Of a DNA stretch of 64,000 nucleotides, positions 1 through 64,000 are shown one piece after another. This stretch comes from Takakia lepidozioides (Eukaryota; Plantae; Bryophyta): contig CM060732.1 in the NCBI GenBank assembly GCA_030704615.1, positions 61,814,001-61,878,000 of the forward strand. Reading direction: 5' to 3'. The first letter of the stretch is position 1; every line of letters begins with the position of its first letter. The notes under the pieces were generated by a model that was not told the DNA's origin, searched no databases, and saw only the letters and a program-made list of their open reading frames with translations. The translations under genes and the position numbers were made by a program.

Positions 1-241
1 TTTGAAACGACCTGCCTACATCGTTATGGCTCCATCTGCCTAAGCGTGATTGTTGGGTCTAATTTGGCAATGAGTAGGCAGATGTCGTAGCCCAACAGCC
101 CTGTAACTGGTCACGCATTTACCCCTGCGATACTGTTGGAAGTACAGTACGTATCTAATAAGTCCATTCCATATTCTTGTCTCTGCCAGAGCACGGAATC
201 GTAAGGCTTAAGCTGATGACGTTGGCTTGACTGGTTCATAC

Positions 242-1006
242 CAGTGTTGGACCGGTATATGGGGGCGAGGGGGGTATCAGCACTGGTAAGGGTATTGCAG
301 CAAGATACCAGACCGGGCTGGTATAAGAAACTGGCAATACTCGGGGCAGAACATATTGGGGGAAATATAATAAAACACTAATACCTGGGCTCCTACCAGA
401 CCAGCCTGGTATCACAAGGAACGCAGCTTTGTCGGTATCAGTACCCTGTCTTCCCGATGTCGCTTACACCCTAGGTATCAATATCTGGAGCGTTAAGGAT
501 TTAGGGTGCAACAATGGAGAGTTGCGGTGATTGAGGCGATCTGAATGGCGATTTTGGGGGTTGTCAATATTGAGGAGCATTGTCTCATTTATTAGCCTGT
601 AATATGGCTCTTGTAAGGTGACCTCAAATTACCTAAGGTGAGATCCGGCTCCTTGTTATTATGAATTGCGGCACTCAGCCGCTGAGGCGAGCACTTCAGC
701 CGTTGGAGTGATCACCTCAGCCGTATAATTTGGACCAAAAAAAAAATCCAGTTTAAAAATAAATAAAAATAAAAAATAATTGTATTGATACCAATATTGA
801 TATACCCCCAATATAAGATTTGAAATTTGAAATACTGATACCATACCATACCAGGCCAAACAAAAACAATATATATACCGGACTGGTACATTAAAAGCTT
901 AATACCTACCTTGATACCATTACCTGCCAGGTATGAAGGAGGCCTCTTCACCGACAATACCATACCATGGCTGGTACGAAATGTTGCTGATACCGATCCA
1001 ACACTG
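242..1006. mobile_element. Non-autonomous hAT-type DNA transposon (MITE-like)
   Basis: 17-bp terminal inverted repeats CAGTGTTGGACCGGTAT / ATACCGATCCAACACTG (1 mismatch). Perfect 8-bp TSD GTTCATAC at 234-241 and 1007-1014. Many internal TACCAG/CTGGTA subterminal motifs; no coding capacity. Confidence 0.9.
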
Positions 1007-1349
1007 GTTCATACTTGCTCGACATCATTTATGACCACACTCCCACCAGATCTCCTCCCCTCCACTCATCTCAGTCCCACGAGAGCATCCAGACAACGAT
1101 CCACAATGCCTAGAAATCCGAGCAACTATCTCCCGCCCCAGCCTTGACAAAAAGTAGCAACTTGTTAGTTAACCATGACCCCTTGTTTCCATACAGGGAA
1201 CCATAGACCATCTTACTCGGATTTTGCGTTCTGTGTTACAGAACTACCTCCACAAAGGTAATCTTGATGATTATTTATTTGATTTTGACAATTACCTCCA
1301 CAAAGGTAATCTTGATGAATTTTATTATTTACTTGACTTTAACAAGAAA

Positions 1350-2680
1350 TAAAACCCATGGAATAGCCGGGTTCCAAGGGCAGCCCCAAGCGCCCTATTT
1401 ACATGGATCGCCCCATCATGTTCTCCTGGCCTGACTTTCAGCCTATTCATTACTGTTCATCCCATACCATGGCGGTAGACTGTTATATACGGCCTAACCT
1501 ATACTTGTTTGAGGTTATCCTAGAGCTTTGTGGCTGTATCTGGCCCCTTCATTAGTCTACGGGCCAGATCTGTTTGTAATCTAGGCACCCCGTGACATGC
1601 TGCCACGTGGGGGTATTGCCTCATCCTAGGTTTTGGGTATAAGCTTGTTCCTAACCTTGAGTCTGGGCCCTTCTTCACGTATGTACAACCTGGTGTACGA
1701 GCTTCTGGACGTGCTCTGTGAGCTTTGGATATGTGTGTTAGCTCTGCATATGCTATACGTGGGATCCTTTACATATTCATCTCTCTTCTCGTGCTGTAAA
1801 GCCCGCTCCTTCCGAGCTCTTATACCCCTAGTTTAACGTGCATTTGTGAGGATGGGAGAATCTCATTCAAGCACAAAATATGGTGGAGTCTTGTGGGTAG
1901 TGGCGGCTCCGCACGTATAGTGATTTTGCGCGGTTATCTCGGGTTCAATCTGGTTTTGGAAGAAAGCTTTTTGGCTTAAGAGGAAGTTGTGATGGCGGCG
2001 GCAGCTTCGCTCTTCGCGTTGTGCACTTGCATTGGTTTGTCTTGCTTGTTCATTGTGTGTTGCAATGGCGTCTGCAGTTTTCTTTAGCTTGTCAAGCGAG
2101 AGAGAGAGACAGCGGCTCGATTTTGGTTAAGATAAAACTGAGAGTGGAGGTTGCAGGCTCTAACGTGGTGGGTTCCAGCCAGTTAGTTGTAGGCGTTCCT
2201 GTATCTGCTCCCAGTTTGCAGGTGGTGGATGGTCATCCAATCTCGGAAGTGCCTGTCGTCCCTTGATCACACAATGTCATGTGTATCATTTGAGCTTTCC
2301 ATGTGTTGTAGATACTGGATGTACTATGTCTGCCATTCCCTTGCAGCCTCTTTGCAGATAGTGAGAGTCTTGGGCCTCAAGTTGACCCATACACAAGGCA
2401 TAGATGTCATCATTGCAGATGGGTCAAGGTATGAGCCCTTGGGGCTGGTCACTATCCCTATTGGAATTCATAAGAAAGAGGTCTTGATTACTTGCATAGT
2501 GACAATAGGAGACCAGTTCTTGTTGGGATTGGATTGGATGACAGGGGCTCAAGCTACCATCAACCTTGGTAACAACTCCTTACGATTTCCCAATGGAGAA
2601 AGACATGAGGTTGTGGTGCCTCTCAAGACTGTCAAAATGCATGCAGGCACTCTACTGCCAACCTTTCCCAAGTTCAAGTC
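1350..2680 (+). mobile_element. Heavily deleted LTR-retrotransposon remnant related to the 16690-49844 element (LTR-like segment, PBS-like TGGTGGAG, protease fragment)
   Basis: Patchy identity to the LTR at 24627-25057/49375-49844. TGGTGGAG at 1881 matches 25058. ORF 2229-2687 (ADGSRYEPLGLVTIP...GDQFLLGLDWMTGA) is homologous to 28490-28919. Left boundary approximate. Confidence 0.65.
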
Positions 2681-4171
2681 ATGGTAAGCATGAGATGAGG
2701 GAAAACTCATAAGTGTAGGCAAGGCCGCACGTGGTTGCCCCACTCGATTGACCACCGCCAAAGGTGGACGATCATCATGTCGCACTCTCTGTGGTTGCCT
2801 CCCTTGGTCCAAAATGCCCTCAATCATGAGGTTGGGTGGCCGTTGAATGGAATCATAGGCTCTCTTGAGCAACTCTGGTGGTGCAAGATTGGTCCACCAC
2901 AACCTAGGCCTATGTGCCCGTGAACCCACTGCAGCTGCTTCCCACAATACAGCTGGTCCAATCCATGACCGGATTTGATGCACACTGGCCATAACCCTGG
3001 CCCGAGAATCCCCCATGAGAGGAACATTCTCCATGTAAGCTGGAGGTTGCACTTGCCTCACCTGCAAGTCACGCAACACTCGCATCTCTCATAACAGATG
3101 CGATCAAGCATCATGCAAACCATTACCATGATGTCGCGGCCCTTTGCCTTGAGGGCAGGGGGTCGGGACACATGAGGGGCTGCCCCTGTGGTGGGGGCAG
3201 CGGCAGCGATAGGTATGGGGGGCTGAAGCACCCTTGAGTGCCCAAGGCACTCACGGAGGCGGAGGCGGAGGCGCTCACTAGGTGGAGCCCGGCACACCGG
3301 GTTGCGGTGGGGGTGGCTCCACAAGGGGTGGTGGGAGCTTAGCGGGACTTAGTGGGGGTGGCATAGGACTCACCATGGGGGCGGAGACCTCGTGGTGGGA
3401 GTCGTGGGGAGTCTTGGGACTCATCACGGTCCATAGGGGTCGTGGTGAGTGGGCCAAGACTCACCGCGACTCATCACCGGGGGTCGAGGGTTTTCGTGGT
3501 GGTTCACCATAAAATGGCATGGCTGGTTGTGAAACCCCCGCGGACAGCTACAGAAGTATATATAGGGAGTAGTAACCCCGAGAACGGTGCAAGCCCGTTG
3601 GTGACCAAAAACTAGTGAGTAAGCGAGCGAGCCGGAAAGCGACCAAAGAGTGGGGAGCTGTTCCGGACTGCCAACTACCAAAGGGAATTCCCGCTGGTTC
3701 CAAATCGGTGGAGGATTCTCGGGGAGAACAAAGGGGGACCGTTATGCCCCGGTGAGCTGCCGAAGCTCCAAGTTGGCCGGACGGCCAGGTTGGGAGTCAG
3801 GCGCGCGCATCAAAGCGAGTAACTATGACTTGAGGGGAAGCTTACCGAAGTGAGGTGCGCGACACATGACCTGCGGGAGAATGTCATTGGCAAGGCCATC
3901 CGGCTATCACCAAGTCAGTGGCACCATGTCGGTCCAAATCATCTGCCCCCAACAAAGTAATGTCTACTGACAAGGCTTTTTGGTATCCTTGAATTGCTGA
4001 GAGAGGCAACAACTCGGGATAATGACGTGTGAGTAAGGCAACATGGCGCATAGAAATACGCCGAGCAATCTCATCCTTCTCCACATACAAGTACTTGCGT
4101 ACTTTAACCCCAACATGCAACACTTCTGCAAGCCCAGTGCTAATGCCTCCAAACATGTCTAGTAATCAAAT
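2680..4171 (-). pseudogene. DNMT3-like C5 cytosine DNA methyltransferase domain within a retrotransposon pol, split by a solo LTR and C-terminally truncated
   Basis: Motifs in order: I*LLDMFGGISTGL (I), YLYVEKD (II), DIT (III), DLVIAGWPCQ*HSPAG (IV), GLHDA*SHLL*E (V), YMENV (VI), SRAHRPRLWWTNL (VIII). The frame is continuous after removing 3132-3864 and one TSD copy. Motifs IX-X are absent. Confidence 0.9.
3132..3864 (+). mobile_element. Solo LTR of the Galadriel-like family found at 31280-37940
   Basis: TGTCGCGGCC...GGTGCGCGACA termini. Closely matches the reverse complement of LTRs 31280-32001 and 37217-37940. 5-bp TSD CATGA at 3127-3131 and 3865-3869. Confidence 0.95.
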
Positions 4172-5023
4172 CCCTGAGTCAGGTTGTTTCCAAGTAATGG
4201 GCACTGTGTCCAAAAGAGCTAACTGAGGAGGTCCAGGTGATGTAACTAAACTCCCCTCACTCATCAATGGAAATGCCACCTGCCATGCTTGGTGCATACA
4301 CTCGCCTGCTACTCGCTGCAAATTCCCAATCGTACCCCACAGTGGAATAGGCACAGGCACATGTGGAAGCAACTCAGCCTTGTATGCCAATTGTTTGTCC
4401 TCATCAGATGGTGGCCTATCATCTGCATGGTTATTGCTCTCCAAGAGCTCACCACCCCAAGCCACCACACCTGAGAATGCAGCCAATGTTGGCATCATGT
4501 TCCTATGATCCACCGCTACATTCCCAATAAACCACACTGGGAGCAGTGCACGTCGGCCATCTCCTGACTGCCACTCCGGCCGGTAGGATGTCATTTCCTC
4601 CCAAAAGTCCAGAGTAAATCCCATGGGTTACAACACCGCCCCACTAATAAGCACATCATATGACATTGCGTCCGTAACAATGGCTTTGGCTCTCATGATT
4701 GAGCCATCCGTAGGATGATCTGGCTATAGTCGAATGAAGAGCTCATGGCGTGTGATCCCCCAGGCCTTCTCTGAACCACCCAAAGATGTCTGAATTTGGA
4801 AAGGACAAAGCTCCAAATCCGCCTCCATAAGGGCCAAGCCCACAATTGCTGCTCTCCCCAACATCAATGGTTGTGCTCCTAAGTCCAACAAGACCCACAG
4901 TGGCCTATACCTCCTCCCGGTTGGACCACCCAACTGAAACACTCTATTCTGATTGTCCACCAGGACTACTCCAGGAGTCACCATGCTGCACTCAATGGCT
5001 GGCCTAGCTGGCAACTCCTGCAA
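4172..5023 (-). pseudogene. Retroviral-type aspartic protease plus linker, in frame with the methyltransferase
   Basis: VLLDLGAQP (degenerate D-S/T-G) and AIVTDAMSYDVLISG. ORFs starting at 5023, 4624 and 4156 are all in the same frame, separated only by point stops. Confidence 0.8.
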
Positions 5024-6311
5024 CTGTGTAGTTGCCGCTTGTCATGGCGCAGCTGTGGCTGTCTTCACCCTTGAATCCAGGGCATCCATCATAACAATGG
5101 GTCTCCTCATGCCCATACTTGCCACAATGCCCACACTGTAATTGTGTAGGCTGTGTCTGTGTCGACCCTTTGCCTCTCTTCGGGCACTCCTTCTTGACAT
5201 GGGACCTCCACAATCCCAACATGACACACTTGTCTGTTGCTGGCCTGAGAATGAAGGAAGAGACCTTTGCATTTGAGATCCTCTCTGACCTTCCTTGGGC
5301 TTTGTCTGAGCTCCCTTGTTGCCTTGAGTACGTTGGGGAGTTGGTTGTTGTTGGCTAGGAACCCCATTTCGTTGTGTCTTCTTGCCAAAACCCACCATAA
5401 CCACCCGTTCCTCCACCATATCGAGTTTTATCCGCTCGGCTAGCAAAAATACATTTGCTAGGGTGGGTTGGGCCACTTGTAGGAGAGTTGCATCCCGCAC
5501 CCTTCTCCTCAGCTCCTTGTCCAATATCCCATACCAAAATTGGACTACCTGAGCTTCCGTAATCCCCTGGGTTACACTTACCAAGCACCTCATGCGAGTG
5601 TAAGCCTCCCTCAAACTCTCAGTAGGCTTGCGTTGGAACTTTTGCAAGCTTCGCAACTTCTCTGTCCTCTCCCTGGTAGTTTCTCCTTAACTCCTCGAAG
5701 AGCTCCACAACTAGATTAAAGGCAGGCACATGTGTTGGTGCAATGGCAGGAGTTGCAGTGGATGTCCCAACTGATCCTGACCCACTTATTCTACTGCTGC
5801 TTGTTCAAGCCGCTGGTGTAGCTGCCGGTGTCACCACTGCCCTTGTGCCTCTAGTGATTGAGACATAGTCAGGTGACCAATACACCCGTCATTCCTCAAT
5901 TTCCACCTCATGTCCCCGCCTAACCTCATGGTAGTCATCCATGGGTGGCCCCTCAAGGTGCTGAAACAGCCCCTTCCATGCCATAAATGGTGTAAATAGT
6001 TGTGGATTACGCATCTGCTGCAAATCACACCAACTGTCAAACTCTTGTACTAAGTCATCTAGCTCGATGGTGCCCACAGCTCCAGAGTACCTACGTGGCC
6101 CCTTGGTAGCTCCATACATCTCCTCCATCGTGTCCCACAACAATGGCACGGAAATGGCTTGCACCCTCGGCGAGAATCCTCCTGACTCAGAGTCTGAACC
6201 CTCCTTAGAAGACACTGAAGGTGAAGGTGGCCTAAACCGCACACCTCGTCTTGTGTACCCACTAGTATTGTTGGTGCTCGTATCGACACTCCCCTCAGCA
6301 ACCGGTGGCAC
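5004..6311 (-). pseudogene. Retrotransposon gag (fragmented) with two zinc knuckles
   Basis: ORFs 5889-6311 and 5042-5656 with gag-like QKFQRKPTESLREAY. Knuckles CWDCGG.HVKKEC (frameshifted) and CGHCGKYGHEETHC. Confidence 0.8.
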
Positions 6312-7079
6312 CTCCGTGATGAAAACTCACAACCACACCTATTGTAAGCTTGTCTCTAATCCCCCTCTCCACAATGTAACCTGGTAGAGATCAACCTATT
6401 GCGACTTATGGTTTAGACTACTAGGTTCGTAACAAAAACCTGCACCTGCACCTGCATCCACCGCAAACACTCCTATGGTTGGCTGGTCATCACCCCAGCC
6501 TCACCACTGACAACATGCTCTAGGATTGGCCGGTGATCAAATCCGGACCAACCTCCTATGAAAACAAGCGCCCATACAAAGCTAACATGGCGCACAGTCA
6601 AGCATGCAAGTGTGGAGGGGATCCAAACACAAGAAAATCAAGACAGCAACTCCCCCACACCACAAACACTCCACAGTGTCGCTCCTGCAAGACACCCCAA
6701 GCTTGGATTTTTGCGTTGACCATTACAGTCTGATGGAGTCCAGGGGACCCGGTCCACGACGGAATCATCGGTACGCAGTCTGGAGCATTTAGGCGCGCAT
6801 AAGGAGCTTGGAAAATGATAGAGCATGTCGGGCTCGTGGGCGATGCAAATGAGTCACAGAAAGAGCTCCTTGCACACATAAGATACAGCAAAGATTTGGA
6901 CAGAGTTTCCAGAAATAATGTTGTTTTGGGTTTCTCATTTTTTAAGTACGAGAGTCTTAAATTCGATGTCGTTCATCATGATCTTATGAATCGTTACAGA
7001 GATGGGGATATAGAGAAATCTGGGCTATCAAAGATACCAAACCCGGACTGACTCTTGCCTCCACCTACGGAAAGGTTTT

Positions 7080-9776
7080 GGCCTACAGAGAGGGTGAAAG
7101 ACTACAAAGAAGAGAGACTAAAGCAACTCCTAACCCCAGAATGCTCTCATCCCACTATCCTATCTCAACACTTTCTTGCTGGAGCAATAGACAAAACTAC
7201 CTTTCAAGGGTCTCTCAAATAACTCTCCAGGAGCCTTCAAGATGTCTTTCAAACAATCTCACTAAGGCTCCCAAACCTTGCACAATGGAACTCCAAACTG
7301 TACATCAAAGGCCCCAAGAGCCTGCCAAAACTTGGCCCTCCAGTACCCCAAATAGTCCGCCAAATACCTCTCCAAAGGCTCCAAAAACTCGCCAAATATT
7401 GGCCTTCAAGGACCCCAAATAGTCCTCCAAATACACCTCCAAGAGCTCTTTAAAAGCTCCTCCAAAAGCTCCTCCAAGGACCCCCCCAAAGATCCTCCAA
7501 AGGCAATACTCCGCCAGATACACCTTAGACTTCATACTCTTTTACTAAAACGTATGGTAGGCAAAGTCTCTCCACTTGTATCCATACACTTTTCACAAAA
7601 GAATATGTTGGGCAGTGTGAGCCAGACACTTTTCACAAAACTGTATGGTGGGCAGAATGAGCCATACCCAGTTTTTGAGACTAGGGTTTGTAGAGTAAAG
7701 TAAGAAACACCATACACATTATTGCATCATCCATGCTTCTATCCCAAGGCTTAAGGAGTTTATGTGATGGTGAGAAACACCTTCTTCATGGTCCCCTACA
7801 TGCATGCAAGATTGCATTGTTTTATCTTGCAATGCATTCATCACAAATTGACAAGTTCCTCTTGATCTCCTCGGAACTCATAGCAAGCTAATGTGCCCAA
7901 TGACAAGCGCCAAGCCTTGCTGCAATTTGAATTTTGTATGCCATCTTCCATGTGCTTTCCCTTGCATAGGCTAGTCACACACACTTCCACCTCTTGACCT
8001 ATGTGTTGTTTTCATTCACAATAATGTGTATCCACACCTCTATTCAAGAGCTCATCTTCTCAAACTTGAAGTCATAAGCCCTAAAGAGCATGTTCCACAT
8101 AAACATCACTTGTTTGATCAACCATCCACCACAAAACTTAAGCAAGAAAAGAATGAATACATGAGCTTCACCTTCCCCTTCCTTGACTTGTCTCATGCTA
8201 ATGTATGGTTGAAGTTGCTATGCATGCCTTGAGCCACAACTCCTTTCTTCATGAAGCCACCTCCAATGATCTCCCACATATGCTCCAAGCTCTTCAATGC
8301 TCTAGGCTTGGTTTCACATCATCATGTATAGAATTTTCACCCACATGCTTCCCTTTGGGGTCATCTTGAGCTTCTTGATGCTCTCCAAGTGTTTGTTTTT
8401 GTTGTCTTCAAGCCCTAGCCTATGTAGCTCCTTGGCTTCTCTTCCACAACATGTACCCCCTCATTTAGCAAGCCACCAAGCCTTGTCTCCTCTCAAACCT
8501 TGGTCATTTAAGCTCCTTCACTTGCTAGCTCAAGAGCCACTCCTCTCAAGCTTCAAAGGGCAAAGCTTAAGCCAAAAAACATGCTCCACACATGCACCAC
8601 CTTATACACAAAGGAATGAACTTGCTCACTTCACCTTCTAGCCTCAAGCTTGAAGTTGGAAGCCACATTTGGAAAGTTTACTCCACACATGCGCCACTTG
8701 CTTCACCAAGAGCAATCCAAGACTCATAGAACTAGCAAAAACACTCCCTTCTAGCGTCTTAGCTTGCTTGTTTGTCAACCAAATGAAACCCCACATGGCT
8801 TCATTTCACATAGATAAACAACCACTTCTTAGCTTCTCTTGAGCTACTCAATGCTCCTCAAGCTACCCTTGTTGTATTCCTTCTATGGTGTTTCCAACCC
8901 AAGCATGTGCCGCTCTTTGGCTTCTCTTTCACACCATGAACAACTAGAGCTTGCTCTTGAAACCCTAGTGTCTATCTTCTCCACACACATGACGCTTCTC
9001 TTGTGATGCAAGAGCTCTTTTCCAAGCTCTCAAACCCTTGGTGCACAATAATGCTTATACAAACCCTCAATGTATTATTTTAACCATAGAAGTCACTTCA
9101 TTGGCAAATGGTTGTCACAACACTTGAGATACAAGAGATGACGTTCTTTCTTCTCAAACTTTCAAACCTTTTGCTTTCACACACACAAGACTTTCTCCTT
9201 GCAATACTTGCAAAGTCTTGTAACTCAAAAGCTCTCTCCTTGAGCTCTTCATCTCCTTGATGCAATGCAAACACACTCTCCTTTGCAACACCTTGCAAGC
9301 CTTGTGAGATACTTGAGCTTTTCTTAGCTCTCTCACTCCTTGGTGTACTCCAACACAAGTACTAAACTAATCCTTACATTCTGCACTCACAAGCATAAGG
9401 TCATCTTCTTATAGTGATAAAGTGAACATAATGGAAACACTCCACTCATGAATCCACTCAATCACATAAACTAAGTCAAGCCAAGGGCACCCTTGCTTAG
9501 GGAATCCACCCTACAAAGCCCTCAACACACTCCCTCTCAATACCTAGAGCTATGGAGGTGAAAGAGGCTCATAGACTCTCAACTACAAGAAGATGAGCTC
9601 TCCTCCACACTCACAAGGGGAAAACCCCTCCCCATGTCCCAAGTGAGGCTTGACACCTCACTTGGCATGTGAGACCAAATGATGTCCCAACACACAAAAT
9701 ACAATATAAATATCCAAAATGTCCTAATTAATTAGAAGTAGGTAATTTCTAGTTAACCATGACTAAAACCATGACA
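7080..9776 (-). repeat. Non-coding, compositionally skewed segment; possible long LTR/5' region of the DNMT element
   Basis: No credible ORF; C/A/T-rich, with short tandem motifs at 7260-7500. The minus strand begins TGTCATGG at 9776. No second copy in the window, so LTR status is unproven. Confidence 0.3.
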
Positions 9777-10372
9777 AATTCAATCAGATTTGGCAAGCAA
9801 TATAACAGTTCTCACACTGCAATTCTCTATCTTCTTCAGCTTGCGGGCATTTCAGGTGAGTAGTAAACAACCTCCGATGCTATCATGGGGAGTTTCCGAT
9901 CAAGAAGTAGATACAGCATACGAGCAATATACTAATCTGCATTCTAACCTGCACTTGACTGTTGCATATACACATGCAATGTTGTACATGATACAATATT
10001 GATCCGCAGAACTCCCCGCAAAATACATGTGCTGACAACGCGGGGCAACTTTCACGAGAATATACATATATGTATCTAGATACTCCCTACCCTTGACATG
10101 GGGCAGTACGTTCCTTTCTGGTGATCAAGGGAAGCGGCAGTTATTTACGCTGGCTTCAACCGGAGTCTTCTCTCTCGATACATGTATCTAAATCATTGAG
10201 ACTTACTAAGCATGTGATGTACACCTATTGATAAACAACGTCCGAATAAAGTGAGATGTGGGCTTAGCTACAAATCTTTGATCCGGAGATGGTGGAAATT
10301 GGAGAGTGAAGGCCTACAGGTGTACAATCTGGAGATAACACTTACCAGTTGTTTCATGCTTTGCTGTTGAGG

Positions 10373-10663
10373 ATGCAGCTGGGATCTGCCATGATCATTC
10401 TAGCCGACACGAGTTTGGCAGATATGTGTGATGCAGCCGTGCTACAACTTGTCCCATGTTCGAATTCTCTTTCGGGCAAGGGCGCTGTCCCTCCAAACGA
10501 TAAGTGTTGCGTGGCCTTGGAAGAGCTGATGCTCACCCCAAAATGTCTTTGTTTTGCTGCCGCCCAAGGATTTAATAAGAGACAAGTGTTTGGTCTACCT
10601 CACGCCTGCAACTTCAAACCGGGCCAGAAATGCGACGATATGATCCCTGAACTTTTCACTTAA
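10373..10663 (+). CDS. Non-specific lipid transfer protein / bifunctional inhibitor family (8-cysteine motif)
   Basis: C-x9-C-x15-CC-x11-CLC-x18-C-x7-C pattern after a short hydrophobic N-terminus. The true start is uncertain (first in-frame ATG 10373; ORF open from 10349). Confidence 0.8.
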   Translation: MQLGSAMIILADTSLADMCDAAVLQLVPCSNSLSGKGAVPPNDKCCVALEELMLTPKCLCFAAAQGFNKRQVFGLPHACNFKPGQKCDDMIPELFT

Positions 10664-12933
10664 TCCAACCTGGAAATGGAATATTATGTAGAGATCAAGT
10701 ACTAGACTACAATATGGGAGATCAGTATCTAGAACGCCTGTGTATCGAGAATCCTGATATATACCATATTATGTTGAAATTTGTCCAAATATCTATCAAC
10801 ATGAAACTACACAATCTTGAGTTATCCAATGCTCACACGGCATATCATGAATGTACTTACTAGCTGTATTCTTCTTGTCATTCATGTCAAGTTCGTGTTC
10901 CAGAAGGATGGAGCTCATTTCACTGAAAAACAGACCTATGGCAGTAGCGCTGAGAAGGTTGAATGTTCAGAGTTTTAATTAATTCGTGGGATCAACAGAC
11001 ATCGTCTCATACTTATATCTAATAAATACATTCACTTTAGCTTTAGATCTATATTGCATTTTCATCTAACGTGCATATGCATTTATTTCTTTTGCAAGCA
11101 AGTGAGCAACCTACTCCAAGCAAGTCTGAGGGACAGAAGGTTAATACCACGGTTATTGGGAATTAGATGTACTTTTTGGTATATTCTTGTGTATCTACGT
11201 CTGCGACACAACATCCCAGATACTGGACCATGTATAATCATGGGAGAATCATATTACTTTCTTTGGAGAACTCCGTAGTTGAATCAACTAGACAAGTATC
11301 TCAATACAGCTCCACACTTGATCTTTTGAGCAACTAGACATTGCCAAGACTTTCCTTAGGGTATGTTATTTTGTAGATGCCCTTTAGAAGAAAACACTGC
11401 ATGAGAAGCCACTTCGACGTTTAAAAGTCACCATCAATTTTACTTCCATAACCATATCATTATTTCAAGCTGTCATGACAACCTCCAAACCAGAACGACT
11501 CAAAGCTGCTCCTCGATCAATTTCTGCGGCGAGCTTTCTTTTATCAGATAATTGAGACGGCAATTTTCAGAACAATGGCCTAGTGAATTGAAATCCTCAA
11601 TCTTTCGCTATATTCCGGGATTTCCAGTCTCTCGCGGAGGTCTTTCATGACGAGGATCAGAAATGCTTGGCAGCTTCTCCATGAAGCTTTGACTCTTAGA
11701 CAATCCCATGAGGCGCTCGAGTTGCTTTCGGCCGCTTGTGGCCCCTCTCTCTTCCTTTTATTACATGTCGAGCGCTCTATCAATCGATATATCCTATCCC
11801 TCGTTATAAGTGACTCATGTGAATCACGGGGCCTAATCGTCTCTCGTGTCTCCACCACATTTATCGCACAATCAGAACATATAGGAGCATGGAGCTCTTC
11901 GTCCCTCCTCCTTAATCGTTTTTTTGGTTGGCAATAGACGTGCATCTCTATCTTGGCCCATTATTTCTTCTCAAATCCCTCCTTACATCTTACTGAAACC
12001 CCTAATACATTGAAAAAGCAGCAAAACAGTGAGGACAGTAGCATACATAACAAAGAGGCAAAGAATTTTTCTCCACCATGTTATCTCTTCTGCGGTCTTG
12101 CAGATGAGTCAATATTAAGAGAAAGGGCTGGAACCTCACCTGGTCCCATCACAAGGAACCACACAACCAATACCTTAGTGACTGTTGTGGAATATCAGGG
12201 ATTTTTAGCCCATCCCACTTGCGATCAATTTCCACTCTTAAGAAAGTTTTTAATCTACGGCGGAAGGTAGGAGAGAAGACAAAGACTGCACTCAACTTGA
12301 GAAGATGAGAGTGTTATTATGGCAAGGCACCTCATCACATATAGAGCTGGAATGGTAAGAAGAGAACCTTGAAGAGAAGAGAGAAGCCAACATTCACAGA
12401 AAATAGTCAATGAGTACATCTCTGTTCCCCACATGATGTCAATGTTCCTGGAACCCATTTTGGAGTTTGTGCTCACTATATATATGGAAAGTGAGCCGTG
12501 AATTTTATGGCAGCCATTGACAATCCAGTTACACGGAACTCAGTGCTGATGCAATTGTTGGTATTGAATTGGAACAGAGTGTTGATTCCAGCGCTTCTAC
12601 ATGTGGGTGAGCTGCATGTGAATGCTGGCTGTTTTTTTGCAATTCATTACAACAATTACGTTTAAGTGATCTGTAGTCTTACTAATACCAGTAATGTTGT
12701 TTGATAAACTGAAGAACATCTCTCTTCAGTTTGTAGAAGGCATTTCTTTTCAAGTACCGCAGGCGAGTGGGAAGCTGCCGATGGAACAAGATTTGGAACA
12801 AAGTGAACAGGAATTGGAATGCATATTTTATGTAAGTTGGATGGACTCGGGCACCGGATGAACGCCAAGGACATCTATAGAAAGTTCCCTCTGGAGTTCG
12901 CAAAAGGGAGTTCGGTAGAAACTACAAACCCCT

Positions 12934-12942
12934 AAACCCTAA
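12934..12942 (+). promoter_or_regulatory. Telo-box (AAACCCTAA) upstream of fibrillarin
   Basis: AAACCCTAA within AAACCCCTAAACCCTAACCCTAG about 125 bp before the ATG; a known motif of plant ribosome-biogenesis gene promoters. Confidence 0.7.
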
Positions 12943-13065
12943 CCCTAGGAGCAACGGTGGGAACGGCGGAGTGGAGGCTTAGACTCCTTCTTGCGCACGG
13001 AGCTCCCCTCTCTTATCTTCTCTTCACTTCTCTTCTCTCTCGCGCAGCAGGACCGAGCTGCAAAG

Positions 13066-15110
13066 ATGAGGCCTCCAATGCGTGGTGGGCGAGGCGGGGG
13101 TGGGTTCCGAGGAGGACGGGGTGGGGATGGAGGAGGAAGGGGTGGTGGGCGGGGGGGAGGTGGAGGGTTCCGAGGTGGAGGGAGGGGAGGCGGCAGAGGC
13201 GGAGACCGGGGCGGACGGGGAGGGAGAGGAATGAGTAGAGGACGCGGAGGTGGGAGAGGTGGTGGAAGAGGAGGAGGCATGAAGGGAGGGTCTAAAGTGG
13301 TAATTGAGCCCCATCGTCACGAGGGGGTATTCGTTGCCAAGGGCAAGGAAGACGCCCTAGTGACTAAGAATTTGGTGCCTGGAGATAGCGTCTATGGAGA
13401 GAAGCGGATTAGCGTTGAGGTAAGTTGTCTTCTTGTGGGCAGTCGATTTAGCATGTCGTGGCTCTCCTCAATTGGAAGCTGACTTTGCAGTAAGATGGAC
13501 GTTAAGGTCTGAAGTTGCTCCCTCCCTTGATATGCAGAATGAGGATGGAACAAAGACAGAGTACAGAGTGTGGAATCCGTTCCGATCGAAGCTGGCTGCT
13601 GCTATTTTGGGAGGAGTGGATAACATCTGGATTGTAAGATATACCATTCTCTGATATTATTTTCAGTTCCTACTATGCTGCAGTATTGAGCCTGAAAATC
13701 TTCTCTTCGCATTTCAAGTTTTGACAGATGTCCTCTGGCAAATGCAGAAACCGGGAGCGCATGTGCTTTATCTCGGGGCAGCCTCGGGCACAACTGTCTC
13801 TCACGTTTCAGACCTTGTTGGACCGGTAGGCCATGAAGTCTTTTCTTTATACGTCTTTGAAGGCACTCTTCAGGTAGTTTTCTTTATCTGTGTTCTATGA
13901 AATACTTGTACACCGGGTCCCATTGAACCCGTATTGTGTTGCGTTGCAGACAGGCATAGTATATGCTGTGGAGTTTTCTCACAGGAGTGGGCGTGATTTA
14001 GTTAACATGGCCAAGAAGCGCACTAACATCATCCCCATTATTGAGGATGCCCGCCACCCCATGAAGTATCGCATGCTTGTTGGTATGGTGGATGTGGTCT
14101 TTGCTGATGTTGCTCAACCTGATCAGGTGTTGTGGAGCCCCTAACCTTCCAGTTTATTTATTGTGGAAATTTGCTCTCTGTAACAAATTGGCGGAACTAG
14201 CTATCCATCTTTGATTTGCCTCTTTTTGCAAGAATGCATATATTCCCAAATGAGGTGGACGTTTTAGAGTGGGTGTTGCAGTTGCTTATTTTGATGCATC
14301 AAGCGGATGAAGAGAATGATGGATTCCCCTTCTGATTCTAAATGAAGGAAATATCCTAGTATCTGACGCTTCAATTTAGTCTTATAAAAGTGAAGCTGAT
14401 TAGCTCGTTTTGCTGTTGTTCTATGTGCCCATAATGTACTCTTATGAGAGGTTGCTGCCAGGGTTGCCTTTAAGAAGAGTCACTCGGCTGGCTCTCTGAA
14501 CTGTAGTTACTGATTCTTAACGGGAAACATGTTGAAGGTTGCTCTCTACCAAAAAGAAATGTCGGCTGTCCAAGTATATTGATTAAGACTCGATCTGTAC
14601 TGTGTTCAGGCCCGTATTATTGCTTTGAATGCCCACAATTTTTTGAAGAATGGTGGCCATTTTGTCATTTCCATTAAGGTGATGTTGAATTTTTCATCAA
14701 TTTCATATTTTCGTGTGATCAGTTGAATTTATTAACTTGAGATGCTTATGACACTTATTGACAGAGGAGATGCGTGTAAGCAGGGATCTTTGTGATGCTG
14801 TTATTTAGGTGCCTAACACAAGGCAAGTGCAATGTCTACATGTGTAATTTTTTGGGTCAGATTGTAACTGATCATGCTTGTACAATTTGGTTCTGGAATC
14901 TGTATCTGCACTAACTAAGTGGGTATGGTTCAGGCCAACTGTATCGATTCAACGGTGCCTGCAGAGGCTGTGTTTGCACAGGAAGTGAAGAAGTTGACAA
15001 AGGAGCAATTTAAGCCTTCTGAGCAAGTCACTCTAGAGCCATTTGAACGAGATCATGCATGTGTTGTGGGTGGATACCGGATGCCTAAGAAAGTTAAAGG
15101 TGGATCGTAG
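13066..15110 (+). CDS. FIB: Fibrillarin (rRNA 2'-O-methyltransferase), 6 exons: 13066-13419, 13538-13633, 13748-13825, 13950-14126, 14610-14678, 14934-15110 (316 aa)
   Basis: RGG-rich GAR domain, [69 protein letters not shown]. All introns are GT-AG and exon lengths sum to 951 nt. Confidence 0.97.
14301..14371 (+). ncRNA. Intronic C/D box snoRNA (snoR60/U60-like) in fibrillarin intron 4
   Basis: Terminal stem AAGCG/CGCTT; C-like ATGAAGA (14307), D' CTGA (14332), C' ATGAAGG (14342), D CTGA (14363). Guide GGATTCCCCTT before D' is complementary to the conserved 25S rRNA segment AAGGGGAAUCC. Confidence 0.85.
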
Positions 15111-18100
15111 TCTAAACTGGCCTCTTTGTTTAATGTTCCCATCTGTAACATGAAGGTCAGCAGTACTTCTTTAAATTTGTCCAAAATCGCCATGGCGAAT
15201 TTTTTGATTTCTATGCCCCATAATTCCTTGGTCGCATGTTTTGCGGAGTCTCACATCTACAGCAGCGAGAAAAATTCTCGGAGGGAGCACATGCAGACCC
15301 TTATTATGATGGCCAGGTCCTCAAATAAAATCATGACTAGAGGAAGCAGAAACTGCCTCAGTGGTCATGAGTTTATTATTTCGTGAGCTTTCACCCCTTC
15401 TGTTTGAGCTGAACATGTTCAATCAAGTCCACCTCCTCCAGGCCGTGTACGATGTTTCTTAAATTGGCAATGTTTGAGTCTTGGGGCGCATTGCAATTGT
15501 TATGTGGGGGCCGTGCTTTCCCTTCTTTGGGGGCACTTTCTCCATCTTCCTGTTAGTCTGAGCTTCCCTGCGGCACATTCTGTTTGACATCACCGGGTGC
15601 ACCTGAAAAAGCAGGGGCTGATGATGAACTCAGTGTGACCCGTCAAAGGAGATTCTGTGGAAGAAATATCATGAGCTCCAGTCGGCGGCTCCAGAAACTG
15701 CATGAAGAGCACGTTGTTATGTCTGGCACATCATTGGCACAGCGACGACAGTAATGAGTTTCGAGGTAGTAATACAGCAGTTCTCAGATACGTTTCAAGA
15801 CACTAATTGATAGACTGTTTCCCTCAGATCCTGAAGGGCATTCCGCAGCTCAGTCATCACTCCACAAAATCAGCCGCCGAGAAGCAGATGTATATATATT
15901 TCGAGACACTTTATCATGTGCGCCTACTCAAGTTTACCAAACCTTGCGAAAATTTCATTCAGGATTTCCGCACCGAAGTCGTCATAGTCTTTCATACGCT
16001 CTTGAATCTATTCTATCGCGCTCTATGACAAAAACACATTAGTGGTCGTCATACCTGGTGAGTTGGACGATCTTAGAATTATAACAGATCATTTCGAAAA
16101 CTCATAGTATATTGAAGTAGAGGACTGCGTCAATCCCAGCTGCCATGTTACATCCTCCGCTACGGTTGCCCGGTGTACCTATGTCCTGGAAACATAGCCC
16201 TGGAGCTACTACTTCCTCTTCAGAGCCAGCTGCTCAAAACTGAGATCGACGTACTGAGAGCTGTCACGCCAATGCTGCGAGCAAGGGGCCAGAAAGTTTG
16301 TCAGACACTCCGCTGCTCGAGACCACAGCGGCAGTCTCTTGGCCCACCTTTTCCCGCCAGCTGCATTTTGCGAGCTTTCATGCACCGAAAATTCAATCCG
16401 AGCCTGAATCACGATTCACAAATGAGCTACGACCCAATATAGTACTAAAGTGTCGAGTAGCATCATTGCAGATTTTGAGTGTACGTACTGTGCTGTTGAT
16501 TATGTTGGGGAATGGCCTGTAACCACCAACTGACATGACAGGAGCACGGTACAGAGTCAGCAAATTATTCGTGCCCACTGCCCAATAAAATTATGCTCTA
16601 TATCACATGGAGCAAAACTTGTCAGGTCGACGAATCAAGGCAAGAGTCACAAATTGAAAAAAGAGTTCACAAGTTTGAGCTGTCCGGCTTGTAAAGCCGC
16701 TTAGGGCAAGTGATAAAAGAGGCCCGGGAGTTGAATGCTGCCTCAGCGGGCCTGCCTGCGTGGCCCCACCCACGCCCTCCGCCTCGACCCCCCTCGCGGC
16801 AGGGCCAGGCGCCCCCCTCCCGCTCCACCTGCTGCCCCCGCGCCAGGTCCCTTGCTCCCGAAACTACTCCCGAAACTACTGTCTCACAATGAACTCAGTG
16901 TGCATGCATCCACCATGCATACCCCATGAATGCAAGAAATACATCCATGACATCATGACTTTGCCATCATATAGTTGGGTCACCCGACACTAAGGACTTC
17001 ACTTCACTTTGCTGCCACGCTGGTTTCCATCTGCTTGTTTCTTGCAATTGCCGAGGAAGATCGAAGTTGGGTTCACTTCAGATGTAGACGCAGACGCAGA
17101 ACTGTTTTGCTTAGAGACATTGTTTGTGTCGATTGAGTAGTTTGTTATTGACAAAGGTGTCTACTGCTGCCTTCCTGTTACAACTCCCCTAGTTTCGTTT
17201 ACCGTAGCTTTTCCCCTTCTTCTTGGGGAAATGTGTCAGACAGTCTCAGGATTAGGTTGAGCTCAGTGACTATCTTAGGCTTAGAGTGCTATTCCTTTTT
17301 ATGATGGATGTGTTGTAGCGGGGCATTTGATTTATGTGGCCGATGAGTTCTTTGTACAGATTGTCATCTTGTGATCTCTTTCCTGTGGACCCACATGCTT
17401 ACATTTTAGCTTGAACTCAGTGCAGACACGGACAGAGAGTGGTTGATTGGAAGCGTTGTTGGAGGCACATAGAGGAGTGAGAAATGTTGTGGGTAGACAA
17501 GTACCGGCCGCGGACGCTTGGCAAAGTGATGGTGCATGTCGAGGAAGCCCAGCATCTGAAGAATTTGGTGAGAACTTTGCATCTTTGCAAAATGCTGTCT
17601 TGATCTCAAGAGGTTAACTACATCAAGCACGTTGCGAAATCTACATTGATAGGTTTGTCACAAGTGCGCAAGGTTACTAGAAATGCTGCGAGGCTGAAAT
17701 GTTATCGACTTTCCTCTGTGTTCTAGAGGTGTCAAGGATAAGTAAGGACGACATAGGGCTTTGATTGCCAACCTATTGCAGCGTCATGTGGCATCAGACC
17801 CCGTGCATATATTGGATTGACCATATAGCGTTTCAATTTTCACAGAGGCTGGCCATTTGGCTATCCACACCAGCGTCGACAGCCCTGCACCATATTGATA
17901 TACAACTAAAGCGTGTGCAAGTTGTTTGTTTACAATGAGATAAGACCTGATGTGTTAAGCTCACATTCGGGAGTGGGTCTTTGACAAAATATGGAGGGAC
18001 GGACTAATCTTTGCTAAGAAAGTATGAAAGACACTTTATGAAGCTGATTGGGAGTCCAAATGGCTTATGGTACAAATGCACACATAGGTGCAGAGAAAAG

Positions 18101-18369
18101 GTACTCCATAACGCCCACAAGGTGCCTTCAGGGCTTGCAAGACAGTTTGGGTCTCACAAGGCCTATGCCAAACAATGGGAATCTGTAGAGAGTGTGTTGA
18201 GGGAGAAAGAGATGAATGATGTTCTCTGTGTGGTCGACAGACAGCACAGGGAGATTGTCCACACTTGCTGTTCTATGGTCCACTGGAGCAGGCAAGAAAA
18301 TCCTTATTATGGCATTGCTCTGAGATTTTCTTGCCTGCCCCCAGAGATGTATTGCATCAGTGCTGAAAA

Positions 18370-18406
<37 letters not shown>

Positions 18407-18574
18407 TTGGGTAGAATATTTCAGGTGGAATTAAGTGATTCTTTCCTATGGATATCCTGAAACTGACAAGTCTATACTTGCTGCAAAATTCATTCCCTGG
18501 CTAGGGCCTTGTGGGATTTATTGAGTGCCCATTTGCTGGTTTGAATCTAGGATTTCAGAATCCTTACCCTGCAA

Positions 18575-19410
18575 TTTAGTATGATCAAGTGTTCAGCAGA
18601 ATGCCTCAACGATCTTTGATCACGTGGAATATAATGTTGGTAGGATTTACCAAGCATGGGTGTGGTAGGATTGCTTCTGATCCCTGTGGATCAATAGCTA
18701 CAGGAAACCTGCGTCAACTGGAAACAGCAGCGCAGCAGCACAATTGACTCAAACTAGGCACTGCTAATGAAGGCACCTTCTTCAACACATTTCAGCCTGT
18801 TTTTCCCTATTATCAGACTCCCTAAATTTTCAGGTTGAATCCTGCAAGTTAGCTCGTTGGTGGATCTATGGTGGTTTTGGAGTGATTTTGACATGTTACT
18901 GCCAATGTGGCAACAAGAAAGTATCGAAGAACAGATAACAGAGAAAAAGAGAAGCTCTGGAATGAATATGTTTCTGACCACAGTCAAGGGTGGAACAATC
19001 GAGGCAAAAAGGTGAATGCCTGTTGGAAGCGCAAGTCAGCATAGGAACTAGTGTGATAAGTAGGGTTGGGGTGTTTACTAGAACAAATCTAGCTTGTCAT
19101 TGTCAACTGCAAGCAGCAAGGCAAGGATGTATGCATGATTTGTGCAGAGCATGGATAGCTGAAGGAGCAGGGATAGAGTTTGGGTTTGGAATGAATACTT
19201 TTCTGACCCCAGTGCTTGTGTTGTGCTTGTGCAAGCCTGGCAGCCCTGGAAAGTGGCAAAGCTCGGTCCATGGTGACATCATCAAAGCCAGAATTGTACC
19301 TGGTGGGCATGTATGCCAAATGTGGCAGCATTGAGGATGCAAAGGGAGTAGTTGACAATATGGCTGAACGAGGTATAGTGTATGGAGGGCGATGATCGCA
19401 GGATATGAAG
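18575..19410 (+). pseudogene. Decayed PLS-type PPR and OSB-type PDF motif fragments
   Basis: DQVFSRMPQRSLITWNIMLVGFTKHGCG; LWINSYRKP; EKLWNEYVSDHSQGWNNRGKKVN; WNEYFSDPS; VHGDIIKA; LVGMYAKCGSIEDAKGVVDNMAER. Multiple frameshifts. Confidence 0.75.
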
Positions 19411-22400
19411 CTGCATGCCTTTTGCTTGATTTTCTTATGTGTGCTTGCTACTTTTAATGTTGGGTGCTTGTTTCTGTGTGTTCCTCAAAGCAGTGTTCCA
19501 ACAATGTGGTCCCATGCCATTGTATGCATGGAGTAGCGATTTGTCTTTGTACTGAGTTGCAATGTCTGTATTTCATGTTTATGTGTGCTCTGAGTGGATG
19601 TGTAACTGATTGCCTGTATTTGGTGTACTGCTGTTTCGGTGTGTGGTTACATTTTTCCATGGTGCTTGTGGTTGTAGAGGAAACACGATACTGTCATACC
19701 AGTCTAGAATATGTATTACTGCATGTATGTTTTTGTAAGGATAATTGTAGGAGTTCCAGTATAATGACATACATCCTCGCTTCAAGGTTACCATGTATCA
19801 GTCCCCGACTTAGTTGGATGTTTGCAAATCTCATCAGTGTAGTTCATTTCACTGCACTTAATTTTCCCCACTTGTATGCCTTGCCTTAATGTCTTCAGTG
19901 GCCTTCCTGCTTCATGGGCAATGTCTTCATAGATGTCGAGACATAGAAGCTACGTGGGCACTGACTCCTGATTGCCTTTGTGCAGGAAGGTCGTATGAAA
20001 GTGGAAAGCAATTCCACAACGTATACCTCTTTACTTAACAGGTTTCCATTCACAAAGAATATAGCTGCAAGAGGGACAATTGATGCAGTACATGGATGAC
20101 AATGTGACTGTGCCAATCATAAAGGTTATGTGTGATATTGAACTCTCCTGGAGGTCATGTTCTTATTACCCAGCAGAATACGTCTTTATGTTGACAGAAT
20201 TCAGGTTTCATTCTCTGGGTTCATTGCTGTACCAGCAGGATGTTGGCAGGATTCACCATTTCCCTTGTTGGCAACCTGCTCAAATGGATAGAGACGAATA
20301 AAACTCAGTATGCATGGTTTATGCATTCTCTATTCAGTTTTTGGACCTTGGTATGCATGCTCTAGTGACTGCCTTCTCCGTTGCTCCAGCAGTGGTGCCA
20401 ACATGCTTTCACAGCTTCAACTTCAATTTTAACGCAATTTTCTAAGCCTCATCTGTAATATATGGAAGTTTAATTCGAAGTGCGACATCCATCTAATTAC
20501 CAAATTATATGCAGCCATTCGCTGATAAAACTTGAGAAGAATATGCCAGATTCTTTTTGCAAAGAAAATGATAGGGGAAAATTCACATATTGACCTTGTT
20601 CCATGTGCATCACTACACTCACCTTCACAGCTGCAAATAACATCTCCTGCCATGGATGATCAACGAAAACAATACTTCTATTATTGTACCACAAGCTTGA
20701 TACTGCAATGCGGACCTTTGTTCTCAAAATACAATGATAACCGACTTAAAAAAGAGTCATATTCCCCTGTGAAGGGGTTGTACACAACTATGCTTTCTGT
20801 GTATGCTTCGACTTGCTTCCCGAGAGACATGTCTGCAAATGAGGTGAAGGAGGTGAAGCAAAACCCAGAGAAATACGTATACAATCATGTTTGTCACCTT
20901 CTTGACATTTCCTTTACTCGATTTATAGATGGCTGCACGTCCCTTTCATAAACCTGCATCTCAGAACCTGGAATTCGAATACAAGCATTTCATTTCTGCC
21001 CTTACAAATTTGCTGGAAGTATTGTTTCCTTTAACTGTTTCCAGTAACAGTCATGTGTAGGGTCCAACGAGTGTTTTTGGCAACAGTTTCCTCAGTCAGT
21101 CAATTCATAGATGGCTGCACAACCCTCTCATATATCTACATCTGAGAACATGGGGTTCTGCTAGAAGTATACATCAGTTTTCATTGTAGTTTGCTGCAAG
21201 TACTGTTTCTTTGAAGTGTTTAGGGTAACAGTCATGTTTAGGTTTGAAGGATTGTTTTGAGTTCACTGTTTCATGTGTCTGTATACAGTACAGTAACCGA
21301 GTTCCATGGCGCCCCCTTCTTCCATGACTCTTTCAGGCAGTTACTCTTTCAGCCAAGAAGTGGAAACCATGACCTCCGAAGAAAAGGGAGAAAGGCAAGA
21401 GTGGTGACATCCGCCAAGGAGCAAAAAGAGAGCAAGAGGTAATAATTGCCTATCCTTTGGACCTTACAGCTAGGACATATCTGTGTCTGATGTAACCCCT
21501 CTTGAAGTTGGTTGTGGGGTTCTTACCCACTGGGTGTGAATTCAACTAGACATACCAGAACTGTCTTGCACAAGCAGTGCCAATTTGTTTAGAGGGCTGA
21601 TAAAATGGTAAATATTGGTATTGTACCAGGAAGAAATATGGTCGAGGATCCACACCCTTGTGACCAGTTTGTTCATTTCTGCTGTTTTGGATAATGTGTT
21701 ATTTGTGAGTGGGATCAATTGACTGTGCAGAACATCCATGGGCTAGAGAAGGGGGTGATGCCTCTGGTTGGACATCTTGGTGCTTTCAAATATGTGTGAG
21801 TTCGTGAAGTACAGCCGCCTGAAGCAAATTGTTTGAGGGTAATCTAGTTTCCCTTATGCATACATATGTAGGATATTATGAGTGCTTGGTTTAAGAGGTT
21901 ACATTTGACTTTTGGTGATTTGTGATACAGAAGACGCCATGCCATTGGGCTTGCTGTGGATGTTATAAAAGGCTAGGGGAATCTATTCCTTTTTGTTGGG
22001 TGCAGATCCATCCACTAGATTTCAAGATCAGGAGCATCAAGGAGATACTGTGGGTTGATAGCGACAAAGAATGTGCGTCAACAGATGGTCGGTTGGAGAA
22101 TCTGCTAGTAACCAGGGGGTAGTCTGTGGCAAGGCGTGGTGGATGGGGATTGTCAAGACATTTCCAGTATGACACTCCCTCCTTTGCTAGGTGCAAAGGT
22201 GTCTCCTTAGTTGTCATTCTTGAGCCACCTGTTTGCATATTCAAAGGAAGAGAGTTCTTATCTGGATCTTCTATATGTTCTGTAACTTTGTCAATACAAT
22301 GTGAACACAGCTATTAGAAGTGGCAGTCCATGCCTAAACAGATGGTGATCTTATGACAGTTGCTGACCCAGTTCGTATATTTGTCTGATGCTGCAATTTG

Positions 22401-22779
22401 GAAAGGGTGCCCAACCCAAAAACCTATGTTGCAAGCAGGCTGTCCTCATGAAGATCAGATCATGTTTTGAAGTAGTTTTTGCTACACCATAATTTATTCT
22501 GTGAGTCTGATTCTGGCAAGAGTTTTCAGTAATGCAGGATGGCAGAGTTGAATCAGGCACAACTATCTGAACCAAGAACCTCCACCACAACCCCTACTTT
22601 CTAAGCAAGACCAAGGAAGGGAGTCAACATCAACTCTTCTCGTACTTGGGATTTGAGGGCACTATGTAGTGCAGGTTGACTAAAAAGATCAGGAGTTCCA
22701 CATATTGAATCCAGAAGGTGTTTCAGCAGACTCCAGTACTTGTGTTTGTCTCTTGTGACAGTGCATAAAAGTAAAGACC

Positions 22780-23015
22780 TAGAGGTGGGACAACAGGTGC
22801 ACGCTCACATCGTCCTAGGTGGATTCACATGATCAAGCATCTTTCTACTCAACACCATTGTCAACATGAATGCCAAGTGCAGGAGTGTGGTGGATGCACA
22901 ATGATTGCAGGATATTCTCAGCATGGGGATGGTAGGGAGGCTTTCACAAGCTATAAACAAATGATACAGGAAGGGGTATCACCCAACATGGTCACTTTCA
23001 TTTGTGTTCTCAATA
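22780..23015 (+). pseudogene. Decayed PLS-type PPR fragment
   Basis: EVGQQVHAHIV; LNTIVNMNAKC; TMIAGYSQHGDGREAFTSYKQMIQEGVSPNMVTFICVLN. Confidence 0.8.
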
Positions 23016-25508
23016 CTGGCGGGTGGAACGATGCAGCATAGGTGGGAAAAATAATGGAAGACAGAGGTATCAGAACGGAGTCATGCATTCAATGTAGAAG
23101 ATCAAGTGCATCCTCAAATTGATGCAATCTATGCTGAAAAACAGAGACTGTCCGGGGAAACGAGGGAGGCTGGGTACGTACTTGACAGAGTTGGCATTGC
23201 ATAATGTGGAGGAGGAACAAAAAATTCTTCTCTTGGCTTCCACAATGAGAAGCACCACTAAAATGAGTGGCCAACTACCATTGCTTGTATGCATGTAACC
23301 CAACATATTCCTCTAATGACCCATGACGGTTACAGACCTGAAATCTATGCCTTCCTTTCTAATGATGTTCGTTGTACCCACAATGTGGCTTCCGCCCAGG
23401 TTGAATACATGCAGTTTTGGTCTTCAAATGCTTGTAAACTTGAGTCTTTCTAAGCTTTGCAAAGTGTAAATTGTGGCGTGTATATGTGAAAGGGAATAGT
23501 ACTTCTCCTCAACTGCTCAAGCATGAATAATAACAAGCTGTTGAGTTTCTGGCACACAGTTGTTGGTAGTGCCTCGTTTCATATACACAGGGAGCTTTCT
23601 GTTTCTATATCTGTTGGTCATCACAAAAATTGTGATGGCACTTGTGTTGCAGCAGTGTCCACACTCCATGCCTTGGCATGGTAAGCTGGAGCACAATCTC
23701 ATGCTGGTTCTTATGTCAATAGCAGAGGTTACCCCTGGCAGAATTACCCAATACACTTATGGCATTGGTCTCACCTTTTCAGTTTTGATCACCAAGGTGC
23801 TGCCTGAAAACTTTTGCTTGCATCACAGTTGAAGCACTTGTTTCATGAGTTGGGAATCTGCTTTGATGAACTCTGGCAGCTACGTGGGGCCCTCACCCTC
23901 CAATTCGACTTCATCCGGGTGCCCTCGGATGGAAATTCGGTGCCATTTTTCCATCCGGAGGATAAACTCTGGCAGCCACGTGGGGTCCTCACCCTCCGAC
24001 ACGACTTCATCCGGGCGCCCTCGGATGGAAATTCGGCGCCTAATCTGTGAAAATTCGTGACACAATGGCGAGTCCCCAATTTCGGAGAGAGAGAATGAGG
24101 GACGAAGACGCTCAGGACAGGTGGTCAATCACCTCGATGACAACAAACATCCCCTAAACGTCCTCCATTCGTTTTGGAGGTACATTCAATGTTGTTTCAA
24201 ATTTCAAATTTCAAATTTGAATGTTCACGATCTCCAATATGTGTATCTATGCTCTAGGTAGGGCTGGTTCAAATTTCTGTTCACGGGTCTCCAATATGTT
24301 TGTATGAGGAGGCATGTGAACACATACAGGACTGTATGATGGCAAGGTCATGATGCGATGGTTGTATTTGTTGCATTCATGGGACATGCATGATGGATGC
24401 GTGCAATACAGTAACATTGAGTTCAATGTGTGGCAGTGTTTTGACGAGCAAGGGACCCGGCGCGGGGGTGGCGGGTGGAGCGGGAGGGGGGCGCCTGGCA
24501 CGGCGACTGCGGGCCGCGGCGCTGCCGCGAGGGGGGGTCGAGGCGGAGGGTGGGGGTGGGGCCACGCAGGCAGGCCCGCTAAGGTAGCATTCAACTCCCG
24601 GGCCTCTTTTATCGCTTGCCTTTCCGTAGCCTAGAAATGACCCGTTTCATTCAAACGGCGATACACATCCATAGAATATTTTTTTGGCATATAAAGCCGT
24701 TAAACCGTTACAATGATATCTAGGTTAGGGTTAGTTTTGGGCTGGTGGCGACATCCTGGCCCTTCATTAGATCTAGGGCTACAAGGCGGCGCCGTGGGCT
24801 TTGGCTTGTGACGCCTCGCCACGTGGCGAGCCACTAAAGCTAGGGCTTTTACGGCGCCCTGACACAAGGTCAGGGCTGTGTACTCGGGTGTTAGTGTATA
24901 TGTGATTTTGGTGTACAAGCTTTGGATGAGAGCTCTTGTGTGTCAGAACCTCCTGCTTGATCCTCCTCTCGTGCATTGCCAGCTCTTTCCGCTTGCCCCT
25001 TTGTTGTGAAAACCTGTTTCTTGAGAGGAAGGGAGTATATGCTACAGGCTCGTATTGTGGTGGAGAGAACCCGGGCAACGTCTAGGTGTTTTAGCATCCA
25101 CTGCCCGCTCTGACAGCATTGTTAGGTTGTTGAGGGATCTGCACGCTAATCTTTTGATTGTTGCTCTATAATCAGTCTTGTCTGATGGCGGCCAGCCACC
25201 TTGCGATGTTTTCTCCTGTTGTTTCGTATTTGCTTTCTCACCCTGCTCATTGTGCTGTATTGCAGGACGATGGCCTCAGTGCGTAGTACTAGCTGTGTAG
25301 CACGCAAAGAGGGAGAAAGCCTGTCGGTGCAAGTTGATTTGGTTTCTGAGATTGCGATTGACCCTACCTTGAGAGTAGCGACTGATCTTGCTACCACTTC
25401 TCGACGTGCGCTGCTTGGCATTGTTGCCTCGCCAGTGTCACCCCCAACACTAATGGTCCTGGTCTTGTCGTGCATTTGAATTCATCTAGCCCTAGATATG
25501 ATGTTAAT

Positions 25509-26453
25509 ATGAATGAGGCCGAGGCTTAGTCACCAAGAGATGAGAGGTCGCCCAACTCTCTAGATAGTTGCGATCCGGAGTACTATAATTTTGATAATTT
25601 TTATGATCCAGGTCCTGATTACGAGTGTCTGAGAGAACGAGAGAGTGAGTTTGAGAGGGATGTTGAGCGATCTCGGGAGTATGATGAGTTTCTAGGAGAG
25701 TTGCTTCCGGAGGATGTGCAGTGGTTTGAAAAGTTTGAAGCATCTGTTCGAAAGGATGCTCGTCGTCTGAACAGTCATCACGAGGCGATTTTTATACGAC
25801 CTGGGTTGAGTTCTGATTTTGGGAGAGAGAGCGTGTTGTGCCAGACCCGAGCCGTCGTGGCTGTCAGGAATTCTCTGCGCTTGCGGCCAAAAGTATTCAA
25901 GGCTCGTCTTCTTCATCATCGGCAGGTGGCCTGGGAAGCGCTCGGGCTTCACTTAACATTATCCGTCCGCCGTGAGTCGGGCCTGTGGCAGACGACCAAA
26001 CAGACAGCAGGCTCTTGGCTTTCATTGTTGCTCGAAGGCTCTGGAGCCTTGTTGTTACGAGCTCTTCGATTTCACTCCCGGGTGTGTCGTTACAAGCCCA
26101 CGACGGTGGACTTGGTGGATGGTCTCGTGGGAAATAGTTTGCATGTGCAGTCGTCCGACATCGTGATTTTGCCAAGCGCCTGCTTTGAAGAGCAACGTGT
26201 ACTTTGCCCTCGCGTTGCAGATCACCTGGATAGCTTTCCCAATTCCTCAGTACTGTCTCGGACGTGGGAGGAGAACGGCACGACACGGGTGGGCTTCTGG
26301 ATTAAGGACGAGAGAGTGTGGGAGTGGCTGGCGTTGGCAGTTCATGGTTCCAGTTCTCACGACCTGCTCAAGCTTCTTTCTTGCTCTGTCTGGACTCCCG
26401 AAGCTTCACGGGTGCCAAGCCCAAGGCCGCGGCTGCTCATCCCGACAGCTTAG
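25509..26453 (+). pseudogene. Extra ORF of unknown function upstream of gag in the outer element
   Basis: ATG at 25509, a single in-frame TAG at 25527, then open to 26453 (includes the 250-aa track ORF). Lies between the PBS and gag. Confidence 0.5.
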
Positions 26454-26581
26454 AGATTCTTTCTTTTCCACGATTGTCTTTGTTTTTGCATGCCCAACAC
26501 ATCTGCAAGTTCTTGGTTGCGATCTGGTAGATAGAAGTTCATGTCTGGTTCACAAGAGCCACTCGGCCACCTGGCAGAGGC

Positions 26582-28919
26582 ATGCCTGATGTAAGTGGGG
26601 AATCAGACAACCTCCAGGCAGGTAATGCCTTGATTGATGAAGTTTCCTCGGACTCTGGTAATTTTGAGGAGGACTTAGAACTGTTGCATGATGATGGTAT
26701 CGTGAGGATAGATAAGGAGGGCTCTGTTGTTTTGCCCATGGAATCGGGGGTGGCAAACCCCGCAATTTTTCCTACTCAGATTAGTGGAGCCATGGAGGTT
26801 CAAAGTAGTGAGCCTATGGTGCGATCTGGTCATGGACAAGGTAGAATCGGGTTGGTCTTGGACACTCGGGCTATTACAAGCAGTATGCCGGCCCAGATTG
26901 CTAACTCGAGTCCTAGTGTGCTGCTTGTTGTGAATCTCCCTAGTCCCACTCTCGGAGGAGGGAATTTGTTGCTTGCAAATTTGGGTATGCATGTGGGTAG
27001 TTTTCTGTGTTGAATGTGCATGGTGTCGTTCAAGGTGGGGGTATCATGATGCAAGGGCCCTCTAGTGTATCTGCTGCTCCGACTCCTGCCATCACAGGTC
27101 AATCAGTGGGGGCTCTCCCTGCTCCATAGGCTGGGGTGCCACCACACCTTGTCTCTAGCCAGTCCATAGGCATGCATGTTAGCAATATCACTCCTATCAG
27201 TATAGGATCAGTGTCAATACAACCGGTGGGAGTGACATCCACTCTTCCCATGAGTGGAATGCCACAAACCCACTTGCAGTCAAGCTACCCTGCTGCTCAG
27301 CCAAATGTGGCAACACCTGCTCTCCTCATGGGCACGATGCCGTCACATCTGCCAACTTCAATTGTTGAAAGATCAGCCAACAATAATAATACGAGTTATA
27401 ATTCTGTATCTAATATTGGATATGTGCATAGTAGTGCTGCTCCCATGGTTCTCTGTTGCCCTCCTCATGGGTCTGTCCTCCTTGGTCACATCAACCATAG
27501 CTTGCCTTGTCATTTGATCCCTCAGCTGACTACTCAACCCTACCCATAATATACCATGGGAGAAGACTTTGATAGATATCTTCAGATGTTTGAGGTCATT
27601 GCTGGTGTCAATGGAGTGCCTGAAAATTTCAAGATGGCGATCTTTAGGATGAGCATGAAGTGATCAGCTCGTGACTTGCTGCATGCAGCTGTCATGGATC
27701 ATCCCAGCCTCAATTGGGCAACTTTGGTGGAATGGGTTGTGGAAGTATTACATGGATCTCAAATTTGCTGCTATTGAAAATATCATAGACCCAGCACAGA
27801 GGTATCGTATGGTTAAGAGGTATTTTATCCTTGGGTTGCCTTCCACTATTTAGAATTAGGCTCAACGACGTCATTTTGTCAATGACAAGACTATGTTAGC
27901 ATAAATTAACCTTAAAATGGCAGACTTGGCTGACAACAAATCAATGCAACATCATGCCAAGTTTCAAGCTCCAATAGGCTCAGAGCTTGGCATGTGTGCA
28001 ACATCCTCACCCTATGTTCCTCCTAGCTATGCTATGCAAAGCTGATGACTTTACTCTTCAGGGATTGGCTAATACCGTGGGAAGTCTTAGTGAGTCTGTG
28101 GCCACTTAGTTTGCTGCCATGCACGCTCATCAACAGAGGTGGCAGCCTCGACATGGCCAATGACACACAGGTGGTAACAATAGAGGTCGAACCCAAACTG
28201 GACAAGCCTATGAGGGTAATCGTGCTGCCTGTTACATTTGTGGGTCCTTTGAACATTGGACGAAGCATTGTCCAGACAGAGCAGGACTACCAGAGCTGAT
28301 CAAGAACAAAAAGGTAGCTAGTGGCTCATACCCTCCTTTAAACTAGAGAGACCTCTTGGGAAGGGGGCAAGAGCTCCATCATCTACCAACCCTATTTCAT
28401 ATCATGTTCCAATTCAAGCTATTTTATCTACTAACTTTAAAGCTTTGCATTGTCCTCTCAGTAGACAGACTGCTGGTCAGCAGATCAGTCCCCTCATGAC
28501 CCAGTGTCATATCCATGAGCTCAGCTTTCCATGTGTGGTTGATACTGGATGCACTATATCTGCTATACCTTTAAGTGTTGTAAGAATTCTTGGTCTTAAA
28601 CTATGTCCTGCCATAGGTATTGAGGTACTAATTGCAGATGGATCCATGTATGAGCCCTTAGGATTAGTCACTGTTCCCTGGCAGAATTCAAAAGAAGGAG
28701 GTTGTGGTGACCTGCATAGTTACCATTGGAGATCAATTCATGTTAGGCCTTGACTGGATGACTGGAGCTGGTGCCACCATCAGCTTAGCAGACTACTCCC
28801 TTCGCTTTAACAATGGAGAAGGGCATGAAGTAGTGGTTCCCTTGAAAGCAGTTAAGATCAAAGCTGGGTCTGCTACAACCAATTTGTCCATAGTCCAGGC
28901 CCTGGTAAAGGAGGTATAG
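26582..28919 (+). pseudogene. Outer element gag and protease (decayed)
   Basis: P/S-rich N-terminus; gag-like GEDFDRYLQMFEVIAGVNG at ~27560; CYICGSFEHWTKHC knuckle at ~28228-28270; protease VVDTGCTISAI...FMLGLDWM. Confidence 0.8.
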
Positions 28920-31900
28920 CAGAACTCTCACTCCAACCTCAATTGGAATGATTTCTACAAGTTTCAGTCTGATCTTCAACTCTTATATCAGTGACATGTT
29001 CCTAGTGCTGGGGATAGGACAAGGGTGCCCATAGCTATTCCAAAGAATTCTACTCTAATACGTGCACCTCTCAACATCACCATCCCTGCCATGACCCAGA
29101 AGGTGGTCAAGTCTGGCTGTCAAGGACGAGAACATGACTGAATACAAACAAGAAATCAGACTAGAGGTACAAGACTAGACAAGAAGTCAAGGTCGGCGTG
29201 GCCGAATGCATGGTGGGTAAACATGAATCAAGATCATCTTTATAACAATGGACAAGAGTACAAGATACACTCGACTCGAATACTGGAATGCTGGAAACTG
29301 GACTGGGGTACCAGATACTGGAAACTGGACTAGAGTACTGGAAGTTGGACTGGAGTACTGGGACTAGGAACAAGAGTAACTTGAACTTGAGTTGGCGAGA
29401 CTGAAGAATGTCCAGTCTCGCCTCCTATATATACTGGCTACTAGGAGGTTCCCTAAGAGGCTTCCCCAAAGGAGGTTTCTTGATGGAGAAGTTTCCTTAA
29501 ATAAAGGAGGATCTCGATGGAGAAGTTTCCTCCAAAGGAAGCTTCTTGAGCAGTTTCCCAAGTTACTCTCGGTAATTGGGTAAACTCCCGATAACTTGGT
29601 AACTAATGGTAACTTATGGTAAATCATGGTAGATCACAGTAAATTACGGTAACTTTCGGTAACATGGTAACTTGGTAACTTCTGGTATTTATTCCTGGTA
29701 AGTTCCTCTGGGATATGTCTGTGACATCACCCCCTTCTTTAGCGCCGAATTCCTCGAGGAGCGGTAAAATCTTGGACTTGCTTAAAGTTGGAGAACCTCC
29801 ATCTTTAGTGTGTATTAGATACACTGAATGTGGAGTCTTCACCTTGAAGCTAACTTGGCTGACATCATTGTTGTGACGTATTATTGACGTATAGCTCGGG
29901 GCTTAGCTGGATATCGTTGATGAAACTCTTGGACTTTGTCAGATGCATTGGCAAGGTTGGATGAAGGTTCTCACGTTCGTTCGCTGATGTTGTAGCCTTT
30001 CCAATGTACAAAATACTCAACGTTTATACTTGATGCGAGAGTCTAAGACTTCGTCGACTTCATACTCGATTTCCTGATTGATTTCGATTGGTGCACCCAA
30101 CGAGCTAACTTAAAGAACCAAGTCTGATGAGAGGGTAAAACAAAGACCTCTTATGTGTGCAACTTGTGTCTGCAGTGTTCAGAATGACATTTGGTAATCT
30201 GACGGACATTCACTTTTTTACCAACGTTGTCCCACTATTGACTGGGGTCAGAAAAGTATTTATACCACAGCTTCTCCTCATCTCTGTTACCAAAGTACCA
30301 GCTAACATGCAGAATTCAACATGGAAATTTAGGGCAGATTCTGATAAGAGTGGAAAACAGGGTGAAATGTGTAAAGAAGGTGCCTTCTCCTCATCCATGT
30401 TATTTGTTTTTGGTTACTTTCCTGCTGCCACACTGGCAATAACTTGTCAAAATCTCTCCTAACCACCACAGATCCACCCAACGAACTAACTTCCAGAATT
30501 CAATATGCATCTCAGGGCCGAGTCTGCAGCATTCAAAATGACATCTGGTAATCTACAGGCATTCACCTTTTTGCCTCGTTTGTCCTAGCATTGGCTAGGG
30601 TCAGAAAAGTATTCATCCCACAGCTTCTCCTCATCTCTGTTTACCTGTTTTTGGATACTTTCCTGTGTCACATTGGAAATGTAGGGCAGATTCTGATAAG
30701 AGGGGAAAACATGGTGAAATGCGTTGAAGAAGGTATCTTCTCCTCGTCCATGTTATCTGTTTTTGGATACTTTCCTACTTCCACATCAGCAGTAACTTGT
30801 CAAAGTCACTCCTAACCACCACGGATCCACCCAACGAGCTAACTTACAGAGTTCAATACGCATCTCAAGGCCGAGTCTGATGAGAGGGTAAAACAAGCAG
30901 AAATAGGTTGAAGAAGAAGATGCACTCACCACATTGTCCTTGACCTTGTGTCATGACCCATGGAGGATTTCACCGAACATCAACCCTAAAGAACCTCTTG
31001 TGTGTGCAGCTTGTGCCTGAAGCCTTCAGAATGACATTTGGTAATCTGTAGGGATTCACCTTTTTGCCTTGTTTGTCCCACCATTGGCTGGGGTCGTTCA
31101 TCCCACAGCTTCTCCTCATCTCTGTTTACCTGTTTTTGGATACTTTCATGTGTCACATTGGCAGTATCATTTCAAAGTCACTCCAAATTACCATTAAAGG
31201 TTCACTCACAGCTAACTTGCAGAATTCAACATGGGAATGTAGGGCAGATTCTGATAAGAGGGGAAAACACGGTGAAATGTGTCGTGCACCTCAGTTCGGT
31301 AAGTTCCCCTTCAAGTCATAGATACTCGCTTGATGCGCGCGCCTAACTCCCAAACTGGCCGCCGGGCCAACTCGGAGCTTCGACTGCTCACCGGGACATA
31401 ACGGTCCCCCTTTACTCCTCCACAAGACCCTCTCTCAATTTGGGCCAAGTGGAAATTCCCTTTGGTCGATGGCAGTCTGGAACAGCTCCCCACACCTGGG
31501 TCGCTTTCCCCGCACGCTTACTCACTAGTTTTTGGTTGCCAACGGGCTTGCACCGTTCTCGGGGTTACTACTCCCTATATATACTTCTGTGACTGTCCGT
31601 GGGGGTTTCACAAACAACCATGCCATTTTATGGCGAACCACCACGAAAACCCTCGATTCCCGGTGATGAATCGCGGTGAGTCTTGGCCCACCCACCACGG
31701 TCCCATTGGACCGTGATGAGTCCCAAGACTCCCCACGACTCCCACCACAAGGTCTCCGCCCCCATGGTGAGTCCTATGCCACCCCCACTAAGTCCCACTA
31801 AGCTACCACCACCCCTCGTGGAACCACCTCCACCGCAACCCGGTATGCGGGGCTCCACCTAGTGAGCGCCTCCGCCTCCTTGAGTGCCTTGGGCACTCAA

Positions 31901-32606
31901 GGGTGCTTCAGCCCCTGCAACTAATGTTGCCACTGCCCCCACCACAGGGGCAGCCCCTCACGTGTCCCGACCCCCTGCCCTCAAGGCAAAGGGCCGCGAC
32001 ACACACCCCTACCAACAAGGAGTCGATGTCCTCATCGACTTGTCCATTTTGTAGAAACGAACATCCAAGTTGTGGCGTCCCACATCAAGTACCATGGTGT
32101 CCCATGGCAAAGAACCAAACCCCCACTTGACTCTACTCTCTACTAGCTAGTTCGGCTGACTTCCTCCAAGTCCCAGCCAGGGGTGGAGCCTCTCAAGCTC
32201 CACCCAGTGCACTCTTCTTGGCCCACTTCAGGGCCAAGGAGGCAACCCCCCTCGGTAGCGCAGTTATAGTACGCGCACTCGCCAGGTGCGCACTAGCACG
32301 TGAACTCCCAAAGAAAGCACAAGTTTCTTTGTCCCTTGGATGGGAGTCACCCGATTTCGGCACTGCACAAACACACGATTAATCCAATTTACCTCTCCCA
32401 CTTTTATAAGCTAGCATGCATTCTACACACTAGCCAACCATACAATGCATCACCATTCCAAACAAAATAGGACACACATCATTTGGAAACCATTTCATTT
32501 ATAACACAATTTATACCAATACAGGTTTTTGCCAATGGATTCTTGAGCTAGCTAAGCCGGGCTAAGCATGCATTTCCTCCCCCACGCTCTAAGGTTGATG
32601 TCCCCA

Positions 32607-35600
32607 TCAACGCTTCTTCCGCTTTTGAGGTCGCCCTTCAAAAACTGCAACCGCCTCGGATGCGTTTCCCATTTCTGAGGCACGCACCCAAGATGCCTCC
32701 ACATGATGATAGCCCTTCCATTTCACAAGATACTCCGTTTCTTGATTCTTGAACCTCCTCGACTTAAGCACTGCCTCCACCTCGTACTCAGGTTCATTTT
32801 CATGATCCAACAGCACAGGTGGCAGACGCAACACTTGATGCCGATTCGGACGCGCTTCATCTTTGAAGTAAGGCTTCAAAAGGGAGACGTGGAATACCGG
32901 ATGCACCTTGCTGTTTGTCGACAGCTCCAATTCATACACATCCTCATTCACAATCTTCCGGATGCGAAAGGGTCCCGCATACGGAGGTACGAACTTCGGA
33001 CTCACTTCCAGAGGTAGTAAAAAATTCTTGATGTTCAACCAGACCTCCGTGCCTGCCTCAAACTTGACTTCCCTCCGCTTCCGATTTGCCTGCTGTTCAT
33101 ACCGTTTCCTAGCTTTGGCAATGTTGTACTTTGCGAGCTTCAACAAACGCTCACGTTCTTCCAGCACTACTGCTGCTGCCGGTTCATCAACGTCTTGGGC
33201 AGCCCAACTTGTCGGCACCAAAGGTGCTTTTCCATAGACCAATACAAAAAGGGAAACTCCCGTTGCGGAGTGTTTTGTGTTATTATAACAAAACTCTGCC
33301 GCATCCAAGTGCTCCACCCAGTCCGATTGGTCTGCCGACACGTAATTCCGCAAGATCTGCTTCACCACGGAATTCACCCTTTCCGTTTGGCCGTCCGTCG
33401 TAGGTCGGAAGGCGGTGCTCATCTTAAGCCTTGTCCCCATTTTCTTCCAAAGTGCCCTCCAAAATTTACTTGTAAACTTTGGATCGCGGTCTGAGACAAT
33501 ATCCTTCGGGAGTCCATGATGCTTGAAGACGTGGGCGAAGTAAAGTCGCCCCGTCTCCTGCGCCATTGCCGTCTCCTTGGTGGGGATGAAATGGCCCATT
33601 TTACTGAACCTATCCACCACCACCATGATTGCATCGAATCCTTTTGACGGTGGCATAGCAGTCATGAAATCCATCGAGACACTTTCCCAAGACCCCTCTA
33701 GAATCGACAAGGGTTGTAACAGCCCTGCTTGCTTTTTTTACTCGCTCCGGTTTTGTTGGCATGTGGTGCATGTCTTGACATGCTCCTCGGCCTCCTCCCT
33801 CAGTTTGGGCCAGAAATACTCTTTCTTCAAGAGTGCCACGGTGCACTTGGCTCTGCCCTGGCCGACAAGTGGGCCATCATGGCATTCTCTCAAGCGACCA
33901 TCTCTGATCCCTCCTTTCGACACATAGAGACGCTTTTGCTTGTACCGGAGCAGTCCATTTTGCAAGTGGAACTGCGATTTAACCCCCATCCTCAAGTCCC
34001 GCATCACAGACTTCGCTGTCTCATCCTTCCGGTAAGCCTTCCAGATCTTCCTCTAGAGCGCCGTCTCGCCGTTGTACACTAACATGAGCTGCTGCTTTCT
34101 ACTTAAGGCATCGGCCACCACATTGTCCCGTCTAAGTTTGTACTGGATATCCACGTCGAACACCGCCAAAGTGTCTTGTCACCTAAGTTGTTTTGGGGAC
34201 AACTTAGGCTGCGTGGCAAAATACTTCACCGTGACATTGTTCGTGAACACCTTCACCGGGTTGGAACTAATATAGTGGCGCCAAAGCTCTAGGCAATGCA
34301 CCACCGCCTTCATCTCTTTCTCGTGCGTTGGCCACCGTCGCTCCACTTCATTCAGTTTCTTACTTTCGTAAGCCACTAGACGTCCAACCTGCATGAGCAC
34401 ACCCCCAATTGCGAAGTACGACGCATCCGTATGAATCTCAAATGGACGGTCGAACTCCGGGATTTTGAGGACTGGAGCTTCCGCCATCCGCTGCTTCAAC
34501 TCGGCAAAAGCTTGGCCACAAAAGGTGTTCCATACCCAGGCTTTGGACTTACACATGAGGTCTGACAGCGTCCCCGCGATCTTGGCGAAATTTCTCACAT
34601 ACTTCCGGTAATAGGAGGCGAGTCCTAGGAAGGATCGCACTCCCGAGACCGAAGTCGGAGGCTCCCAGTTCAACATCGCCCTCACCTTTCTGTCATCCAT
34701 TTTTATCCCATCTTGTGTAATCACATGCCCCAGGAACTCCACTTTTGTGACCCCGAATTTGCACTTCGAAGCTTTGGCATACAGCTTCCCTTCCCGCAAT
34801 TTCTGGAACACCCTTTTGAGGTGCTCCAGGTGCTCTTCCTTTGTTTTCGAGTACACCAAGATGTCGTCGATGCACACGATCACAAAGTCATCCAACCACT
34901 CCTGGAAAAGGCTATTCATTAGCGTGCTAAAGGTCACGGGTGCGTTGGTAAGCCCAAAAAGCATCACCAAGAACTCATATGAACCATACCTTGTCTTGCA
35001 TGCCGTCTTCTCCTCATCTCCTTCCGCCACTCGAATTTGATGATACCCGGAGCGCAAATCGATCCGGCTGAAATACTTTGCTCTTGCCAACCGATCAAAG
35101 AGGTCGTTGATCCTTGGCAAGGGGTATCGGTTTTTGATAGTCACCTTATTCAAAGCCCTGTAATCGACACACATCCGCAACGTCCCATCCTTCTTGTCTG
35201 CAAATAGCACCGGGGCTCCGTAAGGTGACTTACTCGGCCGGATGTACCCCTTTGACATTAGATCCTTGAGCTGAGTCTTCAGCTCGACCAACTCTCTCTG
35301 GCTCAACCGGTAGGGCGCCTTGGCAGGCGGTTCTGATCTCGGTCTCACCTCAATCTTGTGGTCAACTCCTCTTCGCGGTGGCAAGCCGCTTGGTAAATCC
35401 TCCGACATCACATCCTGATATTTCTCAAAGTCCCTTTGACCCAATTTGGGCTCGGCTCCCCATCGCCTTCTCCTTGTCTTACGTAAAGCAAAAATTAGGG
35501 CTCGTGTGGCTCCTCCACGGCCCACTCCTTTGCTGATAGCAAGTTTATTCGCCCTCCCACTGGGTTGGGCGTTCCGAAACTCGTAAAACTTCGCCACCAT

Positions 35601-35937
35601 TCCCACACGGTAGCGTGACTATTCTCTTACGGCCATCTATGACCGCTCCTGATTTGCTCAAAAAAGTCATCCCCAAAATGAGATCCATTCTATCGATCTC
35701 GTAAATGGTGAAGTTCTCACGTCCCTCCCAACTCCCAAGCTGAAGAGGAACATCGAACTCCAACCTCGTCGCCAATTGAGGTTCTCCTTTAGCAGAACGC
35801 ACCTCAATAGAAGCCCCCACATCACTTGTCGGGAGTCCCAGCTTCTGTGCCGTTGTCGGTGTCATGAAGGAGTGCGACGCTCCTGTGTCCACCAACAACG
35901 ACACGTTAGTTCCGGAAATTATCCCACTCACGAACAA
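32607..35937 (-). pseudogene. pol of the Galadriel-like element (PR, RT, RNaseH, integrase, chromodomain) with stops and a frameshift
   Basis: LLVDTGASHSF; [11 protein letters not shown]; VCIDDIL (YxDD mutated); HTDAS; WESVSMDF; IVSDRD; GQTERVN; YAGPF; EYEVEAVL..YLVKWKGY..SW. Confidence 0.93.
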
Positions 35938-35970
35938 TAACTGACTCCCTTTACGCAGGGCGCCAGTCTC

Positions 35971-37086
35971 CTAATACAACTCACAAGAGTAGTTGCCTAC
36001 CTTGCAAGTCTTGGCAACCACTGCCTCCACCAAGCGGCTAATGGAATCCTCGGACAACTCCGTGGTTGCCCGAGTCATGTTCAATTGTCGGGGTTTCGCG
36101 CACTTTTTAGCCATGTGCCCAGGTTCCCCGCAATTAAAACACACTCCATCGAAGGTCGCCTTCTGTCCGCCATAAGCCGCCGCACCTGGTTTTCCTTTCG
36201 GGGCACCGGGTGCCGTCTTGACGTGTGAGGGCCCTCCCTTCGATTTCCATGTGCCTTTATAGCCGTGTGGCTTATCCCACTTCTTTTTCGGTCGGAATGA
36301 GTCACCTTCCCGCCGGGTCTTCTTGTGGTTCAGCTCCGTACGGCCTTGTCTTTCGCCCCTAGGGACATCCGAGAAACACTCAGCCCTTTCAATTGCCTCG
36401 TTCAAAGTCTTACGTGGCTTCTCCTCCAATTTCCGCCTAGCCCACGGGGCCAGTCCCGCCACAAAGTTGAAGACCATTTCTAGTTTTGCCATGTCCGCGA
36501 CTTCGAGCAACAGCACATTGAAAGCCTGAACATATCCCCGAATGTCATCCGTTTGCTTCAAATTCCTCATCTTGTCTCGGGCGAGCCAGGACGCGTTGAG
36601 GGGCACAAACTGTCTCTTCATAAGTTCCTTGAACCCACTCCAGTTCAAGGTTTCTGGGTTTGGACCTCGGTCGTGAAGGCGTTTCTGCCACCATTGTTGA
36701 GCATAGCCCCTCAAATAGGTGGGAGCCACTTCCACCCGATCCTCGTCACTCAACTTGGCCGCCCGGAAGTACTGTTCTAGCTCCAAGAGCCAGGTGTTGA
36801 GTGCTTTCCGATTTCGGACGCCCTCAAAGGTGCCAGGTTCTTTAGGCTTCACCTTAAACTTTGCCTTAGTGGAAGTGGCATTAGCCGCCTTCAACACGTC
36901 TTTCAACGTCCCGCCAAACTGCGCCAACAACCCTTCCCAAAAGGCTGCTGGCATGGGAGGCATCTGTTGGTCTCTCGGAGCTCTCAAGAATTCCTCGGGC
37001 TCCGACTCCTCAGATTCATCCCGTCCTTGAGTGGCCTCGTTTTCAAACGCATGCATCGCTTCCTCAAATGGCCGCTTCGGTGACAC
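35971..37086 (-). CDS. gag of the Galadriel-like element
   Basis: 371-aa ORF with retrotransposon gag features and a CFNCGEPGHMAKKC zinc knuckle. The track start codon is GTG, so the true start is uncertain. Confidence 0.9.
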   Translation of the reverse strand: MSPKRPFEEAMHAFENEATQGRDESEESEPEEFLRAPRDQQMPPMPAAFWEGLLAQFGGTLKDVLKAANATSTKAKFKVKPKEPGTFEGVRNRKALNTWLLELEQYFRAAKLSDEDRVEVAPTYLRGYAQQWWQKRLHDRGPNPETLNWSGFKELMKRQFVPLNASWLARDKMRNLKQTDDIRGYVQAFNVLLLEVADMAKLEMVFNFVAGLAPWARRKLEEKPRKTLNEAIERAECFSDVPRGERQGRTELNHKKTRREGDSFRPKKKWDKPHGYKGTWKSKGGPSHVKTAPGAPKGKPGAAAYGGQKATFDGVCFNCGEPGHMAKKCAKPRQLNMTRATTELSEDSISRLVEAVVAKTCKVGNYSCELY

Positions 37087-40000
37087 GTCGCCCCCATCGG
37101 GCTCACCAGGATCATCATCTTTTGGGCCGTTCCGCTTTCATTTTGGCTTGCCCAACCCCATGATGAGGACGATCCCAAGGACAATCGCGTACTGAACTCT
37201 AAGCTCTGATACCAAGTGTCGCGCACCTCAGTTCGGTAAGCTCCCCTTCAATATCAATACTCGCTTGATGCGTGCGCCTAACTCCCAAACTGGCCGCCGG
37301 GCCAACTCGGAGCTTCGGCTGCTCACCGGGACATAACGGTCCCCCTTTACTCCTCCACAAGACCCTCTCTCAATTTGGGCCAAATGGAAATTCCCTTTGG
37401 TCGATGGCAGTCCGGAACAGCTCCCCACACCCTGGGTCGCTTTCCGGCTCGCACGCTTACTCACTAGTTTTTGGTTGCCAACGGGCTTGCACCGTTCTCG
37501 GGGTTACTACTCCCTATATATACTTCTGTGACTGTCCGTGGGGGTTTCACAAACAACCATGCCATTTTATGGTGAACCACCACGAAAACCCTCGATTCCC
37601 GGTGATAAGTCGCAGTGAGTCTTGGCCCACCCACCACAGTCCCATTGGACCGTGATGAGTCCCAAGACTCCCCACGACTTCCACCACAAGGTCTCCGCCC
37701 CCATGGTGAATCGTATGCCACCCCCACTAAGTCCCACTAAGCTACCACGACCCCTCATGGAACCACCTCCACCGCAACCCGGTGTGCGGGGCTCCACCTA
37801 GTGAGCGCCTCCGCCTCCTTGAGTGCCTTGGGCACTCAAGGGTGCTTCAGCCCCTGCAACTAATGTTGCCACTGCCCCCACCACAGGGGCAGCCCCTCAC
37901 GTGTCCCGACCCCCTGCCCTCAAGGCAAAGGGCCGCGACAAAATGTGTTGAAGAATGTGTCTTCTCCTCATCCATGTTATCTGTTTTTTGATACTTTCCT
38001 GCTTCCACATTAGCAATAACTTGTCAAAGTCACTCCTAACCACCACAGATCCACCCAACGAGCTAAAAGTATAGAATTCAACATGCATCTCAGGGCCGAG
38101 TCTGATGAGAGGGGAAAACAGGCAGAAATAGGTCAAAGAAGAAATTGCCCTCACCACGTTGTTCTTGACCTTGTGTCATGACCCATGGAGGATTTGACCG
38201 ACCATGAACCCAGAAGGACCTCTAGTGTGTGCTGCTTGTGTCTGTAGTCAGGTAATGTCGGATTTCTTTGTGAGAACCACCACAGTGCAGCTAGGCAGAC
38301 AAAGATTGACACATGGCCTGTCCCAACCTACGCGCAACAGAAGAAGACAAGGTGAGTGCACAGCAGAAGATGACGACGAGGTGAGCGCGCTGCAGAAGAG
38401 GACAAGGACGAGGTCTGCGCGGCGGATAGGGCTTAGTGCTAGGCGGGAGAAAAAAAAACGTCTCAAAAGGAACTCGAGCACGGGATGTCGTGGCGGGTGA
38501 ACGAAGACCTTACCAGTACGCTACACACTAACATCTGTAACATTACCCCAAATATATATATATATATATATATTTTAGGACTTTTCCAACCCCTTTGTAT
38601 ATACATAGTCTGTATGTGGGGGTATGTAATAAACCCTCTTCTGTTCACGCACGTGATAGGTATATTAAACCTTGGTGCACCCCCCGGGGTGGAATGTAAG
38701 CTCTTTGTGAATCGTAGCAAGATGAGTAGCAAGGTTTTCTACAGCAGGGCTTCCAACAGTCTTCATGTGGAAAGGGTTTGCTCAAGGATGATGATCATAA
38801 TTGGAGAAAAATGGAGTTTGTTTGGTCGAAGAATATATAGTGTTGTTGTAGGCAAACTCAGCCAATGACAGAAGGTCCGTCCAATTATCTTGGTGATAAT
38901 TTATCGTACAGCAAAGATACTGCGCCAAAATCTGGTTGACACGTTCGGTTTGACCATCAGTCTGTGGATTATTAACTGTAGAGAGGTTGATCTTAGTATT
39001 CAATATGTGAAATAATCCCCTCCAGAAATTTGATGTGAACTGTGGTCCTCAATCAGATACAATGTTCTTCGGGAGTCCATGAATGCGGTAGATATTATTG
39101 AGGAAGAGTCTTGCAGTTTCCTCGCCGATAACCGTTTTATTACATGGAATGAAATGTGTCATCTTCGTAAAACGATCTACAATAACAAGGATTGAATCGG
39201 TGGTCTTGGAAATTGGAAGGTCCGTAATAAAGTCCATAGACACGGACAACCATGGACCCTTGGGAATGGGTAATGGTTGAAGAAGGCCGTAAGGTCGATG
39301 TCGTGGTCCCTTCGCTCTAGCACACGTGTCGCAAGATTTTATAAATTCTTTCACGAGTTTCCACATCTGCGGCCACCAATAGTTCCTGGATATCAATTCC
39401 ATTGTTTTGTTGAAGCCGAAATGTCCTGCAGCCGGAAGATCATGACATGTTTGAAGAATTCAAAATCGTGTAGGTCCTGGAGGTACATAGAGAAGTCTCT
39501 TGAAATAAAGTAAGTCATCTTTGAATTCGAAGTCGTTTGTAACATGTGGGTTGTCTCAAGGTCGATCTAGTTGACTTCGTAGTGTCGTAGCAAATTGGTC
39601 ACTCTTCAGTGCTTCATGAATCTCCTTTATGATCTCTGCATCGTCATAGGTAGACATGGATAGCATGTTCAATTGGAGATTTGCTGGTTTCAAGATGATG
39701 GATTTCTGTTGGTCGAAGCTGCCTCCCATTTTTTCAGCGCAAGATACGAACGTCGAGAAAGAGTATCGGGTTTCCCTTGAAGATGTCTGGGGCGATAGGT
39801 AATAACCAAATTAAACCATGCTAGTGACATACCCCATCTGGCTTGACGTCGATTCAAAACACGAGCACTCATAAAATATTCGAGGTTTTTGTGATCGGTG
39901 TAGACCATGACCGGATGTTTAGCTCCCTCCAGTAGATGATGCCACTCCTCAAAAGCATCGATGATCGCTAGAAGTTCTTTGTCATGGATTTCATAATTGA

Positions 40001-40573
40001 TCTCTGCAGCGGAAAATTTACGAGAACAAAAACCAACAGGATAAAGTCGGTCATCCGTACTGTATTGAGAGAGTATAGCGCCAAGTGCAAAGTCCGATGC
40101 ATCTGCTTCCAAGAAGAATGGTTTAGATGGGTTTGCATGTACCAGTATTGGAGCCGTTATAAATGTTTGCTTCAGCCTTTCAAATGTCTGGTCAGTCTTC
40201 TCGTCCCATACAAATTTGTCCTTCCCTATGAGTCGTGTCAATGGTGCTGCAATTTTGGAGTAGTCCTTGATGAAGATTCTGTAGAAATTTGCAAATCCCA
40301 GAAAACATTGTACATCTCGGACCGAAGTTGGTTTAATCCACTCGATGATGGTTTGTATTTTCTTCTGATCCATAAATACGCATTTGTCGGAAATAATGTA
40401 ACCCAGAAATTTGATCTCAGATTGATGGAAAATACATTTTTCTAACTTGGCATATAGTCGTCTTTCTCTTAATTTATCAAGGACAAGGCATACATGGCGG
40501 CCATGTTCTTCTTCATTTTGTGTCGTCCAAATAGATGACTACAAAGTTATCTAAAAATTCTCGAAAGATATTA

Positions 40574-40702
<129 letters not shown>

Positions 40703-41414
40703 TCATCTCAAGTCAATTTTGGTGAAAATCTTGGCTCGTCCCAGCTGGTCGAGAAGCCCAGAAATCAGCGGCAACAGATAACGATTCTTAATTGTGACTT
40801 TATTAAGACCGCGATAGTCTACACACATGCGTAATGATCCGTCCTTCTTTTTCACAAACAAGATAGGCGCCCCCGCAGGTGATTTTGAACGTCGGATGAA
40901 GTGCTTCGACAAATTTACATCAATGTATTCACGTAATGCAGCCAATTCCGTCTGGGATAAGTAATAGATTGGGCCGAATGGTGGTTGGGTTCTTTCTTAT
41001 AACTCAATTGCACAGTCATAAGGTCGATGTTCTGACAATATGTCTGCATTTTTCTTCTCGAAGACATCCTTAAAATCTTGATATTGAGTAGGTAATGTTG
41101 AAGTACCTTTGTCTGTTGTGGTCTTGATCGGAGTCGCACAAAGTGCAAATATCGCATCATTTTTGGTAGCTCTCATGAAAGCTTTAGCTCCAAGGAACAG
41201 AGGTTGAATACCTTTGATATTTCTACATTTTTGTCTTGCAGAATTTTTTCGCGATCGCCAGTCGATGTCAGGATTGTGAACCAGGGAAGTCGAAGGATCA
41301 CATGATTCGTTGGAGACTGGATGACGTTGAAAACAATATGTGATGCTTGATTTTTAAGCTTTACTTCAAGTGGTCGAGTTTCATGGTCCACATTTCCTGA
41401 TGCTATGGGCATGG

Positions 41415-44400
41415 GAATGTATGACTGCCAGTATTCACAACTGCACGTGGCGATTGCCGGTTGCCCAAGGAGTGTCTACGTGGACGATGCAAACATAAAT
41501 GGATGAAACATATGCATGATGTGATTGCAAATGACGACGTGTCAACATATCATTGCTCGCGGGCACTAAGCCACACCCTGTGAATGAATGAATGGATGAA
41601 TAAATGATTAGGATGAATTAGGATGAGTGAATTAGGATGAATTAGGATGAATGTGCTCGAATTTAGGGTTGTTAGGTCGCGTTAAGTATGAGGATAATAA
41701 ATAGTAAAAATATTTAACTACTGTTTCACTGACCCAGCAAATTAATAGTAAAACTAATCGACTGATGGTTCTTAGTTAGTGAAACAAAACAACTGTATTA
41801 TCTCAACGAATGATACACAAATGCCTTGCTGACAACTATTGGATGAACGTATCAAAGATAACTTTTGTGCACTGGATGAACGTATGAACGAATGATACAA
41901 CAAACGCCTTGCTGGCAACTATTGGATGAACGTATGAACGAATGATAGTGCAAACGCTGAGCTGACAGCAATTGGATGAACTGACAGTGAAACTCATTTA
42001 AAGATTTATTTTGGATGAATGGATGAAATTAAAATGGCCAAAAAATGGAAAAACAAATGAATGGATGGATGTATTGATGGAAAACCCAAAATCCATCCAT
42101 CTATTGAGGATCTAATTTACATTAGAAAAATTCTATAGATTTTTGGTCAGGTCCAAAATACTAAAACCAGGTCTAGGTAAATAGATTTCCCCTTTCTGCA
42201 GCTATCCCCCAAAAACTGCGTCAAACAGAGCTCATTTGACAAAGATATGACCAACTAGGCTCTTTAAACATAACACCATTTAAAAAAAATAAACAAATAC
42301 AAGGGAAAATCTATTTTCAATAACTTGTCTTGGTTCCCTGTTCCCTGGTTCCCTAAGAATTCCCTGGACTCATGCCTGGCTCATATCTGGAAAATAACAA
42401 TCTTAGATTCTTAACTCAATCGCTCCACAATGGAATTACAATGGTAAAGGTAGTGTCTTCTCATCCATCCAGTCATGAGTAGAGGGGACTTAACGTTTTT
42501 TGTCTCCCCTGCCATCTGTTTGTTTTCTTTGTGTCGAGTTTGATCGTGAGAGACGACAATCAGGACGGAGCTGTGTTTGCTTTCTTTTAGTGTCGAGTCT
42601 AATCATGAGAGACGTCGAACAGGGCGGAGCTATGTTTGTTTTGTTTTAGGGTCGAGTCTGATCATGAGAGACGACGAGCGGAGCTGGTGGGATAGGGGGC
42701 AGACAGGGACTCAAACCCTAGAATTGGGGCATGAAGAAATCCGTCCTGTGCGAAATCATTTCCAGCTCGGCATGATGCGAGACCTCTCGTATGAGCCAAG
42801 CGAGAGGACAGGGCCTTGCGTATGGAGTGGGTGTGCAGCAGTGTATGCCTTGTGCAAATGTGTGAATTTTGCTTTGTTTGCCCCTGTTTTCTCTCACTGA
42901 AGTCGGAAGCAGGTTTGCTCGTCTTGGTTTCAGTAAAGGAGTTGGGTTGCTGGTCGGTTGAATCCTCCATGGTTGAAAGAAAAGCTAGCTGCCATGACAC
43001 GAGGTCAAGGACAAAGTGGTACCGGCTCATTCTTCAGCACATTTCTTCTTCGACCTATTTCAGCTTGTTTTGCCCTCTCACCAGACTTGGCCCTAAGATG
43101 CATATTGAATGCGTAAGTTAGCTCGTTGCTCGTTGATAAGTAGGGTTGGGGGTGTTTGCTGGAACAATTCTAGGCTGTCATTGTCAGCTACTAGCAGGAA
43201 GGCAAAGATGTATGCTTGTTTTTTGCAATGTCATAGAGAGCTGAAGGAGCAGGGATAGAGTGTGTGTCCAGATTCATCCAAGAGGGCCGGATTTCAAGCT
43301 CCACGTTACCTATGATTCCCTATGGAAGGATAAATACAAGAAACCTGCATGGATAGATGGTCAACTGGAAGCCGCAACAGCAGCAGCACAATTGATAAAA
43401 TCAATGAAGGCACATTCTTCAACACATTTCACCCTGTTTTCCCCTCTTATCAGAATCGGCCCTCAATTTTCATGTTGAATTCTGTAAGTTAGCTGTTGAG
43501 TGAATGTAGTTGGGAGTGACTTTCACATAATACTGCCAATGTGACAAGGATATGCATTGAACTCATTGGTAGCAAAATATTGGGATAACTCTTGGCCATT
43601 TGCCATCGTCAAAGCTGAAATTGTACTAGTTGTCATTCTGAACACTGCCCTGGTGGACATGTATGCCAAATGTGGGTGCAGCTAGCCTGATGCGAAGGGA
43701 GAGTTCGACAACGTGACTAAATGAGATGTGGTGTTGTGAAGTGCCATGATTGCAAGGTATGTGCAGCATGGGTGTGGGATTAAGGCTTTGGAAACCTAAG
43801 AGCAAATGATGTGGGAAAGGATGAAGCCAGACCAGGTCATGTTCATTTGTGTTTGTAATATGCATATGCGAGCCTAGAAGCCCTGGGAAAGGGCCAAGAG
43901 GTTCATGGCGACATCATCAAAGCTGGAATTGTACCTGATGTCATTATGAACATTCTCTTGGTGTACATGTATGTCAAATGCGAGCGTGGTAGCCCTGGAA
44001 AGGACGCAACGGTCCATGGTGACATTGTCAAAGTTGAAATTGTACCACTAGATGTCTCTAAACACTGCCTTGGTGGATATGTATGTCAAATGCAAGCCTG
44101 GCAGCCCTAAAAAATGATGCAGAGGTCCACGGTAATATCGTCAAAGCTAGTATTGTATCTGATGTGATGCTGAATGTTGTCGTAGTGGACATGTATGCCA
44201 AGTTTGGGTACAACTACAAGGATACAAATGGCATGCAATTTGATAATATGGCTGAATGAGATGTGGTATCAGCCTAGCCCATAATTGCACTTAACTAGAG
44301 TAGGCAATGAGTGAAGACGGGGTTCGTGGTGACATCGTCCAAGCTGGAATTGAATTGATGTCGTTCTGAAATATGCCCTTGTGGTGAGGGCGTGCAGAGC

Positions 44401-45502
44401 AGGAGCGTGGGATGGGGCTTTGGAGACCTGAAAGCAAATGATGGGGGAAAGGGTGAAGCTCGACCACATCATGTTTGGGTGCGTGTGCAAGCCTGGCAGC
44501 CCTGGAAAGCACATGCAAAGAGGTACATGGTTGCATCACCAAAGCTGGAATTGTACCAGATGTGATTCTGAACAATACCCTCGTGGGCATGGATAGCTGA
44601 AGGAGCAGGGATAGAGTGTGGGTGCATATTCATCCAAGAGGGCCGGATTTTCAAGCTCCAGATTACCTATGATTCATTGTGAAAGGGCAGCAGCGGCACA
44701 ATTGATAAAATCAGGCACTGCTAATGAAGGTAGTGGATTGCTGAAGTTCGAGAGATGTCAGTGTATGCATCTTCTGCTTAGGCATTTGGAAGTCTACATA
44801 GACTTTGCAGCTTTGTGCATTTTTGTAGTAGTATCGGATTATATTATGGAACGGATCTTTGAACATTAAGTCACGTTGTATTTGAATCGATGTTCCAATT
44901 TCAAATGTGCTTTCAGGTTTCAATGGTGTTTTCGTGTGCTTTTGAACAATGGTGCTTTCATGTTTTAATGCTGCTAGAGTTAGGTCATGTACACGACTAC
45001 CTCCCATCCACAGAGCCTCCGCCACGTGCTACTTTCACCCCTCGTGTTCGCCCATACTCGTGCCACGTGCAGTATCTAAAGTGCGCCATGGAAGTCATAT
45101 GCTCCAGTCATAACAACCACCCCCATCCTGCATAATTTGATTCCACGTGTCATGTCCAGTCTTCTCCACGTGTTGTCCTGGGGTTAATCTGCGGAAGTCA
45201 TATATGCCAGTCGTAAAGACCCTGTCGCCTTCCCTTTGACGTGACACATGACATATCCCTTCCGTTCCACGTGAAGCTGACATGGATTCGCAGTCATTTA
45301 CTACGGTCTTATCAATGACTATGATTAGGCGTCCCTGTTGTCACGTCAACAGTGAGCTCCACGACTGGCATATACGACTTTATGGCGCTTACGACTCATT
45401 TGTCACAACTGACTGGGTTTATCTGACTGGGCAGTCATGCAGTCATAGAAGGCTGATACGACTGGAAAATAACAGACGTAAAAGCTGGATTTTCTACTAG
45501 TG
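41415..45502. mobile_element. CACTA-ended insert carrying PPR/PDF fragments (left end lost)
   Basis: The minus strand at 45502 reads CACTAGTAGAAAA and interrupts the Tcn1 gag knuckle (GLCLYCGEEDH|). TTACGAC-type subterminal repeats at 45200-45485, GGATGAA repeats at 41580-42100, ~59-bp tandem repeats at 42530-42690. No matching second TIR found. Confidence 0.65.
42960..44720 (+). pseudogene. Decayed PDF motif and PLS-type PPR array
   Basis: HPRGPDFKLHVTYDSLWKDKYKKPAWIDGQL (43270-43370; partial second copy ~44630). Several VHGDIIKAGIVPDVI.N..LV.MY.KC units. Confidence 0.8.
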
Positions 45503-47080
45503 GTGATCTTCTTCTCCGCAATAGAGACATAATCCATTCGAGCGTCGTCTTTGTTTTTTTTTTCTTGTGGCATCAATGGCTTGATTCGAACAACATCAAT
45601 CTGTATAGAATCACTACCAGATGTCTGATGGATCGTTGTGTTTAGTGCCATAATAGCAGTGGCATGATGCGTCGTCGACCATCCAGATCGCTTCTCTTGA
45701 CGTCTTTCGAACAAACGATTATCGCATGCAATGACTTGGGAGATGAATTCACTCAGTGTGCTCACGTTTGGCATTGTCAGCAACAAATCTTTTACATCAT
45801 CTTTTAACCCACATTGAAACTGACTAATGAGGCTCTTCTCATTCCAGTCGAGGTCGCTCGCAAGTTGTCGAAATTCGGCAGCATTAATGGAAGCAAGACG
45901 TGCTCCTTGTCCAAGATTTCGCATATTTGTCTCTGTAACTCTCTCTATATCATTCTCTCCAAACGTTACAGTGAACTCGGACATAAATGCTTTAAAATCA
46001 TATAGTAAATGCGAATTGGTTTCTAATAGCGGTGCAAACCAAGATAGGGCAGTGCCTGATAGAAGGGTGCCCACAATAATACCTTCATCGGGGTAGCGTT
46101 GTGGATGTAGTCGTAGGAACAGTCGTACTTGTTAAACAAAACCGCGAAATCTTGATCTCGTCCCATCAAATTTCTCGGGCATGCTGATCTTTGGTTCTCT
46201 CATAATCTGTTGAAGAGGAACCGTTGCAGTGGGAGCTGTTGCAGTAGTGACTCGTATGGTTGAAGATCCATTGTTCGACTCCTTTAACTCTGAAATTTGC
46301 TGTTGCAAATTGTGGAGAGCGTTGCCAAGATCTTGAGACTGATCAGCTTGCAATTGGGCGGTAGAGGTACGAAGTTCTTGCATCTGGAGCTGAAGACTTT
46401 GCAATGTAGCGATCATTTCCGCAAATATGTCTTCCATTTTAATTAACTAAGGAACAAACTTTAGTCTCGCCAAACTGTCAAGGACGAGAACATGACTGAA
46501 CACAAACAAGAGATCGGACTAGATGTACAAGACTAGACAAGAAGTCAAGGTCGGCGTGGCCGAATGCATAGTGGGTAAACATGAATCAAGATCATCTTTA
46601 TAACAATGGACAAGAGTACAAGATACACTCGACTCGAATACTCAAATGTTGGAAACTGGACTGGGGTACCAGATACTGGAAACTGGACTAGAGTACTAGA
46701 AGTTGGACTGGAGTACTGGGACTGGGAACAAGAGTAGCTTGAACTTGTGTTGGCGAGACTGAAGAGTGTCCAGTCTCGCCTCCTATATATACTGGCTACT
46801 AGGAGGTTCCATAAGAGGCTTCCCCAAAGGAGGTTTCTTGATGGAGAAGTTTCCTTAAACAAATGAGGTATCTTGATGGAGAAGTTTCCTAAAAAGGAAG
46901 CTTCCTGAGCAGTTTCTCAAGTTACTCTCGGTAATTGGATAAACTCCCGGTAACTTGGTAACTAATGGTAAATCATGATAGATCACGATATATTACGGTA
47001 ATTTTCGGTAACATTGTAACTTGATAACTTCTGGTATTTACTCCTGGTAAGTTCCTCTGGGCTATATCCATGACACTGGC

Positions 47081-47290
47081 CTTCGCCTTCTTATGTCCAA
47101 CTGCTCATTTCCTAGAAGTTGAAGGATGGAGGAGACTGACTGCCCTTAAGTATTGCATGGTGGCCACTAATGTTCTAGATAGAGGATATAGGCAAGAAGT
47201 CAAGATTTTGATTGCTAATCTCGAGCGCTTCCCTATGACTATTAAGAAGGGACAGGTTCTGGCTCGCATCACTGCTATACCCATTGCTGA
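47081..47290 (+). pseudogene. dUTPase-fold domain, C-terminal part (N-terminal part at ~29040-29117)
   Basis: Joined across TSD CTGGC: IRAPLNITIPAMTQKVVKSGLRL..FLEVEGWRRLTALKYCMVATNVLDRGYRQEVKILIANLERFPMTIKKGQVLARI, which follows the trimeric dUTPase consensus spacing. Confidence 0.65.
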
Positions 47291-47759
47291 AATACAAGAT
47301 GTGCAAGCTGGCTTTGGACTTGAGGCCATTGGCATCCAACATGGCCCCTTGGATGATGTTGCTGCTTTTGCTGCAATGGCACCACCATATGTCCATGATC
47401 TCAGCCCAGAAAGTAAAATAGCCCTCACCAAAGTATTCTCTGAAATTAAGTTGGGCACCACTCTCTCCTCAGGTCAAAGGAGGAAAGTGAAAATGCTTAT
47501 TGCAAAGAATCTAGATATTTTCAATTTGGGATCCACTGATTTAGGGCGCACTCCCATCCTTCAACATGACATTGTCACTGAGCAGTATTTCAGCTGCTGC
47601 ACTCCGGTGTGACTATTGGCTTGAGCCTCAAGGCCTGATTTGGCTGTCATGAGTAGTAACAAATGAGGTGAAGGTATCCCTGGCTGGAGATCATAGGTGC
47701 AAGCATTCCATACCACATTCTCTAAAACCCATTGTCTACCTCTTATGTGCAGTGCAGTC

Positions 47760-49057
47760 ATGGATTATCAGTTACATGTTGCGCTATTCCAGCGATGCCA
47801 ATCAGGGCGTTCACTAGTTGGTCTTTCCGAGTCCTTGCGTAAACAAATTCTCTATCATGTGTCTACTCACCGTTTCATGGGTGATAAGCTTTTCAAGGAG
47901 CTCACTAGAGGGGGAGTGTCATGTTACTTGGAGGTGTCACCACGGAGCCAGCTGAATGCTTTATTGGAGCGTTTCCATTGTTCATTGTATGCAGGTCACC
48001 TTGGTATCAAGAAAACTGTGGCCCGCATCTAAGAAGTTTACTATTGGCTGGGCATTCACCGAGACGTCACGGAATTCATCTCCAAGTGTGAAGGTTGTCG
48101 TGCTAACATTGCTCTCCCTAGGGCCCGGATCTTGTATGAGCTGCAACCTTTGCCTGTCACCCACGTTTTTGCTCGTGTTGGCATTGATTTAGTAGGACCC
48201 CTCGCACTCACATCAAAGGGTCGCAACTACCTTTGTGTTGCTACCGACTACTTGACTAAGTGGGTAGAAATCCGGCCTTTGCGTTCCAAGGCTAGTGATG
48301 TTATAGCTCAGTTCTTCTTCAATGAGATCTTTATGCGGCATGGGTGTCCTCGGGAGATACTAACGGATCAGGGCAAGGAGTTTTGTAACCAACTCCTCAC
48401 GGTGGTTTGCTTCAATTTTGGTGTTAAGCACTCCACCACAACCCCATACCATCCCCAGACCAATGGCCTTACGGAACGCTTCAACCAAATTCTTTGTCGA
48501 ATGTTGGAGAAGAATGGCGCACTTACCAGGGAGTGGGGTACCTTTCTTCCCCCTATTCCCTTTGCTTATCGCACCGCCGTGCATGCTAGCACCAAGAAGA
48601 CTCCATTTGAGTTGTTGTATGGTCGCAAGTGTGTTTCTCCTTTGCATTCTACCCCTCTTATCTGTACTGTTGCTGATCCGGTTGATTTGAGACATTTGTT
48701 GAATATCTTCATGCTCGGCATGCGGTGTCTATTCATGATGCCAAGACAAACATTGGTAAGGCTCAGCTAATCCAAGCCCGTAATTTTAACAAGCGTATCA
48801 TGTATTCTAACATGTTTCAGGTAGGACAAATCGTGTGCGTTCGATTACAGCATGGCAAGCATGCATGCAAATCTAAGCTCAAGATCGATGGTCCATACTT
48901 GATCTATCAGATTTTACGTGGGCGACGTGCTCTCCTTCTTCCACAAAGCTCTAATACTGCAGTGTGGGGGAGACTTGTTTCTTTGACGAACTTGGTGCAT
49001 TCCGAGCTAGTTTTTGATCTTACATGTATCAATGTGGAGGGGCGCACGGTGGGATGA
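47760..49057 (+). pseudogene. Outer element integrase
   Basis: HCSLYAGHLG..CEGC zinc-binding motif, VGIDLVGPL, ILTDQGKEF, TNGLTERFN, GPY motif; one stop and frameshifts. Confidence 0.9.
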
Positions 49058-50630
49058 TGTCTTGATCTTCTTGGCCGATCTACTTCAGCTTGATCCTCTT
49101 CTCTTTTTAGCGGCTTAGTCTTAGTTTGTGGATGGTGACTCTTGGGGTCCTAGGCTTGACCTTGCTAGGACTTAGAAACATTTCAGTTTCATGGCATATC
49201 ACCATCTGTACTCCCTACATGGTTTTCCTAGCCAAGGGTTTTGTCCTCGGCCCAACTTGCAGGTGCCAGGTTTTCCTTGGTAGGTTTTTCACCCAACAAT
49301 GGAGGGTGATATTTCCTATTATTTGTTTTCCTTCGCGGAGCTCAGGATTTTTCGTGGGGGGTAAGCTTCACAGATGTAAAGCCCCATATTTGCTTAGCCT
49401 AGAAATGACCCGTTTCATCCAAATGGCGATACACATCCATAGTATATTTTTTTGGCGTATAAAGCCGTTAAACCGTTACAATGATATCTAGGTTAGGGTT
49501 AGTTTTGGGCTGGTGGCGACATCATGGCCCTTCATCAGATCTAGGGCTACAAGGCGGCGCCGTGGGCTTTGGCTTGTGACGCCTCGCCAAGCGGCGGGCC
49601 ACTAAAACTAGGGCTTTTGTATAAAGACGGCGCCCTGACACAAGGTCAGGGCGGTGTACTGGGGTATTAGTGTATATGTGATTTTGGTGTACAAGCTTTG
49701 GATGAGAGCTCCTATGTGTCAGATCCTCCTGCTTGATCCTCCTCTCGCGCATTGCCTGCTTTTTCCGCTTGCCCCTTTGTTGTGAAAACGTGTTTCTTGA
49801 GAGGAAGGGAGTATATGCTACAGGCTCGTATTGAAGGCTTCACATGCTACAATATCTTTCAGAAAATAATTTAAGCTCGGGACCAGCTAGGATTTGCGTC
49901 GCATTACCAAAACCAGTGGGCTGTCTTTCCGGACAATCTGCCAGTTGCGTGAGGTGGGTCCAAAGTCGCTGAAAGAAATATTTCATTGCGGAATGTTTTT
50001 ATGGCTTGCACCAACCACCAGGGCTGTTTATCAGTAACGAAGATGCCAACACAGTTGAACTCCCGTTAGGTGCCTTCAGGTGGGACGGCAACGTTCACTG
50101 CATTGCAGGATGATCTGTGGGTTGGGTCTAAGGTAAACTTTCGGGTCAGCAAAGATTGGAGCACTACAGGCGTCTTACTGCTTGGAAGGTGCGTGATTAG
50201 AAATGTTCAGGCTCATTGGGTACTAGAGAGACGATTTGGGATGGCAGTCTCACACGGAGAGAACGCGAATCACTAGCATAGCCAACTGCATCATCTCAGT
50301 TTGGATCTTTCTCGTGTGATTACCTCAGCATCAACAAATCAGGTGGAGTACAAAGGACATGTAGCGATTCATCAGGTAAAGTATCCTGTAAAATAGTCCC
50401 TATTGTATCTGACAATAATCGCGGTTGCTTCTGTCGCAAAACGTACTAAGACTCAGATTCGAAAATCAAGTCAGTATGGCTCGGAAATTTGGCAAGAGCT
50501 CAGCAAATTTCTCGAGCTGTTGGAAGTTGTGGGGAAAGATTAAAAACAAACAGCGATCCCATTGATACCAATGCATCTCTAATTTCTGTCAACGGGTACC
50601 CTGGCCCACGTGTCGGTGTGTTTCAGCGCT

Positions 50631-50762
50631 CCTAGGCCGCAACGGTCGAGACTGCTATCTCTACTTGAAAGAATGCACAAGGGTGTTGATAATCGTAACA
50701 CCTTAGAAGTTTGACTAGGCCGCAACGGTCGAGACCGCTATCTCTACTTGAAAGAATGCACG
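50631..50762. repeat. Short direct repeat (two copies, ~85-bp spacing)
   Basis: CTAGGCCGCAACGGTCGAGAC(T/C)GCTATCTCTACTTGAAAGAATGCAC occurs twice. Confidence 0.85.
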
Positions 50763-51266
50763 AGAAGGACGTTGATAACATTTATTCCCTAGCACGTCGT
50801 GACCCTGTGCGCTACCACGACAGTGGAAGTTCCACATTTTCCAGCACAAAATCAAAAGCGTCTGCGATCGAATTCGAAGATTGATCGGCATGTGAGCAGA
50901 AACCCTTGTGCATGAAAAGCTGTTGGAATCGAGAAGATGTAACTATGAACAGATGGATACTCTGGCCAATGCTGCCTTGGCATTTATTCAGGTTGGAAAA
51001 AAAATAGGGGCTAGCTACATCTCAAGATCAAAAGCGGCGAAGTCTGCAGACAAATATCTACATGATCGGCATGATCAGCAGACCACTTAATTCTGCCAGT
51101 CAATTGTTGCATTACAAATTATAAGAGAAGCTGATAGCCTGATCAGAATCGGTGTTTACTGTGCTATGCTAGAATGTATAGACTTACAGACGTGATTAAA
51201 GGTAGTTCAGTTCATCTCAAATTCCGTCGGGCCACTTTTGCGTGCAATGTCAAAATTTGTGTGCAT

Positions 51267-51929
51267 CTACCCACAGTTCTTGGACAGCAGCTGCCCGACC
51301 CCCGACCCCGAGTTTGTGGTCACCTTCACTTCACATTTCTCGTGCACCCAAAAGGAGAAAGACTTATATGACCCAATCTTGACACGCGCTTTCACGTCCA
51401 CTTTAACATACAATGGAACGTTGTCATTGGCGATTGCCGATTGAAGTGAGTTTCCCACATACACCGGCAGCAGAACGTTTTGGGCCTTCAGCTCTGAAGT
51501 CAGTATCGTTGAGTTTTTGTGACCCTGGTAGAAAGCGGGAACATGGCTTGTCCCCAAAGTGTCACCATCATAGGAAGTGTAAACGTTGATCTCATCGTAC
51601 AGGATCCCAATCTTCTTGTTCGGATTTCGGGCTTCCACGGTGTAAGCTATGTCAGCATTCAAAATATGTTGCTGTGAGTTGAGCGAAGAGAGACTGCCGT
51701 CACTTAGACTGCTAGAGTCCTGCAAATTGAAAGTAATGACCTGGACATCTTGCAGATAGTAGTGAGGGGACTTGGGGCGCAGAACTAGCCAGATAACCAA
51801 TGCTGCAAAGCCTAAGAGAATAATCAAGGTCACAAGAAGAGAGCAACACCCTCCGAAGCAGAGAAAACAGGATCTCCTGAAACGGTGATGGCGAGAGTAG
51901 GTGCCAGGTGGTGGGAGATCTCCCTTCAT
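51267..51929 (-). CDS. NDR1/HIN1-like (LEA_2 domain) membrane protein
   Basis: Intronless 220-aa ORF; Cys-rich segment, TM helix ending WLVLRPKSP, ARNPNKKIGILYD, PAFYQGHKN, C-terminal C-x-V...C. Confidence 0.92.
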   Translation of the reverse strand: MKGDLPPPGTYSRHHRFRRSCFLCFGGCCSLLVTLIILLGFAALVIWLVLRPKSPHYYLQDVQVITFNLQDSSSLSDGSLSSLNSQQHILNADIAYTVEARNPNKKIGILYDEINVYTSYDGDTLGTSHVPAFYQGHKNSTILTSELKAQNVLLPVYVGNSLQSAIANDNVPLYVKVDVKARVKIGSYKSFSFWVHEKCEVKVTTNSGSGVGQLLSKNCG

Positions 51930-54269
51930 GCTGCGCCTTCTTCTAACAGCGTAAGAGAGCTCTAAAAGCTACCTCGACCAAACTCAAACGTCCTCACCAG
52001 TAGTGGATACAAGACAGCTCAAGACACACAGAGAGGGAGCTGGACACAATTCACATCAGCTTCGGAAACGGAACAACCCCAAGAGAGGAAGGCGCTGAAC
52101 ACTCAGAGAGACAGTACTTGTCAATACATTATCATACAGCCCACCAGCAACGGTCAGTAGCATGCAACGCTCACTGACAGTGCAGACGGCCAGCGAGAAA
52201 GCGGAGAGACGATGACCGAGTCTGCGAGAAACGGGCTGCAGCTTTATACTCGCACTTATTGTCCGTCGTGGGTCCACCGTCCCAGTCACAGTTAAGTCGT
52301 GCTGAATGAATGCATCCACAACACCGTCAAATCACGTCCATCCTCCACTTTAATCGTCCGTCACCGGGCACCCGCTCATATCTGCCCATTATGCATCCAT
52401 CTACTGACACACCTACGGTTTTCATCAAGTTTAGGTCAACAGAACCGAGAGACCAGGCGGAAACTCAGGCATATCATATTTGAGATGCATAGGGTGCCTA
52501 CAGGACCGATTCGATCGGTCAACTTCCCCTAATTGAAGACTGTACTAAATTGTTGATTGTAATGCACAATTGGAGAATCTCTTTCTACACTCTGTTCAGT
52601 ATCTGGAGATCTCCTCTTCTCTGTAAAACAGTTGGCAGGAGATCAGGAAATGGAGCTGCAAGTTGGGTCGGATATGTGAGAATGCATGCAAAAGTTTAAT
52701 GGCCGCCTTGTAGTGTCTGTACATCACAGTGAACGTCATGAAGCTGAACTTGTTTGCTCGGTTCTGATTCCAGAGAGCCCCAGAAACAGTGAACGCTTGC
52801 GGGGATATAACCTGCAAGTACTGAGATAAAGAGAGACAGCCTGCAGGGGGCCTGAGTGAAAGAGAGACAAAGAGTCTCGATCGATGGGAGGGAGTTTCTT
52901 GCCTGTGAATTGAAGAAACTGTGCCGAGTCTTTGAACAATAGACAGGCTCCATTGTCGCCGATGACGTTGAAACTGACCTCTGAGTCAAGCGCCTGCCAG
53001 CTGGAGCTCCATAGAGACTTGATTAAAGAAGAAAAATCGTTGTTTCCAAGTCGTATTAAGTTGCTGGAGATTTTCATACAGTGACACTAGTCGTACCGTG
53101 AATCATAAGCAGTCCTTCGAATTCCGGAACCGTCTTGCACGGACTCGAGTTCATTCTCCACCACCACCATATACTGATGTTCATCCAATTCCGATCCGCA
53201 GATTTTGTAGTCTCGGAAGGGGCTGTTCGATGGCGTGCTACCTTGGTTTGTTGTCCATTGGAGCCCGCTGCTTTGTAAGTGTGTACAATGGAGTGATGCA
53301 CAATGAACCAGGAAGAGCCAGGGTATGGACACAAACAATAGCTGTACAGGTAGCTAGAGCCGCCATTTGATGTCTTGTTTTGCTAGTAGTGAGGGGTCGG
53401 AGATAGAGAGAAATGAGGGAGAGAAAGGAAGGTAATTTGATTGATACTTGAAGTAACTGATCTTCTCTTCAGAAGGAGAGTGTTAATCTCACAAACAAAC
53501 CCACTACAATAGAACTTAGGGATGTCTATATCTCGTCTGTATGAAGTACATTATGCAGACATTGGCCTGTCCGAATATGGGCCATGGTCGGGTCTGACAC
53601 CATAACCAGGCATCTGAAAGTGAAGCCTTTGGAAGATCTGAGCCAACTCTTCAGTTCTGCGTTTGGATCTGATGCAATTCAGATATATGTCAACCGACTG
53701 TTGTCTGATCTATGTTGATGAGGTAACATTCGCGTGAATGCTTTGAGGGACTTTTTGTGGAATATTGGCAGACATTGAGCGGAGAGCCATAGAAAAGTAC
53801 GACCTCACCACGGATCTCTTTCTAATGCGCTTCATAGAAATCTGGGAACTGTTTCAGAGTTTATTCATGACCTTATACACCATGGCCCAGAACACCAGGA
53901 ATCCTTAAATTGCCCAATCATCCTTCGAGCGATTAGTATGTTCTATGCAGGACTGGGTAGCTAGCCATAGTTCGGTGAACTATGTCAACCCACTGCGTCA
54001 CCACCATCCCCAAGAAGGACCCACGTGATTGATCGAGGCTTACACACCGATATTGCTCAGCTAGGGGCGGTCCAAAGCCTCCAAGCGACGTACGAACATA
54101 TCTCTTCGGAATTGGAGAGTGAGTGGAAGGAGCACGATATACAGCACGGGGTTAAGTTCTTGAAAGGATAACTACGTACACAATGTCAATGTATAATTTG
54201 GAGCCAGAAGCGGGATCCAAGTCGCCCTGTAAACCATCTTATAAACCAAATCAAATTTTCTATGTGAAC

Positions 54270-54878
54270 TCATATTATGAAACGACACGTCTTTCCTGCA
54301 ACTGCAGGTCCCCCGGGATTGGACGGGGAAGTCACATTCAGGCCACAAGTCACATGAACCCAAAACGCAAAAGATCGATACATTGCAATCCGCAACCGAA
54401 TTTCAACTGCAACTTGGACCTGTAGTGGAATGTTATTGTTTTGGATGTCGGTCTGCAGGGAAGTCGCTTCGCTTTGTGGGAGTGTATAGTTCACAACCTG
54501 TAGCTCCGTGGTCAATGTTGTGATGTTTTGGAACCCTTGATAAAAGGAAGGAATCGTGCAACGTCCAAAATCATCGCCTGCATAAATCATGTCAATGTCG
54601 ATGGTGTCATACTCCAGACCGATTCTCGTGTTGGGATTTGTCGCAGTCACCGTAAGAACAACATCCATACTCAGCATCGTCGAAGCCGTTGCCAAACTAG
54701 CTTGGGTTGTAGCATTGCTGGTGAGGTTGAAAGCATTGAATTGAAAGCTATCCATGCTGTATTTCGGGATCTTGGGGTGCAACACTTGCCATATCACTAA
54801 CACAGCAATGCCAAGAATCACGACTACGAACGAAAATATGGAACAACACCAATAGAAGTAGCACTTGCAAAGCGCCAT
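54270..54878 (-). CDS. NDR1/HIN1-like (LEA_2 domain) membrane protein, paralogue
   Basis: WQVLHPKIP, ATNPNTRIGLEYD, PSFYQG, SFAFWVHVTC. Start uncertain (first ATG 54878; ORF open from 54902). Confidence 0.88.
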   Translation of the reverse strand: MALCKCYFYWCCSIFSFVVVILGIAVLVIWQVLHPKIPKYSMDSFQFNAFNLTSNATTQASLATASTMLSMDVVLTVTATNPNTRIGLEYDTIDIDMIYAGDDFGRCTIPSFYQGFQNITTLTTELQVVNYTLPQSEATSLQTDIQNNNIPLQVQVAVEIRLRIAMYRSFAFWVHVTCGLNVTSPSNPGGPAVAGKTCRFII

Positions 54879-57800
54879 TACGCTCCGCCCGATCAAACTC
54901 AAAATTCAAGTGTAACTTGCAATGACGGGGAAGAAGACGATGATGTCCTCCAGGACCCTTTGAACACCGGTCGCCATATATGTCCTCGATGCTTCTTCTT
55001 TCCAGTGGAACTTACTGCAACATTTGCATGCAAGTTTATGTCACGATGGATTATTGTAGTGGGTTCGATGAGTGGATGACCAAAGGGACAAGAGGGGATG
55101 AAGGATGGATCGCTACATTAACTCAGTTTTCATCTGCTATGGAAATTCTCATGTAGTACTTAATTAAAGGGTACGACTAATTGGACCTCTGACCTGTTCT
55201 TCTGATCCAGGCTTCCATGCTTCACAACCCAGGTCACAGAAGGAGGAAAGAGATGAAGAGACCAGGTTTAATCGGCCGACCAGCTACAAGCTTTATTAAT
55301 AAGCAAGAATTCAGTATTCCTTATCCGAAGTTGTAGCAAGATTGGAGATCGGTTATAAGAAGACGACGGACTGACATGGCATGTACAATCTTCTTATTTC
55401 ACTGAATTAGACCTCAGATCTTCTGGAGAGACAAAGAGGTTTTGTGGAAGGTATTTAGACTCCCAAATTGGAATGGTGGGGATGAAGGTATCATCAAAGA
55501 CTTCTTCATGAAAAAACTCTAAGCTGTACTGATTTCCAAGCCCACCACAAGTGTTTGCAAGGAGACTAGGTTGAGAAGGTTACCGCTATTCCTGTTAGAT
55601 CATAATATAATTGGGGAGCCCGATGGAACTGGTTGGCATGACTGATAGTGATACAGGGGGCAGAGCTCTTAGAGCTGTTGCATCCCTCAAGCTTCATCGA
55701 TCCTTACAAGTCTAGCGATGAGGATGAATATAAATCCAGATTTCAACTGCAAGAAAACAATCGTCCTATTCATAATGGGAAGGAAAAATGTGGGTCACCG
55801 AGCTTATAAATTGATGGAAAAGCCCCAAGGGCTTTGACAAGGAGATCACACAAACCAACCAGAATCTGAGGGGCTTTGGTCCAACTGGGACTAATCCTCA
55901 AGTCTTCCATCGGCAAGCAGTACATTCAGCCCAACAGGTGTGATCATATTCACACTACATTTCGTGAGCGACAGTGTACACAATATGTATAACGTATTGT
56001 TCTAAATTCTTCTATATGTGCATTTGAATAAGAAGGATCAGATTTGTATCATGAAGTCTAGATTTTTAGGTTCTACAGCTCAGCTTCTTCTTTACAACAA
56101 ATGCAAGAGTCATGACGAAGTTTTCTAGCACTTAGTAACATACTCCTTAAAGTAGATAGAGGTTCTAGATCATTTGGGCCGGTGATCTGATAGTCTTTCT
56201 CCTGGCCAAGCTCTCTTTCCAAATGGTCATTGTGCAGGTTGAATTGGTAGTGTATTGATTGAGGACTCGTCTCCAACTTTTCTGCAATAATGGTTTTGTG
56301 TTTTTCATATATAGTGAATAATGTTGATATATATATATATCTCTCTCTATATATTGTTTTTTTTTTTTTTTGGCAGAACAGTGGACAGTGTCCCTGGAAT
56401 ATAAATGATTATATCGACTGTTAACTATCAATTAAACTATATTTATATACCAAGAGGGACAGATTCTCTTAGAACTTTATTAATAGAGGGGAATAAAATA
56501 TTCATTCTGATAAATTTAAATGAAAAATAAGTACTTCAATAAAGTAGGTATTACAAAATCCTGACCAGTTAGCGAGAGAATCTATAAATATCATAAAATA
56601 TATCAGTAGACATTGATCTAAAGTGCCACTATTATAAAATAAAGAAGATGTTCGGAAATAGGTTTTCTTAAAAATAGACTATTGTATCTATCGAAATATA
56701 AAAATATAGATTATGAGTCTTAATAATACATACATATTCTTAATAACTTACGTGATCGAGGCATAAACTTTAAATTTTGTCATTCTAAATCATATTCTGC
56801 AGATTGTCGTTTATTATTTACATGTCAATTCATACTTTTATATTTTTGAGACCTAAAACAACATGAAGGAAAGCTCAACTTCAGTTAGTAATTAGTCCTG
56901 GAGGACACAATATAGATATGTATCTTTTCTTCCCAGGTTTGTAATAAGGCAACCATTTTTGCTTATGCTCAATACATGGTTGAAATTACTGATAAGATGA
57001 AGAAATTCTCATCAATAGTTGCATCAACCTTAATCATAGTCCAAAATATATCTTACATAACTTTAATAGAGTTTCCATCAAATTATTATATATTTGAGAC
57101 GATTTTCTAATCATGCATTCTTAATTTTTCTATCAATTTTGTGGTTTGTGAATTACAAAGTATGACAATAAAACATACAAGTACAGTCATTTTTCCACAT
57201 GTATATAAATGCGTATGAGAGAGAGAAAGAAATATGATGATTCAAATCTGCTACTCATTTGCATGACCTAACTACTTCCAACTAACAACTTTAAGATTTA
57301 CATTTTCATGCAGATAGGATTTAAACCATCCACCGTCATTACTATTAGATTGCTTCTTTAATATTAATATGTATGTGAATGTGTGATTTAACCTTGGCAT
57401 TTTGCAGACAATCATTCTAGTCTCCCACTCGATGAGCATGTGGGAAAAGAGGCTTCTAGACAAGCGTGTAGTCCACGGATACACATATATATGTAAGCAG
57501 ATGTTGGGTCCTTCTCATTTGGCCTACACAGTAACTAATATATCACATGGCCCATTCCATCTACGGAGAGACAAGTATGCCGTTTATTATTACTAATAAA
57601 TAAGGCAGTTAGTTAAGAGCAATGGAAGAGAAGAAGCAGAAGTACATGACAAGATGGATGAAGTTCTATTGGTTGATGGTATTACATGATTCCATCAGAA
57701 AAGAACATGCAATATCTACTCAATTGCAGAAGCGAACTTGTCCCGCCTAGACGAGATCAAATCCCGACATTTGTCAAAATAAACGATTTCGAGACTAGGT

Positions 57801-58389
57801 ATTCGTGGAACCACCCCAAGAGAGAGAGGATCTGAACTGGATGAAGTTTAAACGAGTTAGACTATGGGAGTACCGATCAATGAACATTAACAAGGAGATA
57901 GATCAATTGGGCAACAAGGATCTCCTAATAGTGTTATGCATTTTGAGTTTTTTTTTGTGGTTTTATTGTTGCCATAAATCTGCCTCTAGTGGCCTTTCCA
58001 AAGATTAATTCCCATACAATTGATATAGATGACAAATTGCATCCAAATCCATAGGGTGTTGTTGTGTGGTATGTTGATCCTCATACAAGCTTTGTATTGG
58101 AGTATATAACATTCCTCAAGTTTGGACTTGTTAGGTGCCAACGAAACTTAGATATAACTGTGAACCAATTCGCAAGAGCAGAAGGCAACCGTTGAAGTTT
58201 CGACAACTGTTGACGGACAGCTGTAGGTGATAAATCGAGCAAGCTCATGAGTCTCAAAAGATTAGGGATTCGAGGTGTGAAGGAGGAGAACCAGGGACGA
58301 TGACAAAGAAGGCTATGCTTAAGATCTTTGGGCAAGTCTGGAATTGAAGAAGACGCACACTGATTTCAGAGATGACCTGCAAGATAAAA

Positions 58390-58961
58390 GGGACGTGTGA
58401 TATGTACAGAGAATATAGATATATAGCACGGTGCGGTGGTAGGGTGGACCAGAAATGGTATCCAATACTTTGTTGTTAGAATTCGTTGAAGTAGAGATAG
58501 TTGTTGGTTTTCCTTGCTATCAGGGACTAGAACCGTGAGCACTTTTTCTGTACATAGTCAACTTTGTAAATCAAGCAAACAGAGTGTTGATTTGGAATGA
58601 TAAAAATTAATTTTGATTCTTGTCATGGTTCAAAACTGGGCTGAATTGGACTTGTGCTACGATTGAAATCTAGTGGGACGTGTGATATGTACAGAGAATA
58701 TAGATATATAGCACAGTGCAGTGGTAGGGTGGACTGGAAATGGTATCCGATACTGTGCTGTTAGAATTCGTTGAAATAGAGATAGTTGCTGGTTTTCCTT
58801 GCTATCAAAGACCAGAACCGTGAGCACCTTTTCTATACATAGTCAACCTTTGTAAATCAAGCGAACATAGTGTTGATTTGGAATGAGAACAAATTTACTT
58901 GGATTCCTGTCATGGTTCAAAACTGGGCTGAGTTGGACTTGTGCTACGATTGAAATCTAGT
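58390..58961. repeat. Tandem duplication of a ~285-bp unit
   Basis: Units begin GGGACGTGTGATATGTACAGAG at 58390 and 58675 and both end GATTGAAATCTAGT. Confidence 0.92.
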
Positions 58962-59474
58962 GAGAGTCGTGATAAATGGTATCAGACTAGAACAGATTGT
59001 AGAATGCAGAACGCAGATCGTAGAACAGCGCAACAAATCGAAGATCGTGGAATTTCCAGAAATTGAGCCAATGAGTCGAGTTTCATTCGGTTCGGTGAGT
59101 ACGCACCCATGTGACGACCAAGATAACGAGATGGGAGGGGAACACAAGCGTTCTGACATGGCCAGCCTGCATCAATTTTCAGATCGTGAGCATGGCAGTC
59201 AGTTATTTTCCCAACCATAGATAAAGCTTTGGGGGTGATTGCAAGCTACGGTGACTACATTTCTGTGTCACAACGAGTTTTCTACAAGACATAGTTTGAT
59301 GTAATTGGGCCTTAGAGATGGATTTTTGAATGAATGATGAAATGAGACTTACTTTTATGTTTCCAACTACTACAATATGTACTTTCAAGTCTCATCACAA
59401 ACAAAGTTCATTTGTGGAAGTATTGGACTTTTCAAAAATATATACAACAGTGTTACAGTCCATAAGAAAACATT

Positions 59475-61021
59475 TTATGGACTTATTGCACTCACTATAG
59501 AAAAGAAATGTGAAAAAGATGATTCATAGATTCTAAACAATCTACGTCTCACATCATCTACTGACTTACTGACACGTTCGTGCTCTAGGTTGCCCTCACT
59601 TGCAAGGCCCTGGAAGGTCTCAACAATACTCTTTTGATAATCAATTTTTTTCTGTAAAGTCTCTCTCCTTTCAGATGCCGATTCATCACATAACACACTC
59701 TCTAACTCATCAAGCAACCCCTTCAATGTTGCCTGCGCTATACTTAGGTGGTAATTATTGTCCTCCATAAGGCTATGCGATTTGACCGCAGCCAAGTGGG
59801 TATTTTCTTTGAGTTGCTTGGTCACAACAATCTTCTCATCTGCGACATATAAAATTTTCTCTGTCAAAGCAACATAGTCTTGAAGGCTCTATGGAATAGC
59901 CTGTGGAATAGCACCTACGGTAGCACGCAATTGAAATAAATCACCATGATACCAGCAGAATGACGTAAGTGAGAGCAAATGTTAACCCTAAAGCTCAGCT
60001 TTAAGATATTTGCTCGTTTGCTCAAGGTTCGCACGCCACCTGCAGGTTTCTCAGATTTCGCTTTCATTTCACAATCGACACCATTATCTCCAATACTCAA
60101 AGCGACAGGGCTTCTGACTGAGCCTTCTTGCAACGTTGTTCTGTGTTTGTCCATTCGGCGTACATCGTCCAATTCATTTTCAATCCAATTTGCTCACAAG
60201 TCGGACTTCTCGCCATCCCACGCGATATCAAACGAAACGGTGAGACATATGGTTTTTGATGGACTACCATCCAGAGGTGTTTTGTTTTGCGAATGAGTTC
60301 AACATCGTTGATATGCATGTAGCTGTGGCCATTTTTATTGATTACCCAAACCACTTTGTCACCTCCTCCAAGGTGACGTCTCGTGATACTCTAATGCACT
60401 TGGGACTTAAACCTTCACTGCAAAGACGAAATCTCTCAGCGAAAACAGCTCGACATATAGGAGTATCGTCTCCTAAGTTTGGGATAGCAGCATATAGAGG
60501 TGCTGTAAATCCAGACTGATACTTAATATGTTGTTCGAGCTCAACTTTCACTCTCCGGCTATCATCCTGTTTAAAAATACTCGATCAAGTGGGTCGTCAG
60601 TCATCCTGCTATAGCTCCGGTACACAAGTACACACTTTACAGCATGCGTATTACTTCATTCTACCTAAGCGAGAGTCACATATCTGTACTTGCAGCAAAC
60701 TTGCAAAAACCTTCGAGTCTTCGCTGAATGTCAGATCGTGCATGCTTACATTAGAGAGAGATAAAATAATTAAGCGTGCTTAGATTAGAGACAGAGAAAA
60801 CAACATACAATCAATCGGTGACCGTCGGTGAGATGGTGCATCAGTACCCAAGAATATTCTAAAATCGCCGACAGCTGGTGAGGGTCGACGTATCGTGATT
60901 TCAAAATTGGCGCCATTATTACTGACACTGTCAATCTTAGACGGTTTTGATTTTGCAACATGGATGAATCCAACTGCTTTTGTTTTTCGTTATTTATAAA
61001 TCTTGAAAGTCTGCCAAGCAT
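59475..61021 (-). other. Possible decayed or spliced gene of unknown function
   Basis: Co-oriented ORF pieces 60785-61021, 60342-60551 and 59475-59867 (coiled-coil-like), with a plausible acceptor near 60567. No recognisable domain; in-frame stops. Confidence 0.25.
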
Positions 61022-61239
61022 GGGACTTTGGAGGAGGCCACCTTGGGACTTTTTTTAGCACCCTAGCTTGCAATCACCATTGGGCGCTTTGATTCGATCC
61101 GAAATACAGAAGCTGGCCTCTATGCAACCTCAAACAGAGAAGCAATCTCGGGAGTCGGCAGTAAGTGAACCACGTGATCAGGATGAATCTGTCGCCGATT
61201 CCCATGAGGCCAGGATGAAACGAACCAAAGACGTCACTC

Positions 61240-64000
61240 GATAGATTAGAAGGCTAGTGAAATTGCCGGAGTTTTTGGATAAGCCATCTGTGAAGCCAGA
61301 TGAAATCTTGTCTTTCCTGGATACGTTAAAAGAATTATTTGAAGATGACTATCCAAAAGAAGCCAAAATACAGACAGCCGCTCTGCAACTCCGTGATGCT
61401 GCCTAAGGCACTATTTAACCCATTATTTACCTGACGATTATGCACACAAAATGAAGGTGGAGTTGTTCAGGCTGAAACAGAAACCTTGAGCATTGGCGAA
61501 TTCAAGCCCAGATTTGAGACCCAAGCTAGCTACTTTCATTCCCTCAGTGAAGAAGACAGAGTTGATTTCTTTGTGGATGGCCTAAATAATTTCCTTAAGT
61601 ACAAAATGAAGGCCCACTGTGACAATCCTCGAGGGCGCTTGAGCAGAAGCTGAGGCCTATCACTTGGCATGCAACTTTGAAAGTAAGATCAGGGCACAGA
61701 GAATTGTGACTTAGGGTCGTGAATTCAAATCAGCTACAGCTGCATCATCTTGGCAGCCAACCAAGAAACAACAGAACCCCTGACGATGACTGAGGTAGAT
61801 GACGAAGACCAAGTCATGGAAGTAAAAAGATAGCTCATATCCAAGTTTCAACGGCTGTTGTTGAGGACCAGGTGGCCTATGACCCTAGTGTTATTCGGGT
61901 TTATGATAGTGTGGTTGGATATGCCACCCATGTGTTGATAGATACTGGAAGCATCCACAATTTGTTGTCCAAGAATTTAGGTGACAACCTAAATTTGGCT
62001 CAAGAGGACGTGCAACCTTCCCACATTTTGCTACCCAATGGTGGTGTGATCCTGCAATGTATACACACGACGACCAATTTCGAGGTTTGGGATGGAGCTC
62101 GATACGATTGCAGCCTCGGCATGCAATGGTTGGATCCGGTGGACGCGGTGGTAGCCTGCAAACTCGGCACGGTCAGTGGGACTTTGCCAACCGGAGAGAC
62201 ATTCAACCTGAAAGGTATCAGGGTCTTTCTTAATGTCCCAGTCTTATTAGCCCTGCAGATGAAAAGATATATTCGTAAAGAAAACGAGCAGCTTTTTGCT
62301 GTTAGCGTGCATGAACCATCAAGAACGAAATGTGTGAAAGATTCACATCCCAAACTTTATCTACTACTGAATGAATATGATGATGTATTTCCTGATGAAA
62401 TTCCTGGAATGCCTCCTGAACGAGAGATTGATCATGCTATTGAATTAACGACGGATGCTATACCGGTTGCAAAGGCACCATACAGACATTCAATTGTAGA
62501 AAATGAAGAATTAGAGAGACAACTGAATGATTTGGTTGAAAAGATGTACACCCGTCCTAGTAAATCACCCTGCGGTGCTCCAATGATGTTCAAGAAAAAG
62601 AAAGACGGGAGTCTGAGGTTGTGTGTTGATTATAGATGATTGAGCAAGTTCACCATCAAGAATAAATATCCTCTGCTTTGTGTTGACGATCTGTTGGACC
62701 ATCTGTATGGAAATCAAGTTTTATCAAAACTTGATCTTCGATCTGGATATCATCAGATACGAATCAAGAATTCTGACATACCAAAGACCGGATTTTGGTC
62801 CCACTTTGGGCATTACGAATTCTTTTCACGATGCCATTTGGGCTCACAAATGCTCCAACAACATTCACAGTATACATCTGATCGATGAATTTTCTGTTCC
62901 TGGAATAATTGGGGAAGATAATTTTAGTCTATATAGATGACATACTAATATCTATATTCGAAGACCGAAAAAAAACACGAACAACATCTACGCTTGGTCT
63001 TAGGCATATTGAGAGAGAACCACTTATTAAATATTTGCTAAGAGAAGCAAATTTGAGTTCTTTGTACACCACATGAATTACTTGGGGTATTGCATCTCCA
63101 AGGATGGAATCTCAATTGATCCCAAGAAAGTCCAAACAGTGGCTAAATGGCCTAAGCCAAGTGATAAGATTGAGGTCAGGAGTTTTATCGGATTTGCTAG
63201 CTTTATGCAGAAGTCTTTTTATCAGATTGCAGCTCCATTGACTAACCTGCTTAAGGACTCAAGTCCAGTAAGTTTGAAAGATGTCTAGACAGAAGAATGT
63301 GATATCAGTTTTGAGAAATTGAAGTTTGCTTTGATACATGCTCATGTACTGAAATTGCTCGACCCTACTAGGGAAGCAATTGTATTTTGTACTAACGCAA
63401 GTGATATTGCCATTGGAGCCGTATTAATGCAAGATGGGCAAGTAATTGCCTATGAATTTCGAAAGATCGGTCCAGCAAAGAAGAATTATCCGACTCATAA
63501 AAAAGAACTGTTGGCAATAGTTCATGCTTTGAAGGTATGGAGGCATTATCTGCTTCCAGTTGACTTTGTAATAGAAACTGACCATCAGAGTTTGAAATAA
63601 TTGACCACGCAACCCCATTTGAGCCAGAGGCAGATTCGGTGGTCAGAACTGCTTCAACAGTTCCATTAAATGATCTGAAGTATGTCAAAGGAAGAGAAAA
63701 TATAATTGTTGATGCACTTTGTAGGAGGCCATTACAAGCTAATGTTGTCTCATGTGTCAGTAGCACCATATTTCAAGACGTTAAGGGTCAGTATGAGATT
63801 GATAGATTTTTCAAAGAACCATTTGAAAGTTTGTCTCGTGACCAGAGGACTTCCATTGAGAAAGAAAAACACCGGCCATACCTCTTGAGAGATGAGGTGT
63901 TGTTTTATAATGGTCGGTTGTGTGTTCCCTTGATCCCAGGCCTAAGATTGCGAATTATTCATGATAGTCATAATGTTCCAATCTCGGGACACTCGGGCTT
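61240..64000 (+). mobile_element. Decayed Ty3/gypsy gag-pol running off the window edge
   Basis: gag remnants 61240-61650; VLIDTGSIHN protease; [30 protein letters not shown]; RNaseH TNASDIAIGAVL..YPTHKKELLAIV; integrase N-terminal H..GH at the end. Many stops and frameshifts. Confidence 0.92.

What the first reader, a model, noticed from the sequence alone, without database searches (positions are those of the whole stretch)
2680..6311. LTR retrotransposon whose polyprotein carries a DNMT3-like cytosine methyltransferase, apparently in a land plant
Seen: on the minus strand, gag (two zinc knuckles) is followed by protease, a ~150-aa linker and a C5-MTase, the last three in one frame. Deleting the solo LTR 3132-3864 and one CATGA restores IAGWPCQ*HSPAGHGNGLHDA*SHLL*EMRVLRDLQ...YMENV...SRAHRPRLWWTNL without any frameshift. 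Known: I*LLDMFGGISTGL and AHRPRLWWTNL resemble DNMT3 (IRVLSLFDGIATGL; AHRARYFWGNL). Motif order is linear, unlike the circularly permuted plant DRM enzymes. As I recall, DNMT-bearing retrotransposons have been reported in dinoflagellates and the charophyte Klebsormidium, and I do not know of them in embryophytes. Inference: this is a fossil of a retroelement family that encodes its own methyltransferase, possibly methylating its cDNA or LTRs to modulate host silencing. This copy is dead and lacks MTase motifs IX-X and RT-INT.
Basis: partly seen in the sequence, partly recalled or inferred. Interest (0 to 1): 0.95.

Follow-up and report, generated by a model that had tools for sequence, protein, structure and literature searches.

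The report
Dead bryophyte retrotransposon carrying DNMT3 methyltransferase
This stretch is a broken, half-missing copy of a plant jumping gene whose family encodes its own DNA-methylating enzyme; the kind was described from one green alga, and relatives fetched here show that it also lives, some copies intact, in liverworts and mosses.

Summary
On the minus strand, 6311 to 2684 reads gag (two CCHC knuckles), protease, a ~159-aa linker and the first two thirds of a C5 cytosine methyltransferase (motifs I, IV, VI, VIII). A 733-bp solo LTR (3132-3864, TSD CATGA) of an unrelated chromovirus splits it without changing frame.

On their own the pieces miss Pfam PF00145. They are nevertheless colinear (tblastn E 1e-108 and 2e-51) with an intact protease-DNMT ORF of the liverwort Calypogeia fissa that does pass PF00145. 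The same family has more than 20 gene models in Marchantia polymorpha and is also in Sphagnum.

A family profile hits DNMT3A/B/C first (E 6e-24). A model of a Marchantia copy matches DNMT3 catalytic domains (TM 0.83). dN/dS of the domain is 0.16-0.19.

The copy is dead: six stops, no motifs IX-X, no RT-RH-INT.

The kind is known (KnitGypsy-Dnmt3 of Klebsormidium, de Mendoza 2018). I found no report from land plants. This scan has already found the family many times elsewhere in this genome.

New here: intact relatives carry one conserved in-frame UAG-CAR-YYA stop between DNMT and RT, a PHD finger after integrase, and A...B-A-B split repeats with 4-bp TSDs.

The parts
6312..7157 (-). 5' leader or terminal region of the element. 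It holds a ~346-bp insertion (6691-7036) private to this copy.
   Evidence: very many contigs at least 95% alike cover the stretch up to about 7157, then depth collapses. Many contigs join 6690 directly to 7037. Depth inside 6784-6967 is at single-contig level.
5889..6311 (-). gag, N-terminal part, in a different frame from the rest
   Evidence: tblastn to Calypogeia L002 6890-7258: 41% identity, E 9e-29. Conserved with the Marchantia gag N-terminus.
5042..5656 (-). gag core
   Evidence: tblastn to L002 7445-7750: 42% identity, E 2e-22.
5094..5221 (-). Two CCHC zinc knuckles. The first (5221-5184) is split by a frameshift. The second (5135-5094) is intact.
4631..5023 (-). Retropepsin-type protease. 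The active-site triplet reads D-L-G (4891-4871) where intact relatives have D-S-G. In-frame stop codons begin at 4726 and 4630 (first base on the minus strand).
   Evidence: tblastn to L002: 49% identity, E 2e-28. Relatives carry PF13650 and PF13975.
4157..4630 (-). Linker of about 159 aa between protease and methyltransferase. No known domain. In-frame stop codon beginning at 4168.
   Evidence: No Pfam hit. Colinear with L002 at 38% identity, E 4e-26. In the model of the Marchantia relative it is mostly below pLDDT 50, apart from one helix.
3870..4156 (-). DNMT3-like methyltransferase, N half. Motif I is at 4153-4130 and motif IV (PCQ) at 3901-3887. A stop codon beginning at 3886 sits where relatives have Gly.
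   Evidence: 66% identity to L002, E 2e-38. Alignment A1.
3132..3864 (+). Solo LTR of an unrelated chromovirus family inserted into the methyltransferase. TSD CATGA at 3127-3131 and 3865-3869.
   Evidence: 88.7% and 88.0% identity to the LTRs at 31277-32001 and 37213-37940. Termini are TGTCGCG...CGCGACA. Loose ends of other copies fall at 3132 and 3865.
2684..3131 (-). DNMT3-like methyltransferase, C half. Motif V remnant at 3124-3107, motif VI ENV at 3034-3023, motif VIII at 2920-2885, then part of the target-recognition region. Stop codons begin at 3106 and 3091. Homology ends at 2684.
   Evidence: phmmer gives 515 relatives, best 69% identity, E 4e-56. tblastn of the L002 ORF residues 499-658: E 1.7e-51.
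2229..2687 (+). Not part of the element. This ORF of another, oppositely oriented repeat abuts the truncation point.
   Evidence: No Pfam hit. Read depth drops about 100-fold left of ~2700.

Best explanation
Window 7157-2684 (minus strand) is a dead, 3'-truncated copy of a Ty3/Gypsy-type retrotransposon family of bryophytes. The family's first reading frame encodes Gag, protease and a DNMT3-type C5 cytosine methyltransferase. This copy kept gag, protease, linker and methyltransferase motifs I-VIII. It acquired six in-frame stops and gag frameshifts, was hit by a chromovirus whose LTRs later recombined to a solo LTR, and lost everything from motif IX onward. It therefore does nothing now.

Shown from intact relatives: the element is 10-13 kb. 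It ends TGTCATG...CGACA with 4-bp target duplications and carries split direct repeats (A...B-A-B). It has one long frame, gag-PR-linker-DNMT, then a single UAG in a UAG-CAR-YYA context, then RT-RNaseH-integrase-PHD.

Inferred: most ribosomes stop at the UAG and make Gag-PR-DNMT. A minority read through to make the replication enzymes, so the methyltransferase is produced in Gag-like amounts. The enzyme is catalytically competent: all motifs are kept and it is under purifying selection.

My best guess for its use (about 35%) is de novo methylation of the element's own new DNA copies, which would damp their expression and let the family persist under host surveillance. The integrase PHD finger would steer insertion by reading histone H3 tails.
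For: Anatomy of the window copy.
Colinearity with Calypogeia L002, all seven pieces in order. The intact 780-aa ORF maps to the window with E 1e-108 and 2e-51.
PF00145 in that ORF: 40.6 bits against a cut-off of 22. The same holds for Marchantia ORF1.
The family is named in Marchantia polymorpha, Calypogeia fissa, Sphagnum fallax, Sphagnum troendelagicum and Closterium.
DNMT3 assignment: profile against PDB gives DNMT3A 6e-24, DRM 8e-12 (permuted) and M.HaeIII 1e-8. The Foldseek top 50 are all DNMT3A/B/C, TM 0.77-0.83.
Purifying selection: dN/dS 0.16-0.19 for DNMT, equal to PR, RT and INT.
Single conserved UAG. The motif is described in PMC3542737.
PHD finger after integrase.
Termini, TSDs and split repeats in four Marchantia copies.
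Placement of the window copy inside a 9-row liverwort clade, SH-aLRT 99.
High repetition of the family in the source organism's reads.
Against: The window's own pieces do not reach any Pfam threshold and give only E 0.11 to DNMT3C by single-sequence search.
Nothing in the window shows the element's 3' half, its repeats or the UAG. These are read from relatives that share 48-67% protein identity.
No enzymatic activity, transcript or read-through product has been observed. The two runs guessed to be RNA cover only the foreign LTR and the private insert.
The proposed use of the enzyme is conjecture.
dN/dS rests on three Marchantia copies and one Calypogeia copy.
No host DNMT3 or Klebsormidium sequence could be put on the tree, so the origin of the domain is not resolved.
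Confidence: 0.85

Rival explanations
1. One-off chimera: a retrotransposon fragment landed next to, or captured, a piece of the host's own DNMT3 gene. The shared frame is then an accident of this locus.
For: The window pieces alone are too short for Pfam. The element is truncated right after the methyltransferase, and no RT of its own is present in the window.
Against: The same gag-knuckle-PR-linker-MTase order is found in Calypogeia. It also occurs in four Marchantia copies, two metagenome contigs and Closterium, often as one open frame. The domain has no introns. The tree puts the window copy among element-borne domains. Tens of thousands of read contigs at least 95% alike cover the MTase part just as they cover gag.
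Confidence: 0.02
2. The family's methyltransferase domain is real but no longer an enzyme. It would serve as a DNA- or chromatin-binding module, as DNMT3L serves DNMT3A, for example to tether the particle or recruit host DNMT3.
For: Motif X is atypical (LLGQAMD rather than a GN-type motif), as de Mendoza 2018 also notes for the Klebsormidium copies. No activity has been measured. Purifying selection would also be expected for a binding module.
Against: The SAM-binding motif I, catalytic Cys in PCQ, ENV and RxR are invariant or nearly so across 20-25 diverse members. DNMT3L-type proteins have lost these. The model superposes on active DNMT3A/B/C chains.
Confidence: 0.1
3. The enzyme acts in trans on the host genome or on competing transposons rather than on its own copies. 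It would reshape host methylation to favour the element.
For: It is made on the Gag side of the leaky stop, hence probably in large amounts. The family is very abundant in the source organism, so the combined dose could be high. De Mendoza 2018 raises accidental activity on the host genome.
Against: There are no data either way. In Klebsormidium the host methylome looked ordinary despite such elements.
Confidence: 0.2
4. The in-frame UAG between DNMT and RT is a shared inactivating mutation or a spliced-out feature, not a programmed read-through site.
For: Read-through has not been measured. One of six contexts (TAG CAA CAA in L004) departs from YYA. Some Marchantia gene models (P0164, P0175) and the Closterium protein P0248 join DNMT and RT in one product, possibly through predicted introns.
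Against: The same codon, always TAG followed by CAA or CAG, sits at the homologous place in six lineages whose neighbouring residues have diverged. In L004, L009 and L010 it is the only stop in about 2,380 codons. 45 predicted proteins end after the DNMT. A shared knockout would not leave RT-RH-INT-PHD under dN/dS 0.10-0.16.
Confidence: 0.2

Closest known systems
KnitGypsy-Dnmt3 of the charophyte Klebsormidium nitens (de Mendoza et al. 2018, Nat Commun 9:1341, PMC5890265)
   Same: Both are Gypsy-type elements with an unrearranged, intronless DNMT3-type domain inside the polyprotein. Catalytic motifs are kept and motif X is atypical. Ka/Ks is below 0.2 (here 0.16-0.19). The repeat layout is A-coding-B-A-B, seen here in four Marchantia relatives.
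   Different: The host is a land plant (bryophyte). That paper's survey included no liverwort or Sphagnum. I could not retrieve K. nitens sequences, so direct relatedness and the position of its DNMT within pol are untested. The UAG-CAR-YYA stop and the integrase PHD finger are not mentioned in the text I could read.
Algal Gypsy elements with RT-RNaseH-DNMT-integrase-PHD order (for example 'pol' of Scenedesmus sp. PABB004, KAF8056149.1, and many metagenome contigs)
   Same: They share a homologous DNMT3-like domain (35-41% identity), a Gypsy RT/RH/INT and a PHD finger after integrase.
   Different: Their methyltransferase sits between RNase H and integrase, not between protease and RT. They form a separate clade on the domain tree (SH-aLRT 98).
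SymbioDIRS-Dnmt3 and SymbioLINE-Dnmt of dinoflagellates (same paper)
   Same: These are retrotransposons that carry a cytosine methyltransferase. The DIRS ones also carry a DNMT3-type domain and split repeats.
   Different: They use a tyrosine recombinase or an endonuclease, belong to a different retroelement class, and are held to be independent captures.
Host DNMT3 enzymes (mammalian DNMT3A/B/C; plant DNMT3 of Physcomitrium, Yaari et al. 2019, PMC6453930)
   Same: The catalytic fold and linear motif order I-X are shared. These are the best profile and fold matches.
   Different: There are no PWWP or ADD domains. The N-terminal partner is Gag-protease. Identity is about 20%. The element domain is intronless and multi-copy.
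Chromoviruses (Ty3/Gypsy with an integrase chromodomain), one of which lies in this window at 31277-37940
   Same: Both have a chromatin-reader domain appended to integrase, presumably to choose insertion sites.
   Different: Chromoviruses carry no methyltransferase.
Tobamovirus-type leaky stop UAG_CAR_YYA (Skuzeski 1991, as reviewed in PMC3542737)
   Same: The stop codon and six-nucleotide context are the same in five of six relatives. It also splits an abundant upstream product from a rarer polymerase-containing extension.
   Different: Here it lies in a retrotransposon, after protease and methyltransferase rather than after a replicase domain. Read-through has not been tested.

Membership tests
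C5 cytosine DNA methyltransferase (Pfam PF00145) | Score above the Pfam gathering threshold | tested here: not met
   The window pieces 3884-4156 and 2549-3085 give no hit even at E 1. Intact relatives pass: L002 ORF 40.6 bits and L004 ORF1 35.5 bits against a cut-off of 22.
C5 cytosine DNA methyltransferase (Pfam PF00145) | Motif I (FxGxG, SAM binding), motif IV (PCQ catalytic Cys), motif VI (ENV), motif VIII (RxR) | tested here: met
   FGGISTGL 4153-4130, GWPCQ 3901-3887, ENV 3034-3023, RAHRPRLWW 2920-2885. They align column for column with 18 relatives.
C5 cytosine DNA methyltransferase (Pfam PF00145) | Motifs IX and X (C-terminal part of the large domain) | tested here: not met
   Homology ends at 2684, before motif IX. 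Relatives have E(R/Q)ERAMGF and LLGQAMD.
DNMT3 subfamily | Closer to DNMT3 than to DRM, DNMT1/CMT, DNMT2 or bacterial enzymes | tested here: met
   Family profile including the window pieces: DNMT3A 6.3e-24, DNMT3C 1.2e-22, DNMT3B 3e-21, DRM 8e-12, M.HaeIII 1e-8, DNMT2 8e-6. The Foldseek top 50 are all DNMT3A/B/C.
DNMT3 subfamily | Linear motif order I-X, not the DRM permutation | tested here: met
   Profile positions 4-43, 73-220 and 278-319 map in order onto DNMT3A 6-45, 58-198 and 235-276. On DRM the profile's N-terminal part maps to residues 229-348.
DNMT3 subfamily | Placement inside the DNMT3 clade on a tree that includes host DNMT3, DRM and outgroups | not tested
   No host DNMT3 or DRM sequence was available as a session sequence. 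My tree holds element-borne domains only and is unrooted.
DNMT3 subfamily | N-terminal PWWP and ADD reader domains of animal DNMT3A/B | tested here: not met
   Pfam finds none in 1346-aa ORF1 of L004 (alignment set aside; Pfam). The 110-160 aa before motif I are predicted disordered. A PHD finger lies instead at the end of pol.
Ty3/Gypsy LTR retrotransposon | Gag with CCHC knuckles, then retropepsin | tested here: met
   The protease triplet has decayed to D-L-G in the window and is D-S-G in relatives.
Ty3/Gypsy LTR retrotransposon | RT, RNase H, then integrase (Gypsy order) | tested here: not met
   Absent from this copy. Present in that order in relatives L001, L002, L004 and L010.
Ty3/Gypsy LTR retrotransposon | Identical long terminal repeats with TG...CA ends and short TSD | tested here: inconclusive
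   This cannot be seen in the window because the 3' half is gone. Four Marchantia relatives have TG...CA ends and 4-bp TSDs, but split repeats (A...B-A-B) instead of two plain LTRs.
KnitGypsy-Dnmt3 kind (de Mendoza 2018) | Unrearranged DNMT3 domain, intronless, inside the polyprotein of a Gypsy element | tested here: met
KnitGypsy-Dnmt3 kind (de Mendoza 2018) | Repeat layout A-coding-B-A-B | tested here: met
   Met in relatives L004, L005, L007 and L008. Not testable in the window copy.
KnitGypsy-Dnmt3 kind (de Mendoza 2018) | [quoted passage not shown] | tested here: met
   0.16 (95% bootstrap 0.10-0.26) and 0.19 between older Marchantia copies. 0.18-0.20 against Calypogeia, with dS saturated. 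0.46 for a young pair.
KnitGypsy-Dnmt3 kind (de Mendoza 2018) | Sequence relatedness to the K. nitens copies themselves | not tested
   No K. nitens protein appeared among the named hits, and none could be fetched.

The most novel reading that the evidence does not exclude
Bryophytes, including the laboratory model Marchantia polymorpha, harbour potentially active Gypsy elements that make a DNMT3-type de novo methyltransferase as part of a Gag-protease-DNMT product. A conserved tobamovirus-type leaky UAG would set this product apart from RT-RNaseH-integrase-PHD. If so, a transposon-encoded methylation writer paired with a histone reader is at work in land plants, and its purpose can be tested genetically for the first time.
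Probability: 0.45. Interest if true: 0.7.

Novelty: new member of a known kind. Interest (0 to 1): 0.55.

Why it matters
Transposons that carry their own DNA methyltransferase invert the usual picture in which methylation is the host's weapon. What the enzyme is for has stayed open since 2018, partly because the known hosts (dinoflagellates, Klebsormidium) are hard to manipulate.

This window's copy is only a fossil. Following it shows three things:
- The family is widespread and abundant in bryophytes.
- A copy in Marchantia polymorpha has a single open frame, 99-100% identical terminal repeats and a target duplication.
- The methyltransferase lies upstream of a conserved leaky-stop signal, so it is probably made in Gag-like amounts.

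That gives concrete, ordinary experiments in a tractable land plant.

It also matters for annotation. More than 20 Marchantia 'hypothetical protein' or 'DNA (cytosine-5)-methyltransferase' gene models, and one 'Obscuribacterales' MAG protein, are copies of this element rather than host genes.

Tried and rejected
- Pfam on the eight window pieces gave nothing relevant.
- Single-sequence phmmer against PDB gave only E 0.11 to DNMT3C for the N half and nothing for the C half. The assignment needed relatives.
- Direct-repeat search around the element in the window found no LTR pair. The 3' half is missing, so the age of this copy cannot be taken from its repeats.
- The repeat finder and self-BLAST on Calypogeia L002 found no terminal repeats. 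Another element is inserted at 13.9-16.8 kb.
- The Marchantia locus L003 holds only fragments.
- Naming the hits: two cluster look-ups of metagenome-derived hits returned no organism names (and part).
- Klebsormidium sequences never appeared.
- The source organism is coded in the look-up of sequencing runs. It could only be narrowed to a bryophyte whose LEA_2 proteins are at most 50% identical to those of Sphagnum and Ceratodon.
- Expression: the two runs guessed to be RNA hold almost none of the stretch, and only the foreign LTR and the private insert. This is no evidence either way.
- A careful IQ-TREE run was not attempted. The tree is the 'quick' kind with SH-aLRT only, and it left out near-identical rows P0152, P0153, P0156, P0163, P0165, P0166, P0168-P0171 and all domain matches under 290 aa.
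- The one-off chimera and chance resemblance readings were considered and rejected.

Full report
**1. What is in the window**

The minus strand from 6311 down to 2684 was translated in three frames and the motifs were placed by coordinate.
- Gag: an N-terminal part at 6311-5889 in one frame, and a core at 5656-5042 in another.
- Two CCHC knuckles: the first (5221-5184) is broken by a frameshift, the second (5135-5094) is intact.
- From about 5060 a single frame runs to 2549.
  - Protease: LLDLGAQ at 4891-4871 and YDVLISGAVL at 4660-4631.
  - About 159 residues without known domains.
  - Methyltransferase motifs I (4153-4130), IV (GWPCQ, 3901-3887), a motif V remnant (3124-3107), VI (ENV, 3034-3023) and VIII (2920-2885).
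- Six stop codons interrupt protease through methyltransferase, beginning at 4726, 4630, 4168, 3886, 3106 and 3091. One more, at 5044, lies at the gag-protease border.

**2. The interrupting solo LTR**

The block 3132-3864 has TGTCGCG...CGCGACA ends and is flanked by CATGA on both sides. It is 88.7% and 88.0% identical to the two LTRs of a complete chromovirus at 31277-37940 in the same window. It is therefore a solo LTR of another family. LTR plus one TSD is 738 nt, or 246 codons, which is why the frame continues. Contigs of public runs from the same organism break at exactly 3132 and 3865.

**3. Is it a methyltransferase?**

Alone, the pieces fail. There is no Pfam hit, and the best single-sequence PDB match is DNMT3C at E 0.11.

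An exhaustive phmmer search with the 178-aa C-terminal piece found 515 proteins. The best were 69%, 64% and 58% identical. The second is from the liverwort Calypogeia fissa and the third from Marchantia polymorpha.

The Calypogeia locus L002 holds all seven window pieces in the same order. It also has an uninterrupted 780-aa ORF with a D-S-G protease and a methyltransferase with motifs I-X. That ORF scores 40.6 bits on PF00145 against a cut-off of 22. It maps back to the window with E 1.3e-108 (5023-3869) and 1.7e-51 (3160-2684), with the break at the solo LTR.

A profile of 20 family members including the window pieces hits DNMT3A at 6e-24, DNMT3C and DNMT3B next, DRM at 8e-12 in permuted register, and bacterial M.HaeIII and M.HhaI at 1e-8.

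An AlphaFold model of the linker plus domain of a Marchantia copy has pLDDT of at least 90 over the domain. The linker is mostly below 50. The 50 best Foldseek matches are all DNMT3A/B/C catalytic domains, with TM 0.77-0.83 by target.

**4. Is it part of the element or a chimera?**

The family is widespread.
- Over 20 Marchantia gene models (Mp_4g09160, Mp_8g17980, Mp_6g11220 and others), several from Calypogeia, some from Sphagnum fallax and S. troendelagicum, one from the zygnematophyte Closterium, and many metagenome contigs.
- Marchantia locus L004 has one 2392-codon frame with a single internal stop. By Pfam it reads DNMT, then RT, RNase H, integrase (H2C2, rve) and a PHD finger. Gag and protease are recognised by homology to the window pieces and by D-S-G.
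- Four Marchantia copies end TGTCATG...CGACA and have 4-bp target duplications (GGTT, CCGG, ATTT, AATT). They carry a ~300-bp repeat A at the 5' end and B-A-B at the 3' end. In L004 these repeats are 99% and 100% identical.

That layout is the one the legend of Fig. 4c in de Mendoza et al. 2018 gives for KnitGypsy-Dnmt3. The chimera reading is excluded.

**5. Selection**

Between the Marchantia copies L004 and L005 the DNMT domain has dN/dS 0.16 (bootstrap 0.10-0.26). That is the same as protease (0.15), RT (0.16) and integrase (0.13). L005 against L008 gives 0.19. The comparisons with Calypogeia give 0.18-0.20 with saturated dS. A young pair gives 0.46, as expected once decay after insertion dominates. 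The domain has been kept by selection while the family spread.

The only internal stop of L004 lies between the methyltransferase and RT. A TAG sits at the homologous place in six lineages:
- Marchantia L004: TAG CAA CAA
- Marchantia L005/L006: TAG CAA CCA
- Calypogeia L002: TAG CAA TCA
- ENA contig L001: TAG CAA TCA
- Metagenome contig L009: TAG CAA CTA
- Metagenome contig L010: TAG CAG TTA

In L009 and L010 it is the sole interruption of 2374 and 2383 codons. Five of the six fit UAG_CAR_YYA, the consensus for efficient read-through in tobamoviruses and other plant viruses (PMC3542737). It also explains why 45 predicted proteins stop right after the DNMT.

I infer that Gag-PR-DNMT is the main product and that the replication enzymes are made by read-through. 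This has not been measured.

**7. Two architectures**

Among the DNMT-bearing hits there are two arrangements.
- One group has PR-DNMT-(stop)-RT-RH-INT: bryophytes, Closterium and metagenomes.
- The other has RT-RH-DNMT-INT-PHD: Scenedesmus and metagenomes.

On a quick IQ-TREE of 122 domains, the second group is a clade (SH-aLRT 98). The bulk of the first is another clade (99). The window copy falls in a 9-row clade (99) with the Calypogeia and Marchantia copies. The tree is unrooted and holds no host DNMT3, so it cannot say whether there was one capture or several.

**8. Host and abundance**

Two LEA_2 genes in the window (51267-51929 and 54270-54902) are most like proteins of Sphagnum and Ceratodon, at no more than 50% identity. 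Calypogeia follows at 40% and seed plants are lower. The host is therefore a land plant of bryophyte grade whose own proteome is not in the collection. Its name is coded in the run table.

In one DNA run of that organism, 26,417 short contigs at least 95% alike lie on 2000-7500. Depth falls about 100-fold left of ~2700 and right of ~7157. Many contigs skip 6691-7036, which is thus an insertion private to this copy. Depth there is not a copy number, but it shows a highly repeated family.

This agrees with the scan's own notes. The same family was flagged many times elsewhere in this genome, and follow-ups reached the same reading. I treated those notes as leads only.

**9. Literature**

De Mendoza et al. 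2018 (PMC5890265) describe DNMT-bearing retrotransposons in dinoflagellates and KnitGypsy-Dnmt3 in Klebsormidium. The embryophytes in their survey were seed plants, Selaginella and Physcomitrella. Later papers cite 'streptophytes (Gypsy-DNMT3)' with that reference only. Searches combining retrotransposon, DNMT3 and bryophyte, liverwort or Marchantia found no report from land plants. The library lacks most subscription journals, so this is absence in what I could search, not proof.

**10. Verdict**

This copy is a dead, truncated fossil. The family is a new member of a known kind, extended to land plants, and it has three features worth following up: the leaky stop, the PHD finger and intact copies in Marchantia.

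The purpose of the enzyme is still conjecture. I favour methylation of the element's own new copies (about 35%). The alternatives are action in trans on the host (about 20%), a tethering or targeting role together with the PHD finger (about 20%), and a non-catalytic role (about 10%).

Interest is 0.55. This is real and useful for the field, but not the first of its kind, and this scan has already found it repeatedly.

Noticed in passing
L004:11835-11843; L005:11850; L002:10874; L001:1051; L009:4969-4977; L010:5024-5032: A single in-frame TAG followed by CAA or CAG and (five of six) a YYA codon sits at the homologous place between DNMT and RT in six lineages of the family. This is the UAG_CAR_YYA leaky-stop context of plant viruses. 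It is the only stop in about 2,380 codons in L004, L009 and L010.
   Followed up: partly
L004:4826-15656 (Marchantia polymorpha chr 4, AP019869.1, gene model Mp_4g09160): An apparently intact, recently inserted element of about 10.8 kb. It has one open frame apart from the UAG, A repeats 99% and B repeats 100% identical, TG...CA ends and a 4-bp TSD GGTT. L005, L007 and L008 show the same A...B-A-B layout with TSDs CCGG, ATTT and AATT.
   Followed up: yes
proteins P0019, P0025, P0029, P0032, P0016 and about 60 others: A second architecture of DNMT-bearing Gypsy elements, RT-RNaseH-DNMT-integrase-PHD, occurs in Scenedesmus and many metagenome contigs. It forms its own clade on the DNMT tree. The domain's position in pol therefore differs between green-algal and bryophyte elements.
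   Followed up: partly
window:31277-37940 (minus strand): A complete chromovirus (gag, zf-CCHC, RT, RNase H, integrase, chromodomain). Its two LTRs are far more alike than either is to the solo LTR at 3132-3864. It belongs to the family that supplied that solo LTR.
   Followed up: partly
window:6691-7036: A ~346-bp stretch that other copies of the element lack; many contigs join 6690 to 7037. Depth is at single-contig level. Two runs guessed to be RNA have contigs covering 6943-7035 that continue into unrelated sequence. The plus-strand ORF 6815-7051 has no Pfam hit.
   Followed up: partly
window:2229-2687 (+): A 152-aa ORF on the opposite strand abuts the point where the DNMT element is cut off. 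It has no Pfam hit. The two repeats meet tail to tail, which suggests a deletion or nested insertion removed the element's 3' half.
   Followed up: no
window:51267-51929 and 54270-54902 (minus strand): Two neighbouring LEA_2 (NDR1/HIN1-like) host genes. Their best matches are Sphagnum and Ceratodon proteins at 44-50% identity. I used them to place the host among bryophytes.
   Followed up: partly
window:47070-47612 (+) and 48132-48770 (+): A dUTPase-like ORF (PF00692, E 3e-5) lies just upstream of an integrase-core ORF. This may be a retroelement that carries a dUTPase.
   Followed up: no
window:12991-13482 (+): An ORF whose last 40 residues match the start of the fibrillarin profile (PF01269, E 2e-8). 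It is probably the first exon of a host fibrillarin gene.
   Followed up: no
protein P0172 (NCBI, 'MAG TPA: DNA cytosine methyltransferase [Candidatus Obscuribacterales bacterium]'): This 455-aa protein, filed under a bacterial metagenome bin, sits inside the PR-DNMT-RT element clade at 49% identity to the Calypogeia domain. It is most likely a eukaryotic retrotransposon fragment mis-binned as bacterial.
   Followed up: no
Marchantia gene models P0160-P0171, P0175, P0177, P0179, P0180, P0183, P0185: More than 20 annotated 'hypothetical protein', 'CCHC-type domain' or 'DNA (cytosine-5)-methyltransferase' genes of Marchantia polymorpha are copies of this element rather than host methyltransferase genes. 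Counts of DNMT genes in that genome should allow for this.
   Followed up: partly
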